Shown one piece after another: positions 1 through 64,000 of a DNA stretch of 64,000 bases. How positions within the stretch are numbered: the first letter of the stretch is position 1; each line of letters starts with the position of its first letter. This stretch comes from Spirochaetota bacterium (lineage in GTDB: Bacteria > Spirochaetota > Spirochaetia > Treponematales > UBA12059): assembly GCA_026398615.1 (NCBI GenBank), contig JAPLSN010000029.1, positions 22,469 through 86,468 on the forward strand, in the 5' to 3' direction. The translations under genes were made by a program, and so were the position numbers. A model generated the notes under the pieces. It was given only the letters and a program-made list of their open reading frames with translations, was not told the origin of the DNA and ran no database searches.

Positions 1-1127
1 ATGCCGATCTCGGCGTGGTTCTGGTCTGAGTCGGTTTCGATGCCCTTGCCGATGTCGTGGAGCAGGGCGCTGCGCTTGGCTATGTCCCGGTTGGCCCCGA
101 TCTCGGCGGCCAGCATCCCCGCGATGACTGCCACTTCCTTGGAATGCGCCAGGACGTTCTGCCCGTAGCTGGTGCGGAAATAGAGCCGCCCGAGCGCCTT
201 GATGAGTTCCTGGGGCAGGTTGTGGAGGCCGATGTCGAAGACGACCTTCTCGCCTTCCTCGTAGATCTTCTGGCTGATCTCCTTGGTGACCTTCTGGACC
301 ACTTCCTCGATCCGCGCCGGATGGATGCGTCCGTCGGCGATGAGCCGTTCGAGCGAGATTCGCGCGATTTCGCGGCGCACCGGGTCGAAGCAGGAGATCA
401 CCACCGCCTCGGGAGTGTCGTCGATGATGACGTCGACCCCGGTGAGGGTTTCGAGGGTGCGGATGTTCCGGCCCTCGCGGCCGATGATCCGTCCCTTCAT
501 CTCGTCGCTCGGGAGCGAGACGCTCGTCACGGTCACCTCGGTGGTCACTTCGGAAGCCAGGCGCTGCATGGTCGTCACGAGGATGTCCCTGGACCGTTTT
601 TCGGCAGCCAGCTGGGCATCCTGCTCTATCTTGTTCACGATAGATTGGGCGTCGCGCCTGGCATCGTTCTCGAGCCCCTGCATGAGGAGTTTCTTGGCCT
701 CGTCCGCGGTCAGGGCCGAGATGCGTTCGAGCTCCTTGCGGTACTGTTCCTCCTGGCCTTCGAGAAAGGTTTCCTTTTCGTCGAGGGATTTCCCCCGGGT
801 TTCGAGCTGCTCTTCCTGCTTGTCGAGGAACTGGACCTTCTTGTCGAGATTTTCTTCTTTCTGAAGCACCCTGCGCTCGAGCCTCTGCAGCTCGGTGCGC
901 CTTTCCCTGGTATCCCGTTCCTGCTGGTTTCGTTCCCGAATGAGCTGGTCCTTGGCCTCCAAGAGGATTTGGCGCTTTTCCGCCTCCGCCTCTCTAACCG
1001 CTTCCTGCTTGATTCGTTCCGCTTTCTGTTCAGCGGACGAAAGTTGAAATCTGGCATAGAGCCAGCGGATCATCCAACCCAGGAGAAAACCAGTAAGAGG
1101 AAGGGCGACATAGAACGCTGCCGTCAT
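1..1127 (-). CDS. rny: Ribonuclease Y (N-terminal TM, KH and HD domains); 3' end runs off the window
   Basis: Minus-strand translation reads MTAAFYVALPLTGFLLGWMIRW..., then KH-type GRIIGREGRNIRTLETLTGVDVIIDD and HD motif LLHDIGKG at the window edge. Start ATG is the revcomp of cat at 1125-1127, with a GGGGGA SD upstream. Not in the ORF track because there is no stop in the window. Confidence 0.88.
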   Translation of the reverse strand, partial: MTAAFYVALPLTGFLLGWMIRWLYARFQLSSAEQKAERIKQEAVREAEAEKRQILLEAKDQLIRERNQQERDTRERRTELQRLERRVLQKEENLDKKVQFLDKQEEQLETRGKSLDEKETFLEGQEEQYRKELERISALTADEAKKLLMQGLENDARRDAQSIVNKIEQDAQLAAEKRSRDILVTTMQRLASEVTTEVTVTSVSLPSDEMKGRIIGREGRNIRTLETLTGVDVIIDDTPEAVVISCFDPVRREIARISLERLIADGRIHPARIEEVVQKVTKEISQKIYEEGEKVVFDIGLHNLPQELIKALGRLYFRTSYGQNVLAHSKEVAVIAGMLAAEIGANRDIAKRSALLHDIGKGIETDSDQNHAEIG

Positions 1128-1202
1128 GGTTCCCCCTACTATAAAGTTTGAACCTGATTATACTTACATCGACCCGTTTGTCAAGAATAAAGACCGGACC
1201 CG

Positions 1203-1231
1203 ATTGACGGGATGGGCAAGCGGTTCTAGAA
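1203..1231 (+). promoter_or_regulatory. Putative sigma70 promoter (TTGACG-17-TAGAAT) for the RRM-protein gene; implies a ~285 nt 5' UTR
   Basis: TTGACG at 1203-1208, 17-nt spacer, TAGAAT at 1226-1231, in the divergent rny/rbp intergenic region. Confidence 0.35.
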
Positions 1232-1524
1232 TGACGAACAAGGCGTATTTCATGCGCCGAGCGGTCTTTTAACCGGTCGTTCGATTCCATCCTCGGGAAT
1301 ATCCTGGACGGGTTCCGGTATCAATATGGACGCCCCAGGACGGTCTTCACGGCAGCCTGTCCGCGCCCGCCGCATCCGGCCCAAGGCAATAGCGATCCAT
1401 CGCGAGTAGCCTTCCCGTTCATCGATTTCCCTGGATATCGACACGAACCTAGACGCATCGCCGGTTCGCCCTGAGCGAATCGAACAATACGGCCTACCGG
1501 GCCGCATTCCAAGGATCTCCCGGC

Positions 1525-1809
1525 ATGTCCAAGAAGGTGTACGTGGGCAACATGAATTTTGCCACGACCGAGAACGGTCTTCGTGAACTCTTCGCACAAT
1601 ACGGCGAGGTCGTCTCCGTCAACATCGTTACCGATCGCGCAACGGGTCGGGCGAAGGGATTCGGTTTCATCGAGATGAACGACGATTCCGGAGCCATGGC
1701 CGCGATCTCCGCACTCGATGGCAAGGAGTTCGAAGGGCGCCGGCTCCGCGTCAACGAGGCTCAGGAACGCCCGCACGGCAATGACGGGTTCCGGCCCAAT
1801 TCCTGCTGA
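1525..1809 (+). CDS. RRM-type RNA-binding protein (RNP-1/RNP-2 motifs)
   Basis: MSKKVYVGNMNFATTENGLRELF... KGFGFIEM: canonical RNP-2 (VYVGNM) and RNP-1 (KGFGFIEM) motifs; 94 aa. Confidence 0.9.
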   Translation: MSKKVYVGNMNFATTENGLRELFAQYGEVVSVNIVTDRATGRAKGFGFIEMNDDSGAMAAISALDGKEFEGRRLRVNEAQERPHGNDGFRPNSC

Positions 1810-1952
1810 CAAGGTGCCGAAAAAGGCTATGGAGCCTTTCTTGACGCTGCCTTTCCTGATGCAAGCCCGCAGAAGACCGCAAGGTTTTCGGGGAATTGCC
1901 AGGCCCGGCCGGAAGATCGTAATGGGACCCCCGGCGCCATCGGCCGGGGAGC

Positions 1953-2951
1953 TTATCGTACCCCGCCCGGCGAACCATTCAGCGCAGCAAGGATCGTCCT
2001 GAAGCGCCCGGGGAGCCCGGCGCGGAAGATGGCGGGGATGCCGCTTCCCGGGAGCGCGATCCGGAGCCGCCATGCGTGGAGCATCAGGGTCGCGCCGGGA
2101 AATCGCTCGTCGCGGCGCGAATAGACCGGATCGCCGAGAATCGGGCAGCCGAGATGTTTCATGTGGACGCGGAGCTGGTGCGTCCGACCGGTTTTCGGCC
2201 GCAAGCTGAGGAAGGCATACCCCCCGAACGCGGCGATCGTCCGCCACGAGGTGACCGCGAGCTTGCCAGCCTCGCCCTTCCCGTCCTGCGTAACCACGGC
2301 AAAGCGTTTCCTGTCCCTCGGATCCCTGGCCAGCCGGTTTGCGATACGGCCTTCCGGCGCAGGCGGGCGGCCCCGGACGATCGCCAGATATTCCTTGGCG
2401 ACGGAACGCTCGCGAAACTGCGAAGCCAGGAAGTCCTGCGCCGCGGCGGTCTTGGCGCAGATGATGACGCCGCTCGTATCCTTGTCGAGTCGATGTACTA
2501 TCCCCGCTCTGGAGGGGCCTTCGGCCCCTCCAGAGCTCCACGAAGCCGCTGAACGGCTTCGTGCGCGATCACCGTCGCCTTCGGCCCCTCCAGAGCGGAG
2601 GCGGCCGAGTAGGGCATTGGCGAGGGTGCCGGTCCAGTTGCCGTGGGCGGGATGGGTGACCATGCCCTGGGGCTTGTCGACGACGATGACCGAATCGTCT
2701 TCGTAGAGCACGTCGAGGGGGATATCCTCGGCGGCAAAGTCCTGGGGACCTTCGTCCTCCCATTCCACGACGAGGAGTTCCCCCGCTTTCAACGGCCGGG
2801 ACGGCTTGACCTCGCGGCCGCCGACGATGAATCTGGCTCCGAGGGATTTGAGTCGGCTCCGGCCGAGTATGCCCAGCACTTCGGAGACATACCTGTCGGC
2901 CCTGAGGGGTTCGGGGATCGAGACGATGCCCTCATAGCGGTTCATTCGCAT
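1953..2951 (-). CDS. RluA/RluD-family 23S rRNA pseudouridine synthase with an S4 domain; carries a 20-aa internal tandem duplication
   Basis: Catalytic motif HRLDKDTSG and an S4-like N-terminus. A 20-bp repeat gccttcggcccctccagagc at about 2517 and 2577 (60 bp apart, in frame) yields SGGAEG...SGGAEG just upstream of the catalytic Asp. Confidence 0.85.
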   Translation of the reverse strand: MRMNRYEGIVSIPEPLRADRYVSEVLGILGRSRLKSLGARFIVGGREVKPSRPLKAGELLVVEWEDEGPQDFAAEDIPLDVLYEDDSVIVVDKPQGMVTHPAHGNWTGTLANALLGRLRSGGAEGDGDRARSRSAASWSSGGAEGPSRAGIVHRLDKDTSGVIICAKTAAAQDFLASQFRERSVAKEYLAIVRGRPPAPEGRIANRLARDPRDRKRFAVVTQDGKGEAGKLAVTSWRTIAAFGGYAFLSLRPKTGRTHQLRVHMKHLGCPILGDPVYSRRDERFPGATLMLHAWRLRIALPGSGIPAIFRAGLPGRFRTILAALNGSPGGVR

Positions 2952-3065
2952 CCTTTACCGGCAACAGCCGGCTGTCTGGGAAACTTCCAATTGAGTCCCC
3001 GTATATGATACGGTACAGGCAGGGCGTGACCCGTCCGGCCTGAGATTACCCGAAGCAAGGAGATC

Positions 3066-3869
3066 GTGTCGATGACGAAAGAACGCATTCCCGACGACGC
3101 CGTTTGCGTGTTCGTGCGGTCGGCCCGGCTCGAACTCTGGCTGCGCATGAGCCCGGGAACGGTGGCTGCAGCGTATTCATACGCTCCGACAGCCCAAGGC
3201 AGGTCCGACCTTCGTCCCATGAAGGCGCCGCCGGCGGGGCTCGAATGGAAAATCGAAGCCTTCCGGCCGCGCGATGGGCTCCATGTTTCGGAAACGCTGG
3301 CGACAGAACCTTACGTCATCGACATCGACGAGCGCTTCACGATCCACACCTTCGATTCCGTCTCCGGTTCCATCCTGCTGCCGCCGGCGATCCGTGTCTT
3401 CGACGGCGACGGACGCACCGTCTTCGAGATCCCGACCGTTCCCCACAAGGATGCCTGGTACGGAGATCCCCGCGAAGGCGTGCCGGGAGCATCCGTCCGC
3501 TCGCCGTTCATCTTCGGCTCCCCCGTCCTGGCCCTGCCCCGCGTCGGCGCACGGGCGTACGGCGGGGCGAAGTCGGAACCCGCCGGGATCATCTGCCCCG
3601 TCACCATCCGCAACGACATGGGTTCGGCCTACGATCTCCAGCGGCTCTGCATCCCCACCGAGGGCCTGGCGCTCTACCGCGCCTCCGGGGCGCTCGTCTG
3701 CGACCGGATCCTGGTCGCGATCCACGTCGATGGCGTCGGCGTGGACGTCCGCCCGGGAATGGTAGACGGATTCGACGACCAGGAAATCGTCGAAAAGGCG
3801 CGGACTTCCCCGGAAGCCCGGTTCTTCAACCGCGGGCTCTCCATCTTCCTCAAGCTGGCAGGCAGGTAA
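3066..3869 (+). CDS. Hypothetical protein (267 aa); ATG at 3072 is more likely than GTG at 3066
   Basis: Long ORF with AAGGAGAT SD 7-9 nt before ATG 3072; no recognisable motif; codon usage matches the flanks. Confidence 0.5.
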   Translation: MSMTKERIPDDAVCVFVRSARLELWLRMSPGTVAAAYSYAPTAQGRSDLRPMKAPPAGLEWKIEAFRPRDGLHVSETLATEPYVIDIDERFTIHTFDSVSGSILLPPAIRVFDGDGRTVFEIPTVPHKDAWYGDPREGVPGASVRSPFIFGSPVLALPRVGARAYGGAKSEPAGIICPVTIRNDMGSAYDLQRLCIPTEGLALYRASGALVCDRILVAIHVDGVGVDVRPGMVDGFDDQEIVEKARTSPEARFFNRGLSIFLKLAGR

Positions 3870-3872
3870 ACC

Positions 3873-4793
3873 ATGGACCCGACCTTCCCCGTTCCTTCCG
3901 CACAGACCACCCAGGCGGCCGTCGACGCCGCGGCCCCAACGGCGTCGGCGCCGCTGGATCCGACGAAAATCATCGGGACGATGTTCTCAGCCGATCTCGG
4001 GTTCGCGATCCTCAAGGGGTTTTTCGCCTTTCTCGTCTGCATCGTCGCCGTCAGGCTGGCCGTTTTCCTCCTCAAGCGCATCTTCCGGAAGACCATCTCG
4101 CTGAGAACCGCCATGATCGCGGAGAAAGCCGTCGCGTACGGCGGTTTCGTCATGGCGTGCCTCATCGCTTTCGACATCGCGGGAATCAATGTCACGGCGC
4201 TTCTGGGCGCCGCGGGAATAGCGGGTATCGCGGTCGGCTTCGCCGCCCAGACTTCCTTCGCGAACGTCATTTCCGGGCTGTTCCTGCTGTCGGAAAAAGC
4301 CTTTTCGTCCGGCGACGTCATCGAAGTCGGGGAAGTGGTCGGGGTGGTCGAATCCATCGACGTGCTCTCGGTGAAAGTGCGTACCTTCGACAACCGCCTC
4401 GTCCGGATTCCCAACGAGAATCTCATCAAGTCCAACCTGATCAACATCACGCGGTATCCGATCCGGCGCATGAATTTCGAGTTCACGATCACGAGGGATT
4501 CGGACATCGAAATCGCCCGGATCGCCCTCCTGGAAGTGGCCGACGCGAACCCCTTCGTCCTCAAGAACCCCGAACCCTTCTTCATGCTCACGGGTATCAC
4601 CCCGGAAGGGGTCGGCGTCTTCTTCGGCACCTGGTTCCGCCAGGAACGCTTCATCGAGGTTAGGAACGGCATGTACATGGACATGGTGAAGGCATTCCGC
4701 GAGCGCGGGATCCGCTTCGCTTTCCGGACGATCACGATCGATCCTGCGACGGGAGCGGGCGGGGCGAAGACGAAGACCAGGACGGTTCGCTGA
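3873..4793 (+). CDS. Mechanosensitive ion channel, MscS family
   Basis: TM helices followed by a conserved MscS pore/beta-domain region (GDVIEVGEVVGVVESIDVLSVKVRTFDNRLVRIPNENL). Confidence 0.85.
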   Translation: MDPTFPVPSAQTTQAAVDAAAPTASAPLDPTKIIGTMFSADLGFAILKGFFAFLVCIVAVRLAVFLLKRIFRKTISLRTAMIAEKAVAYGGFVMACLIAFDIAGINVTALLGAAGIAGIAVGFAAQTSFANVISGLFLLSEKAFSSGDVIEVGEVVGVVESIDVLSVKVRTFDNRLVRIPNENLIKSNLINITRYPIRRMNFEFTITRDSDIEIARIALLEVADANPFVLKNPEPFFMLTGITPEGVGVFFGTWFRQERFIEVRNGMYMDMVKAFRERGIRFAFRTITIDPATGAGGAKTKTRTVR

Positions 4794-4833
4794 GGACGGA
4801 GCCTTCGAGGGGGGTGCGGCGACGGCCCGGGCC

Positions 4834-7149
4834 TCAGTCGGCGGGGGATAGTTCGAAGACGAGGGTGCGGAAGTCGCCGGTGATCGACCGGCCGTCCTCC
4901 ACAGGCAGGCCGATGGCCTGCAGTTCGTCGCCCCGGGTACGCCATTCCGCGCCCGTGGCCGGATGCGGTGCCCCGGCCGAGGCTTCCGTGCGGCGCACCC
5001 GGTAGAGCCGGTCCGGGTCCAGGCCCCGCAGCCGCAGCCGGGACCAGGCAGGGTTCGGCTTCGCCAGCGTCCGGACGTGGAGAACGATCGCGTGCGAACG
5101 GTCCCGGGCCACGACGGCCCAGGCGACCTCGTTGCCGTCCCCGTCCGCGAAGCCCCTGAGCCGCCTGAAATCGCCTGATGCCATCAGGGCACGATTTTCC
5201 TTCCACCAGGCGGTCCACCGGGCCGCCAGATTCCGGTCGGGGGCATCGAGGGCACGGAAGTCCAGTTCCCAGCCGGACACGCCGAAGGCGGCCACCGCCG
5301 CGCGGACGCCGATCGGCGTGATCCGCCCGACCTGGTGGTTCGGGCTGGCCGAAACGTGGGCGTCGGTCATGGAAAGCGGATACGCGAAAGACGCACCCCA
5401 CTGGATGCGCAAGCGCTCGATCGCGTCGGTGTCGTCGCTCGTCCAGGACTGGGGCGCGTACGGGAGCATGCCCGGGTCGAAGCGGCCGCCGCCGCCCGCG
5501 CAGGATTCGAACAGGACCTGCGGGAATTCCGCGGCCAGGCGCTCGATGACGCCATAAAGCGAGAGCAGGTACCGGTGGAAGAATTCGCCGCGTCGGTCAG
5601 CCGGGAGCGCCGGGGAAAAGGCTTCGGTGATGGGACGGTTCATGTCCCACTTGAGGTACAAAACCCGCGCCGATGAAAGGACATCGCGAACGGATCGGAA
5701 GACGAACTCGGCCACTTCCGGCCGGGTGAGGTCCAGCACGAACTGGTTACGACCCGGCGAACGCGGCCGCGCCGGATCGCCCGAGACCCAGTCCGGATGC
5801 GCCCGGAACAGCTCAGAATCCTCGCTGACCATCTCGGGTTCCATCCATATCCCGAAGCCGAGGCCGAGTTTCGCCAGGTCATCGGCCACGGGACCGAGGC
5901 CGCGGGGGAACTTGACCGGGTCCGGCCGCCAGTCGCCGAGCGCCCTGCTGTCATCGCGCCGGCCGGAAAACCACCCATCGTCCACGACGAGGAGTTCCAC
6001 GCCGGCCGCGGCGGCTTCCCGCCCCAGTTCGAGGACGAGCTTTTCGTTCACGTCCCAATAGCAGGCTTCCCAGGTATTGGCAATGACGGGACGGGGACGG
6101 TCGCGCCATGGCCCCCGCGCGAGGCGGGTCCGCATGATCCGGTGAAAGGCGTCCGACATTCCCTCGTACCCGCGACCTGACCACACCACGAGGGCTTCCG
6201 GCGTCGAAAAGGACTCGCCGGGCTCAAGGTTCCAGCGGAATTCCCTCGTATCCAGCCCGATGCGCAGTCGGGTCACGCCGAAGGAATCGGTATCCGCGGC
6301 CGCCTCGTAGTTGCCGGAATAGACGAGGGCCATGGCCAGGACTTCGCCCGAATCCTCGCGCGTCCCGGGCGACGCAAGGGCGATGAAGGGCCCTCCGTTG
6401 TGCCCGGAAATCCCCCGAAGGCTGTAGCTGGCCGCGAGTCCCGGCGCGATCGGCCGGGTTGTCAGCTCCCGTTCCCTGGCCCAGGCACCGCTCATGGTGA
6501 GCACGGTTCCTTCGGCCATCGGGACATCCACGCTCGCACTCGCGCAGGCGCTGAGGGCGAAGGATCGCGGTCCGTCGTTGCGGATCGTCGCGCCGCGGGA
6601 TATGACCGCGAAATCCCTCCAGACCGTGTAGGAGAGGACCAGGGTCGCCCCGATCAGCTCGTCGAAGAGTTCGACTTCGAGCGTCTCGGCTTCGTCCGGG
6701 GATTCCGCGTACGTGGACGGTAAACCGGGTATGGCGCTCCTGCCGGCGAAGCGGCGCCAGGATCGGTACTTGAAGTCGCAGAGAACGGCGCCGGCGGCAG
6801 GTTCGACGCGAATGGCGGGCAGGCGGAAGTCCGTCGTCCCGTAGCAGGGGTATTCGAGGCGGAGATGCTCGAGCGAAAGGGAAGGATCGTCCCGGTATAC
6901 CGAGCACGAGTATGGCCTGGGTTCGGGCTTGAGGAGGTCGTCGAAGCCCTCCTGGCCCCGGATCGGCGCGCCCGCGTGGAGCGCTCCGAGGTGGCCGTTG
7001 CGGAGCACGCAGAACGCGTAGCTGAAGGCTTCGTTCCGCAGATGGAACCCTGGGCCGCCGCGGGCCGGTCCGGCGGTTTCGCGTATGATGATGGACACGA
7101 TGGTACCCCTGATCGAGGAGTGGTGGACCGAGGACGGGCATGCGCCCAT
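4834..7149 (-). CDS. Alpha-galactosidase, glycoside hydrolase family 36
   Basis: GH36 signature ELLVVDDGWF... GIWMEPEMVS... LKWDMN. Track ORF extends to 7266, but the upstream region contains the LacI operator, so the start is more likely ATG at 7147-7149 (MGACPSS...GFHLRNEAFSY). Confidence 0.8.
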   Translation of the reverse strand: MGACPSSVHHSSIRGTIVSIIIRETAGPARGGPGFHLRNEAFSYAFCVLRNGHLGALHAGAPIRGQEGFDDLLKPEPRPYSCSVYRDDPSLSLEHLRLEYPCYGTTDFRLPAIRVEPAAGAVLCDFKYRSWRRFAGRSAIPGLPSTYAESPDEAETLEVELFDELIGATLVLSYTVWRDFAVISRGATIRNDGPRSFALSACASASVDVPMAEGTVLTMSGAWARERELTTRPIAPGLAASYSLRGISGHNGGPFIALASPGTREDSGEVLAMALVYSGNYEAAADTDSFGVTRLRIGLDTREFRWNLEPGESFSTPEALVVWSGRGYEGMSDAFHRIMRTRLARGPWRDRPRPVIANTWEACYWDVNEKLVLELGREAAAAGVELLVVDDGWFSGRRDDSRALGDWRPDPVKFPRGLGPVADDLAKLGLGFGIWMEPEMVSEDSELFRAHPDWVSGDPARPRSPGRNQFVLDLTRPEVAEFVFRSVRDVLSSARVLYLKWDMNRPITEAFSPALPADRRGEFFHRYLLSLYGVIERLAAEFPQVLFESCAGGGGRFDPGMLPYAPQSWTSDDTDAIERLRIQWGASFAYPLSMTDAHVSASPNHQVGRITPIGVRAAVAAFGVSGWELDFRALDAPDRNLAARWTAWWKENRALMASGDFRRLRGFADGDGNEVAWAVVARDRSHAIVLHVRTLAKPNPAWSRLRLRGLDPDRLYRVRRTEASAGAPHPATGAEWRTRGDELQAIGLPVEDGRSITGDFRTLVFELSPAD

Positions 7150-7156
7150 GAACGGG

Positions 7157-7176
7157 TTATGTAAGCGCTTACATAA
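7157..7176. promoter_or_regulatory. LacI-family operator, perfect 20-bp palindrome TTATGTAAGCGCTTACATAA just upstream of the alpha-galactosidase start; a -35-like TTGACA lies at about 7200-7205 on the minus strand
   Basis: Perfect dyad matching the LacI/CcpA-type core TGTAAGCGCTTACA. It sits between lacI (stop 7253) and the alpha-galactosidase start. Confidence 0.6.
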
Positions 7177-7252
7177 TTGTGATTCTAATTGATGGGGAAT
7201 GTCAAGCAACTTCGCGCGATGATTAGGGAAAATGCCGCAAGAGAATCCGCGC

Positions 7253-8269
7253 TCAGGTGGTTTCACGCTCGATGAAGGCGGAATGCACGACGACCCGCGC
7301 GGGCGCGGTCAGCACCCCGTCCCGGATGCGCACCCAGGTCTCCGCGGTTTCCCGGCCGATCTCCTCCGTCCGGAGGCTTACGCTGGAGAGCTTGGGCCGC
7401 GTGATCCGCGCGATGATGACATCGTCGACGCCGACGACGGCCACGTCATCCGGCACGGAAACGCCGGTTTCGAGCAAGCCCTGGAGGGCCCCCGCGGCCA
7501 TCATGTCGTTGGCCGCGAAAATGGCGTCCGGCGGGTTCGGGCCGCGCACGAGGGCTGCCGCGATCCCGGCAGCCTCGTGCACGGACTCGGTGTCGTTCGG
7601 GCAGGAGATCGTGATGACGGGATTGTCGGCGGGGTCGAGGCCGTTCGATTCGACGAACTCCGAGAGAAGCCGCCGTTTCAGGTCGAAGGAATAGTGCCCC
7701 GTGCCGTTGAGGAGGACGACCCGGCGCCTGCCCGAGGCCGCGAGGATGGCGAACGCTTCCCGTATCCCCGTTTCCTGCTCGCAGCGGACGATGTGGGCGC
7801 GGATATCGAGGGCGACGTGCTCGTTGACGAGGATGAGCGGCACATCGCCGGCCAGGGTGGAATACATCACCGCATCGGGACTGTCCGAATGGGCGCCCTC
7901 GATGACGATCAGTGAATCCACCGCGCGCCGGATCAGTTCCCGTGCGTAGCGGTCTTCCTGCTCGGGATCGTCGCCGGAATTGCAGAGATAGCAGAAAACC
8001 CCGTGGGCCGCGAGTCTCCGCTCCAGGGCATGCACGATCGACATATGGTAGGGATTGACGATATGTGTTACGAGGATGCCGACGGAATCGGTCCGCGACT
8101 TCATGAGCCCCCGCGCGAGGATATTGGGCCGGTAGCGGAGCTTTTCGATCGCGGCTTCCACCCGTTTTTTCGTGACCGGCTCCACCCGGCTGATGCCGTT
8201 GATGACGCGGGATACGGTGGCGGTGGAAACCCCGGCGACCCGGGCGACATCGACGATGGTGGGATTCAT
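7253..8269 (-). CDS. LacI-family transcriptional regulator
   Basis: N-terminal HTH MNPTIVDVARVAGVSTATVSRVING followed by a periplasmic-binding-protein-like sugar-binding domain; 338 aa. Confidence 0.9.
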   Translation of the reverse strand: MNPTIVDVARVAGVSTATVSRVINGISRVEPVTKKRVEAAIEKLRYRPNILARGLMKSRTDSVGILVTHIVNPYHMSIVHALERRLAAHGVFCYLCNSGDDPEQEDRYARELIRRAVDSLIVIEGAHSDSPDAVMYSTLAGDVPLILVNEHVALDIRAHIVRCEQETGIREAFAILAASGRRRVVLLNGTGHYSFDLKRRLLSEFVESNGLDPADNPVITISCPNDTESVHEAAGIAAALVRGPNPPDAIFAANDMMAAGALQGLLETGVSVPDDVAVVGVDDVIIARITRPKLSSVSLRTEEIGRETAETWVRIRDGVLTAPARVVVHSAFIERETT

Positions 8270-8618
8270 GGCGAAGGCAGACTACCCTGCCGCGTGGCTT
8301 CGCGCAAGCCGAGCCGGCGCTTCCGCTCGACAGCCGGTTCAGAAATACTGATCATTTCAATGGAAAGGAAACATTGATCGTCAATAATTACCCCTCGCGG
8401 GAGCGAAAAACGGATGACTCATGTTTCCTCCTGCGGATCGATCCCGTCTTCTTCGGCTTCCTCTTCGCGGGAGCCTTCGTCTCCCTGGAGATCGCGCAAG
8501 GCAACCTGGGACCGCTCTTCGCCACGCCGCTCTCCTCGTCGCCTTTTCGCCCTTCGTCGCCCCAGCCTCCGTCCGAGCCGGACGACCGGCGTCGCATCGG
8601 CTCCGGCAGGGTGAGGGA

Positions 8619-17719: not shown

Positions 17720-18031
17720 TCAGTCCGGAACCATCTCCCCGTAGAACTTCACGGTGACGTTTTTCTTTCCGGCGGCTTTCGAGCAGAGCTTGAGGAGCTG
17801 CGCGATCTCATCCTTCTCCTCGGCCTTGGTGACCTTGGCGTCGATCTCCTCCAGTTCCTTCACGAGGAAGGGGAGCTGGCGCTGGTTGAAAGCCGCGTCA
17901 TCGTCCTCCGAAACGAAACGGAGGCACAGGCCGCCTTCGACCGCCTTGAAATGGCGCTGGATCTTCCCGATGTCGAGCACGTTCCCGAGCTGTTCGCCGC
18001 CGGCATCCTCGATCGTCACGAAAATTCCCAT
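17720..18031 (-). CDS. Hypothetical acidic/lysine-rich small protein (103 aa)
   Basis: SD GAGGAG 6 nt before ATG (MGIFVTIEDAGG...); the overlapping plus-strand ORF looks like an antisense artefact (Leu/Glu-rich). Confidence 0.5.
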   Translation of the reverse strand: MGIFVTIEDAGGEQLGNVLDIGKIQRHFKAVEGGLCLRFVSEDDDAAFNQRQLPFLVKELEEIDAKVTKAEEKDEIAQLLKLCSKAAGKKNVTVKFYGEMVPD

Positions 18032-18081
18032 ATGTTCTCCTCGAATCCGCGATGCCGGCCATGATACCACGGCGGATCCGG

Positions 18082-19677
18082 TTACCGGGCAAATTCCTTG
18101 ACGGGTTTCAGGTCGGCCTTCCCCAGGATCGCGAAGCCGCCGTCGGGCTTCTGGACCACGAAGCCCTTGGCTGAATCGCCGAGCCAGGTAAAAGGCGATA
18201 CTTCGACGGAACTCCTGCGGTTGAGGGTCAGCGTGGCGGGATCGAACGAGCCGAGGTAATACTTCCCGCCCTCCGACACGATGGCGAAGAGCTCCGTCCC
18301 GACCATCCTGAGGTTGGTGTCGGGGAAGACGTCCACGGCGCTTTCCTTCTCCTGCTCCAGGCTGTCCTTGCGGAGCCTGACGAGCCTGACCGCCCCGCCC
18401 GGCACGGGCTTGCCCGCCACCGCGATGTACGCGCCGCCTGCGTCCATGAGGGAATCGGCGCGGATCGTGTTGACGACTGAACGTTTTGAAAAGCTCCCCT
18501 TGTCGACGTTCACCATCGCGAGGCGGGCGTAGGGCGCGTTCGGATCGACGAGTTCGACCACCAGGATGGTCGCCCTCGCGTCTTCCTGTTTGGCCGCCAC
18601 TTCCTCGGCGATGGCTGCCTTCATGTCCCCGGCGATGTCCGCGCGTTCCGCGGCGACCGAGGCTTCCGCGGCGGCGGTGCCGGCTTCAGCGGCCGTGACC
18701 GCGGCTTTTTTCTCCTCCACCGCCTTTTCGCCCGCGGCCACCTCTTTTTCCCCGGCGGCGATCTCGGCTTCGCGCTTGGTGAGCTCGGCGCTCTGGGGGT
18801 CTCCCGCGGCGGCTTCCTCGCCGGTCGTTCCCGCGGCGGCCTTGTCCCGTTCGAGGGCGGCCTTCTCCCCGGCGAGCCTGGCCTTTTCGGCTTCGATCCG
18901 CTTTTCTTCCTCGGCGATGGCGGCGCGATCCGCCTCTGCGGCTTTCTTGGCGTCGTCGATTTCCCCTTCGCGGATGTCCACCATGCCCTTGCGGTCTTCG
19001 ACCCCCTTGTCAGGGTTGTCCTTTTCCATGCTGTCGATGACGGGTTTTTCGGACAGGGTCCCGGTGTCGACGCCGGGGCCCTTGGCCTCTCCCGCCGTCC
19101 CGGACGAGGTGAGGGGGATCACGATGCGGCTGCGTCCCGGCCATTCGTCGTAGCGCGTGGAGAGGCCGGCGTTCTCCTTCGAAAGGTACGTGAGGACGAC
19201 GGCCTTGTATTTCGCGCCGAAGTACGCGGTGTCGCAGCGATGGACGGCGTTGTAGACCGTGATGAAAACCGAGAGCACGCGGGCGTTTTCGCGGGAATAT
19301 CCATGCATGGTTTCCAGGTAGCCCGAGATGATGAGCCTCAGGTTCCGGATGTGGTCCACCTGTGCGGAGGCTCCGATGACGAGGATGTCCGCTTCGAATC
19401 TGCCCGTCTCCGACGGGTCGACGGCCCTGATCACCGCGTAGCGCGCGTCGTTACCGGCCGTCGCCGACCCGGTCCCGGCCTTGAGGGACGCCGCGAGCTC
19501 GACGCCAATCCCCCTGATGGCGGCGGCCGAATCGACCGCGGAATGGGGACCCTCGTAATTGATGAATTCCACCTTCGCGGAGGATGCCGACCTGATCTCC
19601 GGCTCATCGGGGCTCTGTGCCCCCGCGAACCCGACGGCGACGATGGAAGCCAGCGCGATTGCGATGATCTTTTTCAT
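18082..19677 (-). CDS. Secreted protein with a central Ala/Glu/Lys-rich coiled-coil region
   Basis: Signal peptide MKKIIAIALASIVAVGFAGAQS; a ~150-aa low-complexity EAEKARLAGEKAALERDKAAAG-type heptad-like repeat region; globular N- and C-terminal domains. Confidence 0.6.
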   Translation of the reverse strand: MKKIIAIALASIVAVGFAGAQSPDEPEIRSASSAKVEFINYEGPHSAVDSAAAIRGIGVELAASLKAGTGSATAGNDARYAVIRAVDPSETGRFEADILVIGASAQVDHIRNLRLIISGYLETMHGYSRENARVLSVFITVYNAVHRCDTAYFGAKYKAVVLTYLSKENAGLSTRYDEWPGRSRIVIPLTSSGTAGEAKGPGVDTGTLSEKPVIDSMEKDNPDKGVEDRKGMVDIREGEIDDAKKAAEADRAAIAEEEKRIEAEKARLAGEKAALERDKAAAGTTGEEAAAGDPQSAELTKREAEIAAGEKEVAAGEKAVEEKKAAVTAAEAGTAAAEASVAAERADIAGDMKAAIAEEVAAKQEDARATILVVELVDPNAPYARLAMVNVDKGSFSKRSVVNTIRADSLMDAGGAYIAVAGKPVPGGAVRLVRLRKDSLEQEKESAVDVFPDTNLRMVGTELFAIVSEGGKYYLGSFDPATLTLNRRSSVEVSPFTWLGDSAKGFVVQKPDGGFAILGKADLKPVKEFAR

Positions 19678-19738
19678 TGATGCTCCTCGCCGGAACGCCG
19701 GGTCGCATGCCTCCCGTTCCGTCTTGTAGAATACCGTG

Positions 19739-21520
19739 TCAACGTTTCCGGAGGGCGTCCAGCACCGCCATGGCCCGGTTCCGCACCGACTGCGGATACG
19801 GCCGCTGGGAAAACCTGATGATGGCCCGTATTCCGGAAGGATCGTCCGTCCTCCCGGTGCCCCGGTAGATGCCCTCGATGGCGCCGATCACGGCGAGCGC
19901 GCCCGCCTCGTCGGGTCCCGAAGAATTGGCGGCCGCCTGTTCGAACGCCGCCAGCGCGGTTCCCGACGGATCCAGGCCGATGGAAGCGATGGCGCCCGCC
20001 GCCGCCGTCCGGACCGCAGGATCAGGGTCATTCAGGAAGACGGTCACGAGCGCTTCCACGACGGTCGGCGAGCCGAGTTCCCCGAGCAGGGCGCAGGCCC
20101 TGGCGCGCGGCAGCGGATCGGGAAAGACCGCTCCACCCGCCTCCCGCTGCCGACCCGCATCCGGCATGGCGGCGGCGAGGGCCGTCGAAAGCAGGAAGGA
20201 CCGGTACCCGGCTTCATCCTCTCCAATACTACCCCATTCCAGGTTTTTTTCAATATCATCCAGGAGCCTGGCCGTTTCACCCGCCATGGACGGGCCTGAC
20301 ACCCACCAGAATCGGTTGTCGGCCGCTTCGCGCGCGGCCACGAGGTCTTCGCGCAACGCGGGAATCCTCCGCGTACCCGTCATCCGCTTTTCGAAATCAT
20401 AGGCGTACAAAATCCAGTCCGCGCCCGGCGAACAGAGAATGCCCGACGCGTCGACATCCGGCGCGCCGGTCGCGTTGCGGATGGCCAGTTCGCGGAAAAT
20501 TTCCCCGGACGGGGACAGGCTGGAAGCGCCGCGCCCGGACATGGCGATCACGCGCTCGGGGAAAGCGCGCAGGGCGAGCGGATTCGCCAGGCCTGTCGTC
20601 GTCGTCCAGGCCACGCGGCCGCCGGAATCGATCGCGAAGACCGTTCCGTCTTCGAGGATGCCGTACGCGTAGGTTCCCGAGGCGGCCATGGCCACGGGTT
20701 GCCCGGGCAGGCGGATGAACGCGGCTCCGACGCCGGAAGCCTTCGCCGCCGTGCTTTCGCCCAAGAACGATGCCGCGTCGATCACCGTCGCCTCGCCGCC
20801 GGAAAGAACCACGAGGAGCGCGAGCGTCCCGTCGCCGGCGTTCAGGAGAACCTGCAGGAAGACGGGTTTCCGCCCGAAATCCGGTTCCGCGAGCGTCCGG
20901 CCGTCGGGACCGAGCACGACGACCTTCCCGGCCCGGGTTCCGAAGGCGACGAAGGCGGTGATCCCGGGGGCCGAATCGGCGACGACGGGGGCCGCGCAGG
21001 GCGCCGATGCGAGAACCTTCGTCCACAGGCGATGCCCGTTGGACGAGCGGCAGGAGACGGCGCCTTCCGACAGGAGGAAGGACCGGCCATCGGCTCCGAA
21101 GGCGGGGGGGAAGGACAGGCGCCCGGGTTCGGTAAACTGCCGGATTTCGCGGCCGTAGCCGTCGACCAGCGCGAGGGTGCCGACGCCCTGGTCGATCAAC
21201 GCGCGTCCGTAGGGATCCTGGGAAAGCCAGGAGGGGGGAGCGCCGCTCCAGGCCCGCTTCGCGGCGACCCGGCCGTCGGGAAACACGACGTAGAGGTTGC
21301 GGTCGGCCGAGACGGTCCAGAACCGGCCGCCCGCGGCGAAGGGACCGAAGGACGCGATGCCCGCTATCGGGTACCGGAACGCGAGGGGATCGCCTTGGGC
21401 GCGGGCTTCGAAAGGGACGGAAAAAGCCAGCGTCGCGAACGCGGCGAACGCGACGGCGGCCGCCCGGGACGGACGGCGCCGCTCAGATCCCCGCGACGAG
21501 GCGGACGCAGAGCTCGACAT
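19739..21520 (-). CDS. Secreted protein with an N-terminal beta-propeller-like (PQQ/BamB-like) region and C-terminal HEAT/PBS-lyase-like repeats
   Basis: Signal-peptide-like AAVAFAAFATLAFSVPFEARAQG; repeated G-x-V-x-A-x-D/G-R blocks; C-terminal DPDPAVRTAAAGAIASIG HEAT-like repeats. Start is uncertain (overlaps the 3' end of the next gene). Confidence 0.5.
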   Translation of the reverse strand: MSSSASASSRGSERRRPSRAAAVAFAAFATLAFSVPFEARAQGDPLAFRYPIAGIASFGPFAAGGRFWTVSADRNLYVVFPDGRVAAKRAWSGAPPSWLSQDPYGRALIDQGVGTLALVDGYGREIRQFTEPGRLSFPPAFGADGRSFLLSEGAVSCRSSNGHRLWTKVLASAPCAAPVVADSAPGITAFVAFGTRAGKVVVLGPDGRTLAEPDFGRKPVFLQVLLNAGDGTLALLVVLSGGEATVIDAASFLGESTAAKASGVGAAFIRLPGQPVAMAASGTYAYGILEDGTVFAIDSGGRVAWTTTTGLANPLALRAFPERVIAMSGRGASSLSPSGEIFRELAIRNATGAPDVDASGILCSPGADWILYAYDFEKRMTGTRRIPALREDLVAAREAADNRFWWVSGPSMAGETARLLDDIEKNLEWGSIGEDEAGYRSFLLSTALAAAMPDAGRQREAGGAVFPDPLPRARACALLGELGSPTVVEALVTVFLNDPDPAVRTAAAGAIASIGLDPSGTALAAFEQAAANSSGPDEAGALAVIGAIEGIYRGTGRTDDPSGIRAIIRFSQRPYPQSVRNRAMAVLDALRKR

Positions 21521-22655
21521 GGCTCGTCTGGGGATAGAAGTCGAATACCTTCATCCAGTCGATCGAGTACCCGGAGCGCACCAGATCGCCGACGTCCCTC
21601 GCGCAGGTGACCGGATCGCAGGAGACGTAGGAAACGACGGGCGGCTTCGCCTCCCTGAACCACGAGCGAACGCGCTCGGACAGGCCCGAGCGGGGCGGGT
21701 CGCAGACCACGGCGTCGAAACGCGATTTCGCTGAATCCGAGGTTGTCCAGTCCTCGGCCGACTGGGCAAGGAATTCCCCGCGGCCGCCTGCGTTCATCCG
21801 TGCGTACTCCACGGCGAAGGGATCATGCTCGACGGCGGTGACCGATTCGAAGCTGTCCGCGAGGAAGGAGGCGAACGGTCCCACGCCGCAGTAGAGGTCA
21901 AGCGCGTGGCCGCCGCCGAGGTCGGAGGTCGCCGCCGCGACGAGGAGGTCGAAGAGGTAGAGGTTGCTCTGGAAAAAGCCCTTGACGTGGAAGCGCATCG
22001 GGCGGCCGCGGACCTGGGCCGTCACGTCGCCGTCCCGCCCCTCGATGAAAACCCGGTCGCCCGAACGCTCCGGCGAAAATACCATGAAACGTGCGCCGGG
22101 CTGGGTCCAGGGTGACATCGGGAGCCGGGATTTCCCGGAAGAAGCCATGCGCTCGATCCAGGTACGGATGGGCTCCACGGCCACGGGGCAGGTTTCCACG
22201 GGCTCGGGCAGGGACGACGAGCCCCGCATGAAACCGATCCGGCCTTCGTCGTCGACGTGGAACTGCATGCGGCTGCGGTATGCGTAGGGCACGGAGGCGA
22301 CGACGGAGAACCCTGGCGCGTCGACCTTGCCGACGCGTTTCCAGCTTTCCTCCACGATGGCGGCCTTGAGTTCGAGCTGTCTCCGGTAATCGACGTGCTG
22401 GAGGTTGCAGCCTCCGCAGGACCCGAAATAGGGACAGGCCGGGCCGATCCGGTCGGGTGAAGCTTCGAGGATCTCCAGCACGTTCCCACGGACCCAGTCC
22501 TTACGGTACTCTTCCAGCTCGACGAGGACCCGCTCGCCGGGGATCGTCATGGGCACGAACACGGCGATTCCGTCATTGAACGCGAGTCCGTCACCGCCTG
22601 CCACGAGTTTCTCTATTGTCAGCTCGACCGTAGTTCCCATGATCGGGCCCATCAT
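21483..22655 (-). CDS. 23S rRNA (uracil-C5)-methyltransferase, RumA/RlmD/TrmA family (TRAM, 4Fe-4S and MTase domains)
   Basis: TRAM N-terminus, Cys cluster CPYFGSCGGCNLQH, MTase motifs DLYCGVGPF and DPPRSG plus C-terminal catalytic Cys (VSYVSCDP). Start set at MMGPIMG; track M1 is further upstream. Confidence 0.8.
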   Translation of the reverse strand: MMGPIMGTTVELTIEKLVAGGDGLAFNDGIAVFVPMTIPGERVLVELEEYRKDWVRGNVLEILEASPDRIGPACPYFGSCGGCNLQHVDYRRQLELKAAIVEESWKRVGKVDAPGFSVVASVPYAYRSRMQFHVDDEGRIGFMRGSSSLPEPVETCPVAVEPIRTWIERMASSGKSRLPMSPWTQPGARFMVFSPERSGDRVFIEGRDGDVTAQVRGRPMRFHVKGFFQSNLYLFDLLVAAATSDLGGGHALDLYCGVGPFASFLADSFESVTAVEHDPFAVEYARMNAGGRGEFLAQSAEDWTTSDSAKSRFDAVVCDPPRSGLSERVRSWFREAKPPVVSYVSCDPVTCARDVGDLVRSGYSIDWMKVFDFYPQTSHVELCVRLVAGI

Positions 22656-22743
22656 ACCCGTCTCAGGATGGGGGCGCAAGGAGTTCGCGGCCGCGCGGCG
22701 ACCTGCCGTTCGGGGGCGCACCCGTCCGTGGACGGCGGGATGG

Positions 22744-23826
22744 TCAGCCGTGCGGCGCGACGGCCGGCCCCAGACCCGCCGCGGCCGCCAGCTCGCGGCA
22801 CAGGGTCCAGACGTCGGCGTCCTGGTTGGCGAGAATCGCGACGAAGCCGTCCCGCGCGGGATAGCGCATGGCGATCGCTGCCACGCCCGGATTCACGCCG
22901 TCCTTGCCGAACCGGAGCAAGCTGCCATCCGGACGGTAGTCGAATTCCAGGGCGTATCCCATGCGCCGTTCGTCGCCGTTCCCGAGCGCCATGTAATTCG
23001 CCACCGGACCCAGCATGGCCTCCCCCGAAGCGACCGACAACAGGCCGGGTCCCTCGAGCGCGAAGAACAGCCGCCAGAGGTCGCCGACGGTGGTAAGCGC
23101 GCCCGCATCGGGCGACCCGACCGGAGGGTACGCGTAGATGTTCTTGCGGACGCCGGCCGGATTCCCGTCGGCGTCCTCCACCGTCGCGTACCCTTCCGCC
23201 ACGTCCGGCTCGGTGCCATCCTTGGCGAAGAACCCCGTGCGGGTCATGCCTGCGGGGGCGAAGACTTCGCGCGCGACGAGTTCGCGGTACGACATACCCG
23301 AGCGCTCCTCCAAGGCGAGCCCAGCCAACACGAAGGCGCAGTTGTTGTAGCGGCAGGAAGTGCCCGGGGAAAAGACGGGCTCCTTCATGGCGAAGTTGGG
23401 CAGGAAGTCCCGCGTGGAACGCGCATTGTAGCAGGGAGTCGCCTTCCAGATATCCTCGTAGTCCTCGCCGGCCTCCTCGTCCGCGTCGTCGGCGATGCCC
23501 GAAGTGTGCGTCAGAAGCTGGCCGATCGTGACGTCGCGGGAAATGCGCGTGACCCCGATGTCGACGATGTCGAGAACGCGCTCATCGAGGCGGAGGAGCC
23601 CGCGGTCGACGAGCCGGAAGGCGGCGATGGCCGTGAAGACCTTCGTGATCGAGGCGGTGTCGAAGCGGGTATCGGGGCGGTTGGTCACCGCGAAGCCGCG
23701 ATGCGCGAACCCGCGCGCGATGCACGCCAACTCTGCGCCGTCGCGGCGGACGAGCACGGCGCCGGAAAATCGCTCCTCGCGCTCGTGCTTGTCCACGATG
23801 GCGGTCATCGTGTCGTTCGTGTCCAT
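22744..23826 (-). CDS. Serine hydrolase, beta-lactamase / transpeptidase-like (class C beta-lactamase-related) family
   Basis: S-x-x-K motif ASITK, YxN-like motif and later hydrolase-fold motifs; 360 aa. Confidence 0.8.
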   Translation of the reverse strand: MDTNDTMTAIVDKHEREERFSGAVLVRRDGAELACIARGFAHRGFAVTNRPDTRFDTASITKVFTAIAAFRLVDRGLLRLDERVLDIVDIGVTRISRDVTIGQLLTHTSGIADDADEEAGEDYEDIWKATPCYNARSTRDFLPNFAMKEPVFSPGTSCRYNNCAFVLAGLALEERSGMSYRELVAREVFAPAGMTRTGFFAKDGTEPDVAEGYATVEDADGNPAGVRKNIYAYPPVGSPDAGALTTVGDLWRLFFALEGPGLLSVASGEAMLGPVANYMALGNGDERRMGYALEFDYRPDGSLLRFGKDGVNPGVAAIAMRYPARDGFVAILANQDADVWTLCRELAAAAGLGPAVAPHG

Positions 23827-24040
23827 GATCGTTCCTTTTCCGGCGCTCCGGATGCCGCGAGGAAATCAGGAAGAAGCTCGCCGTCGTCCCGGAATGCCCG
23901 ATATCGGGCCGGTGGATCGTACGACGCGGGCCGTGGAACGGTCAATCCGGAAGGACGCCAACCCGCTTGACAGCACACTCAGGGCCGAACCATCCTTCCG
24001 TGGCGAGATCCGCATGAAACTCGGGCTTGGGGGAAATCGC

Positions 24041-24460
24041 ATGGGCATCGAATACAGGAAGCTCGTCATCGCGGACTACGACGAACTCATCACGCTCTGG
24101 TCGGACATGCCCGGCATCGGCATCAGCGCCGCGGACGAGCGGGACCGGCTGGAAGCCTTCCTCGAGGTCAACGGGGAAGCCTGCTTCGTCGCCGTGGACG
24201 GCGGGAAAATCGTCGGGACGGCCCTGTGCGGCAACGACCGGCGCCGCGGATTCCTGTACCACCTGGCCGTGCTCGAAAACCACCGATCGAAGGGCATCGG
24301 GAGCGCCCTCGTCGGCTTGTGCATGAAGGAGCTCACCCGGTCGGGAATCGAAAAATGCCATCTTTTCGTCCTGGACTCCAACGTGGAGGCGATCGGGTAC
24401 TACCGACGTTCGGGTTGGACCGAACGGACCGATCTCCGGCTCTTTTCCAGGGCTACGTGA
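24041..24460 (+). CDS. GNAT-family N-acetyltransferase (139 aa)
   Basis: GNAT core FLYHLAVLENHRSKGIGSALV (Q/R-x-x-G-x-G/A acetyl-CoA motif); GGGGGAA SD before ATG 24041. Track ORF 23495.. is an upstream extension antisense to the hydrolase. Confidence 0.85.
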   Translation: MGIEYRKLVIADYDELITLWSDMPGIGISAADERDRLEAFLEVNGEACFVAVDGGKIVGTALCGNDRRRGFLYHLAVLENHRSKGIGSALVGLCMKELTRSGIEKCHLFVLDSNVEAIGYYRRSGWTERTDLRLFSRAT

Positions 24461-24533
24461 CGGATCCGGCTGCGCGTTTTTTCGGCACCGGGTAGGCACG
24501 GGACCGCGCTTTCGTCTATACTCATCAATAACC

Positions 24534-25418
24534 ATGGAACTGACCTTTTACGGCGCCCGAGGTTCGTACCCCTACATGCGTCCCGACAACTTCGGGTACG
24601 GCGGCAATTCCACCTGCCTCCACCTGTACACATCCTCGGGAACCGAGTTCATCTTCGACGGGGGATCCGGGATCAGGCCACTCGGAGCCTCCATGATGGG
24701 CCGGGAATTCGGACGGGGCGAAGGCGAGGCCGTCGTACTCATCGGCCACACGCACTGGGACCACATCCTCGGCTTCCCCTACTTCCAGCCCTTCTCCGAA
24801 GCCGGGAACCGCTTCACCTTCCTGAGCGCCGGAACCCTGGGCACCCGTTTCGAGGACATCTTCACCGCCCTGTACCACGACCTCAACTTCCCCATACCGG
24901 TCGAACGGCTCAAGGCTTCGCTCGAATTCCGCGACGTGCCGGAACGGACCGAGCTGGAATGGAAGGATGCCCGCCTGCGCACCCTAAAGCTGAACCACCC
25001 GGGCACCACCCTCGGCTGGCGCATCGAAGCCGACGGCGCCGCGGTGGCCGTCTGCACCGACTGCGCCCGCCCCCGGAAGGCCGTGGTGACGGACGGGCTG
25101 GGCCCGGTCGCGGACTACGAGCGCGATCTCGCGGCGCTCTGCGAAGGCGTCGACGCCCTCATCTACGACACGCACTTCTTCGAGCACGAGATCGTGGGCA
25201 AGGAGGACTGGGGTCACAGCACCTTCGAGGACGCGGTACGCATGGGGCGCGAGTGCGGCGTCCGCGAAGTCATCCTCTTCCACCACGCACCCGAGCACTC
25301 GGACGCCCAGGTGGACATCAAGCTGGCCATGGCGCGCGACGTCGCGCGCCATGACGCCTTCACCGTCTCCGCCGCCCGCGAGGGGATGAGGATCTCGATG
25401 GGAAAGGTCCACGCATGA
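24534..25418 (+). CDS. MBL-fold metallo-hydrolase (RNase Z / PhnP-like)
   Basis: HxHxDH motif IGHTHWDHILGFP plus downstream His/Asp ligands. Confidence 0.8.
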   Translation: MELTFYGARGSYPYMRPDNFGYGGNSTCLHLYTSSGTEFIFDGGSGIRPLGASMMGREFGRGEGEAVVLIGHTHWDHILGFPYFQPFSEAGNRFTFLSAGTLGTRFEDIFTALYHDLNFPIPVERLKASLEFRDVPERTELEWKDARLRTLKLNHPGTTLGWRIEADGAAVAVCTDCARPRKAVVTDGLGPVADYERDLAALCEGVDALIYDTHFFEHEIVGKEDWGHSTFEDAVRMGRECGVREVILFHHAPEHSDAQVDIKLAMARDVARHDAFTVSAAREGMRISMGKVHA

Positions 25419-26239
25419 GGCTGACGATCTGGGGCGCTTTCGGAAGCATCGTGTCGCCGGACAGGGACAAGTGGCGCTACGGAGGCAACACGGCCTGCCT
25501 GGAGATCACCCACGGCGACGGGAGGCTCGTCGTCGATGCGGGCATCGGCCTCGTGCCTTTCGGAGACACGCTTTCGCGCTTCCCCCTCGGAAAGGGCAAG
25601 GGCGTCCTGCACCTGGCCTTCAGCCACCTCCACTGGGATCATATCCAGGGCCTGCCCTTCTTCGTTCCCGCCTTCATCCCGGGGAACGAATTCCATTTCT
25701 ACGGTACGGATCGGCATCTTCTCGAGGAATGCGTGGAAAAGCTTTTCCGCTCCACGTTCAGCCCGGTGAACGGGGCCGATAAGCTCGGAGCCCGGATCGC
25801 GTACCACGAGCTCGCCGGTCCGGCGGATATCTCCGGCCTGGCGGTCCGGTGCGCCCCGCTGCGGCACCCCGACGGCGCGACGGCCTTCCGGATCGAAGCG
25901 GGCGGGCGGGCCATCGTACTGGCCTTCGACCATGAAGCTGGCGACGACTCCTTCGACCGGCCCTTGCGCGAGCTTGCCTCCGGCGCCGACGTCCTCGTCC
26001 ACGACGCGCAGTATGATCCCGCCGATTACCCCGCCCACGAAGGGTGGGGCCACAGCACCTGGCGGGACGCGGTCGAAACGGCGCTGGCAGCCAGGGTGAA
26101 AACCCTCGTGCTATTCCACCACGATCCCGACCGCAGCGACGCCGGCCTGGACGAATTCGGGCGCAAGGCGTCCGCGGCGGCGGCGGGTCACGGCCTCGAG
26201 GTTCTCGTGGCCCGCGACCGGATGGTCCTGGATCTCTGA
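25415..26239 (+). CDS. MBL-fold metallo-hydrolase, tandem paralogue of the upstream gene
   Basis: FSHLHWDHIQGLPFF; collinear similarity to the preceding gene (GGN(S/T)(T/A)CL, HxDH, FHH(A/D)P.(H/R)SD); ATGA start/stop overlap. Confidence 0.8.
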   Translation: MRLTIWGAFGSIVSPDRDKWRYGGNTACLEITHGDGRLVVDAGIGLVPFGDTLSRFPLGKGKGVLHLAFSHLHWDHIQGLPFFVPAFIPGNEFHFYGTDRHLLEECVEKLFRSTFSPVNGADKLGARIAYHELAGPADISGLAVRCAPLRHPDGATAFRIEAGGRAIVLAFDHEAGDDSFDRPLRELASGADVLVHDAQYDPADYPAHEGWGHSTWRDAVETALAARVKTLVLFHHDPDRSDAGLDEFGRKASAAAAGHGLEVLVARDRMVLDL

Positions 26240-26401
26240 CGGTCAAGCTTCCGAAAGCCGCGCGGAGACAGCTTCCGGTTTTCCGGGCAAAACGGGAATC
26301 CCCGGACTATACTTGACCTTGGCAGCGACCGGTTCCGGATCCACGCATTCCGGGGTCGGGGCGGAACAGGTTCTGCCCATCCGCCCGGAAAGGAGTTCGT
26401 C

Positions 26402-27166
26402 GTGACACAGCACCTGTACCTGTCGCTCATGCCGGAGGCCCTCATCGCCTCTCAGCTCGAGCCGGAGGAATTCGGCACGTATTACGCGGTCGGTTCGGAA
26501 CACAAGACGCAGGGAAAGGCCGCCTTCTTCGAGATCGACCCGGGATTCAGGCATCCGGAGCTCGCGATCGACGAAGCCCTGCAACGCTGCGTCCCCCACC
26601 CCGACGGAGTACCCAAACGCTCGGTCTACGTTTCGGTCTACCGCGTGGTCGAGCGCGTTCCCCTCGGCGCCCTCGGCCGGCTCTACCTGGTGACCCAGGA
26701 CGGGCGAACCCTCGGGATCGACCGGTCCACCCGGCTCCCCGAGGAAGCGCCGGGCTTGCACCTCTACCACGAAATCGCCCCGCTCCATCCGCTCGTCGTG
26801 AGCACATTCGATCCCAGGGCTTTCCACGCTTTCTTCATGGGTGGCGGAAGCAAGTACCTCTCCGTGCCGGCCTTCTGCTGGGCGGAGCTCCGCCTCGGCG
26901 ATCTGGCGACCGACCCCGAACGCGGGGACGTGCGGGACCTGCCGTATGACAGCATCGACCACCTGCGGAGCTGCCTGGTGGCGCTCACGACGAAGTCCGT
27001 CACAACGAAGATCGTGGACCGGCTCCATCCTTCTGCCTTTTCGTTCCGGACCCTGAAAAACGGAGTTTTCTTCGGGAACCGCGAGGGGCTCGTCATATAC
27101 GCCATGCCTTCCGCCGAAACATTGCGCGACAAGAACTTTGCATGGTGGAGATCCGCGAACATGTAG
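26402..27166 (+). CDS. Hypothetical protein (254 aa); GTG start
   Basis: AAAGGAG SD 7 nt before GTG 26402; no recognisable motif. Confidence 0.5.
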   Translation: MTQHLYLSLMPEALIASQLEPEEFGTYYAVGSEHKTQGKAAFFEIDPGFRHPELAIDEALQRCVPHPDGVPKRSVYVSVYRVVERVPLGALGRLYLVTQDGRTLGIDRSTRLPEEAPGLHLYHEIAPLHPLVVSTFDPRAFHAFFMGGGSKYLSVPAFCWAELRLGDLATDPERGDVRDLPYDSIDHLRSCLVALTTKSVTTKIVDRLHPSAFSFRTLKNGVFFGNREGLVIYAMPSAETLRDKNFAWWRSANM

Positions 27167-27364
27167 CCCTCATTCGGCCGGCACGGGGCGTCCTGCCGGC
27201 CGGAATCCGACCGGAAATGAAATTCGTCCCCGGTGCTTGACGAGCTTCCATAAAAAGAAGAATCTGCTCCCGCTGGCCAGTCGCTTCGTTTATCCGAGCG
27301 TCGGGACGAAACGGTTTCCGGGCGAACCCTGTCTCCGGCGAGCTGGCTTCCAGGAGTTCCTTTC

Positions 27365-29437
27365 ATGAACAATGATATCTGGTTGGTCGCCGGGATCGGC
27401 GCAGGCGTCGTTTCGATCGCCGCGTCGCTCCTGTACTACGCCTGGGTGGCCGGGCAGGACCCGGGCGGCGAGAAGGCGGCCAGGATCGCGCTCTGGATCA
27501 GGGAAGGAGCCTCAACCTACCTGAAGCTCCTCTATACGACCCTCCTCGTGGTCGCGGTCATCCTCGGCCTCGTCATCGCCGTCGTGTTCTCGGGCGACAG
27601 CACCCGGCCGCTTCACGGGATCTTCACGGCACTCGCTTTCGGTTTCGGCTCGTTCTGCTCTGCGCTGGCGGGCTGGCTCGGCATGTCCATCGCGGTGCGG
27701 GCGAACGTGCGCACGGCGACGGCCTGTTCCCGGTCGATCGGGGCGGGTTTCACCGTCGCCTTCAAGGCAGGCGCGGTGATGGGGCTTGCGATGGTGGGCG
27801 TCGCGGTCCTCGGCATGAGCCTCATATACCTGCTCTGGCATGACGTGGAGATCATCCTCGGGTTCAGCTTCGGCGCTTCGTCCCTCGCGCTGCTCGCGAA
27901 GGCCGGCGGCGGCATCTTCACGAAAACCGCCGACATCGCGGCCGACCTCGTCGGCAAGGTCGAGATCGGCATCCCGGAGGACGATCCGCGCAATCCCGCC
28001 GTCATCGCGGACAACGTCGGCGACAACGTCGGCGACGTCGCCGGCATGGGCGCGGACATCTTCGATTCCTACGTCGCGGCGACGGTCGCGGCGATGCTCC
28101 TCGGCGCATCCTTCGCGGCGACGGGCGGGGCTCAGTACGTGGTGCTCCCCCTCATCCTCTGCATCCTCGGCATCGCGAGCTCCATCATCGGGCTGCAGTT
28201 CGTGAAGGTCGGCCCGGACGGGAAACCGGGACGCGCGCTCAACTTCGGCACCGTATTCTCGTGCTTCGTCTTCGCGATCCTGGCGACCGCCTTCTTCGGC
28301 GGCGTAAATTGGGCGGCCGGAACGACGGTGTTCAACTGGGGCGCATTGATCGCCACGGTCGCGGGACTCGGGATCGGTGTCCTCATGGGTTTCACCACCG
28401 ATTACTTCACGAACGACGAACACAACCCCGTGCGCGAAGTCGCACGGGTATCAGGCTCCGGCACGGGACTCACCATCATCACCGGCTTCAGCTACGGCCT
28501 CGTCTCGATCGCTCCGGCCGTGGTCGGCATCGTGGCGGCGACGCTCGTTTCCTACTTCACCGCGCAGGCCTTCGGGCTTCCCGGGATTTACGGCGTCGGC
28601 ATCGCCGCGGTGGGCATGCTCTCGCTTACCGGGATCGTCGTCTCGAACGACGCGTACGGTCCCATCGTCGACAACGCCAAGGGCATCGCCGAAATGTCCG
28701 GCATGGATCACGAGGTGGTCGACCGGGCGGATGTGCTCGACTCGGCGGGCAACACGGCCAAGGCCATCACCAAGGGATTCTCGATCAGCGCCGCCGCGCT
28801 GACCGTCCTGGCCATGTTCGCCGCGTACACCGAGGTCATCGCGAAGTACTCCGGCGGAAAGGGGCTCCTCCTCGACCTCCAGGATCCCCTCGTGCTGTCG
28901 GGGATACTGCTCGGCTGCATCGTGCCGCCCCTCTTCTCGGCCCTGCTCATGCTGGCGGTCACGAAGAACGCGTTCGCGATGATCGCCGAGATCAGGCGCC
29001 AGTTCGCGGCCGACCCCGGCATCCTCGCCGGGACATCCACGCCCGATTACAAGACCTGCGTCGCCATAGCGTCCTCGGGCGCACTGCTGGCACTCGCGTT
29101 CCCGGCTGCGCTCGCGGTGCTGCTGCCCCTGGCCGTCGGCTTCATCCTCGGGCCGGGCGGGCTCGGCGGCTTCCTCGGCGGATCCATTTTCACCGGCGTC
29201 GTCTTCGCCCTTCTCATGTCCAACGCCGGAGGGCTCTGGGACAACGCCAAGAAATACATCGAGAGCGGCAATTGCGGCGGCCCGGGGTCCGAAGCCCACA
29301 AGGCCGCGGTCGTCGGCGACACCGTCGGGGACCCGTTCAAGGACACGGCCGGCCCCTCGCTCAACACCCTCATCACGGTGATGAGCCTCGTGGCCAGCCT
29401 TTTCGCCCCCATCATCGCCCGCTTCCATATCTTCTGA
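27365..29437 (+). CDS. hppA: Membrane-bound proton/sodium-translocating pyrophosphatase
   Basis: 690 aa, ~16 TM; conserved PPase motifs GGIFTKTADIAADLVGKVE, DNVGDNVGDVAGMGADIFDSY, GDTVGDPFKDTAGPSLN. Confidence 0.9.
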   Translation: MNNDIWLVAGIGAGVVSIAASLLYYAWVAGQDPGGEKAARIALWIREGASTYLKLLYTTLLVVAVILGLVIAVVFSGDSTRPLHGIFTALAFGFGSFCSALAGWLGMSIAVRANVRTATACSRSIGAGFTVAFKAGAVMGLAMVGVAVLGMSLIYLLWHDVEIILGFSFGASSLALLAKAGGGIFTKTADIAADLVGKVEIGIPEDDPRNPAVIADNVGDNVGDVAGMGADIFDSYVAATVAAMLLGASFAATGGAQYVVLPLILCILGIASSIIGLQFVKVGPDGKPGRALNFGTVFSCFVFAILATAFFGGVNWAAGTTVFNWGALIATVAGLGIGVLMGFTTDYFTNDEHNPVREVARVSGSGTGLTIITGFSYGLVSIAPAVVGIVAATLVSYFTAQAFGLPGIYGVGIAAVGMLSLTGIVVSNDAYGPIVDNAKGIAEMSGMDHEVVDRADVLDSAGNTAKAITKGFSISAAALTVLAMFAAYTEVIAKYSGGKGLLLDLQDPLVLSGILLGCIVPPLFSALLMLAVTKNAFAMIAEIRRQFAADPGILAGTSTPDYKTCVAIASSGALLALAFPAALAVLLPLAVGFILGPGGLGGFLGGSIFTGVVFALLMSNAGGLWDNAKKYIESGNCGGPGSEAHKAAVVGDTVGDPFKDTAGPSLNTLITVMSLVASLFAPIIARFHIF

Positions 29438-29570
29438 AAAAGGCCGATCCCCGAGGGCGGACGGTTTCCGCAGGCGGGGATCGATGACGGCGAACGACGG
29501 CCGGCTCCTGCATGGCGCGAACAAGGCCCCGAAGCCTCGTTCGCACCCCGCAGGGGTCGGCCTTTCCCTA

Positions 29571-29765
29571 TTACTCGATGATGTAACCTATCGCCGCGAA
29601 GGGGTACCAGGTGGGCTTCGCCCCCTCCTGTTCCTTGTTCTGGAGCTTGATGAAGCCGTTCCCCGGATCGAGCGCCAGGATCTTGCACTCGTAGTAGCTG
29701 TCGCCGTTGATCATGACGACGGCGTCCTTCCCGACCAGCTCCGCCACCAGCTTCGATGCTGCCAT
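29571..29765 (-). CDS. Hypothetical small protein (64 aa)
   Basis: Perfect SD AGGAGG 5 nt before ATG (MAASKLVAELVGKDAVVMINGDSYYECKILALDPGNGFIKLQ...); beta-rich; convergent with hppA. Confidence 0.5.
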   Translation of the reverse strand: MAASKLVAELVGKDAVVMINGDSYYECKILALDPGNGFIKLQNKEQEGAKPTWYPFAAIGYIIE

Positions 29766-29831
29766 GTCGACCTCCTGAATGGATTTGGTAAGAGCGATAT
29801 TTACGTTAGTCCATGTTCGGGCCATAGTCAA

Positions 29832-30959
29832 ATGCCGAAGACGATCGATGTCGAAAACCATGCCATAGGCGTATACTTTCAGGGCAGCGGGCAGGAAGAC
29901 GATGACCTTCCCGTCTGCCGCGACGAACCGGCAAGCCAGCATCCCGGCGAAAAGGAGCACGCCATCGAGTACCGCAGCCTCGGCAGGACCGGCGCCAGCA
30001 TCTCTCCCCTCGGCCTCGGAACCTGGAATTTCGGCGACTCGACGCCGGAAGCCGAATCCATCGCGATGATCCACCGCGCGGTGGAAGCGGGCATCAATCT
30101 CATCGACACCGCCGACGCGTACGGCCTGGGCGAGAGCGAGCGCATCGTGGGAAAGGCGCTCTCCGGCTCCCTGCGCGACTCGGTGGTCCTGGCGACGAAG
30201 TTCCACTTCCCCATGGGCGACGGCCCCGACGATTCGGGTAATTCCCGACGCCACGTCATGAAAGCGGCGGAAGCTTCGCTTGTGCGCCTCGGCACGGACA
30301 GGATCGATCTCTACCAGGCCCACAGGCCGGACTTCGCCGTGCCGCAGGAAGAAACCTTGCGCGCCCTGGACGACCTGGTCCGCCAGGGAAAGATACTCCA
30401 CGTCGGCAGCTCCACCTTCCCCGCCTGGTTCCTCATGGAAGCCTTGGCAACAAGCGAACGCCTGGGCTTGTGCCGCTTCGAGAGCGAACAGTCCCCGTAC
30501 AACCTCCTGGACCGGCGCATCGAAAACGAGCTCGTGCCGCTCGCGCTCCGCCACGGCGTGAGCATCTTCGCCTGGTCACCCCTGGCCGCCGGCCAGCTCG
30601 CGGGACGTTACGCCGACGCGGCGAAACCGCCCGCCGACTCCAAGGCCGCCCGCGTGGGCTACGTTGCCGCCCGGCTCACGGAGCGCGGCATCGCCGTTTC
30701 GCGCTCCCTGGCCGTGATCGCGAAGGATCGGGGCCTGACGCCGTCCCAGCTGGCCCTGCTCTGGGTGAAGGACCAGCCGGGCGTCGCCGCGCCCATCCTC
30801 GGCAGCCGCACCATGGCCCAGCTGGAGGACGCGCTCCCGGTGCTCGGCATGAGCCTGGACGCCGGGACGGCCGCGGCGCTGGACGAACTCGTGCCGCCCG
30901 GGAGCGCCGTGGCGGATTTCCATAACACCGCCGGCTGGATGAAGATGAAATTGATCTGA
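29832..30959 (+). CDS. Aldo/keto reductase family oxidoreductase
   Basis: AKR fold motifs EYRSLGRTGASISPLGLGTWNFG, DTADAYG, GKILHVGSS, IFAWSPLA. The start is ambiguous: the conserved N-terminus (I)EYRSLG has no in-frame ATG/GTG/TTG, and AAGGAG lies 6 nt before an in-frame ATC (29964). The upstream in-frame ATG at 29832 is used here. Confidence 0.75.
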   Translation: MPKTIDVENHAIGVYFQGSGQEDDDLPVCRDEPASQHPGEKEHAIEYRSLGRTGASISPLGLGTWNFGDSTPEAESIAMIHRAVEAGINLIDTADAYGLGESERIVGKALSGSLRDSVVLATKFHFPMGDGPDDSGNSRRHVMKAAEASLVRLGTDRIDLYQAHRPDFAVPQEETLRALDDLVRQGKILHVGSSTFPAWFLMEALATSERLGLCRFESEQSPYNLLDRRIENELVPLALRHGVSIFAWSPLAAGQLAGRYADAAKPPADSKAARVGYVAARLTERGIAVSRSLAVIAKDRGLTPSQLALLWVKDQPGVAAPILGSRTMAQLEDALPVLGMSLDAGTAAALDELVPPGSAVADFHNTAGWMKMKLI

Positions 30960-31013
30960 GGCGCCAGCTTCTGCATTTCCTGCTTCCAAACATCCGAGAA
31001 ACCGGGTTTCTTC

Positions 31014-31063
31014 TTGACACATTGTACTAATACATATCATATTGTACTATATGAATAGTACAA
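31014..31063 (+). promoter_or_regulatory. Promoter (-35 TTGACA) overlapping a GntR/YtrA-type operator: three TTGTACTA motifs, two of them forming the inverted repeat TTGTACTA-N6-TAGTACAA
   Basis: ttgacacATTGTACTAatacatatcatATTGTACTATatgaaTAGTACAAat; a GT-N-AC core typical of GntR-family operators, immediately upstream of the regulator gene. Confidence 0.55.
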
Positions 31064-31089
31064 ATCGCGGAGCTGGAATTCGCATCAGG

Positions 31090-31449
31090 ATGGACAGCTC
31101 GAGCGGGGTGCCTTTTTACCGCCAGGTCATCCAGCAGATCGAGCAGGCCATCCTCACGGGAATGCTCGAGCCCGGCGACCGGCTCCCGACCATACGGTCG
31201 TTGGCCATCGATCTCAAGATCAACCCGAACACGATCGCGAAAGCATACAACGAGCTGGAAATCCGGGGCATCGTGACGACGCAGGTCGGGAGCGGCACGT
31301 TCGTGTCGGACCGACGCCCGGACAGCGCGGAAAGCGAACGGAAAAAGCGGCTCGAAGAACTCGTCGGCCGCTTCGTCGCGGAGATGGCGGCGATGGGCAT
31401 GGACCGGAAGGCGACCCTGGAGCTCGTCCGGGAATTCAAGGAGGATTGA
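31090..31449 (+). CDS. GntR-family transcriptional regulator, short YtrA-like subfamily
   Basis: Winged-HTH PFYRQVIQQIEQAILTGMLEPGDRLPTIRSLAIDLKINPNTIAKAYNELE plus a short C-terminal helical domain. Start set at MDSSSG (31090), downstream of the operator. Confidence 0.85.
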   Translation: MDSSSGVPFYRQVIQQIEQAILTGMLEPGDRLPTIRSLAIDLKINPNTIAKAYNELEIRGIVTTQVGSGTFVSDRRPDSAESERKKRLEELVGRFVAEMAAMGMDRKATLELVREFKED

Positions 31450-32549
31450 CCATGAACTTCTGGAAGAAAAGCGGGCAGGACCCGCTCATCAAGAATCCCC
31501 GGAAACCCGTTCCAGGGCGGGACTTCGCCCTCAACCCGATCGGCCTCGTGCTCCTGGTCCTGGCGCTGGGCGCCTCACTGGTTTTGCGCTCGCTCGCGGG
31601 CGGCCCGCCCGGGTTCCTGGACCTGGCCGTGATTGCCGGCCTGCCCGCCGCGACGATCTTGGTCATGTCCGTCTTCCCCCGCTGGAGCGTCGTGCTCAAG
31701 CTTCTCGTCCTGGCCGGCGTGACGGCCGCGGCGCTCCGGGTGGAGCCGTCCCTGCCCTACCTCGGAATCGCGGCGCTCGGCGTCCTCCTGGCGCCGGCCG
31801 TCCAGCGCCTTCCCGAATGGGAGCGCGCCATCATCCTGCGCTTCGGCGCCTTCGCGGGCATCCGCGGCCCGGGCCTCTTCTTCCTCTTCCCCTTCGCGGA
31901 GCAGGCAGCCCGAGTCGTCGACTTGCGGATCCGCGTCACGGACTTCGCCGCGGAGACGACGCTCACGCGCGACTCGGTGACCGTCACCGTGGACGCCCTC
32001 TGCTTCTGGATCGTCTGGGATCCGGAGAAAGCGGTCTGCGAAGTCCAGGACTACGAGGAAGCCGTGGTACTCTCGTCCAAGACCGCCCTGAGGAACGCGG
32101 TCAGCAAGAACGACCTCTCCACCTTCCTCGAAAGCGGAGACAGGATCGAGGAGCAGATCCGCGACGAGGTGGACGAAAAGACGACCGACTGGGGCATCAC
32201 GATCCAGCACATCGAGATCACCGACATCCAGATACCGGAGAGCCTGCAGGATTCCATGAGCCGGCTCGCGCAGGCGGAACGCGAAAAGAAGGGGCGCGAG
32301 CTCCTCGCGGAGGCGGAAATCGCCATCGCGGGCAAACTTTCGGAAGCGGCCGCGATCTACCGCTCCGACGCCATCGCCCTGAAGCTCCGGAGCCTCTCAA
32401 TATTGAACGAAGGGCTCAAAGCCGGCAATTCCATGATGCTGGTCCCCAATTCCATCACCGAGGAACTCAGGACGGACGACCTGTTCGGCCTGCAGGCGCT
32501 CGGCGAGGCCCGCCGTGGCAAGGCTCGCCGCAAGCAGCGGGAGGAATGA
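31446..32549 (+). CDS. SPFH/band-7 (stomatin/prohibitin-like) domain protein with an N-terminal multi-TM extension
   Basis: Band-7 core ...ERAIILRFGAFAGIRGPGLFFLFPFAEQAARVVDLRIRV..., then a coiled-coil tail (AQAEREKKGRELLAEAEIAIAG). Confidence 0.8.
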   Translation: MTMNFWKKSGQDPLIKNPRKPVPGRDFALNPIGLVLLVLALGASLVLRSLAGGPPGFLDLAVIAGLPAATILVMSVFPRWSVVLKLLVLAGVTAAALRVEPSLPYLGIAALGVLLAPAVQRLPEWERAIILRFGAFAGIRGPGLFFLFPFAEQAARVVDLRIRVTDFAAETTLTRDSVTVTVDALCFWIVWDPEKAVCEVQDYEEAVVLSSKTALRNAVSKNDLSTFLESGDRIEEQIRDEVDEKTTDWGITIQHIEITDIQIPESLQDSMSRLAQAEREKKGRELLAEAEIAIAGKLSEAAAIYRSDAIALKLRSLSILNEGLKAGNSMMLVPNSITEELRTDDLFGLQALGEARRGKARRKQREE

Positions 32550-32550
32550 C

Positions 32551-33234
32551 ATGACCGTGGTCGAGACGACGGGACTCTCCAAGGACTACCTGACGAACGG
32601 CCTGACCGTGCACGCGTTGCGCGGCGTCAGCCTCTCGTTCGCGCGCGGCGACTTCGCGGCCGTCGCGGGGCCGTCCGGCTCGGGCAAGTCCACCTTCCTG
32701 CACCTTGTCGGCTGCCTCGACGAGCCGAGCGCCGGGACGATCGCCATCGAGGGCGAGGACGTCGCGAGCCTCGGCCGGCGGGACCAGGCGCTGCTCAGGC
32801 GGAGCCGCATCGGCTTCATCTTCCAGGCCTACAACCTCATCCCGGTGCTCAGCGCGCTCGAGAACGTGACCCTGCCCCTGGTGCTGCTCGGCGAGAGCCG
32901 GACCGCGGCCCGGAGTGACGCCGAGCGCGCGCTCGCCGAGGTCGGGCTGGAGGGCATGGGCAACCGCCGGCCCAAGGAGATGTCCGGCGGCCAGCAGCAG
33001 CGGGTGGCCATCGCGCGGGCGCTCGTGAAGAAGCCGTCGCTCATCCTCGCGGACGAGCCGACGGCCAACCTGGACTCGGCCACGGGCCGGGACATCCTGG
33101 AGCTCATGCTCGCGCTCAACCGGGACGAGGGCACGACCTTCATCTTCTCCACCCACGACCGCATGGTGATGGACTACGCCCGCCGGCTCATCGTCCTCAA
33201 GGACGGGCTCGTCGACTCGGAGACGGGATCATGA
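32551..33234 (+). CDS. ABC transporter ATP-binding protein, MacB/LolD-type
   Basis: Walker [11 protein letters not shown]-loop, signature [15 protein letters not shown], Walker B ILADEPT. Confidence 0.85.
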
Positions 33235-35081
33235 AGACCGCGGCCTTCCCCGAGCTCGCCTCCATGGCGTTCCGCAACCTGGGCCGCCACCGCGTCAAGA
33301 CGGCCGTCACGGTCACCGCCGTGGCGATCTCGGTCGCGCTCTACATCTTCATCGACGGCTGGCTCCTGGGCATGAACCTGGACTCGAAGCGCAACATCGT
33401 GGCGTTCGAGGCGGGCGCCGCGAGGATCCAGTCGAAGGCCTGGTTCGCGAAGAAGGACGAGCTGCCGATGTACGAGTCCTTCGGCGGGCACGAAGCGCTG
33501 TCCGCGAGGCTCGACGAGGCCGGCTTCGACACGGCGCCCCGCTTCCTCTTCGAGGGGACGCTCCTGTCGCGCGAGCGGTCAGCGCCGATCGCCTTCATCG
33601 CGATGGATCCCGGGCGCGAGGCGAAGCTCCTGCGCTGGCAGGACTACGTCGCGTCCGGCCGCGCGCCGGTCCCGGGCCGCTTCGAGATCGCGCTCGGGTC
33701 GATGGCCGCGGGGAAGCTTCGCGTCGACCTGCCTGCCCGGCCCGACGCGGCGGAATTCGAGGCTATGCTCGCCGCGGCCGCCGACGCGGACGAGGCTGTC
33801 TTCGTCCGCGGGCTCTACCTCGACGCGCCGCCGGACCGCGTCGCGCCGGCGGAGTTCCGCCGGCTGAAGCCGGTCCTGGCGGCCATGCCCGGCGGCAAGG
33901 ACGTCCTGCGCGCCTACGAGCTGCCCTGGGACGGCGACGCCTGGCGGCTGCGGAAGGACGCGCGGCCCGCCGCCTTCGGCGAACTCGCCGCCGCGCTGCG
34001 GGCCGCGGGCTTCGACTTCCAGCCGCGCCATACGCTCCGCCCCGATGCCTCCCGCACCGACCGGGATCGGCTCTGGGCTATCCTGGCGGCGTCGGGCCGG
34101 ATGGACGTGCGCATCTCCACCGTCATCGACATCAAGGAACTGCCCGCCCGCGTGGACGCCTCGAAGTTCGAGGCCGAGCTGCTGCCGGCGCTCAGGTCCG
34201 ACGACCGCGCGCTCGCATCGCGGGCCTACCCGGCCGACCCCGCTTCCGGCGACCGTGCGCTCGCCGAGGCCGACCCGGGCCGGCGCGATCGGCTCCTGCG
34301 CGCGATGCTCGACGCCGGGTTCGCCCCGGCGGTCCGGCACGTGAACCAGCTGATCGACGCGGTCGTCGTCGGGACCGTCGACTCGCCGAACCCGAAGACG
34401 AACGGCAACGTGGCCTACATGCCCTCGGACGCGCTGCAGGACGAGGCGGGCATGATGCTGGAGGGCAGGATCACCGAGCTCCTGGTCCGGGCCAAGGGAG
34501 CGGACGACACCGCGCTGCCCGATCCCGGCGAGTCGCCCCGGGCCGTGAAGGCGGCGCTGGGTGGCGCGCTGCCCGCGGGCCTCGAGGTGTATGGCTGGCT
34601 GGATGGCGTGGAGGACTACATCGCGGCGTCCCGCGGCGACGAGGTCTCGACGCGCGTGATGGTCGGGCTTCTCTTCGTGCTGTCGTTCATCGGCATCGCG
34701 AACACGATGCTCATGGCCATCCTCGAGCGCTCGAAGGAGACGGGCATGCTCCGCGCGCTCGGCATGACCGGGGGTCAGGTCCTGGCGGTCTACGTGATGG
34801 AGGCCGCGGCCATCGGGCTCCTCGGCTCCGCGATCGGGGTCGCGGCCGGGTGCCTGGTCAACGTGCCCATGGTCGCGTACGGGATCGACTACTCGGGCAT
34901 GCTCGAGAACATGGGCACCGACTACGGCTACCGGGTCGTCGCCTTTTTCAGGTCGGCGTGGAACCCGCCGGTCATCGCGGCGTCGGCCCTCGTGGCGACG
35001 CTCGTGTCGGGCCTCATGGCCATACCGCCGACGCTCCGGGCGCTGAAGGTGCCCGTGACCGAGAGCCTGCGGTTCGAGTGA
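33231..35081 (+). CDS. ABC transporter permease, FtsX/MacB-like, with a large periplasmic domain
   Basis: N-terminal TM, ~400-aa periplasmic insert, C-terminal FtsX-type 3-TM bundle (LMAILERSKETGMLRALGMTGGQVLAVYVMEA). Confidence 0.8.
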   Translation: MKTAAFPELASMAFRNLGRHRVKTAVTVTAVAISVALYIFIDGWLLGMNLDSKRNIVAFEAGAARIQSKAWFAKKDELPMYESFGGHEALSARLDEAGFDTAPRFLFEGTLLSRERSAPIAFIAMDPGREAKLLRWQDYVASGRAPVPGRFEIALGSMAAGKLRVDLPARPDAAEFEAMLAAAADADEAVFVRGLYLDAPPDRVAPAEFRRLKPVLAAMPGGKDVLRAYELPWDGDAWRLRKDARPAAFGELAAALRAAGFDFQPRHTLRPDASRTDRDRLWAILAASGRMDVRISTVIDIKELPARVDASKFEAELLPALRSDDRALASRAYPADPASGDRALAEADPGRRDRLLRAMLDAGFAPAVRHVNQLIDAVVVGTVDSPNPKTNGNVAYMPSDALQDEAGMMLEGRITELLVRAKGADDTALPDPGESPRAVKAALGGALPAGLEVYGWLDGVEDYIAASRGDEVSTRVMVGLLFVLSFIGIANTMLMAILERSKETGMLRALGMTGGQVLAVYVMEAAAIGLLGSAIGVAAGCLVNVPMVAYGIDYSGMLENMGTDYGYRVVAFFRSAWNPPVIAASALVATLVSGLMAIPPTLRALKVPVTESLRFE

Positions 35082-35096
35082 GGGGGAGGGAAAGCC

Positions 35097-36371
35097 ATGG
35101 ACCGTCCGACGATCCGCAGGGGAGGCTTCGGCGCCCTGCTCTCGATCGCGTACCGCAACATCTGGCGCAACGGGAGGCGCACCGGCTTCTGCGTGGCCGC
35201 CGTCGCCATCGCGGTGTTCTTCAACATCTTCATGCAAGCCTGGATCGAGGGCATGATCGGCGGCATCGAGGAGGTCGTGCGCACCTACGACATGGGCCAC
35301 GTCAACGCGGTGACGGAGGCGTTCGACGCCGAGCGCGAGTACCTGCCGGTGCAGTTCCCGCTGGCCGGCGGGCGGGACTGGGCCTCGCTCGCGGCCGAGG
35401 TCCGGGCGCTGCCGGGCGTGCGCGCCGCCCTGCCCCGCATCTCCGCGTGGGCCACGCTCTTCGACAGCTCCGTCAAGCACGCCATGCTCTGGGGCATCGA
35501 CCTCGAGGCCGAGCGGAAGGTGAACCTCTTCAACCTGACGAGGCGGGACGACGGCCTCGTCGAGGGGCGCTGGCCCCGCGCGGGGACCAACGAGTGCGCC
35601 ATCGGGACGGCGCTGTCCCTGAAGGGCGGCTACGCCGCCGGCGACAAGCTGCCGCTCAAGACGGTGTCCGCGCAGTTCTCCGACAAGTACTGGAACCCGA
35701 CGATCGTCGGCATCTTCGATTTCGACTACCGCCGCTTCGACGAGGGCGCCGTCATCGTGCCCTTCGACCGGCTCGGCCGGCTGCTGGCGCTGGACGGCGC
35801 GACGCAGTCCGTCGTCATGTACGCGGAGGATCCCGCCCGGGTGGACGGGATCAAGGAGGGGCTCTCAGGCCTGCTGGGCGCGGGCCACGTCGTCCGCGGC
35901 TGGCAGGAGAACTACTGGGTGTCCATGCTCAGGAAGAGCACCTTCCTCTACCTCGTCGTATTCGGGGTCTTCCAGGTCGTCGCGTCCTTCCTGATCATCA
36001 ACACGATCCTGATGGTGATCCACGAGCGCATCAAGGAGATCGGGATGATGGGCGCGCTCGGCATGACCCGGGCCGAGATCGTGCTGGTGTTCTTCCTGGA
36101 GGCCATTTCCCTGAGCGTCCTCGGCGCCGCGATCGGATGCGCCGTCGGCGCCGCCGCGACCTTCGTCGGGTCCCTGTTCCCTGTCGACCTGGAGCTCTTC
36201 TCCGGCGGCGGCATGAAGGACCTGCCGATGTCCGGGACCATCTTCGTCAAGTTCACGCCCGGCATCATCGCGGGGGGGTTCGCCTTCGGCGTCGCCGTGT
36301 CCGCGGCCTGCACGCTCGTGCCTTCGCTCAAGAGCGCGTTCATACGGCCGGTCGAGGCGCTCCGGCGCTGA
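35097..36371 (+). CDS. ABC transporter permease, FtsX/MacB-like (second permease of the system)
   Basis: Same architecture; FtsX core VIHERIKEIGMMGALGMTRAEIVLVFFLEA. Confidence 0.8.
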   Translation: MDRPTIRRGGFGALLSIAYRNIWRNGRRTGFCVAAVAIAVFFNIFMQAWIEGMIGGIEEVVRTYDMGHVNAVTEAFDAEREYLPVQFPLAGGRDWASLAAEVRALPGVRAALPRISAWATLFDSSVKHAMLWGIDLEAERKVNLFNLTRRDDGLVEGRWPRAGTNECAIGTALSLKGGYAAGDKLPLKTVSAQFSDKYWNPTIVGIFDFDYRRFDEGAVIVPFDRLGRLLALDGATQSVVMYAEDPARVDGIKEGLSGLLGAGHVVRGWQENYWVSMLRKSTFLYLVVFGVFQVVASFLIINTILMVIHERIKEIGMMGALGMTRAEIVLVFFLEAISLSVLGAAIGCAVGAAATFVGSLFPVDLELFSGGGMKDLPMSGTIFVKFTPGIIAGGFAFGVAVSAACTLVPSLKSAFIRPVEALRR

Positions 36372-36390
36372 CCGGGAAAAGGAGTCGACC

Positions 36391-37125
36391 ATGAAACGGA
36401 CCATCGCTGCCTGCGCCCTGGCGGCGCTGCTGGCCATCCCGGCCCTGGCGCAGGACGCCGCGGCCATCCTCGCGCACGTGGATTCCAACGAAGGCTACTC
36501 GAGCATCTCGTACAAGGGGACCATGACGATCGAGTACCGGGGCAAGCGTTTCGTGAAGACCTTCGAGTCCGTGGCGCGGGGCCGGAACGAGAGCTGGGTC
36601 GAGTTCACGAACCCCGAGGACCGGGGAACCAGGTACCTCAAGCGCGACGGCAGGCTCTACGTCTGGTCGCCCGACACCGAGGAGGTCATGCTGATCTCCG
36701 GCCACCTGCTCAAGGAATCGATGATGGGTTCCGACCTGAGCTACGAGGACACGATCGACAGCGAAACCCTTTCGGCCCGCTACGTCCCGGCGCTGAAGGG
36801 GACGGAGGACGTGGACGGGAGGAAGGCGTACGTGCTCGAGCTGATCGCCAGGAAGAAGACGGAAAGCTACCCGAAGCAGGTGCTCTGGGTGGACGCCGAA
36901 ACCCTGTCCGTACTCCGTTTCGAGCTTTACGCACTCTCCGGAGCCAGGCTCAAGGACTACCGGCTGGTCCGCTCCGAGCTCATCGGAGGCCGGTTCTTCC
37001 CGGTGGAATTCGAAATGCGCGACCTCCTGCGCAAGGGCAGCCGCACGGTGTTCGCGATGCGGGAGGTCCAGCTGGACGTCCCATTGCCCGATTCCGCCTT
37101 CTCCATGCGGAGGCTCGAGCAATGA
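36391..37125 (+). CDS. Outer-membrane lipoprotein-sorting / LolA-like periplasmic protein
   Basis: Signal peptide MKRTIAACALAALLAIPALAQ; size and composition resemble LolA-fold partners of MacB-type transporters. Confidence 0.6.
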   Translation: MKRTIAACALAALLAIPALAQDAAAILAHVDSNEGYSSISYKGTMTIEYRGKRFVKTFESVARGRNESWVEFTNPEDRGTRYLKRDGRLYVWSPDTEEVMLISGHLLKESMMGSDLSYEDTIDSETLSARYVPALKGTEDVDGRKAYVLELIARKKTESYPKQVLWVDAETLSVLRFELYALSGARLKDYRLVRSELIGGRFFPVEFEMRDLLRKGSRTVFAMREVQLDVPLPDSAFSMRRLEQ

Positions 37126-38411
37126 AAAGCGCGCCGATGGCCACCGCGGCAGCCATCGCGCTGTCTGCGCTCGTCGCGGTCCCGGCCCAGGACGCCCCTC
37201 CGCCGCGGAGCCCCTCGCTGGACGGGACCGTCGAGTTGTCGGCCGCGGCGGCGCTGCGCGTGCCCTACGAGTCGGGCCCGGACGCCTCGGGGGCTCCGGC
37301 CTTCGGCTTCGAGGAATGGGCCAACCTGCGGCTCCAGGTCCCCGCGGGGGATTACGGGACCGTCCACGCCGCGCTCAACCTCGTCGCCGCTTCGGGCGAA
37401 GCCGCCCTTCCCGTTCCGCCCTTCGTCGAGGCGCCGGGGTACTCCGCCGCCATCGAGCTGGAGCGGCTGTACTGGAAGGCCTCCGCGGAGGCCTTCGACG
37501 CCGAGGCCGGCCTCATGCGCCTGGCATTCGGCTATGGGACGGCCTTCAGCCCGTCGGACTTCCTGGGATCGCGCAACCCGCTCGCGCCCCGCGCCCGGCC
37601 GCGCGGCCGGCTGGCCCTAGCCGCGACCGCGTATCCGGCGGACCCGTGGAAGGCGAAAGCCTTCGTCGTCGCGCCGGACGACAGCCTCTATGACGGAGGA
37701 CGGGGCTTCGTCGCTGGCACAGTCCACGACCTGCACGGGCCGGCCGGCAGCCTCCAGCTCCTGGGCGCCTTCCTGGACGCGGAACCAGCCGGGGACCGCC
37801 CCGACGCGCAGTGGCTCTTTGGCCTGTCGGCCAAGCTCGACGCCGCCGTCGGCGTCGTCCTGGACGCCGCGTACCGCCTGGACACGGGCACCCTGGCGAC
37901 CGGGGAGCGCTTCGACGCCGACTGGCCGGCGTGGCGCGCCATGGAGGCGTCGCTGGGCGTCGACTGGTCCTTCCTGGACGGCGACGTCTACATGACGGCG
38001 GCCTGGCTCTTCAACGGACCGGGCGTGCTGGACCCAGGGGATGATCCCGGGGAGCTCTACCTGGACGGCGCCGATCCGTGGTACGAGACCTCGCCGTACG
38101 GGCGGCTGCCGGCCGCCGGCGCCGTCCCCGGCGCACTCAACGGCCGGCACTACGCCCAGGCGACGCTGCTCTGGTCGGTCGACGACTACACGCGCGCGAC
38201 GTTCTCCGTGCTCGCGTCCCCCTTCGACCTGTCCTTCGTCCCCGCGATCGCGCTCGAGCACGAGCCCGCGCAGGGCCTCGTCCTCGCTGCGGAGTGCCGC
38301 GCCGCGGTCGACGGCCACATCCTGTCCCCGGACGGAAAACGCGGAGAGCTGGGTCCGGACAACACCGGGACCTTCGCGACGCTGTCCCTCAGGGCGACGC
38401 TGAGGTTCTGA
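37122..38411 (+). CDS. Putative outer-membrane beta-barrel protein (hypothetical)
   Basis: Signal peptide, alternating beta pattern, C-terminal aromatic residue (..LRATLRF) typical of the OMP sorting signal; last gene of the YtrA-controlled operon. Confidence 0.5.
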   Translation: MKSAPMATAAAIALSALVAVPAQDAPPPRSPSLDGTVELSAAAALRVPYESGPDASGAPAFGFEEWANLRLQVPAGDYGTVHAALNLVAASGEAALPVPPFVEAPGYSAAIELERLYWKASAEAFDAEAGLMRLAFGYGTAFSPSDFLGSRNPLAPRARPRGRLALAATAYPADPWKAKAFVVAPDDSLYDGGRGFVAGTVHDLHGPAGSLQLLGAFLDAEPAGDRPDAQWLFGLSAKLDAAVGVVLDAAYRLDTGTLATGERFDADWPAWRAMEASLGVDWSFLDGDVYMTAAWLFNGPGVLDPGDDPGELYLDGADPWYETSPYGRLPAAGAVPGALNGRHYAQATLLWSVDDYTRATFSVLASPFDLSFVPAIALEHEPAQGLVLAAECRAAVDGHILSPDGKRGELGPDNTGTFATLSLRATLRF

Positions 38412-38421
38412 GGAGGGCCGT

Positions 38422-39471
38422 TCAACCCTTCAGCCTGCCCACGGGCGCGCAGTAGATCACGAACTCGTCCTCCCCGTCGACGCCGACGATGGCGTCCATG
38501 AGCCCCTGATCGTACGCGCCGATCCCGCAGGTCCCGCAGCCGATGGCGGTGGCGGCCAGGTAGAGGTTCTGCCCGAGATGCCCGGAATCCTGGAGGATGA
38601 TCTTGTGCGCCGCGGTGCAGTAACGCCACTCGGTGCGGTAGGGAATGACGGTCCAGATGAACGTGAGCGGCGCACTTCCGACGAAGTCCTGCTCTCGCGC
38701 GGCTTTAGTCAACGCCGTTTCGAGATCGGCGTCGGGGCGTACGAGGACGAGGTCGTGCTCCACGGGACGGTAGCGCCAGATCCCCGGCGCGATCCCTTCG
38801 ACGTTCCGGACGACGAGCCAGGTTTCGAAGGGATGGCGGGACCCTCCCGACGGAACGTTGCGGAGGGTCGGGTGGCCGGATGTGCCGCCGCGAATCCCCT
38901 GGGTCGCCCAGAGGAGCCATGAAAGCTCCGCTTTCGAGATGGAGCCTTCGCCCCACGAACGGACGCTCTTCCGCCGGGCGATGACATCGTGGATGGAATC
39001 GACCCTGACGACCGAGCGATCCGGCGCGGGGAGCCTCTCGATGGTCGCGCCATCCGGCGTCGCCTTGATGCCGGGGAAGGGAATTCCCATCTTCTGGTCG
39101 GTGACGCAGCCGGCGAGATCGCCGAAATTCGCCTTGAGGATGGAGCGCTGCGCTTTGGCCTTCAGCTTGATCGCGGCGGAACGACCGAGCACCCCGTCGA
39201 ATTCGGACGCGGTCTTTTCGACGAGCGCCTTCATGTCGCCCGACACCGCGGAGACCGTGCCATACTGTCCTTCCATCGCCTCTTCGAGCCGGTTCCTCGC
39301 CGCCCCGACCAGCGTCGCGAGTATCCCGGCCGCCGCTTCCCGCCCCGACAGGGCCAGTTCCTTCGCGAAGGCGCGGGACAGTACGGGGTCGTCGCATGCC
39401 CACGAGCGCTCCGCCACGACGTACGCGCGCTTTTCCTGCGGCCAGGTATCGAGCAGTTCCTTCAAGGTCAT
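38422..39471 (-). CDS. SagB/ThcOx-type dehydrogenase (nitroreductase superfamily) with a ~170-aa N-terminal extension
   Basis: RKSVRSWGEGSISKAELSWLLWATQGIRGG ... RNVPSGGSRHPFETWLVV ... GIWRY are SagB-type dehydrogenase hallmarks. No YcaO or precursor-like ORF nearby. Confidence 0.7.
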   Translation of the reverse strand: MTLKELLDTWPQEKRAYVVAERSWACDDPVLSRAFAKELALSGREAAAGILATLVGAARNRLEEAMEGQYGTVSAVSGDMKALVEKTASEFDGVLGRSAAIKLKAKAQRSILKANFGDLAGCVTDQKMGIPFPGIKATPDGATIERLPAPDRSVVRVDSIHDVIARRKSVRSWGEGSISKAELSWLLWATQGIRGGTSGHPTLRNVPSGGSRHPFETWLVVRNVEGIAPGIWRYRPVEHDLVLVRPDADLETALTKAAREQDFVGSAPLTFIWTVIPYRTEWRYCTAAHKIILQDSGHLGQNLYLAATAIGCGTCGIGAYDQGLMDAIVGVDGEDEFVIYCAPVGRLKG

Positions 39472-39652
39472 CGTTCGCTCCTTCCGGTATCCGTATCTTC
39501 GATCCCGATTCCTGGCCGTCGGGGAGTCGGCGAATCGGTCATCCGCGGCACGTTCCGTCCCGGGGGGAGATTATCATCCATCCGTGACGCACGTGACAAG
39601 GTCGGCATGGCGATCATTGATCGCGATCCGCCGTTCCGTTACACCTTGTTGC

Positions 39653-41440
39653 ATGAACGCAAGGAAATTCCGCGCACTCGCACTCATCGCGTATGCACTG
39701 TCCCTCTCGACGCTTTCCGCCCAGGACGCGAGCGCCTTCTGGCAGCGCTGGGAAACCGCGTCCAAGGCCGGCGACTGGGAAAATGCGGAAGCGGCCATGC
39801 GCGAAGCATTGGCCAGCTACCCCGACCAGGCCGACTTCGGTTCCTGCCTGGCATGGTCGCTGCGACAGCAAGGCCGGCCTGAAGAGGCTGTCGCATTCCT
39901 GGAGCCCTTCTTCACGAAGCAGCCCGGCGAAAAGGCCCTGCGCGAAGGCCTTGCCTACGCGCTCCTCGACATCGGCTGGAAGCGTTATGCGATCCCCGAT
40001 TACGCCGGCGCCGCGGTCCACTTCGCCCGCGCCTTCGCGCTCCTGCCGGACGACCGCTACGTCGCCAACGCGTACGGCTCCGTCCTTCGCGACACGGGCA
40101 GGGTGGATGAATGCCTGCCCATCCTGGAAAAAGCGTACCGCGCCTTCCCCGACGACGCCTACCTGAAACCCAACCTGGCCTATGCCTATATCGTCAAGGC
40201 GAACCTCCTGGCAGCAACCGGCGACCTTGCGGCCGAAGGATTTTTTGCCGAGTCGGCGGCGCTGGATCCGGTTTCGGAAGCCTACCTGGACGGCTGGGGG
40301 AACTACCTGAACGGCCGGAAGCGCCATCGCGAAGCACTGGCCGTCTTCGAGGAATGCCTGCGCAGGTACCCGGAAAACCGTTGGGCCAGGGGCAACATCC
40401 AGTTCGCGCTCCAGGAGATCGAACGCGCGTTGGCCGCTTCCGGCGACGTGGCCGGAGCACTCCGGGAAGCGGAAGCCGCCGCCGCGCGCTACCCCCGCGA
40501 AACGTGGTTCATCCAGGATTGCTTCGACTGGGCGCGCAGGCTCGAGCGTTTCGACCGGGCCGAGCGCTGGCTGACAGCCCTTGCCACGGAACCCGGCCTC
40601 CTCGACTACGGCAAGCCTCTCGCGTACCCGAAGGAAGACCTCGTCCTCCACCGCCTCGGCGGTCTCGTGTGGAAGTATGCCGAACGGCAGGAATTCAAGA
40701 GGGGTTTCGCGCTCATCGACGCCGTCGGGAAGGGATTTCCCGGAGCCCTCTTCATCGAGGAAATCCGGGGGGTACTCCTCTTCCACTCGGGCAAGAAGGA
40801 TGACGGGATCGCCGTCGTCAACCGGGTCTACGAACGGTGGATCAATGACCATCCGGAATTCGCCGAAGCGCTGGTTCTGGCCCTGCCCGTGAAGGGAACC
40901 TGGATCGTGTGGGGCAACAACCGCCCCGACTCGGTGACCCATGCCGGCATGAACCGCTTCTGCTTCGATTTCCTGGGCTCGGACGACGCCGGCTCCACCC
41001 TCATGCCCGGCAGGCCGAACCCGGGCAGGAACGAAGACTACTTCGGCTTCGGGCTGGATGTACTGGCCTCGGCCGACGGCATCGTGGAAAGCGTCGAGGA
41101 CGGCTACCCGGACATCGAGCCCCGGCTCACCCCCATCCTCGGCGACGGGAATGCCGTGGTCATCAAGGACGCGCGAGGTTTCCATTACAACTACGTCCAC
41201 CTGAAAAAGGGCTCGGCCGTCGTCAAGCCCGGCCAGTCCGTGACTGCGGGCCAGAAGATCGCCGAACTTGGCAACTCGGGTTACACCGCAGTCGCCCACC
41301 TCCATTTCGGCGTGTACAGCCCCGACTGGCGCGTGAGCATACCGGTGCGCTTCACGTCATTCTTTTGGAAGGACGGGAGCGGTAACTGGGTCGAAGCGAC
41401 GAATGGGATACCGGGCACGGGAGACGTGATCAGGCGATAG
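39653..41440 (+). CDS. Secreted TPR-repeat protein with a C-terminal M23 (LytM-type) metallopeptidase domain
   Basis: Signal peptide MNARKFRALALIAYALSLSTLSAQ; several TPR-like repeats; M23 motifs GFHYNYVHL and GNSGYTAVAHLHFGV. Track ORF 38858.. is an upstream extension antisense to the SagB-type gene. Confidence 0.8.
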   Translation: MNARKFRALALIAYALSLSTLSAQDASAFWQRWETASKAGDWENAEAAMREALASYPDQADFGSCLAWSLRQQGRPEEAVAFLEPFFTKQPGEKALREGLAYALLDIGWKRYAIPDYAGAAVHFARAFALLPDDRYVANAYGSVLRDTGRVDECLPILEKAYRAFPDDAYLKPNLAYAYIVKANLLAATGDLAAEGFFAESAALDPVSEAYLDGWGNYLNGRKRHREALAVFEECLRRYPENRWARGNIQFALQEIERALAASGDVAGALREAEAAAARYPRETWFIQDCFDWARRLERFDRAERWLTALATEPGLLDYGKPLAYPKEDLVLHRLGGLVWKYAERQEFKRGFALIDAVGKGFPGALFIEEIRGVLLFHSGKKDDGIAVVNRVYERWINDHPEFAEALVLALPVKGTWIVWGNNRPDSVTHAGMNRFCFDFLGSDDAGSTLMPGRPNPGRNEDYFGFGLDVLASADGIVESVEDGYPDIEPRLTPILGDGNAVVIKDARGFHYNYVHLKKGSAVVKPGQSVTAGQKIAELGNSGYTAVAHLHFGVYSPDWRVSIPVRFTSFFWKDGSGNWVEATNGIPGTGDVIRR

Positions 41441-41671
41441 GGGCATCCGACGGTTTGCCGAGATTCACTGCAAGCGTGGCTGTACGCTGCACATTTGCCC
41501 ACTTGCCGCCGCGTCGCGACCCGCGATCGTGATACGAACGCACGATACACCTCGTCGACCCATGCTTCGGAAAAACCTTCGCCTGGCGCCGAATCCGTCC
41601 GATGCGCGGCCCGTCGTAGCCGCCTTCGGCGGCAAGCTGCAGGGAAAGGATTCATGCGTGCACCAACAGGC

Positions 41672-41770
41672 GCACGGCGCTCCAAATCCACTCAGCCCGT
41701 TCCAATGAAAAACACGGGGTGTCCAAGAAGGACACCCCGTGTTTTTTCTCGGGCCGCGTGGATTTGCCCT
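41672..41770. repeat. Copy 1 of a ~70-nt module: plus-strand copy of the tRNA-Pro 3' end (CAAATCCACTCAGCCCG), an identical 50-nt hairpin segment, and a degenerate inverted tRNA-end copy (CGGGCCGCGTGGATTTG)
   Basis: Near-exact copy of ~67 nt at 41878-41944 (ccactcagcccgttccaatgaaaaacacggggtgtccaagaaggacaccccgtgttttttctcggg). Confidence 0.6.
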
Positions 41771-41868
41771 GCACAGGTCGGCATCGTGCCTCCCTGCTCC
41801 GCGCCGCGGCAAGTCGCTGCCGCGCCCTTCCATGGGCGCTCTTCCTCGCTCTGCTCGGCGCGACTTGC

Positions 41869-41937
41869 CGTTCAAACCACTCAGCCCGTTCCAATGAAAA
41901 ACACGGGGTGTCCAAGAAGGACACCCCGTGTTTTTTC
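41869..41937. repeat. Copy 2 of the module: inverted copy of the tRNA-Pro 3' end (GTTCAAACCACTCAGCCCG) plus the terminator hairpin, abutting the true tRNA-Pro gene
   Basis: Together with the tRNA-Pro 3' end (41938-41960) it forms a ~20-bp inverted repeat flanking the hairpin. Confidence 0.6.
41896..41936 (-). terminator. Rho-independent (bidirectional) terminator of the tRNA-Asp/tRNA-Pro transcript
   Basis: Stem ACACGGGGTGTCC / GGACACCCCGTGT, loop AAGAA, flanked by A5 upstream and T6 downstream (U-tracts on both strands); an identical copy lies at about 41700-41745. Confidence 0.7.
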
Positions 41938-42010
41938 TCGGGCTGAGTGGATTTGAACCACCGATCTCTTGGTCCCGAACCAAGCGCGCTAGCCCCTGCG
42001 CTACAGCCCG
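41938..42010 (-). tRNA. tRNA-Pro (anticodon CGG)
   Basis: Hand-folded: acceptor CGGGCUG/CAGCCCG, D-arm GCGC/GCGC, anticodon stem CUUGG/CCAAG with loop UUCGGGA, T-arm GGUGG-UUCAAAU-CCACU, discriminator A; 73 nt, no CCA. Confidence 0.85.
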
Positions 42011-42045
42011 TAAAATAAACCCGCCGGACCGGCCGACGGGATTCT

Positions 42046-42119
42046 CGGGAGCGACGGGTATCGAACCCGCGATCTCCGGCTTGACAGGCCAGCGCGATAA
42101 CCAGCTTCGCTACGCCCCC
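42046..42119 (-). tRNA. tRNA-Asp (anticodon GTC)
   Basis: Hand-folded: acceptor GGGGGCG/CGCUCCC (G4:U69), D-arm GCGA/UCGC, anticodon stem CUGGC/GCCGG with loop CUGUCAA, T-arm GCGGG-UUCGAUA-CCCGU, discriminator G (as expected for Asp); 74 nt. Confidence 0.85.
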
Positions 42120-42141
42120 GTGTCGTGAACCGACAGGCGGT

Positions 42142-42170
42142 ACTATACGTTTCGAGGCGAAACGTGTCAA
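42142..42170 (-). promoter_or_regulatory. Consensus sigma70 promoter TTGACA-17-TATAGT for the tRNA-Asp/tRNA-Pro operon
   Basis: Minus strand: cTTGACAcgtttcgcctcgaaacgTATAGTacc, about 22 nt upstream of the tRNA-Asp 5' end. Confidence 0.6.
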
Positions 42171-42211
42171 GGGAGGCTGGATTCCCATGCCCGTGGCGAC
42201 CGGAACGCCGT

Positions 42212-43438
42212 TCACGACGTGAGGACGACGGCTCCTGATTTTTCGTCGCGGTCGATGGAGCGCGGGGTCAACACTTCGACGAGGCGGCCAGAGGCTTCTT
42301 CGGCCGCGGGGCCGGTGACCAGCGAGTATCCGATCTCGGAGCAGGCGTAGCGGCCCGTTCCCAGCCGGGGAATGCGCATCGCGTCCGAGACCATGCGGAC
42401 GGAAAGGTGGTTCGAGGGCGTCAGGGGATGCTTCGGACCCTCGGACTCGGGCCGTGCTGGGTCGACGAGCAGGTAGCAGAGGGTGAGCCTGTCTTTCGGC
42501 AGCCCGACGTCTTCCGAGAATTTCTCGAGGCGTTTCGGGGCGGCACTGATATCGCACACGAAGTGGCACCACGGCATCTTGACCCGGTGCCGTGGCCGGT
42601 GGACGGGCGGCAGGGCGGACACGGGGATACCCGCATTGTCGGTGTCGAAGCCGCGGAAAGCGCCGGAAACGGGGCAGGCCCGGGCATGGGGACAGGGCGC
42701 CGCGGGATCGGAACCGGACAGGATGAAGGCTTCGCGAATAGCCGAGATGAAGGCGCCGGAGCGCGGCTCGCCGGGTTCGACCACGAGAATTCGTCCGCCG
42801 GGGTTCCTGAAGGAATCGAGCTCGACGGCGAAATCCACGGCCTTTTCCCTGACGGGGCGTCTGTCCTGCCAGAAGGTTTCCGTGAAGACGTTGACCGCGG
42901 TGACGAGATCCGCCGGCGGGAACGTTCGATTCCCGCGGCGTCCCCCGATGACGTCGCGGCGGGTTTCGATCGTCCAGGAGATCGCCTGCCCTGTCGAGCG
43001 CAGGGAGAGGGCGTCGAGGATCGCTTCGCCCGCCTCGAGGACTCGGGCCACACGGTCGACGCAGACTACCTTGAGCTTGCGGGTGCGGAGCTCGGGCCTT
43101 GCGATCCAGAGGGCGATCGGCACGGTGAAGGGGCCGGAACCCAGGTCGAGCAAGGTGGATCCCTCGCGAAGGTCGAAGCGGGGGCCCGCGAACAGGGGGA
43201 CAAGCCTCACGACGTTCCACGGCAGGAAGTAGCGGGCGTACGCGGACAGCGATTCGGGCATGCCGAGGTAGTCGGCCGGGCGGTCCGATCGTTCGCTCGT
43301 CAGCGAAGTCCAGAGATCGCGGACGCTCCTGGCGAGGTCCCGGCGGCGGGTTTTCGGAAGGGGCAGCGCATCGTCGATGGCGTCGACGAGATGCTCCAGG
43401 CAGCGTTTCGCGTCGGGCGGGAAATCGGACCGTTCCAT
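42212..43438 (-). CDS. Rsm22-like (COG5459) SAM-dependent methyltransferase with a C-terminal Cys cluster; the track ORF adds a 95-aa Arg-rich extension to 43723 (start uncertain)
   Basis: MTase fold LLDLGSGPFTVPIAL ... ILVVEPGEPRSG; Cys motif PCPHARACPVSG...WCHFVCD characteristic of the Rsm22 family. Confidence 0.65.
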   Translation of the reverse strand: MERSDFPPDAKRCLEHLVDAIDDALPLPKTRRRDLARSVRDLWTSLTSERSDRPADYLGMPESLSAYARYFLPWNVVRLVPLFAGPRFDLREGSTLLDLGSGPFTVPIALWIARPELRTRKLKVVCVDRVARVLEAGEAILDALSLRSTGQAISWTIETRRDVIGGRRGNRTFPPADLVTAVNVFTETFWQDRRPVREKAVDFAVELDSFRNPGGRILVVEPGEPRSGAFISAIREAFILSGSDPAAPCPHARACPVSGAFRGFDTDNAGIPVSALPPVHRPRHRVKMPWCHFVCDISAAPKRLEKFSEDVGLPKDRLTLCYLLVDPARPESEGPKHPLTPSNHLSVRMVSDAMRIPRLGTGRYACSEIGYSLVTGPAAEEASGRLVEVLTPRSIDRDEKSGAVVLTS

Positions 43439-43742
43439 GACGCGGAAATCGCGCTTTTCATGGACTGCGGGCGCCGGGTTGGACCGGAGGAGGGCGTCGC
43501 GGGGATCGCAGCGTTCGGAAAACGGCTGTTTCACGCCTTTGGCGGGACGACGATCGCGGGTTCCGCGCCGTTGGCCATCGGGTTTCCCGCCTTTTTCGGG
43601 TCCACCGGGGCGGCGGGCACCCGCACTTGAGCCGCTCCGTTCGCGGTTCGGGCGATCGCCCGGTTTTCGTTCGTTCACGACCGGATTCTCGCACGGGACG
43701 GCGAAGCGACGCAATGCCCGCACCCGGCGCGGGGGGCAACCA

Positions 43743-44915
43743 TCACCGGTAGGTGTAGCTTGCCCTCCATGCGTACGCCAGCGCGGGATCGACCGGGTTG
43801 AGGATGGCGACGAAGACGCTCGCGCCCGCGGGAGCCTTGAAGCTCAGCGGGTTCGCCTTGCCCGAAACCATGTTCGTCAGCGTGAAGCTCAACTCGACCT
43901 CGCGATCCCTTGTCATGCCGTTTTCGAAAAAGACGACGACCGTGTCGTCGACGGTCTCGGTCCGGATCGACGGGGCTTCGGCAGGGGCGGCTTTTCCTGA
44001 GTACCCCGCGTAGTCGGCGTCGCGCAAGGATTCCCCGAGAACGACGGACACGGCCGGCAAGCCGGGATGGACGGACAGGTACCACCGGCCCTGCTCGGGG
44101 TCGACGGCGGCGCTGTCCCGTCCTGCGAAGCGGAAAGGGACGGACGAAAGTCCATCCGCGGACGTGGGCAGCATCACGGCGAAGTGGAGGTGCGGACTGC
44201 TCGAGTAGCCCGTATTGCCCGAAAACCCGAGCAAGCCGCCCCGGATCACCCTGTCCCCGGGCGCGACCAGGACGCCGTCCTTCCTGAAGTGCACGTACTC
44301 CGCGAAGGTGCCGTCGTCGTGCATGATTTCCAGAAAATTGCCGTCCGGCCTGGAATCGGGCGTTGGCCCGCCGCGGTCCGAGTCTTCCTTGATCCGGATG
44401 ACGATGCCCGAACGCGCGGCGTGGACGGGTGTCCCGACGGGCATGTCGAAATCCACCGCGAAACGGTCCACCCCGGAGTGGGAAAAGGCCCCGTCAAAGC
44501 CCTGCATGATCCGGAACTTCGCGCCGTGGGCGAAGGGCGGCAAGTAGGGTTCGGCAGGTGCGTGCCGCGCCGTCGAAGGATCGCCCTCGAACCATGAATA
44601 GCGGTATTCGAAGGCGCTCTTCGCGGTATTGTCCCTGACGACCAGCTCCGCCACCCGAACCCGGCGCGAGGACGCAGGCACGACGACCGACAGGGTCGCG
44701 GAAGCGGGCGCCAGGTAATTGTCGATCCGGATGAAGGTGAGGGCAAGGCTCACCGGACAGGGCAGCTCGTTGTCGGCGTACAGCACCGAGCGGTCGGACA
44801 GGTTGTCCGCGGTCATCCGGACGGGTTCGGGCCCGACCGCCCGGGCTGGAACGGGGAAAGCAGCCAGGACGGCGCACAGGAAAGCGGCCGCTGTCGTTCG
44901 AAGTATCGGCTTCAT
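43743..44915 (-). CDS. Secreted M23-family metallopeptidase (paralogue-like of the TPR-M23 gene)
   Basis: Signal peptide MKPILRTTAAAFLCAVLAAFPVPARA; M23 motifs HSGVDRFAVDFDMPVGTPVHAARSG and GNTGYSSSPHLHFAV. Confidence 0.8.
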   Translation of the reverse strand: MKPILRTTAAAFLCAVLAAFPVPARAVGPEPVRMTADNLSDRSVLYADNELPCPVSLALTFIRIDNYLAPASATLSVVVPASSRRVRVAELVVRDNTAKSAFEYRYSWFEGDPSTARHAPAEPYLPPFAHGAKFRIMQGFDGAFSHSGVDRFAVDFDMPVGTPVHAARSGIVIRIKEDSDRGGPTPDSRPDGNFLEIMHDDGTFAEYVHFRKDGVLVAPGDRVIRGGLLGFSGNTGYSSSPHLHFAVMLPTSADGLSSVPFRFAGRDSAAVDPEQGRWYLSVHPGLPAVSVVLGESLRDADYAGYSGKAAPAEAPSIRTETVDDTVVVFFENGMTRDREVELSFTLTNMVSGKANPLSFKAPAGASVFVAILNPVDPALAYAWRASYTYR

Positions 44916-45086
44916 GCAGTCAGTATAACGCGACAGCGACATTTACAAACAGGTTCCCATGTGCTAGCCTGAAAAGTCGGGCCGCCCGGGAAGAAGGACG
45001 GCGACCGGCAAGGCTGGAAATCCATCAAGCCGATTTCGAAAACGACCGATTCCGGAATCGGAAACGCCCGCAAGGAGGAATTTCGC

Positions 45087-45599
45087 ATGAAAAGGCTCAT
45101 CATCGCCGTTTGCGCGCTCGCCGCGCTGTTCGCGCTGGGATCGTGCACGCTCAAGACCGTGAAAGTGGACGAAACCGCCGCTTCCGGGTACGACTACATC
45201 CTGGACAACATGAAGGTCTCCTCGGGCGTCTGGAGCAATAACTGGGCAACCGCCTTCGACGAGGCCCGCAAGGACTTCGTCCCCGTGGTAAGCTCCCGGA
45301 AATACGACAATCTCGAAATCTACCTCGGCGAAATCCACGCGCGCGATCTCGTGTTCGACGTGGCGAAGGACGACGACAACGTCTACTTCGAAATGTACAT
45401 GGTCTACACCGACTCCAGCGGCGCGGACGTCGCCAGGCTCCTCACCGGTGCCGACAAGGGGCTCATCTTCACCGTGAGCCGGGCGGGCTGGAACGTCCGG
45501 CTCGATTTCGACAACATGCCCCCGACCACCAAGGCGCTCAAGATAAAGATACAGAAAGGACGCGAAAACAAATACGTCGACGCCAGGTTCGACGCCTGA
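45087..45599 (+). CDS. Putative lipoprotein (170 aa)
   Basis: Signal peptide with a lipobox-like LGSC; AGGAGGAAtttcgcATG SD. Confidence 0.6.
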   Translation: MKRLIIAVCALAALFALGSCTLKTVKVDETAASGYDYILDNMKVSSGVWSNNWATAFDEARKDFVPVVSSRKYDNLEIYLGEIHARDLVFDVAKDDDNVYFEMYMVYTDSSGADVARLLTGADKGLIFTVSRAGWNVRLDFDNMPPTTKALKIKIQKGRENKYVDARFDA

Positions 45600-45677
45600 C
45601 AGGCATCGTTCGATCCGAATCCGACGGCGCCCGTGCGGCGCCGTTCTCGTAACCGCCGTATTCTCCGCAAACGGCGG

Positions 45678-46235
45678 TTACAGCAGGCCCCTCCCGAGTT
45701 CCTTCGCCCGGGCGAGCAAACCGGCCTCTGCGCCTTCGTCCCGCCCGGTGCCGTACACGATCCCCCTGATCACCGATCCGGTATACGAGAAGGCGTCCTC
45801 GAGGGTCCGTATCGCGTTGACCGCCCCCGACCTGTACGGATCGACGTCCCCGTAGGTCAGCAGGATCCCGACTTTCTTGCCGCGGAGGCTCCCGGTCGTC
45901 TCCACGTTCAGCCCGTAGAGCCTGTCCATGAACAGCTTGAGCTGGGCCGAAACGGAGAACCAGTAGATCGGGCTCGCGATCACCAGCGCGGAACAGCGTT
46001 CGATCCTTTCGTACAGCGGCGCCATGTCGTCGTCGATGACGCAGAATCGCTGCGCCCCCCTCCTGCATGCGTCGCAGGCGCTGCAGGGCCGGATCTCCAT
46101 CGTGTGAAGGCAGTATTCCTCGATTGCGACGGGCGAACCGCCCTCCCTGATGCCTTCAACGGCGGCCTTCGCGAGCGCACTGCTCGAGCCGTTTTTCCGG
46201 GGACTCCCGTGGATGACCAGGACCGTGTCTGACAT
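45678..46235 (-). CDS. Flavodoxin-like fold NAD(P)H-dependent FMN reductase / iron-sulfur flavoprotein-like protein
   Basis: LVIHGSPRKNGSS FMN-reductase N-terminus; Cys motif CSACDACRRG; SPIYWFSVSAQLK. Confidence 0.8.
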   Translation of the reverse strand: MSDTVLVIHGSPRKNGSSSALAKAAVEGIREGGSPVAIEEYCLHTMEIRPCSACDACRRGAQRFCVIDDDMAPLYERIERCSALVIASPIYWFSVSAQLKLFMDRLYGLNVETTGSLRGKKVGILLTYGDVDPYRSGAVNAIRTLEDAFSYTGSVIRGIVYGTGRDEGAEAGLLARAKELGRGLL

Positions 46236-46390
46236 GTTGATTCTCCTTCGGGCGGGATTTGATGCCGGGCGATCGGAGGCATCCGGCCGCGCGTATCCTC
46301 AGGGTGCCATGATACCCGGGGCGCGCGGGCGCATCAACGCCGGACGAGACGCGACCGCCGGTCCCGGTGTATGATCGCGGCATCGAAACC

Positions 46391-47677
46391 ATGAACGCCC
46401 CGTCGACCCTTCATCCCAAACGTCCGCTCGTACCCGCCCTGGCCCACCGCGGCTTCCGTTCGTTCTGGCTCGGGCAGTGCGTGTCGCTCGTCGGTACATG
46501 GATGCAGAACGTCGGCCAGACCATACTCGTCGTGAACCTTACGCGCAGCGATGCGGAACCCGGCGGATCCCCGCTCCTCGTCGGCCTCGTCGGCGCGGCG
46601 CAATACATCCCGATGCTGCTGTTTTCCCTCACGGCAGGGAGCATCGCCGACCGTCTCCCCAAGCGCCCCATCCTCGTCATCACGCAATCATGCATGGCCG
46701 CCCTCGCGATCGGGCTTTCCCTGCTCGACTTCGCGGGAATGGCGTCCTACGGCGTCGTCCTCGCGTTCGCCTTCGCGCTCGGCACCGTGAACGCGCTCGA
46801 CGTCCCGACGAGGCAGTCCTTCGTCGTGGAGATGGTCGGACGGAACCACCTGGCGAACGCGATCTCGCTCAACTCGGCCGCGTTCAACCTCGCCCGCATG
46901 GTCGGCCCCGCCGTCGCCGGCATCATGGCGGCGGCCATCGGCACGGCGCCGTGCTTCCTCCTGAACGGACTGTCCTTCCTCCCGGTGGTATTCGCCATCG
47001 CGACGATACGCCTCGACGATGACGCGATGGCCATCCGGTTCTCTTCGCGGCCGCGGGATCCGGACGACGGCATCATGGCCGGGCTGCGCTACGTGGCTCG
47101 CACCCCGACGGTGTTCTTTCCGCTCGTCCTGCTCGCGGTCGAAAGCGCGGTAGTCATGAACTACAACGTGCTCATCCCCGTCTTCAACGGTTCCGTGCTG
47201 GGCGGGGACGGAAGTTCGTTCGGACTCCTGCTCGGCGCCATGGGAGCCGGATCCTTCCTCGCCGCGGCCTTCCTGTCCACGAGGGGCGACCGCTCCCCCG
47301 ACCCCCGGCTCATGATCGCGGGAGCGGTCGGCGCGTCGATCTCCTTCGCCGCATGTTCCTTCGCGCGGGACTTCGCCATCGCCTGCATCCTCCTGGCGCT
47401 GACGGGTTTCTTCACGATCCTGTTCACGGCGACGACCAACGCGTTGGTGCAGCATTCCGTGGAGGACGCGAAGCGCGGCCGCGTGATGAGCATATACGCC
47501 CTCGTTTTCGGCGGCGTGATCCCGTTCGGCAACCTCTACGCCGGAGCCGTGGCGGCCACGGGCGGCGCGCCCTTCGCCATGGCGCTCTCCGGCGGCATCG
47601 GGACCGCTGCCGCGTTCCTGGTGCTCGGAGCGGTCGTCTCGTCGAGGCGGCGGCGGGAACGGACGGCGGCGGAGTAG
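46391..47677 (+). CDS. MFS transporter (EntS/enterobactin-exporter-like, 12 TM)
   Basis: MFS motif A-like GSIADRLPKRPIL between TM2 and TM3; 12 predicted TM helices. Start set at MNAPSTL. Confidence 0.85.
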   Translation: MNAPSTLHPKRPLVPALAHRGFRSFWLGQCVSLVGTWMQNVGQTILVVNLTRSDAEPGGSPLLVGLVGAAQYIPMLLFSLTAGSIADRLPKRPILVITQSCMAALAIGLSLLDFAGMASYGVVLAFAFALGTVNALDVPTRQSFVVEMVGRNHLANAISLNSAAFNLARMVGPAVAGIMAAAIGTAPCFLLNGLSFLPVVFAIATIRLDDDAMAIRFSSRPRDPDDGIMAGLRYVARTPTVFFPLVLLAVESAVVMNYNVLIPVFNGSVLGGDGSSFGLLLGAMGAGSFLAAAFLSTRGDRSPDPRLMIAGAVGASISFAACSFARDFAIACILLALTGFFTILFTATTNALVQHSVEDAKRGRVMSIYALVFGGVIPFGNLYAGAVAATGGAPFAMALSGGIGTAAAFLVLGAVVSSRRRRERTAAE

Positions 47678-48143
47678 CGGGCCGGCGCGGAGGTCCGCCC
47701 GTGGGTCCGGGGCCGATGCCCTCCTGTGATCAATACCGCCGCTCCTCGGGACAGAGAGCATGTGCGCAAAGCAGATCCCCGTCTTCGAACATCAGCTATC
47801 CTCGACCTTCCTCTCGAGGCGCGCGAAGACCCGCCTGGTGTTTTCCCTGCGCAATCGCCTCTGCTTTGACTTCGATCGCCACTTCATCGTCGAGGATAGA
47901 ATCCACCTCTAACCCGATACCGATCGCCACCAGGAACCTCCAACCACGAACTGCCGACTCTCTCGGCATTTATGGTATTGAATGCCAGGAGAGTTGGCGT
48001 CAAGGTGAAGCCGCTATCAGCAGTAACTCACAAGATTCGAAGACAGGGGGAAAACCCGGATCTACAGCTTCCCCATCCCCACGCCCTGCTCCTGCCTCGC
48101 CGTTTCACCGTCTGCGCTGCAAGATCCGCTCCCGCCACCTTGC

Positions 48144-48893
48144 TCACGCCCCGGACTCGCACCGGATTCCCCTCTCCGCGCAGAATCGCCTCACGAGCCC
48201 GGCGCGCTCCCGGTAAAACTCCTCGCGCCGGGCGTACTTCCCCGCCTCCGCGTTGTAGTTCCAGCCGCCGAAATAGATGCTGTCGACGAAACCCACGGCC
48301 CCGAGGATCTCCCCGAGATCCTGTTCGGCGAGGTTCGGCGTCGGGTAGGGCTCCATGTGGACGAGGGTCCTGCATCCCGCCTCATGGAGACGCTCGAGCG
48401 CCTCGATCCTTTCGGCATGGGGAGTCGCGCCCGGCTCCCATCGCCCGCGGAATTCCTCGGAAAGCGAGACGAGGCTGATCCCGTAGATATTGTCCTCCGG
48501 GAAACGGCCCCGGTCGGCGAGCTCGCCAGGCAGCTTACCCTTCGTGAGCACGGAAACCGGGATGCCCTTCGAGTTGATGAGGCCGATAAGCTTGAGGCTC
48601 ATCGCCGTCACCTCCGGCCACCCCGTCATGAAGGGATCGGTCGTGAGGCAGAGGTGGACGTACCCGGGCCTTTCCCTGAGTCGCCCGAGCTCCTTCGCGA
48701 GGAGCTCCGCCGCGTTCGCCACGAGCCTCGGGCGGCGCCAATCCCCGTAATCCCTGGCCCGGCCGTAGCTGCGCGCCATGGAGAAGGCATAGCAGGGGTA
48801 GAGGCAGCCATGGGAGCAGCCCTGCACGTGGTTGATGCAGAGGAAGCCGAGGGCGCTCCTGTTGAGCAGCGATTTACGCGTGATGGTTTCCAT
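48144..48893 (-). CDS. Radical SAM protein, SplB/DNA-repair-photolyase-like (COG1533-type)
   Basis: Cys motif INHVQGCSHGCLYPCYA resembles the SplB-family GCxHxCxYCYA cluster with one extra residue. Start set at METITRK; the track ORF begins 26 codons upstream. Confidence 0.65.
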   Translation of the reverse strand: METITRKSLLNRSALGFLCINHVQGCSHGCLYPCYAFSMARSYGRARDYGDWRRPRLVANAAELLAKELGRLRERPGYVHLCLTTDPFMTGWPEVTAMSLKLIGLINSKGIPVSVLTKGKLPGELADRGRFPEDNIYGISLVSLSEEFRGRWEPGATPHAERIEALERLHEAGCRTLVHMEPYPTPNLAEQDLGEILGAVGFVDSIYFGGWNYNAEAGKYARREEFYRERAGLVRRFCAERGIRCESGA

Positions 48894-49005
48894 TTTATTG
48901 TCCGGGGGAAGAACCCTTTCCTCGTGCCCGAAAGGGTTCCTCCCCCGGCCCCCCTCTTCCGAAAGACGCATACGGGAGGCTGAGCCCCAGTGGCTTCAAC
49001 GCCAT

Positions 49006-49149
49006 TTATCCCGTGAACAGAGACATCGCGATCTGCTTTGCGGAAACCGGAGATAAGCCCGCTTCATCTGCGATCCGATGGATCAACATAGGCAAGGCCC
49101 CCGTCTCGCCATCCCCCTCGACGATGGCGGCAATCCGGATTGGGCTCAT
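49006..49149 (-). pseudogene. Truncated Toprim-like (DUF4435/DUF4276/RloB-type) gene remnant, 47 codons, translationally coupled to the upstream ATPase
   Basis: ATG overlaps the ATPase stop (ATGA). MSPIRIAAIVEGDGETGALPMLIHRIADEAGL matches the Toprim beta1-E-G-x-x-E start of OLD/PARIS AriB-like partners, but a stop follows after 47 aa. Coordinates ±2. Confidence 0.4.
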
Positions 49150-50360
49150 CTCGCCTCTGTCCCGAATAAATCAAATTGCCGCGGGGGAAGACTCTCCATC
49201 ACTTTGGCATCGGGCCTGAGCTGCCCAAGCTTGAGAAGTTCGCCGGCCGTAAAAAGACGATCTTTGAGCGCGGAAATCCCGCAATCGTCGACGGGACCTA
49301 TCCTTGTTTCGCCGTCGATACTCTCGACCGCCAGAATATGCGAAGGGTCGAAATCATCATCGTCGAGGAGTTCCGGGCTGTGGCTCGTCACTATCACTTG
49401 CGTGGTTGTGGATGCCGAGTGAATAGCCGCACGAAGGATACCGGCGGCACCTGGGTGTATTGCGGTCTCTGGTTCCTCGATCCCTACGAGGGGAATACCC
49501 CTGGCGGCACTGCCGCCGTATTGCAAAAGCGCGGTCAGGATGCCGAGAACCCGCAGAGTGCCATCGGACATGTTCTCGGCGATGAACCGCCATGGAGCGG
49601 AGGTATTACCGACTTTCTGCCTGAATTGGATCGTCACCTTCCTCGACATGGGGACGATATCCACGTCCGAAATACCAGGTACAATGCGCGATAGATAGTC
49701 GACGATCGCCGAGAATGCATCGGGCTTCTCCCTTTTCAGGTACTCAAGAGAGGCAGCCAGATTGCGTCCGTCCCTTTTCAGTACCAATCCCGAATCCGGA
49801 GATTGAAGCTCGCGCATGGCGTCGGGGTTCAGGTTATAAAAACCCATGGTCGAAAGAGCGTCGAAGAGCGGACGAAACCCGGGGAGTCCGGCCGCAGCGA
49901 CGAGATAGAGTCTATCAATGGAGGCGGGCGGCATGATCGGCTCGCTAGAGCGTTCGATCGCACCAGCCTTGACCAGGTAAAAGGCATCCTCCACCCCTAA
50001 CGGACCGTGAATCATGCATCCTTCCTCGTCTACCGAACAGCCCCCATTCGCACGCGCTCCGATTTGGAAGGCGTAATAGCCATGAAGCTCCTCCGATAGC
50101 GAGAATTCCAGCCTGATGCCGAAGGAATTCGGATGGCCCGCCGACCTGCGACGAACCTCGTCTATGCCACCCCTATCCCTGAGCGCATGGTCAAGGCTTC
50201 CTGAGAGAGCTTCCGAGACGAAGCGCAAGGCATCCATAAAGTTGCTTTTGCCGGCTCCATTCGGCCCGACGAGGACGCTCAGCGGGCCGAGCGCGATAGC
50301 GCAGTGCGCGATGCTCTTGTAGTTACGCAATATCACCTTGCGAATGAATACGTTTGACAC
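49146..50360 (-). CDS. AAA_21/AAA_15-type ABC-like ATPase (OLD-family / PARIS AriA-like)
   Basis: N-terminal FIRKVILRNYKSIAHCAIALGPLSVLVGPNGAGKSNFMDALRFV (GxNGxGKSN Walker A); C-terminal LVGIEEPETAIHP and Walker B/D-loop-like TSHSPELLDDDDF. Likely GTG start (MSNVFIRKV) with a GGAAGG SD. About 50% GC. Confidence 0.75.
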   Translation of the reverse strand: MSNVFIRKVILRNYKSIAHCAIALGPLSVLVGPNGAGKSNFMDALRFVSEALSGSLDHALRDRGGIDEVRRRSAGHPNSFGIRLEFSLSEELHGYYAFQIGARANGGCSVDEEGCMIHGPLGVEDAFYLVKAGAIERSSEPIMPPASIDRLYLVAAAGLPGFRPLFDALSTMGFYNLNPDAMRELQSPDSGLVLKRDGRNLAASLEYLKREKPDAFSAIVDYLSRIVPGISDVDIVPMSRKVTIQFRQKVGNTSAPWRFIAENMSDGTLRVLGILTALLQYGGSAARGIPLVGIEEPETAIHPGAAGILRAAIHSASTTTQVIVTSHSPELLDDDDFDPSHILAVESIDGETRIGPVDDCGISALKDRLFTAGELLKLGQLRPDAKVMESLPPRQFDLFGTEAR

Positions 50361-50382
50361 AATCTGCCGCCTTCCACCAGAA

Positions 50383-50772
50383 CTAGATAATACTACAAAT
50401 TCGATTTCTCGATTCTTTTGCCTGAAGGCGGCACAGCCTCCAGCTGGATTTTCTCGGCCGCCCCGCCCCGGAAAACCCTGGCGCGGATGCTCGGCTCGAG
50501 CCGATCGGCCAACGCTCGCGCCTCGGCTGAAGGATCTGATAGCGCATGCAGATGAAGAAGACACTCGACTCTGTGATTTGACACCCATGAGAATCCAGAA
50601 TAATTCCGGACACTTCCGACATTGGAATAAACCCCGCGTCAATATCGTGCGGTGCAGATTTCTTTGGATTGCATTCGCATGACTCGCCCAGTATTGGCCC
50701 TTCCCACCCCTCCGGCAACTCCCTCTGCGTCTCCGCGCCTCCGCGTGAAATTCTTTCTTCTCTTTTTTTCAT
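50383..50772 (-). CDS. Hypothetical ORF B (129 aa) upstream of the ATPase; coding status doubtful
   Basis: Start overlaps the stop of ORF A (ATGA); ends 22 nt before the ATPase GTG. Composition only weakly protein-like. Confidence 0.25.
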   Translation of the reverse strand: MKKREERISRGGAETQRELPEGWEGPILGESCECNPKKSAPHDIDAGFIPMSEVSGIILDSHGCQITESSVFFICMRYQILQPRRERWPIGSSRASAPGFSGAGRPRKSSWRLCRLQAKESRNRICSII

Positions 50773-51002
50773 CCCGCCCTCTCCCCGAACAGAGGCCGCA
50801 GTTTTTCGACCGCCTGGCGCAGGTCGCCTGATGCACCGGCGTCGGGGAGGCGGGAGCAGCGGTCGGCGGCCTTCCAGAGAGCGCTGAGGGCCTCCCGATC
50901 GGCGAAGAGGAGGAGGCCGAGATCCCGCCTCGCGCCGTCCCGCGCGGTATGCCTCGTGCTCTTCCCTATCTTCCCTGACAGCTCATCGTAGATACTGATC
51001 AT
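50769..51002 (-). CDS. Hypothetical ORF A (77 aa), first ORF of the putative ATPase operon
   Basis: GGGGGAGGGGAGGG SD-like stretch before ATG; helical-looking C-terminal half (LSALWKAADRCSRLPDAG..LRQAVEKLRPLF). Confidence 0.3.
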   Translation of the reverse strand: MISIYDELSGKIGKSTRHTARDGARRDLGLLLFADREALSALWKAADRCSRLPDAGASGDLRQAVEKLRPLFGERAG

Positions 51003-51203
51003 GGCCCTCCCCTCCCCCGCTCGATCCGACCAGCCGCCTGCTTCCTTGTGGCGCCGTCAAGCATGATCCGCACATGGACGTCCCGGTCCTCTTCCTGGAA
51101 AAGTACGTTGTGTTGCAGCATTTCGTTCTTGCCCTTCCCCCAGAGCAACGTCATCTCCGCCGATGCGGTATCCGAAATTGTACAGGACCGCAAGCACACG
51201 TCG

Positions 51204-52190
51204 TTATTCACGGGACGCTGCTCGATTTCTTGCAGTCTTTTGGAACCGGCTCTTGGGATCGTCCCACCCCGGATTTCGGATGCCTTTGGGATCCACGAGA
51301 ATTACATGTTGCTTTCCGCCCGCGAGCAGCCACAGGATGAAGTCGGGATAAAAATTCCCTGCTTTGAAAAAGCCTATGCTGCGGCCCTTGCTCAGATTAC
51401 GCAGTAGATAGAGATCGCGTGTCTCGAAACATTCAGTGTTGCAGTCATGGAAAGATTTTATATCCTCAACGAAATGCCGCTCGCTTTTGCTGAGCGGGGC
51501 CAGACGAGCACTCATGGTATCCGGTGTGCCGGCTATTGCCAAGGATGAAGAGGCAAGGAGCTTGCGAAGGATAAACTGGATCAAGTGACGTTGGCGGCAG
51601 GGGATGGCGCAGATTTCCGGACGCTGAATGAAAGAGGAAATGGCTTCATAAAGCTTATGTTCATCATCGGTCGGCTGGAAAGGCCGAGTGATCGCATGGC
51701 GTTCGGTAAACCGGACATATTCGGTAACCTGCTTCCGCAGTGTCCGTTTACAGAATCCCGCCAGACGCCCTCGCAAGGCATTGATGTTGGCCCCCACTCC
51801 GGTAATTTGTGCCCGGAATGCAGCGAGATCATAATAAAGCTGTTCATCCATGAGCGTTGAAAGTCCGAACAGCTCCAGGAGAGAGTTCTGGAGCGGCGTT
51901 GCGGAAACAAGCGGCTTGCGGCTGTCTTCCGTTGCCCAACGAATGCCCTTCCCTACCTTTGTCGACGAAAGACCCCGTCCAGCCTTCAGCGCCTCCCGGT
52001 AAGGGTTTGAGTCCAGGGTGAATGTTGGAATATTGAACTTCTCTTCAAGCTCCAGAGCCCATTGCTTTCGTATCGAAGCCGGGCATATGACGAGCGGGCG
52101 GCGTTTGCGCTCCGCCCAATAGTATTTGGCGTGATACGGGGTCAATCTCATCGGGGCGCCTCTGATACCGTAGCACGGCAACTCTGCCAT
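51204..52190 (-). pseudogene. Degraded SNF2/DEAD-like helicase fused to a PD-(D/E)xK nuclease (restriction/defence-type) with the Walker A region deleted
   Basis: [10 protein letters not shown] (L.PYQ-like) runs directly into [20 protein letters not shown] (motif Ia/Ib) with no GxGKT. Motif III is [18 protein letters not shown]-terminal FYPDFILW...ILVDPKG is a PD-(D/E)xK core. 328 aa against >800 expected. About 50% GC. Confidence 0.6.
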
Positions 52191-52222
52191 CTGCCGTTCA
52201 TTACGTTAGCATTAAACCGGAC

Positions 52223-52738
52223 TTGACAATGAGTAATCATATCCTTGAAACGCAGTCGATGTCATCGTTTTCGGGGGCCGCCGCCATCCTCGCCGCGAGG
52301 GGCGGGTTGCCCCACCCGGGACGGCTGGCCGCCTCGTTCTGCTGCGCCGTCGCGGCCCTGCTCCTCCACCGCTTCTCGGAGGGCGGTTTCCGGAGGATGT
52401 TCCTCCTGCACGAGGAACTGGAACGGAATAACCGCAAGCTCGATTCCCTTTCGTACCACGACGCACTTACCGGCATCTACAACCGGCGCTTCCTCGAGGA
52501 GACCATGACCCGGGAGCTCGAAACCGTCGTCCTGTTCGCGGAACGGGTCAGGGCTTCCGTCGCCGAAACCCCGATGCCCATGTTCGACATGCCGATCATC
52601 CCGAGCGCCGGCGTCGCATCGGCCCGGCCCGACGACTCGCCCGCCGCGTTTTTCGAACGGGCGGACACCCTGCCCTACGAGGCCAGGCGTTCCGGCAGGA
52701 ACCGGGTCGCTGCGCAGGACGCCCGGGCTGGCGCTTGA
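52223..52738 (+). pseudogene. GGDEF-domain remnant (TM helix plus a partial diguanylate-cyclase domain lacking the GG(D/E)EF motif)
   Basis: GGDEF N-terminal block SYHDALTGIYNRRFLEE is followed directly by the C-terminal block ...VLFAERVRASVAET... RADTLPYEARRSGRNRV; the catalytic RYGGEEF region is absent. Confidence 0.55.
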
Positions 52739-52769
52739 CGCGTTCCCCCCAAGGCGCCACCATCGTCCC

Positions 52770-53228
52770 ATGATCCCCGAAAAAGTCGCCCGCGTGCTCG
52801 CGGACGCCGGCTTGACGGCCCTCGAGTTCGAACCCGGCTCGACACCGACCGCCCCGCTCGCGGCGGAACGCATCGGCGTCGCGGTCGGGCAGATCGCCAA
52901 GTCCCTCCTCTTCCGCGCGAAGGACGGCAGCCACCACCTCATCGTCTGCTCAGGCGACCGCCGCGTCGACTCCTCCCGTCTCAAGGCGCTCGTCGGCTGC
53001 AGGGCGAGCATGGCCGACGCCGAGGAAACGCTGAGTATCACCGGCTACCCGCCGGGCGGGGTCTGTCCCTTCGCCCTGGAAGGCGTCGCGGTCTGGATCG
53101 ACGAGAGCCTGGCCGCGTACGGGACCGTCTACCCGGCCGCCGGCACGGACTCGACCGGCGTCCCGACCGACTTCGAGACGCTCCTCAGGATCACCGGAGG
53201 GCGGCGCGCCTCGGTGACGGAACCGTAG
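52770..53228 (+). CDS. YbaK/ProX-family aminoacyl-tRNA deacylase (Cys-tRNA(Pro)/Ala-tRNA(Pro) editing domain)
   Basis: IAKSLLFRAKDGSHHLIVCSGDRRVDSSRLKAL... ITGYPPGGVCPFAL: YbaK-like editing-domain motifs including the conserved Lys. Confidence 0.8.
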   Translation: MIPEKVARVLADAGLTALEFEPGSTPTAPLAAERIGVAVGQIAKSLLFRAKDGSHHLIVCSGDRRVDSSRLKALVGCRASMADAEETLSITGYPPGGVCPFALEGVAVWIDESLAAYGTVYPAAGTDSTGVPTDFETLLRITGGRRASVTEP

Positions 53229-53511
53229 GGAGAGCGGTCGGGATCCTCCGCCGCGATCGTGCGGCCCTCCCCCGTCGAGCTCCGGAGCCTTGGAAGCCAT
53301 GCCTTGTCAATTTTTTCGTTGCATGATGCCTTGAGGGATACGGCAACCATCGAGAATGGCGGTCCGGGGAAGTGCGGCAATGCGCAGGATTTTCCTTCTG
53401 GCACTTTTTACCGTGACGATTGTCCTTCCGTTTCCCGTGCGTCCCGCCCGTTCGATTGCCGTCATGAGGAATACGCACTATCATTGGGGCGATCCAATCA
53501 AGGAGGATCCG

Positions 53512-54267
53512 ATGCGGTCTGCCCATCCTTCTCTCGCTCTCCCCATCCTGCTCGTTGTCCTGGCGGCCGCGGCGCCGCCTCTCTGGGGTGCGGATCCCTA
53601 CCTGTCCGTCTCGGTCGATGTGGGCATGGAAGGCGGCCCTGTCGCCATGGGCGTGGGTGGACCGCTCCGGGACTGGTACGGCTATTTCTATAATTTCTTC
53701 TCGGTCCCGATCCGCGTGGAGTGGTACCCCGGCCTCCCCTTGATTCTGAGCGGCGGAGCGACCGGGGTGATGAAGGGATTCGTTTTCAACACCGCCGGCC
53801 TGATCCCGGAGGCCGGAGTGGAGCTCATCCTGTACAATGACGACCTGATTACGCATTCCGTTGGCGTCCAGGGCCGGTGGTTCATGCTGGAGTACGACGT
53901 GATGTTGCTCGACGATGTGGGCGGTGATTACAGCTTCGATGACGTCCGGCATCAGGGGACCATCAACGACACGGAGTACAGGATCGGGTACTACTTCCGG
54001 ACCCTGCTGGACGGGAGCATGGACCAGCAGATCCGGGCGCATGCGGAGCTATCCTTCGAACGAAAGAACATCACGGACATCCAGGCCATCCGGACCGCTC
54101 CCAACACCTACAGTACGCCTGTTACCGTGGTCGACACGGCGGAAACCACCGGCTTCGTGGTCGGGTTCGGCGGTCTCATGAAAGTCATCGACTTCGACCT
54201 CGCTATCGGACGCGCGAAGGGGATGATGTGGATCAGCCTCAGAATGGGGATGGCCCTGATGCTGTGA
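53512..54267 (+). CDS. Secreted hypothetical protein, possible outer-membrane beta-barrel
   Basis: AAGGAGG SD before ATG 53512; signal peptide MRSAHPSLALPILLVVLAAAAPPLWGA; beta-rich with aromatic girdle-like residues. Track ORF starts upstream at 53356. Confidence 0.55.
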   Translation: MRSAHPSLALPILLVVLAAAAPPLWGADPYLSVSVDVGMEGGPVAMGVGGPLRDWYGYFYNFFSVPIRVEWYPGLPLILSGGATGVMKGFVFNTAGLIPEAGVELILYNDDLITHSVGVQGRWFMLEYDVMLLDDVGGDYSFDDVRHQGTINDTEYRIGYYFRTLLDGSMDQQIRAHAELSFERKNITDIQAIRTAPNTYSTPVTVVDTAETTGFVVGFGGLMKVIDFDLAIGRAKGMMWISLRMGMALML

Positions 54268-54400
54268 GGCCCGGGCTCCGACGGAGACGGCCGACACGGT
54301 CAAGGCGGAGCCCCTCCAGCAGGCCCTGGCGGCCATGATGGAGCGCTGCCCCTGTTTCCGCGTCCGTCTCCGGCGCGGCGCTTTCGATGCCTCACTTCCT

Positions 54401-55426
54401 TCAATCGAGGGACAGTACGACTTTCCCTGACTCTCCCGAAAGCATGGCGTCGAATCCCTTCTGGAAATCGTCGAAGGGGAAGCGGTGGGTGATGACGGGG
54501 CCGATGTCGAGGCCGGAGAGGATCATGGCCTGCATCTTGTACCAGGTTTCGAAGATTTCACGGCCGTAGATGCCCTTGAGGAAGAGGCCCTTGAAGATGA
54601 CCTTGTCCCAGTCTATGCCGGCGCCGTTCGGGAGGATGCCCAGCAGGGCGATGCGGCCGCCGTTGTACATGTTCTCCAGCATCTGCTCGAAGGCCTGGGG
54701 CGAACCGGACATTTCCATGCCGATGTCGAAGCCGCCGACCATGCCGAGTTCCTTCTGGACGTCGTGCAGGTTTTCCTTGGCCACGTTGACGGCGCGCGTG
54801 GCGCCGAGCTTGAGGGCGAGGCGGAGACGGTAGTCGTTCAGGTCGGTGATGACGACGTTGCGCGCCCCGACGTGGTGCGCGATGGCGGCGGCCATGCAGC
54901 CGATGGGGCCGGCGCCGGTGATGAGGACGTCCTCGCCCACCATCTCGAAGGAGAGCGCCGTGTGGGTGGCGTTGCCGTAGGGATCGAAGATGGAAGCGAT
55001 TTCGTCCGGGATGGAATCATGGACGTGCCAGGCGTTGGAGGAGGGAACGGCGACGAACTCGGCGAAACAGCCGTCGCGGTTGACGCCGATGCCGCGGGTG
55101 TTGGGGCAGAGGTGTCGCTTGCCGGCCCGGCATGCGCGGCAGACGCCGCACACGATGTGGCCTTCCGCGGAGACGCGCTCGCCGATCCTGTAGCCCTGGA
55201 CCGCGCGGCCCATGTCGACGATTTCGCCCACGAATTCGTGTCCGATGGTCATGGGCGTCTTGATGGTTCGCTTGGACCAGTCGTCCCACTTGTAGATGTG
55301 GACGTCGGTGCCGCAGATGGCGGTCTTCCTGACTTTGATGAGGAGGTCGTTGTCGCCGATATTGGGCATGGGGACGTCTTCCATCCAGATGCCGGGTTCG
55401 GCATATTTCTTGACGAGGGCTTTCAT
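54401..55426 (-). CDS. tdh: L-threonine 3-dehydrogenase (zinc-dependent MDR family)
   Basis: MKALVKK... [10 protein letters not shown] ... catalytic/structural zinc Cys cluster [15 protein letters not shown]; GxGxxG (ITGAGPIG) NAD-binding motif; 341 aa, typical Tdh length. Confidence 0.9.
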
Positions 55427-55683
55427 GTCGTTCTCCTTCCGTTGGTGCGATCGCGGGCCTGCGTCTGCCGCTCCCGTCCGGCAGACGGCATGACGCCGAT
55501 ATTATACGACCTTTCCCCGATGTCGTGAAGAAAAGAAATCGATAAAACCGTATCGTTTGCCGGAAGAAGCATGTGCATCATGGTACGACACGCCGTGTTC
55601 CGGGGTTTTAGCGTTGCGCGTCTCCGCAAAAGCGCGGATACTCGTCCTGATCATTCCGATAATTTCCTTGAAGGAAAATTACC

Positions 55684-56598
55684 ATGACGTTGCGCACCCG
55701 GTTGCAGATGATCTTCGGAACGACGGTGCTCGTTTCGTTCGCGAGCGTGCTCGTCTTCGCGGCTCTCGGCATCCGGAAGGAGATGCGCAGCTCCCTCGAG
55801 ACGATAGCCACGGAAACCGCGGGCCGTTATGCGGCCGGAATCGACGCCAGGACCGGGGAAGCCCTGCTCACGGCCCGTACCGCCGCCCGGATATTTTCCA
55901 ACTTCGAGCGCTTCGCGACGACGGACCGCAGGAACACGATCGACGCCCAGGTGCGGTCGCTCCTGGAGCGGAACGGCAAGTTCACGTCCATCCGGGTTTT
56001 CTTCGAGCCCGACGCCCTCGACGGGCTGGATGCCCGGTACGCGGGAACGGAGCTCGGCAATGACGCCGGGCGTTTCGACATCGTCTGGCACAACGAGGGC
56101 GGCCTCGTCGAACGGGGCAGGTCCACCGAGGCCGCCCTTGTCGAAAGCGAACTCTATGCGACGGTGAAGAAGCTCTCCGTCGAAGTGGTGCTCGATCCCC
56201 GGGACTACGCCTACGGCACCGGTTCCCCCCTTCCCCGCGTGAGCGCGACGGCCCCGATACACGACATCTACGACACGTTCATCGGCGCGGTCAGCATCGA
56301 TCTGACCCTCACGGACTTCCAGGGCATCATCGACGAGGTGAGGCCCTTCGGAACCGGTTTCGCCGGGCTCTACACGAAAAACGGGTACATTCTCGCCCAC
56401 AGGGAACGTGCCCTGTTCTCGAAAAATTTCACAGACGAAGCCGCGCGCTACCTGCCGGAGGGCGCCGCCGTCCTCGCTGACGCCATCGCCGTGGCGGAGC
56501 AGGTGTCCGCCAAGCTCGTGAACGCGGCGACGAACCCTTCGTCTGATCGACGGAGGACCCGCGTCAGCCGAGTGTGTGGAAAAAAACGGTGGCGATGA
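55684..56598 (+). pseudogene. Chemoreceptor N-terminal fragment: TM1 plus a Cache-like periplasmic sensor domain, no TM2/HAMP/signalling domain
   Basis: MTLRTRLQMIFGTTVLVSFASVLVFAALG TM1, then a ~270-aa sensor domain; the ORF ends in unstructured SSDRRRTRVSRVCGKKRWR and overlaps the 3' end of the convergent ZIP gene. Confidence 0.5.
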
Positions 56599-57871
56599 AC
56601 CCGAGCACGGTGAAAAGCCCGACCATCCTGATGTTGCGCTCGTAGGCCTCCGGCAGCATGGTCTGCGCGGTCATGGCCAGCATGGAACCCGCCGCGAGCC
56701 CTTCGAAGAGGGAGTGCGCCGTGGGCGGAAGGATGCCGGAAATGAGGTTGCCGAGCAGTGCCCCGACTCCGACGGCGGCCACGAGGGAGATCCACATCCA
56801 GAGTATCCGGCCGGCCTTCGTGCCGGACTCCTTCATCATCGTGGAACTCGACAGGGATTCGGGCAGGTTGGCCATGAAGAGGCCGGCGATGAGGGCGGGG
56901 CTCGCGTTGAAACCCTGCATGCTTGCACCGATCACGAGGGATTCGGGGATGCCGTCCAGGAGAAGGCCGAGCCAGATGGCCGTCGCCGCCCCGGTCCGCC
57001 CCTCGCTCGCCGCGACCTTGATCTCGGTCTCGGTCAGGCGGTAGGCGCTCTCGTCGAGGTGGCGCGCGGCTTCCTTCACCCATTCCTCGCCGCTCAGGGC
57101 CGCGGCGGGGATCTTGCCGGTCCGGCCCCTGGCTGCGGCAAGCTCCGCCACAGCCGACTTGAGCTCGGGGCTCGACTCCGCCAGGAATTCGAAGTCCTCC
57201 CTGCGGACGACGTACGCGCGCGTGTCGCTCACGGGTATCGCGTCGGCGGCGCGGGGAGCGTTCCAGATGAGGGCCATCTCGCCGAAGGTCTCGCCCTCGC
57301 CGAGTTCCGCGACGAGGGAACGGCTCCCCTTGTCATCCGTGTACTCGATGCGCACGGCGCCGGTATCGATGATGTACATGGCATCGCCCGAGCCGCCCTG
57401 GAGGCAGACAGGAACGTCCTTGGGGAAGCTCCTGAGCTCGATGTAGGGGACGATCGCCTGTACCTGGTCGGCGGGCAGCGAGCGCAGGATGTCGACGTGA
57501 CCGAGTTTTTCGAGCAGTTCCTGGGCCGCGCGCTTCTTCTTCGTCCGCAAGACCGACAACAGGGTGGAACGCTTGCGCGCCCAGGCGCCGCTTTCGTCCG
57601 CCATGCGGGACAGCGCGATGAAGAGGAGGCAGCCCAAAAGCAGTCCCGCGGCGAGGGGGAGGAAGCCGGCGTCTTCCCGTTCCACCGCCGGGTTGACGAG
57701 TTCAAAGGAAATGGCAGCTATAAGCGAACCGGCGCCGAACGACATGACGGCGGAGATCACGGTCCTCGAAGGTTTTGTCCAGAGCCCGATGAGCGCCCCG
57801 ACGGGGAGCGACACCGAACTCAGGGCTCCGAAAAGGAGGGCTGCGAAAGCGGACGAACGGAAAAAATCCAT
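56564..57871 (-). CDS. ZIP-family (ZupT-like) metal transporter with a cyclic-nucleotide-binding (cNMP) domain in the central cytoplasmic loop
   Basis: ZIP TM helices at both ends (HSLFEGLAAG, HTLG); central CAP-family cNMP-binding domain (GDAMYIIDTGAVRIE... GEGETFGEMALI... AAD...TRAY). Start set at MDFFRSS. Confidence 0.75.
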   Translation of the reverse strand: MDFFRSSAFAALLFGALSSVSLPVGALIGLWTKPSRTVISAVMSFGAGSLIAAISFELVNPAVEREDAGFLPLAAGLLLGCLLFIALSRMADESGAWARKRSTLLSVLRTKKKRAAQELLEKLGHVDILRSLPADQVQAIVPYIELRSFPKDVPVCLQGGSGDAMYIIDTGAVRIEYTDDKGSRSLVAELGEGETFGEMALIWNAPRAADAIPVSDTRAYVVRREDFEFLAESSPELKSAVAELAAARGRTGKIPAAALSGEEWVKEAARHLDESAYRLTETEIKVAASEGRTGAATAIWLGLLLDGIPESLVIGASMQGFNASPALIAGLFMANLPESLSSSTMMKESGTKAGRILWMWISLVAAVGVGALLGNLISGILPPTAHSLFEGLAAGSMLAMTAQTMLPEAYERNIRMVGLFTVLGFIATVFFHTLG

Positions 57872-58058
57872 TACGGACCTCCGGGGTGCGGGGCTTTCGT
57901 CGAAGTATAGATCGACAACGCGTAAAAATCGAATCCGGGGCACCGGGCCGCAGGGAGTTCGGAACGGTGTCCGTGCGATTGGGATCGCCTGAGGCGGATC
58001 ATTTCAGTACATTCGAAACGGCGGGCCGCCGGATCGACGGACTCGCCGGAGGAACCAG

Positions 58059-58262
58059 ATGACCAGCAACATGGGAAAGATCGACCGCGTCATCCGCATC
58101 GTGCTCGCGGCCGCGTTCTTCACGCTCGTCGCCCTGGGCGTCGTACGGGGTCCGCTCGCATGGCTGCTCGGGGCGCTTGCCGTCGTGTTCGCCGCCACGA
58201 GCGTCGTGGCTTTCTGCCCGCTCTACCTGCCCTTCAAGTTCTCCACCAAGCCCAAGGCTTGA
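58059..58262 (+). CDS. DUF2892/YgaP-like small inner-membrane protein (67 aa)
   Basis: GKIDRVIRIVLAAAFFTLVALG...LLGALAVVFAATSVVAFCPLY: the two-TM DUF2892 signature with a conserved CP motif. Confidence 0.6.
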   Translation: MTSNMGKIDRVIRIVLAAAFFTLVALGVVRGPLAWLLGALAVVFAATSVVAFCPLYLPFKFSTKPKA

Positions 58263-58336
58263 AGCATGGCCGCCGCCGGAAAGGACTCGGCGGCGGTTTC
58301 ATTCCGACCATCGGGGTGAAACGGGCGGCCGCGGAC

Positions 58337-60136
58337 TCAAACCGTGAATTTGTCCGCTGCCAGCTTGACCTCTGAGACGAGCTCGCCGGTGCGCGAGCAC
58401 AGCTCCATGGTATTCGCGATCGCCTCGTTGATCTCCCTGGTGCCCTGGGATATCTCCTCGTTGTTCTGCACGACCATGATGTTGACGCTCCTGAGCCGTT
58501 CGACCTGGCGGAGGATCGAAGCGTTGCCCTGCTCCATTTTCGCGGAGCCGTCGGAAATGGATCCCGTGATTTCGCGAAGGCGGCCGAGCACATCGAGCAC
58601 GAGGCGGCCGCCGTCGCGCTGTTCGGCCATGGAAGCGCCGATGGATCCGATGGCATCGCCGAGAGACCCGGATTTTTCCAGTATGGACGTGAAGCTCTGG
58701 ACCGTCGCATCGGTCGCCTTCTTCACGGAATCGATGGCCTCGGCGACCTTTCCGAGGTCCCTCGAGATGTCCTTGGCCTGCTCGTTCGATTGGGTCGAGA
58801 GCTTCCCGATTTCGTCGGCGACCACGGCGAAGCCCCTGCCCGCCTCGCCGGCGTGCGCGGCCTCGATGGCCGCGTTCATCGCAAGCAGGTTGGTGCGATC
58901 CGCGATGCCCGTGATGACTTCCACGGCCGCGTTCAGGTTTTCCGAGTACTGCACGATCGAGGATACGGCGGCCATGACGTCGTTGATCTTGGATGTGCCC
59001 TGGGATCCTTCCTCGATCAGCAAATTCGACGCTGACGCCGCGCCCTCGGCGCTAGACGCGACCGAATCGACGTTGGCGATCATCTCCTCCACGGCGGCCG
59101 AGGAATCGGCGATCATGGCCGACTGGCTGGAGATCAGGGAAGTGAGGGAATCGACGCTCCCGACGAGCCTGTCCATGGCGGATGACACTTCCGCGACAGC
59201 TTCCGATTGCTCCCCGAGCTGGCCTTTCGTGCTCTGTATGTTCGTATTGATCTGGACGACGGCCGCTCCCGTCTCCTCCATGTTCGACGACAGGCCGTTC
59301 GTCGTTTCCTCGAGGGCGCTTATCCGTTCCTTGACGGTTTGGACGAGACCGCGAAGGTCGACGACCAGGTCGTCCACGGAGGAGGAAATTTTTCCGATCT
59401 CGTCCTTCGCCTTCGATCCCACGGCCATGGTGAGATCCCCGTCTCCCGCCTTTTCCAATGCTCCGACGAGGACCCCGATCGGCTTGGAGATCGAACGGAC
59501 CGTGAGGATCACGAAACCGATCACGAAAATGAAGACGAGTGAGGAAACGATCGCGAGCGTCCGGATCGCGTCCGAACTCGCGGAAGTCGCCAGGGACGCC
59601 GACTCGTCCGCTTTCGCCTTCATGGATTCATCGAGCTTGAGGAGCACGGCGGCCAGGGCATTGAACCGTATCCGGGCTATGGACATGAGCGTGGTGGATT
59701 GCACGGATCCCGTCCGGAATTCGGAAACGGCCTTCGTGGCGGCCTCGGAGAAAGCCTGGTACCCCTTTTCGGTGTCCGAGAGGATGTCGCGCGTTTCCTC
59801 GTCGGTTTCCATGTCCGTGAACCGGGAAAGCTCGGTCGTGCTCCGCGAGAGGGATTCCTCGAAGTTCTGGATCGCACCCGTGACGTATGTCGAACCGGTG
59901 ATGGCTTCCGCCTGCACCTGGTAGAGGTCGACGAGGCTGGTGTAGACGAGGGCGTGGAATGCCGCCGTCTTGACGAGGAGCTCCGAACTGGAGCCCTGGA
60001 ACCGTATGGAAAAATTGAGGTCGCCGAAGGATTTGTATGCGATCAGGAAATTTCCCGAGAATGCGATTACGACGACGAAAGCGAGAAGGGATAGCTTGGC
60101 GAAAATACTCAGCCTGTTCAGGAACGGAACACCCAT
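58337..60136 (-). CDS. Methyl-accepting chemotaxis protein (TM1, periplasmic 4-helix-bundle sensor, TM2, HAMP, MA domain)
   Basis: MA-domain signature [28 protein letters not shown] and methylation-helix heptads; GGGGG SD before MGVPFLNRL (60136). Track ORF starts 40 codons upstream. Confidence 0.85.
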
Positions 60137-60263
60137 TGAACCCCCGGGATTTGATGGCATATCGCCGATCATCCCGGAAAACATTATTGCACTACTTCCG
60201 GGCAAGTCAAGCCGGTAAAGATCGCCCTTGGGTATCGCGTCATGCTTCCGGACCATCGCAGCC

Positions 60264-60393
60264 TCATTGCACGGGGAAGCCGAATTTCACGATCAGGTTG
60301 TCCCGGTCCACCGTCGGATGCTGGACGTTCTTCGTGAGCTCCGGCACGCGCGCAGTAACGTACGCCCGCAGCTCCGTCGTGTCCGCGATACCG
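60264..60393 (-). CDS. Displaced 3' terminal segment of the WD40-caspase gene ([42 protein letters not shown]-stop)
   Basis: Encodes the canonical caspase-domain C-terminal tail (DG.IT..EL..YV...V.....Q.P). Its first 34 nt are a perfect copy of 61210-61243, where the main gene body breaks off. Confidence 0.6.
60360..60393. repeat. 34-bp perfect direct repeat, copy 1 (GTACGCCCGCAGCTCCGTCGTGTCCGCGATACCG)
   Basis: Identical to 61210-61243; the two copies flank the ~0.82-kb insert. Confidence 0.8.
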
Positions 60394-60662
60394 CCCCTGG
60401 TCCCGCAGTACCATTCCGCCAAAGCGCCCGAACAGCAGGTAATTGCCGTCTTGTGAAATTGCCAGGGCTGATTCAAATTTGGTTGCCACGAGCGGTTGGC
60501 CGCTCGAAACATCCCACTTCATGAGCAAATCGTCCAGGGACAGAGAGACGATGGATTCCTTTTCCAATGAATACGCGACATTGAATAAGATGGAAACGGC
60601 GGGGGCCGGCTGCGCCGCCCGGGCGATGTGCGTCGAACCGGTCCGGGCCGGCGCTAAAAAAT

Positions 60663-61199
60663 TCACTTGTTGAATATTTCCCGTGCCTTCATCCATCCTT
60701 TCTGCGGGAAGGAAAAGCCCAGCTCGATCGCGAAGCTGTGGACGACGTCCGCATATCCCGTGTAGGGGTTGGTGCCGGGGAAGATGTTGTAGCCGAGGTA
60801 CGGGCGGAAGTACATCGACTTCGACATCCTGACGTACAGCGAAAGGCCGGTCGTTGCGACCATCGTGGATCCGTTGGGACCGCTGAAGAGGCCGAGGCGG
60901 ACGTCCCAGTCGATCGGCAGACCCTTGACGACGCCGAACCTGCCGGCGAAAACGCCCTGGACGATCGGGCAGACGGTGAAATCGGGATCGGTCAGGAAGT
61001 ACAGGCCGCCGGTCGCGCCCACGCCCAGCCAGTTGTACCGCCCGCCCCCGATCGGAATGGCCCAGGGGAAGACGAGGACGTCGACCGAGGGACCCGTCAT
61101 GAAGCCGGGGATTTCCGTTATGAGGTAGGCGTTGACGGAGGCGGGCGCGTCGAGCGCGTGCACGGCCCCGGCGCTGCAGATGACGGCGAGCGAGAGCAT
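60663..61199 (-). CDS. Secreted 8-strand beta-barrel-like outer-membrane protein (OmpA-TM/OmpW-like, PF13505-type) encoded inside the insert
   Basis: Signal peptide MLSLAVICSAGAVHA-LD; eight amphipathic beta-strand-like segments (YLITEIPG, VDVLVFPWAI, RYNWLGVGATGGLYFL, ...VVHSFAIELGFSF); 178 aa. ATG lies 10 nt from repeat copy 2. Confidence 0.55.
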   Translation of the reverse strand: MLSLAVICSAGAVHALDAPASVNAYLITEIPGFMTGPSVDVLVFPWAIPIGGGRYNWLGVGATGGLYFLTDPDFTVCPIVQGVFAGRFGVVKGLPIDWDVRLGLFSGPNGSTMVATTGLSLYVRMSKSMYFRPYLGYNIFPGTNPYTGYADVVHSFAIELGFSFPQKGWMKAREIFNK

Positions 61200-61209
61200 T
61201 ATCGACCTG

Positions 61210-61243
61210 GTACGCCCGCAGCTCCGTCGTGTCCGCGATACCG
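61210..61243. repeat. 34-bp perfect direct repeat, copy 2
   Basis: Identical to 60360-60393; encodes [11 protein letters not shown] in the caspase reading frame. Confidence 0.8.
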
Positions 61244-64000
61244 TCGCCGTTCGCGTCGGCGGCGGGCGACGAGAGCGCGGCAAGGACCGCCTCGGTGAAC
61301 GCCCCGTTCCGCAGCTCGTCCAGTTCGTACGACAGTTCGCCGCCCCTGCAGCTCGAGAACACGATGGCCCCGGAGCGCCGCACCAGGTCGTTGTAGATGT
61401 AGCGCCCCTGGTCCCGCAGGGCTTCCGTCACCGCCGCGCTTTTCTTCCCGAGCGTGATCCCGCTCCGCGTCGTCCTGGCCCGGACGCCCTTGCCTCCCGC
61501 GGATGCCGCCGCGACGAGCGCGCCGCCGTCCGCCTCCCCCGACTCGCAGGTGTCCATGAGGAAGAGCTTCTTCCTCGGCCCGATGCCCTGGAGGAGATCC
61601 TCGACGAGGTCGAAGTCCGCCGCCGTCTGCGCCAGGTTCGACAGGTCCGCGTCGTGCGTGAGGAAATAGTAGGTCGACTCCCTGTCGGTATCGTGGAGCC
61701 CGTGGCCCGAGATCGCGAGCACGAAGACGTCGTCCGGGCGGGCGTTCGCAAGGAGGGTTTTCGCCTTCCTGATGGCGGATGGCGTCACCTCGTCGTCCGT
61801 GCGGCTCGTCGCGTACACCTTGCGGAAGCCCTTCCCTTCCATCGCCTGGAAACGCGACTTGAGGTCGAGGATGTCCTGCGCCGCCCAATCAAGGTCGAAA
61901 TCGGGGTTTCGGTACTTCGACACGCCGAAGCCGATGAAGTACAGGTCGGGCTGCGTTTCGCCGTCCCAACCCAGATAGGCAGGGACGCGGAAGCTCTCCG
62001 CGCCGCCTGAGTCCATGCAGGACGCTTCGATCTTGTTGTCGCCCGAGCCCAGCTCGACGCGTTCCCTGGCGCTTGCCTGGCTGCCGCCCACCGGTTTGCC
62101 GAACGCGCCGAAAAGCGGCACGTCGTTGACCCAGACCTGGTATCGCGCGAGCGGTTTCCCGTTGGCGGTGAAACGCAATTCGAGATCGGCGAACTTGCCG
62201 TCCTGTTTGCCCGCGGTGATCTCGGCCTTCGGGACGCGCCAGTCCGCCGTCAGGTCGGCTTCCGTGAGACCGAGGCGGCGGAGGCGCTTCAGGTACCGGT
62301 CGCGGTAATGCCGGATGAGCGCGGCGTCTGTGCTCCCGAGGCGTTCGAGGATGATGTCGGGACGGTTGTTCCGCGCGGCGAACTGGTCGATGTTCCAGGT
62401 TTCAAGGCCACTGACCATCGCGACGAGCTCGCCGCAATCTGGGGAGCCGTCCCAGAAGCCGTCGTCGGTATAGACGAGCCACCGACGGCCGTCTTCGTCG
62501 GCCACGAACGCAACCCATGCCCCGGAAGACAAGTCCCACAGCCGGATGCTCCCGTCGCCGGACGACGAGAGCGCCGTTTCCCCGTCCCCCGAGAAGGAAA
62601 GCGAGGTAACCCGCCCGGAATGGCCGGAAAGCTGCCGCACCGCACGGCCGGAGGCGAGATCCCACAGCACGATGGTTCCGCGCCCGGAACCGGAAAGGGC
62701 TCGCGTGCCGTCCCGGGAAACGGCGAGGGATTCGATGCCGGCGTCCGGGGAAGAAAGCGATACGACGAGTCGGCCGTCCCGGAGGTCGCGGAATTCGACA
62801 TGCCCGTCCGAATGCCCCGTGAGCGCCCGGAGCCCGTCGGGCGACAGCACCGCGGTCGTCACGTCCGCCCGGGGATAGTCCAGCGTGGTCGAGACGACGC
62901 CGGTGTCGGGGTCGAACAGGCCGAGCGCGTCGCGCCTGGCCGCCATGACCGTCCTGCCGTCCGGCGCGTACGCCACGGAGTCGAAGGCGACCGCCAGCTT
63001 GACTTCCGTCGACGAGCCGACCGACGGCGCATGGACCGTGCCGGCGGTGGGTTGCGCGCTCTCGTCGGAGTACCACGCGAGCAACGCGCCGCTTCGCGTG
63101 TCGAAAAACTTGATCTTCCCGTCGGAACCGCACACGACGAGCGCATTCCCGTCCGGGGACAGGGCTGCCGAGTGGATCCAGGAATTGACGAGTTTCTCGT
63201 AGGCGGTGTCGGGCAGGGCGGCGATGAGCGGATCCAGGAAGCCGAAGACGTCGCCGGTTTCCAGGTTCCACAGGCGGTATTCGCCGTAGTCCGCCACGGA
63301 GTAGACGCGCCCTCCGCCCGGGAAGAAGCCGACTTCCTGCACGACGCAATCGTTGTCCGTGTTGACCTTCGACAGGCTGCAGGCCGAACGGTCCCATACC
63401 TTGACCGCCTCGTCCATGCCGCCCGAGACCATCCGGTCGTCCGCCGGGGAGAATGCCGCCGAGTTGACGCTGGTGGACGCGGTATCGAGATTCGCCGTCC
63501 GCGACCCGCTCCCGATGTCCCACACGCCCAGGTCCCCGAAACCGGAACTGATCGACGCCAGCCTCCCGTCGGCGGAAACCGCGGCGGCGTGGACGTTCAT
63601 GCCGACTGCCTTTATCTCGCGGAGGACCTTCCCCGTCTGGAGATCGAAAATCCGCAGCGAATCGCCTTCGAAGGACGACGAGACCAGCAGGCTGGAGGGC
63701 GGCACGACGGCGAGCGTGTTGACGAACGAGGCGTAGCCGTCGAAGACGAAGAGCTCCTTGCCGGAATCGACCGCCCAGGTTTTCACCGTCCTGTCCGACG
63801 AGCCGCTGAATACGACCTTGCCGTTCGTGGAGAGCGCCAGAGACGTTATCGACTTTCCATGGCCGGCGAAGCTCCCGGTTTCCGTTCCCGTCGCGGGATC
63901 CCACAGCTTCAGCTCGCCGTTCCCGGAGCCGGAGACGATGCCCGAACCGTCCGGCAGCCAGACCGCTGCGTTGACGCCGCCCCTGTTGCCCTGGAAATCC
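61210..64000 (-). CDS. WD40-repeat / caspase-domain (peptidase C14) protein, 5' part runs off the window; interrupted ~30 codons before its stop by the 0.82-kb insert
   Basis: Several WD40 repeats (LWDLASGRAVRQLSGHSGRVTSLSFSGDGETALSSSGDGSIRLWDL etc.) continue in frame to the window end (...SDRTVKTWAV...). Caspase His/Cys dyad VLAISGHGL and LFLMDTCESG. Track ORF 60184..63786 reads through the insert only because high GC avoids stops. Confidence 0.7.

Follow-up and report, generated by a model that had tools for sequence, protein, structure and literature searches.

The window analysed here, a 64,000-nucleotide stretch of a Spirochaetota genome, holds at 47700-52740 a locus of lowered GC content (mean 0.592 vs 0.647 across the whole window). 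The drop noticed in the initial annotation is real and extends to third codon positions, although it does not reach the roughly 50% given there, the lowest value in 400-bp windows being 0.52. It is confined to two pieces, 48896-50745 (GC 0.572) and 51028-52190 (GC 0.543), split by a native block of GC 0.68 (50768-51027) that carries the small gene orf77. GC3 is 0.64 and 0.59 in the foreign ORFs vs 0.78-0.92 in ten native neighbours. From 52190 down to 48144, every ORF has the same orientation and gaps are short. The features of the locus are the following:

47720..48010, minus strand: putative decayed remnant of the C-terminus of an AAA_14/DUF4143 (PDC-S01) ATPase
48144..48893, minus strand: native radical-SAM gene (COG1533 "DNA repair photolyase"-like; Pfam Radical_SAM), 249 aa, intact
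48902..48948, minus strand: native hairpin with a 19-bp stem (inverted repeat I2), just 5' of the radical-SAM start codon
48970..49005, minus strand: 3' tail of the HEC-01 insert
49006..49149, minus strand: HEC-01B (DUF4276, TOPRIM-like) stub, a 47-aa ORF
49146..50360, minus strand: HEC-01A ABC ATPase, 404 aa, intact, GTG start
50361..50745, minus strand: low-GC spacer (GC 0.561) 5' of the ATPase, without recognisable gene
50769..51002, minus strand: orf77, native small gene
51029..51235, minus strand: frameshifted C-terminal tail of a Type III-like restriction enzyme
51228..51500, minus strand: PD-(D/E)xK nuclease segment from a Type III-like restriction enzyme, joined in frame with the preceding helicase remnant
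51501..52151, minus strand: remnant of the N-terminal half of a DrmD-like SNF2 helicase, with two in-frame deletions
52229..52738, plus strand: native membrane GGDEF gene, its catalytic core deleted in frame

The ATPase matches the PADLOC HEC-01A profile over positions 6-396 of 399 (E 8e-155) and the Pfam families AAA_21, AAA_15 and SMC_N, and displays the AAA_21-type motifs originally described: Walker A GPNGAGKSN (50267-50241), LVGIEEPE...HP and TSHSPELLDDDDF. The protein keeps Walker A, the signature, Walker B and the H-loop and departs from the consensus in only 10 of 154 highly conserved columns, every change being conservative. Its GC3 is 0.642, its GTG start is plausible, with GGAAGG 5' of it, and an identical protein (P0001) has been called as a 404-aa gene. 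Other profiles score far lower (AriA 1.9e-27, Old 1.3e-18, GajA 5.6e-13), so that a PARIS or OLD identity of the ATPase was rejected; the PARIS AriA/AriB or two-gene OLD layout proposed initially gives way to the PADLOC family HEC-01, an ABC ATPase with a DUF4276 partner. Nor is it a housekeeping ABC/SMC-like protein, since it belongs to a defence family and is absent at the same position in relatives.

The start codon of the 47-aa ORF overlaps the ATPase stop as ATGA, and its product contains IAAIVEGDGE, the first TOPRIM glutamate motif. It matches the PADLOC HEC-01B profile significantly (E 7e-9) over positions 1-35 of 218 and shares 69% identity with an intact partner of 197 aa over residues 1-29 of the latter, homology being limited to about the first 29-35 codons. 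The suspected truncated Toprim partner (49149-49006) is confirmed. Everything past residue ~30-35 is missing from the stub, including the acidic motif found at residues ~75-80 of intact partners, and the remainder of the HEC-01B/DUF4276 protein lies nowhere within the window. Elsewhere, a full-length DUF4276 gene directly follows HEC-01A in 37 of 38 informative metagenome loci, the intact partners being 197-207 aa long and likewise overlapping through ATGA. HEC-01 in the closest relatives (L003-L005) is flanked by BrxC and by a downstream gene cut at the contig end, putatively PglX-like as judged by eye from its N-terminus.

The HEC-01 insert, ~1.8 kb long with a GC of 57% and a GC3 of 0.64, parts orf77 from the radical-SAM gene. 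Both genes are native in character. orf77 (GC 0.67, GC3 0.795) shares 68% amino acid and 78% nucleotide identity with a 77-aa gene that in L089, the one relative found with both, precedes the radical-SAM gene by 45 bp, and nucleotide similarity to L089 ends within ~25 nt past the orf77 stop. The radical-SAM gene, already recognised as GC-normal (GC 0.659, GC3 0.868), has orthologues of 249-255 aa that are 84%, 81% and 76% identical in ordinary chromosomal contexts, and five relatives carry it without the ATPase. Neighbours differ in its other relatives, among which no uninterrupted orf77/radical-SAM pair was found outside L089. The hairpin (-39.7 kcal/mol, z -4.8) has a homologue with changed bases in the Rectinemataceae locus L090, likewise 5' of the radical-SAM gene; similarity to the radical-SAM upstream region is kept there up to window position 48969. 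The adjoining 3' tail of the insert (48970-49005) has no detected homology, the 80 HEC-01 loci included. The spacer at 50361-50745, read as the 5' portion of the insert, has no Pfam, PADLOC or Rfam match and no homology to the same 80 loci.

The second foreign piece, 52190-51029, now measures 1.16 kb with a GC of 54%. Its 328-aa ORF (52190-51204) begins as a DrmD-like helicase (PADLOC DrmD E 8e-43; NCBIfam DISARM_DrmD_b E 3e-43; GC3 0.587) from which motif I and motif II (DEAH) have been lost at junctions near 52119/52118 and 51972/51971, respectively; by BLASTP against the intact N-terminal half P0130, reference residues 14-80 and ~130-171 are absent. The ORF continues as a nuclease part matching PADLOC REase_III (E 3.9e-15, profile positions 975-1061 of 1154), with motifs YPDF (51350-51339) and VDPKG (51296-51282) and 57% identity to residues 149-239 of the restriction enzyme L087_304. 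Past it, tblastn recovers residues 238-297 of L087_304 and 422-509 of L088_510 at 51029-51235, in a frame unlike that of 51500-51228. The parent order, SNF2 helicase, N6_N4 methyltransferase and ResIII-nuclease, is found in L087, L092 and L093. The helicase-nuclease reported initially is a pseudogene with its Walker A region deleted, as claimed. The fusion did not arise as a natural one, however, but through deletion, which merged two of the three genes of such a system into a chimera. The suggestion that the ATPase and two translationally coupled upstream ORFs form a module did not survive, one of these ORFs ("ORF B") lying within the frameshifted restriction-enzyme tail and the other ("ORF A") being orf77. 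The two ORFs overlap, both mutually and with the helicase ORF, but 408 nt separate them from the ATPase start downstream, so that they are uncoupled from the ATPase.

On the far side, the GGDEF ORF, for which L001 and L002 have a 169-aa gene call, matches Pfam GGDEF only at positions 2-25 and TIGR00254 only at 96-167, with a junction near 52514-52525. The GG(D/E)EF core is gone, as had been seen, but the gene is not low-GC island DNA, its composition being native (GC 0.661, GC3 0.831). Altogether, four deletion junctions lie within coding sequence, all of them in frame, a state not expected from simple neutral decay. At the opposite end (GC 0.603 over 47678-48143), the 57-aa ORF at 47969-47796 does exist, but no RHH/ParD profile supports the antitoxin reading first given to it. 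The remnant enclosing it instead weakly matches the C-terminus of PDC-S01 (PADLOC E 0.004-0.006, profile positions 347-385 of 422; by BLASTP, E 0.006 with residues 321-374 of a genuine PDC-S01 protein), while a Pfam search gave no match.

The evidence points to a variable chromosomal spot in which at least two foreign anti-phage modules were gained and then inactivated by deletion, a reading we consider probable. Family assignments, missing parts, composition and the adjacency of orf77 and the radical-SAM gene in one relative are seen directly, whereas the horizontal origin, the sequence of events and the loss of function are inferred. A HEC-01 cassette, consisting of the ABC ATPase HEC-01A and a translationally coupled, TOPRIM-like HEC-01B, would have landed in the short gap separating orf77 from the radical-SAM gene, and a later deletion would have removed all but ~30 codons of HEC-01B, the metal-binding DxD region included. 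By analogy with OLD, Gabija and PARIS, HEC-01A may sense infection and control the TOPRIM nuclease; the remnant is most probably dead as a defence system because its effector is gone. The second module would once have comprised ~9 kb encoding a DrmD-like SNF2 helicase, a Type III-like methyltransferase and a Type III-like restriction enzyme. It is now reduced to the N-terminal half of the helicase, devoid of motifs I and II, which continues in frame into the final ~90 residues' worth of nuclease domain and is followed by a frameshift of the 1-nt class. The neighbouring native GGDEF gene has lost its catalytic core as well, and a third, PDC-S01-like remnant may lie past the radical-SAM gene. 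No integrase, transposase, tRNA or flanking repeat was found to account for the arrival of the inserts, and the relatives searched yielded neither an empty or intact allele nor a genome near enough for dN/dS.

The ATPase itself, the sole gene of the foreign pieces to have stayed intact, is an orphan, either not yet decayed or kept for another reason; as it bears no sign of decay, we infer its loss of function from the absent partner. It could alternatively still work, alone, with the 47-aa peptide or re-wired to another effector, as a minimal or novel defence or regulatory module. Its full-length ORF, complete catalytic motifs, exclusively conservative substitutions and plausible start would fit such a role, as would the coupled ATGA start and glutamate motif kept by the stub. 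Yet the full-length partner is retained in all but one of the 38 relatives, the stub has lost everything past residue ~30-35, the acidic motif included, and no other nuclease or effector adjoins, the next gene being the radical-SAM gene that five relatives carry without the ATPase. Moreover, the tested two-gene systems of this class, HEC-02 and HEC-03, require both genes (bioRxiv 10.1101/2024.01.29.577857). We regard a working ATPase as unlikely.

Still more doubtful is the view of the initial annotation that 47.7-52.2 kb, orf77 and the radical-SAM gene included, is one mosaic mobile island. The co-oriented, closely spaced ORFs, the defence-type remnants on three sides of the orf77/radical-SAM pair and the different radical-SAM neighbourhood in each relative are consistent with it, but GC3 is host-like in orf77 (0.80) and radical-SAM (0.87) vs 0.59-0.64 in the defence ORFs, the two genes are adjacent in L089 without defence genes, and within 4 kb none of the 80 HEC-01 loci matches DrmD, REase, an orf77-like gene or the spacer. 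At least two separate inserts within a native backbone, with orf77 between them, describe the locus better. That the internal deletions stem from metagenome assembly or binning is highly improbable: the genome was indeed assembled from a metagenome (P0121 and P0241 bear the title "MAG: ... [Spirochaetes bacterium]") and related loci in long metagenome contigs are fragmented too, but the junctions are clean and in frame, whereas sequencing error would leave frameshifts. The arrangement does not stem from assembly: two independent Logan assemblies, each from its own sequencing run, match 42063-60360 at 99.99% and 100% identity, all junctions included.

The preferred reading, gain and later deletion of foreign modules, upholds the broader initial claim of horizontally acquired anti-phage DNA under decay, in which an intact ATPase and its truncated partner are accompanied by a pseudogene of helicase-nuclease type and by what is left of a GGDEF gene. 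The locus is a case of usual defence-gene decay, with no new system and no hidden module.

HEC-01 (Hma-embedded candidate 01; PADLOC-DB v2; Payne et al.) was reported as a candidate pairing an ABC ATPase with a TOPRIM protein and occurring inside defence systems, and its ancestral role is presumed, because it gave no phage protection in the published assay (bioRxiv 10.1101/2024.01.29.577857). The present cassette resembles it in the end-to-end match of the ATPase, in the HEC-01B-like beginning of the ORF 3' of it with the same 4-nt overlap, and in its typical setting among other defence-gene remnants. It differs in that HEC-01B is cut to ~30-35 codons, leaving an incomplete system, and in that the cassette sits between two housekeeping-type native genes instead of inside an intact host defence system. 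PDC-S01 (AAA_14 + DUF4143 ATPase), a PADLOC candidate of which one gene lies inside the related helicase/Res locus L087, aligns weakly through its C-terminal "EVD...EVKA" to the 47.7-48.0 kb remnant, which however has two in-frame stops and lacks ~75% of the gene. The 328-aa ORF covers DrmD (DISARM_DrmD_b) positions 169-332 as well as the REase_III segment of Type III-like Mod/Res systems, while ~87% of such a system is missing here: both helicase motifs, the helicase C domain, the entire methyltransferase and the Res helicase part are lost, leaving a chimeric ORF and a frameshifted tail. Finally, HEC-01 shares with PARIS (AriA ABC ATPase + AriB DUF4435 TOPRIM) and OLD/Gabija the design of an AAA_15/21-type ABC ATPase plus a TOPRIM-fold effector, although its partner is DUF4276, not DUF4435 or TOPRIM_OLD, and its ATPase and TOPRIM genes are separate, whereas in OLD and GajA they are fused.

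Logan assemblies of the separate runs SRR20698649 and SRR20698648 match window positions 42063-60360 at 99.99% and 100% identity and cover all the junctions described here, so an artefact of a single assembly does not explain the arrangement. Proteins of the window also have identical NCBI entries (P0121 and P0241), labelled 'MAG: ... [Spirochaetes bacterium]'. The genes of interest are as follows.

52229-52738: GGDEF gene, divergent from the next
52190-51204, minus strand: chimeric helicase/nuclease ORF, 328 aa
51002-50769, minus strand: orf77, a 77-aa gene
50360-49146, minus strand: HEC-01A ABC ATPase gene
49149-49006, minus strand: stub, a 47-aa HEC-01B (DUF4276) N-terminal ORF
48893-48144, minus strand: radical-SAM gene, 249 aa, starting METITRK
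47969-47796, minus strand: 57-aa ORF

The locus is a case of ordinary defence-gene decay, as the initial annotation correctly recognised; it is neither PARIS nor OLD, and it is not a single island. The anomaly in base composition is real in both GC and GC3, while the proposed drop to about 50% GC was too large. The single mosaic island resolves into two separate low-GC pieces with the orf77 block between them.

GC content of the window and of segments around the locus
Whole window: 0.647
47700-52740, the span taken for one island: 0.592
48896-50745, HEC-01 piece: 0.572
51028-52190, helicase/nuclease piece: 0.543
50768-51027, orf77 block separating the two low-GC pieces: 0.681

GC3 splits the genes cleanly: native neighbours lie at 0.78-0.92 (radical-SAM gene 0.868, orf77 0.795, GGDEF gene 0.831), against 0.642 for the ATPase and 0.587 for the helicase/nuclease ORF. 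Nowhere in the window is GC lower than at ~11000-13900 (1-kb minimum 0.523), a stretch filled by an 826-aa ORF with phosphoglucomutase/phosphomannomutase domains (13961-11481, minus strand) adjoining a tRNA-Ala gene (14518-14592). This stretch may be another acquired segment; Pfam detected no defence locus in it.

The first long ORF over the ATPase (50642-49146) has profile matches from residue 97 onward only, and the gene itself encodes 404 aa from a GTG start, the length at which the identical protein P0001 is called. It matches PADLOC HEC-01A (PDLC04178) with an E-value of 8e-155 over profile positions 6-396 of 399, and AriA (1.9e-27), Old (1.3e-18) and GajA (5.6e-13) more weakly. Homologues of ~405 aa and 55-68% identity are spread over many phyla, and the plasmid and phage collections yielded only distant relatives (<=46% identity). 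Walker A, signature, Walker B and H-loop are all kept. When compared with 37 homologues, the ATPase deviates at 10 of 154 highly conserved columns, every change being conservative; its sister sequences P0003 and P0002 deviate at 11 and 7 of those columns, respectively.

The ATPase has lost most of its partner. The small Toprim-like ORF noticed earlier, which starts inside the ATPase stop codon (ATGA), indeed matches PADLOC HEC-01B (E 7e-9); the match is confined to the first 35 of 218 profile positions, and tblastn gives 69% identity to the first 29 residues of an intact DUF4276 partner of 197 aa. The other ~165 HEC-01B residues were not found anywhere in the window. In related loci HEC-01B measures 197-207 aa and begins with the same ATGA overlap. 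Among the 80 metagenome HEC-01 loci, 38 were informative (ATPase complete and followed by 650 bp or more), and a full-length DUF4276 gene directly follows the ATPase in 37 of them. The window thus holds the HEC-01A ATPase with no adjacent full-length HEC-01B (~190-220 aa), and is an incomplete member of the known candidate family HEC-01 without a new module.

This remnant interrupts a native gene pair. The radical-SAM protein is of a well-conserved family, and its orthologues, at 84%, 81%, 78%, 76% and 72% identity, all occur in ordinary, non-defence contexts. In L089, the closest of these loci, a 77-aa gene (867-1100) sharing 68% amino acid and 78% nucleotide identity with orf77 precedes the radical-SAM gene by 45 bp; in the window the corresponding distance is ~1.87 kb. 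Similarity to L089 dies out within ~25 nt past the orf77 stop and, from the opposite side, similarity to the Rectinemataceae locus L090 extends from the radical-SAM gene upstream to 48969, which together place the insert at ~48970-50745. Besides the ATPase and the stub, it contains a 385-bp spacer and ~90 bp of further tail DNA. As to the origin of the spacer, the tail and the segment 47678-48143, six-frame Pfam and Pfam at E up to 10 returned nothing, nor did tblastn or blastn give a significant match in the context loci or the 80 HEC-01 loci. Direct or inverted repeats beyond chance-size matches do not flank the insert, no tRNA lies nearer than 42.1 kb, and no integrase or transposase was recognised among the ORFs. 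Searching the genome collection for synteny with the flanking MFS transporter as query returned relatives at <=49% identity, none with any window neighbour, and nothing was found in metagenomes with a lineage-specific 303-aa neighbour as query. Rfam at E up to 1 detected no RNA family in 47000-53500.

As for the native genes themselves, orf77 is without a family match; it sits beside the radical-SAM gene in one relative (L089), whereas four others lack it upstream. Both the radical-SAM protein and its L089 orthologue carry the cysteine motif C-SHG-C-LYP-C (CX3CX3C) instead of the canonical CX3CX2C, and members of this family, at ~250 aa, are shorter than the weakly matching PA0069 and Rv2578c families. 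A strong hairpin with a 19-bp stem (48902-48948, minus strand) ends ~8 nt before the radical-SAM start codon. In the Rectinemataceae MAG (L090, 681-728) it recurs with altered bases at the same position before the orthologue, and the folding energies are -39.7 (window) and -38.2 kcal/mol (L090), with z about -4.7 to -4.8. We rejected the hairpin as part of the insert on account of this conservation in L090. It has no Rfam match, is missing from the shorter L089 spacer, and could serve radical-SAM genes of this family as a 5' element with a regulatory or insulating role.

The second low-GC piece was initially described as a helicase fused to a nuclease, without its Walker A region. Motif I is missing indeed, and motif II as well; deletions have joined two genes into this chimeric ORF, which is not a natural fusion. 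Its natural start is M14 at 52151, in agreement with the 315-aa NCBI protein. The helicase part was compared with P0130, a 532-aa gene product of the related locus L087 that represents the intact N-terminal half of a relative.

Residues of P0130 and their fate in the window
5-13: present
14-80 (motif I, ADEVGLGKT): missing
81-129: present
~130-171 (motif II, DEVH): missing
172 to ~330: present; nuclease sequence takes over thereafter

Motif I (GxGKT), motif II (DExH) and the helicase C domain of an SNF2/DrmD helicase are consequently all absent. From 51500 the ORF switches in frame to the PD-(D/E)xK region of another protein, which matches PADLOC REase_III at positions 975-1061 of 1154 and is 57% identical to a 304-aa C-terminal fragment of L087. 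Only these positions and a frameshifted tail remain of a Type III-like restriction enzyme (SF2 helicase plus nuclease, ~1150 positions). The frame shifts at ~51235-51228, and the last ~60 residues of the enzyme run on to 51029 in the frame of a '70-aa ORF'. Since the restriction-enzyme C-terminus continues there, this small ORF is a pseudogene tail. It had been suggested that the ATPase may form a functional module with it and another coupled upstream ORF, which proves to be the native orf77; the module is therefore refuted. The nuclease sequence ends right at the native DNA upstream of orf77, homology to the related locus L088 stopping at 51029 and similarity to L089 beginning at 51027.

The parent layout, seen in L087, L092 and L093, runs from an SNF2 (DrmD_b-like) helicase through an N6_N4/Type III-like methyltransferase to a ResIII-nuclease. 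An intact system is estimated at ~9 kb (profile lengths of 872, 1057 and 1154 positions), of which 1.16 kb is left. L088 holds an independent helicase/nuclease chimera with another junction, adjoining an integrase. Related SNF2/Mod/Res systems also appear as broken ORFs or deletion chimeras in L087 (8001-13629), L088 (406-1938), L092 (9001-17993) and L093 (9001-17204), either through real recurrent decay or through sequencing error in those assemblies; the L087 system has a PDC-S01 gene embedded in it. A promoter and terminator scan of our locus gave counts at background. The 5' end of the divergent GGDEF gene contains one 10-of-12 sigma-70-like promoter match (52236-52265, minus strand), just before the start of the chimeric ORF, and with it transcription of the pseudogene and of the co-oriented genes that follow may persist.

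The GGDEF gene is native by composition. As was noted from the outset, it lacks the GG(D/E)EF block: the domain profile is matched at positions 2-25 and 96-167 only, ~26-95 being absent together with the active-site loop, and the two halves are fused in frame near residue 100. Beyond the radical-SAM gene, the 57-aa ORF had been credited with an RHH/ParD-like helix, for which Pfam, NCBIfam and PADLOC gave no RHH or antitoxin match; there is no adjacent toxin gene. Read with its flanks and through two stops, the region weakly matches positions 347-385 of the 422 of PDC-S01 (AAA_14/DUF4143; E 0.004-0.006). BLASTP aligns it, again weakly (E 0.006), to the equivalent position of a true member, the aligned region being the C-terminal 'EVD...EVKA', while Pfam is silent. 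These matches are only suggestive of a PDC-S01 C-terminal remnant.

Taken together, HEC-01B and the helicase/Mod/Res genes have been reduced to remnants by deletion, which upholds the original view of defence genes in decay. In the most likely history, the native backbone would have read GGDEF, orf77, radical-SAM, MFS. A three-gene helicase/Mod/Res system would have been gained upstream of orf77, a HEC-01 cassette in the spacer from orf77 to the radical-SAM gene and, possibly, a PDC-S01 gene beyond the latter, and later deletions would have taken most of each acquired system. In OLD, Gabija and PARIS the ATPase gates a TOPRIM effector. By analogy, the HEC-01 remnant should be inert, since its effector is gone.

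Alternatively, the orphan ATPase, and perhaps the in-frame deletion products, could have been kept by selection rather than chance, the ATPase sensing or regulating on its own or partnering an effector encoded elsewhere, or in-frame deletions being favoured because they let transcription and translation run on into the native orf77 and radical-SAM genes downstream. The ATPase gene is pristine, and all four coding-sequence deletion junctions (helicase 52119/52118 and 51972/51971, helicase/nuclease ~51500, GGDEF ~52520) are in frame, a pattern with a chance of ~1 in 81 if frames are random. Yet nothing positive backs a function of the ATPase alone, and the in-frame pattern would be of interest only if recurrent genome-wide. 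We regard selection as very improbable and retain decay by deletion. Pseudogenes encode both the 315/328-aa "SNF2-related protein" and the 169-aa GGDEF protein. Significance beyond bookkeeping is small: the locus is a mapped case of defence genes gained in spacers around native genes and then deleted, and a natural "ATPase-only" HEC-01 allele that may offer a control should a function of HEC-01 come to be established.

HEC-01 was described as an ABC ATPase with a TOPRIM-like protein, embedded in Hma and other defence systems, and the representative assayed in that work did not protect E. coli from the phages that were tried (bioRxiv 10.1101/2024.01.29.577857). The closest HEC-01A relative of our ATPase (68% identity; L003 1-5460, also L004 and L005) is embedded together with an HTH_3 gene. 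These genes are flanked by a BREX BrxC gene (PADLOC E 1e-261) on one side and, downstream, by a 196-aa gene cut by the contig end, with an N-terminus that looks PglX-like by eye only. The 'embedded' habit of HEC-01 thus reaches BREX in the context of L003-L005. Within 4 kb, none of the 80 metagenome HEC-01 loci had a match to the helicase/Res system or to BREX.

The initial annotation had likened the ATPase and its stub to PARIS AriA/AriB or to a two-gene OLD layout, a comparison that does not hold. PARIS pairs AriA with AriB, a DUF4435 TOPRIM partner, whereas the window ATPase is by far closer to HEC-01A than to AriA (8e-155 versus 1.9e-27), its partner is of the HEC-01B/DUF4276 type, the stub matching HEC-01B only, and the six-frame Pfam scan detected no DUF4435. 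OLD and GajA carry ATPase and TOPRIM in one polypeptide, unlike the window ATPase, a separate protein with its own stop at 404 aa, of which the Old and GajA profiles cover only the N-terminal P-loop stretch. Annotating the ATPase as a PARIS, OLD or HEC-01 system that works would be wrong.

Follow-up and report, generated by a model that had tools for sequence, protein, structure and literature searches.

Within a 64,000-nt stretch of a spirochaete contig, referred to here as the window, a WD40-caspase gene breaks off at a 34-nt sequence that recurs further along the same strand and there leads into a caspase tail. Is the DNA between the two copies an insert in an otherwise intact gene, or did the arrangement come about in another way? 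A sequence-only reading of the locus had offered four options, namely an excisable interruption, an ON/OFF phase switch, a relic of recombination between paralogous WD40 genes, and an assembly chimera induced by the 34-mer. Our analysis indicates that the feature is real but ordinary, most likely a deletion allele in a decaying tandem gene family and not an inserted or programmed element. Specifically, with a probability of about 0.6, the window would carry a deletion allele of a fuller locus (Form 1), produced by a single 215-nt non-homologous deletion beside a dead WD40-caspase relic. The features of the locus are as follows, in minus-strand order.

61244-63786, minus strand: body of the WD40-caspase gene (gene A) upstream of repeat copy 1, with WD40 propeller, linker and Peptidase_C14 domain
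61403-61419, minus strand: source copy of a 17-mer in the live caspase domain (ALRDQGRY), from the exact repeat search
61210-61243, minus strand: repeat copy 1, 34 nt, the putative remnant of a 68-nt segment S upstream of the deletion breakpoint
61209-61210, no strand: proposed deletion junction, GCGTAC/CAGGTCG, with 215 nt missing relative to the allele deduced from the sister-run contig L001
60663-61209, minus strand: 5'-truncated gene of a small outer-membrane beta-barrel-like protein, with an intact form of 185 aa (P0001)
60409-60662, minus strand: putative decayed relic of a WD40 blade, and the spacer that follows the barrel gene (GC3 of the WD40 frame, 0.667)
60392-60408, minus strand: 17-nt copy (LRDQG-R) of gene positions 61403-61419, CTGCGGGACCAGGGGCG, fused to repeat copy 2 via a 2-nt overlap (CG)
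60360-60393, minus strand: repeat copy 2, 34 nt, with which the 68-nt segment S (60326-60393) of the putative relic begins
60264-60359, minus strand: putative relic tail (tail B), 31 codons and a stop, the last 63 nt 86% identical to tail A (9 differences)

The repeat and the disrupted caspase gene

The 34-nt sequence GTACGCCCGCAGCTCCGTCGTGTCCGCGATACCG is found at only two sites in the window, 60360-60393 and 61210-61243, with 0 mismatches between the copies. The chance expectation for such a repeat was 0 matches in 100 shuffles, and no further site was detected in the 64-kb window when up to 3 mismatches were allowed. The perfect 34-bp direct repeats described earlier are thus confirmed. The two copies are spaced by 850 nt and enclose 816 nt. 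Exact scans of genome and metagenome contig collections for the 34-mer returned 0 matches.

The Peptidase_C14 domain of gene A carries both a His motif (ISGHG) and a Cys motif (DTCESG), and the invariant H88/G89 and C140 columns of the homologue alignment are present. In Pfam, PF00656 scores 48.7 bits against a cutoff of 21.4, and WD40 scores 109.7 bits. Judged by motifs and profiles, gene A is a Peptidase_C14 (caspase/metacaspase-like) gene with an N-terminal WD40 propeller. As assembled in the window, it lacks its last 31 residues, including the invariant P-V-D-D-N columns. We joined 63786-61210 and 60359-60264 of the minus strand in silico; the resulting 2673 nt keep the reading frame and encode a WD40-caspase of 890 aa. 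Its Peptidase_C14 domain is complete, with residues 621-884 matching profile positions 8-231 of 233. When this protein is aligned with 12 homologues (46-58% identical), its tail agrees with the conserved family C-terminus that begins ELRxYV, and the 31 residues after the repeat form this C-terminus, including the invariant P, V, D, D, and N columns. The idea that rejoining at the repeats rebuilds an intact WD40-caspase ORF therefore holds for the in-silico join. The genome locus closest to gene A is L005 in a Treponemataceae MAG, with 72% identity in the caspase domain. The orthologue there is intact and directly followed by a cNMP-binding/Zip gene, with neither a barrel gene nor a relic; in the window, the cNMP-binding/Zip gene lies beyond the gene of a methyl-accepting chemotaxis protein (MCP).

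In the assembled window, the caspase frame continues out of frame through high-GC DNA to 60184, which gives a mechanical ORF of 1200 aa. This ORF is an artefact of the deletion and of stop-poor high-GC DNA and has no other meaning. It has no exact match on record. A protein search with the out-of-frame read-through translation gave 0 matches, and even the partial ORF of the sister-run contig L001 was absent from the results. Products cut off by contig ends are hence evidently not indexed, so the absence of near-identical caspase matches is uninformative.

Sister-run contigs and a proposed fuller arrangement

A 1057-nt Logan contig from the sister run SRR20698649 (L001) covers the DNA between the repeats and extends beyond it. 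Its positions 211-1057 are 100% identical to window positions 61210-60364 over 847 nt, that is, the between-repeat DNA and 30 nt of copy 2. Its positions 1-93 are another caspase tail with a stop codon (tail A), 90% identical to window positions 60355-60263. After tail A comes a 107-nt spacer ending with AAGGAGG, and then an ATG that starts MKTARSIMLSL. As the sister contig has the same 847 nt after a caspase tail, a stop, a spacer, and an intact gene start, the event that created the window junction would be a 215-nt deletion. The 816 nt had been taken for an insert interrupting an intact gene. This is contradicted at the caspase-proximal end, which cuts off the start codon and the ribosome-binding site of the barrel gene, and by the longer sister allele.

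The ends of the sister-run contigs are informative as well. Logan contigs derive from a k=31 de Bruijn graph, where no 31-mer occurs twice in the same accession (PMC12424806). Contigs therefore break off at branch points and overlap their neighbours by 30 nt. L001 and a second contig of the same run, L003, agree in their first 30 nt (window 60355-60326) and differ from the following base onwards; L003 goes on as the window tail and the MCP gene, matching 15954 of 15955 positions with 1 mismatch. The other end of L001 is the first 30 nt of the 34-mer. A contig of run SRR20698648, L004, matches the window at 13924 of 13924 positions; it begins exactly at 60393, the first base of copy 2, and runs unbroken into tail B. 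By these matches, L003, L004, and the window belong to the same population. The ends of L001 and L003 are, as far as the sequences go, the graph signature of an arrangement with the order body-S-tail A...fragment-S-tail B, where the segment S of 68 nt consists of the 34-mer, GTTA, and a 30-mer.

The simplest linear path through the graph would run from the caspase body through S, the rest of tail A, the spacer, the barrel gene, the WD40 fragment, S again, and the rest of tail B to the MCP gene. Rebuilding the locus in this way (body, GTTA, and L001) turns gene A into an intact 890-aa ORF, places the 68-nt repeats at a spacing of 1065 nt, and leaves one gap of 215 nt as the sole difference to the window. 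Graph topology and parsimony, with no single contig spanning the join, suggest that the body of gene A continues physically into tail A of L001. A joined gene together with a 1.07-kb circle or a tandem array is equally compatible with the graph and biologically less likely.

The window junction GCGTAC/CAGGTCG is seen in neither Logan assembly and is without independent confirmation. At the 34-mer, L004 shows an incoming branch and no retained outgoing branch; such an unbroken run through the 34-mer would not result from a well-covered allele of the window type alone. As low-coverage branches are pruned, L004 neither confirms nor excludes the window junction in SRR20698648.

Form 1 would comprise five parts in minus-strand order. 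The first is gene A, which ends in tail A and a stop codon of its own, followed by the 107-nt spacer with a ribosome-binding site and by an intact 185-aa outer-membrane barrel gene. The fourth is the putative dead relic of a second WD40-caspase copy, made up of a decayed blade, pieces of 17 nt and 68 nt identical to the 3' part of gene A, and tail B. The fifth is the promoter and gene of the MCP. The proposed deletion would start directly after the first 34 nt of S and end 11 nt into the barrel gene, taking with it the last 31 codons and the stop of gene A, the spacer, and 11 nt of the barrel gene including its start. The breakpoints read GCGTAC/GTTACTG on the left and AAACCGC/CAGGTCG on the right, with a microhomology of 1 nt (C). 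The surviving 34 nt of S would then pass for half of a perfect 34-bp direct repeat, with the relic providing the other half, and the frame of gene A would run on out of register into the barrel gene and through it. Gene A keeps its catalytic His and Cys motifs, and about 340 out-of-frame residues would replace the conserved C-terminal 31. Both the caspase and the barrel gene are most likely inactive in the window allele, and both should be flagged as disrupted in the annotation of this genome.

The barrel gene and the probable relic of a second caspase copy

Of all ORFs in the 816 nt, the barrel gene alone has relatives; it had been described as a complete secreted beta-barrel gene of 178 aa. 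The ORF itself (60663-61199) and its barrel-like fold stand, while its completeness does not. The 178-aa ORF has no exact match on record. Its single match among 5.8 billion proteins is P0001, which is encoded on L001, has 185 aa, and is 100% identical. In the intact allele, the reading frame begins 7 codons earlier (MKTARSI-MLSL...), within DNA absent from the window, and its start region on L001 reads ATG AAA ACC GCC AGG TCG ATA ATG. The window copy is without ATGAAAACCGC and without the AAGGAGG ribosome-binding site. All 12 relatives start with Met, mostly as MK, followed by a hydrophobic signal peptide. Together with the start on L001, these N-termini imply that three elements are missing from the window copy, namely the true start, the ribosome-binding site, and the charged tip of the signal peptide.

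The family is small. HMMER found 13 proteins among 1.84 billion cluster representatives, 12 of them with 167-192 aa and one outlier with 1313 aa. No Pfam family or PDB sequence matched it, and a scan of the metagenome contig collection found no relatives. A single-sequence AlphaFold model was useless (pLDDT 33), so the 13-sequence alignment was needed; the AF2 model built from it reached a pLDDT of 87 and a pTM of 0.76 and includes a signal helix. DSSP assigns 9 strand elements to this model, two of which are adjacent short ones, and we read them as 8 barrel strands. The top Foldseek matches are all small outer-membrane barrels (NspA, OmpA, OprF, Ail, OmpX, PagL, and OmpW), with a probability of 1.0 and a TM score of only about 0.5. 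The expectation of an OmpA-TM/OmpW fold is thus supported by both programs at the level of prediction. The protein belongs to a family that is rare and unannotated, and for which a fold as an 8-stranded outer-membrane barrel is predicted. Among the relatives examined, no conserved linkage between barrel and caspase genes was found. Foreign origin of the barrel gene was rejected because its GC3 (0.883) equals that of the host, gene A having 0.877.

The remaining DNA before copy 2 (60409-60662) had been described as a WD40-like fragment of lower GC content, about 50%. Its WD40-like nature is corroborated by Pfam (E 0.011-0.04) and by tblastn, in which it matches WD40 blades encoded by related WD40-caspase genes with a lowest E of 3.6e-5 (0.7 Mb searched). 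The GC content was set somewhat too low; it is 56% overall, and 51% is reached only in the lowest 120-nt segment. A donor blade within gene A was rejected, the best match being 36% over 28 aa.

Between this fragment and copy 2 lies the 17-mer CTGCGGGACCAGGGGCG, for which the search returned only two sites, with 0 expected by chance. The order of WD40 blade, LRDQG 17-mer, and 34-mer with tail is collinear with the full-length gene, and all pieces are on the minus strand. Compared with gene A, the 161 nt between the 17-mer and the 34-mer are missing, which causes a frameshift. The 170-aa ORF across this region has no exact match on record. Same-strand tandem caspase paralogues are present in four related loci (L008, L020, L030, and L061), and orphan caspase tails with no domain in front occur in L008, L016, and L045, such as one ending ...VDRDNIYQKFGFPVK*. 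These collinear same-strand pieces, the disabling lesions, and the tandem paralogues of relatives fit the view that copy 2 lies in the heavily deleted relic of a second WD40-caspase copy. A tandem paralogue is the probable ancestor of the relic. The sequence that follows copy 2 had been regarded as the native caspase tail, a view that lacks support; it lies in a relic that has a displaced 17-nt piece and a frameshift. A relic of recombination between paralogous WD40 genes, one of the four options offered, comes closest to the arrangement we describe.

The relic does not diverge evenly from gene A, as 0 differences in 68 nt are followed by 9 in 63 nt. That S is identical while the adjoining 63 nt differ implies gene conversion or a recent origin, not simple decay of an old paralogue. 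The identity of S may be due either to homogenisation by gene conversion or to entry of a block of tail A, barrel gene, and relic by recombination in S. Tails A and B differ at 3 of 29 comparable residues. In a codon-by-codon reading against the orthologue in L005, 3 sites favour tail A as the native tail and 2 favour tail B, so that neither is preferred.

Alternative explanations and known systems

Block entry is the alternative that survives best, although we consider it rather unlikely. Here tail B would be native, and a paralogous segment of about 1 kb (the rest of tail A, the spacer, the barrel gene, the WD40 relic, the 17-mer, and S) would have entered before the 215-nt deletion took place. 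A single crossover in S, or homology-facilitated illegitimate recombination, would then have left the 68-nt direct repeats. The contrast between S, which is 100% identical in both copies, and the adjoining 63 nt with their 9 differing sites speaks for such an entry. So do the coding-like GC3 of tail B (0.81, vs 0.667 for the WD40 relic), the 2-nt microhomology at the relic junctions, and the orthologous L005, in which both barrel gene and relic are absent. However, no donor locus was found in the window or the public collections searched, and the host-like codon usage of the barrel gene argues against a foreign import. In addition, the tandem paralogues and orphan tails of relatives make decay in place sufficient.

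An excisable interruption or ON/OFF switch, in which recombination at the 34-nt repeats turns the caspase on in the manner of skin or nifD elements, is improbable. Precise deletion between the repeats does give the in-frame 890-aa gene with a full caspase domain, the sister runs hold two structural alleles, and the joined form is compatible with the de Bruijn graph. A length of 34 nt is also close to the minimum for RecA-dependent recombination. Against this, the 816 nt contain no site-specific recombinase gene, and the Pfam families on record for some 16 kb towards the MCP include none either; terminal inverted repeats are absent as well. The likeness to skin/nifD-type elements drawn before is thus left without support. 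Moreover, one end of the 816 nt truncates the barrel gene, and the other allele observed is longer by 215 nt, not insert-less. Since no repeat flanks the 215 nt, this difference is irreversible. Recombination between the 34-nt copies could in principle yield an intact caspase with tail B, an insert-less form that was not observed. It is the least probable of the possibilities considered here that S, with its 68 nt in the fuller allele and the 34 nt left of it in the window, acts as a recombinase-free phase switch for the caspase and the surface protein. Under that scheme, the states would be caspase and barrel both on, both off as in the window, and caspase on with the barrel deleted. If true, a WD40-caspase, which is a candidate gene for signalling or cell death, would undergo phase variation along with a surface protein.

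That the window contig joins sequences contiguous in no cell, through an assembly or library artefact, is very improbable. The lack of the window-specific junction in both Logan assemblies and the run of L004 through the 34-mer, unexpected for a pure window-type allele, count for it; so does the length of 34 nt, which is k+1 for k=33, a common assembler setting. However, the only novel junction (61210/61209) has just 1 nt common to its source sequences, and a k-mer graph needs reads that contain the junction; an assembly chimera induced by the 34-mer is thereby excluded at this place. The other junctions are found on independent contigs; L001 has the one from the fragment to the 34-mer, and L004 the one from the 34-mer into tail B. 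Insertion of an IS or MITE, the hallmarks of which are terminal inverted repeats, a target duplication of 2-14 nt, and several genome copies, was rejected because inverted repeats are absent at 60394/61209, the repeat measures 34 nt, and the element is single-copy in the 64-kb window.

The deletion allele beside a relic, our preferred reading, has consequences beyond this locus. A deletion next to a paralogue relic can mimic a perfect direct repeat around an insert, and short public contigs from sister samples can reveal a fuller allele. The locus is just one further case of how rapidly the multi-copy WD40-caspase family of spirochaetes turns over, and it points to a small unannotated family of outer-membrane barrels by predicted fold.

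We then compared the locus with known systems. The skin element in Bacillus sigK and the nifD, fdxN, and hupL elements of Anabaena resemble it in the interrupted gene, the direct repeats at the ends, and the restoration of the frame upon removal. Elements of this type range in size from kilobases to tens of kilobases, encode a site-specific recombinase of their own, and have core repeats of a few to about 20 nt. The locus differs from them in its 816 nt, the missing recombinase, the truncated passenger gene, and the longer alternative allele. The barrel protein is similar to known 8-stranded barrels (NspA, the OmpA N-domain, OmpX/Ail, PagL, and OmpW) in predicted fold, N-terminal signal peptide, and a mature length of about 160 aa, but it has no Pfam or PDB sequence match and only 13 cluster representatives.

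Orphan C-terminal modules that lie downstream of Rhs/CdiA polymorphic toxin genes show a comparable layout of a main gene, its own C-terminus, a small gene, and a displaced 3' fragment, where the fragment, identical to the main gene at its start, would be able to recombine with that gene. Different from these modules, the two tails here vary at only 3 of 29 residues and neither is a toxin domain; the small gene encodes an outer-membrane barrel, not an immunity protein, and its relatives are unlinked to caspases. The birth-and-death turnover of tandem paralogues, with its partial pseudogene relics, gene conversion tracts, and small illegitimate deletions, likewise has a segment identical in a live gene and a neighbouring relic, a relic with internal deletions, 1-2 nt microhomology and a frameshift, and tandem WD40-caspase paralogues and orphan tails in related genomes. 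The present locus departs from that pattern in two respects: the live gene would have lost its own 3' end in one population allele, and the relic by chance supplies an in-frame replacement tail.

Gene order beside the WD40-caspase gene

The closest genome locus (L005), from the Treponemataceae MAG CAYZZW010000001.1, was compared with window positions 56564-63786. The orthologous WD40-caspase gene of this MAG, one of three or more WD40-caspase paralogues there (L005, L006, and L007), has as its immediate downstream neighbour a cNMP-binding/Zip gene, the product of which shares 77% amino acid identity with that of the window. Relative to L005, the window has an additional block of ~3.4 kb between these two genes, composed of the barrel gene, the relic (probably a decayed second WD40-caspase copy), the methyl-accepting chemotaxis protein (MCP) gene, and a YgaP-like gene. 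Two features of the block are as follows.

60663-61209, small unannotated signal-peptide protein family of ~175 aa (P0001, P0111-P0123)
58337-60256, MCP ORF as listed, 639 aa

The barrel family is rare, with 13 cluster representatives in 1.84 billion proteins, and none of its members has a Pfam match. Its fold is confidently predicted to be a small outer-membrane barrel.

Two sister runs were compared with the window. For SRR20698649, the Logan contig (15,955 nt) shows a single difference, an A in place of the window's G at position 53994, and the contig of SRR20698648 is identical to the window across 13,924 nt. Judged by this near-identity, the population sampled by the two runs is nearly clonal, yet structurally variable at the caspase locus.

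Start of the MCP gene and other ORFs

The true start of the MCP ORF is probably downstream of the listed one. Near 60136 there is an internal Met (MGVPFLNRL...), with GGGGG in front of it and the first transmembrane segment after it; if the protein begins there, 60137-60263, with a GC content of about 50%, would be intergenic. A promoter-like site, TTGACT-16-TG-AATAAT (10/12 matches), is located at 60210-60183, within the listed ORF.

The 1200-aa ORF (60184-63786) is a by-product of the ~65% GC content, and so are many long ORFs that, throughout the window, overlap real genes in other frames. The length of an ORF is by itself no evidence for a gene in this window.

Elsewhere, a minus-strand cluster at about 48144-52190 has a weak Pfam match to SNF2-related as well as matches to AAA_15/AAA_21/SMC_N ATPase (404 aa) and Radical_SAM; several tiny ORFs lie between the matched genes. 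It could be a candidate defence-type island.

Orphan caspase tails in other MAGs

Caspase C-terminal tails (for example, GGLTVDRDNIYQKFGFPVK*) are found in unrelated MAGs, directly 5' of WD40-caspase genes.

L008, 1180-1227, orphan caspase C-terminal tail
L016, 1425-1487, orphan caspase C-terminal tail
L045, 316-417, orphan caspase C-terminal tail

All three lack a caspase domain in front and have same-frame stop codons upstream. They are probably remnants of tandem paralogues that have since been deleted.
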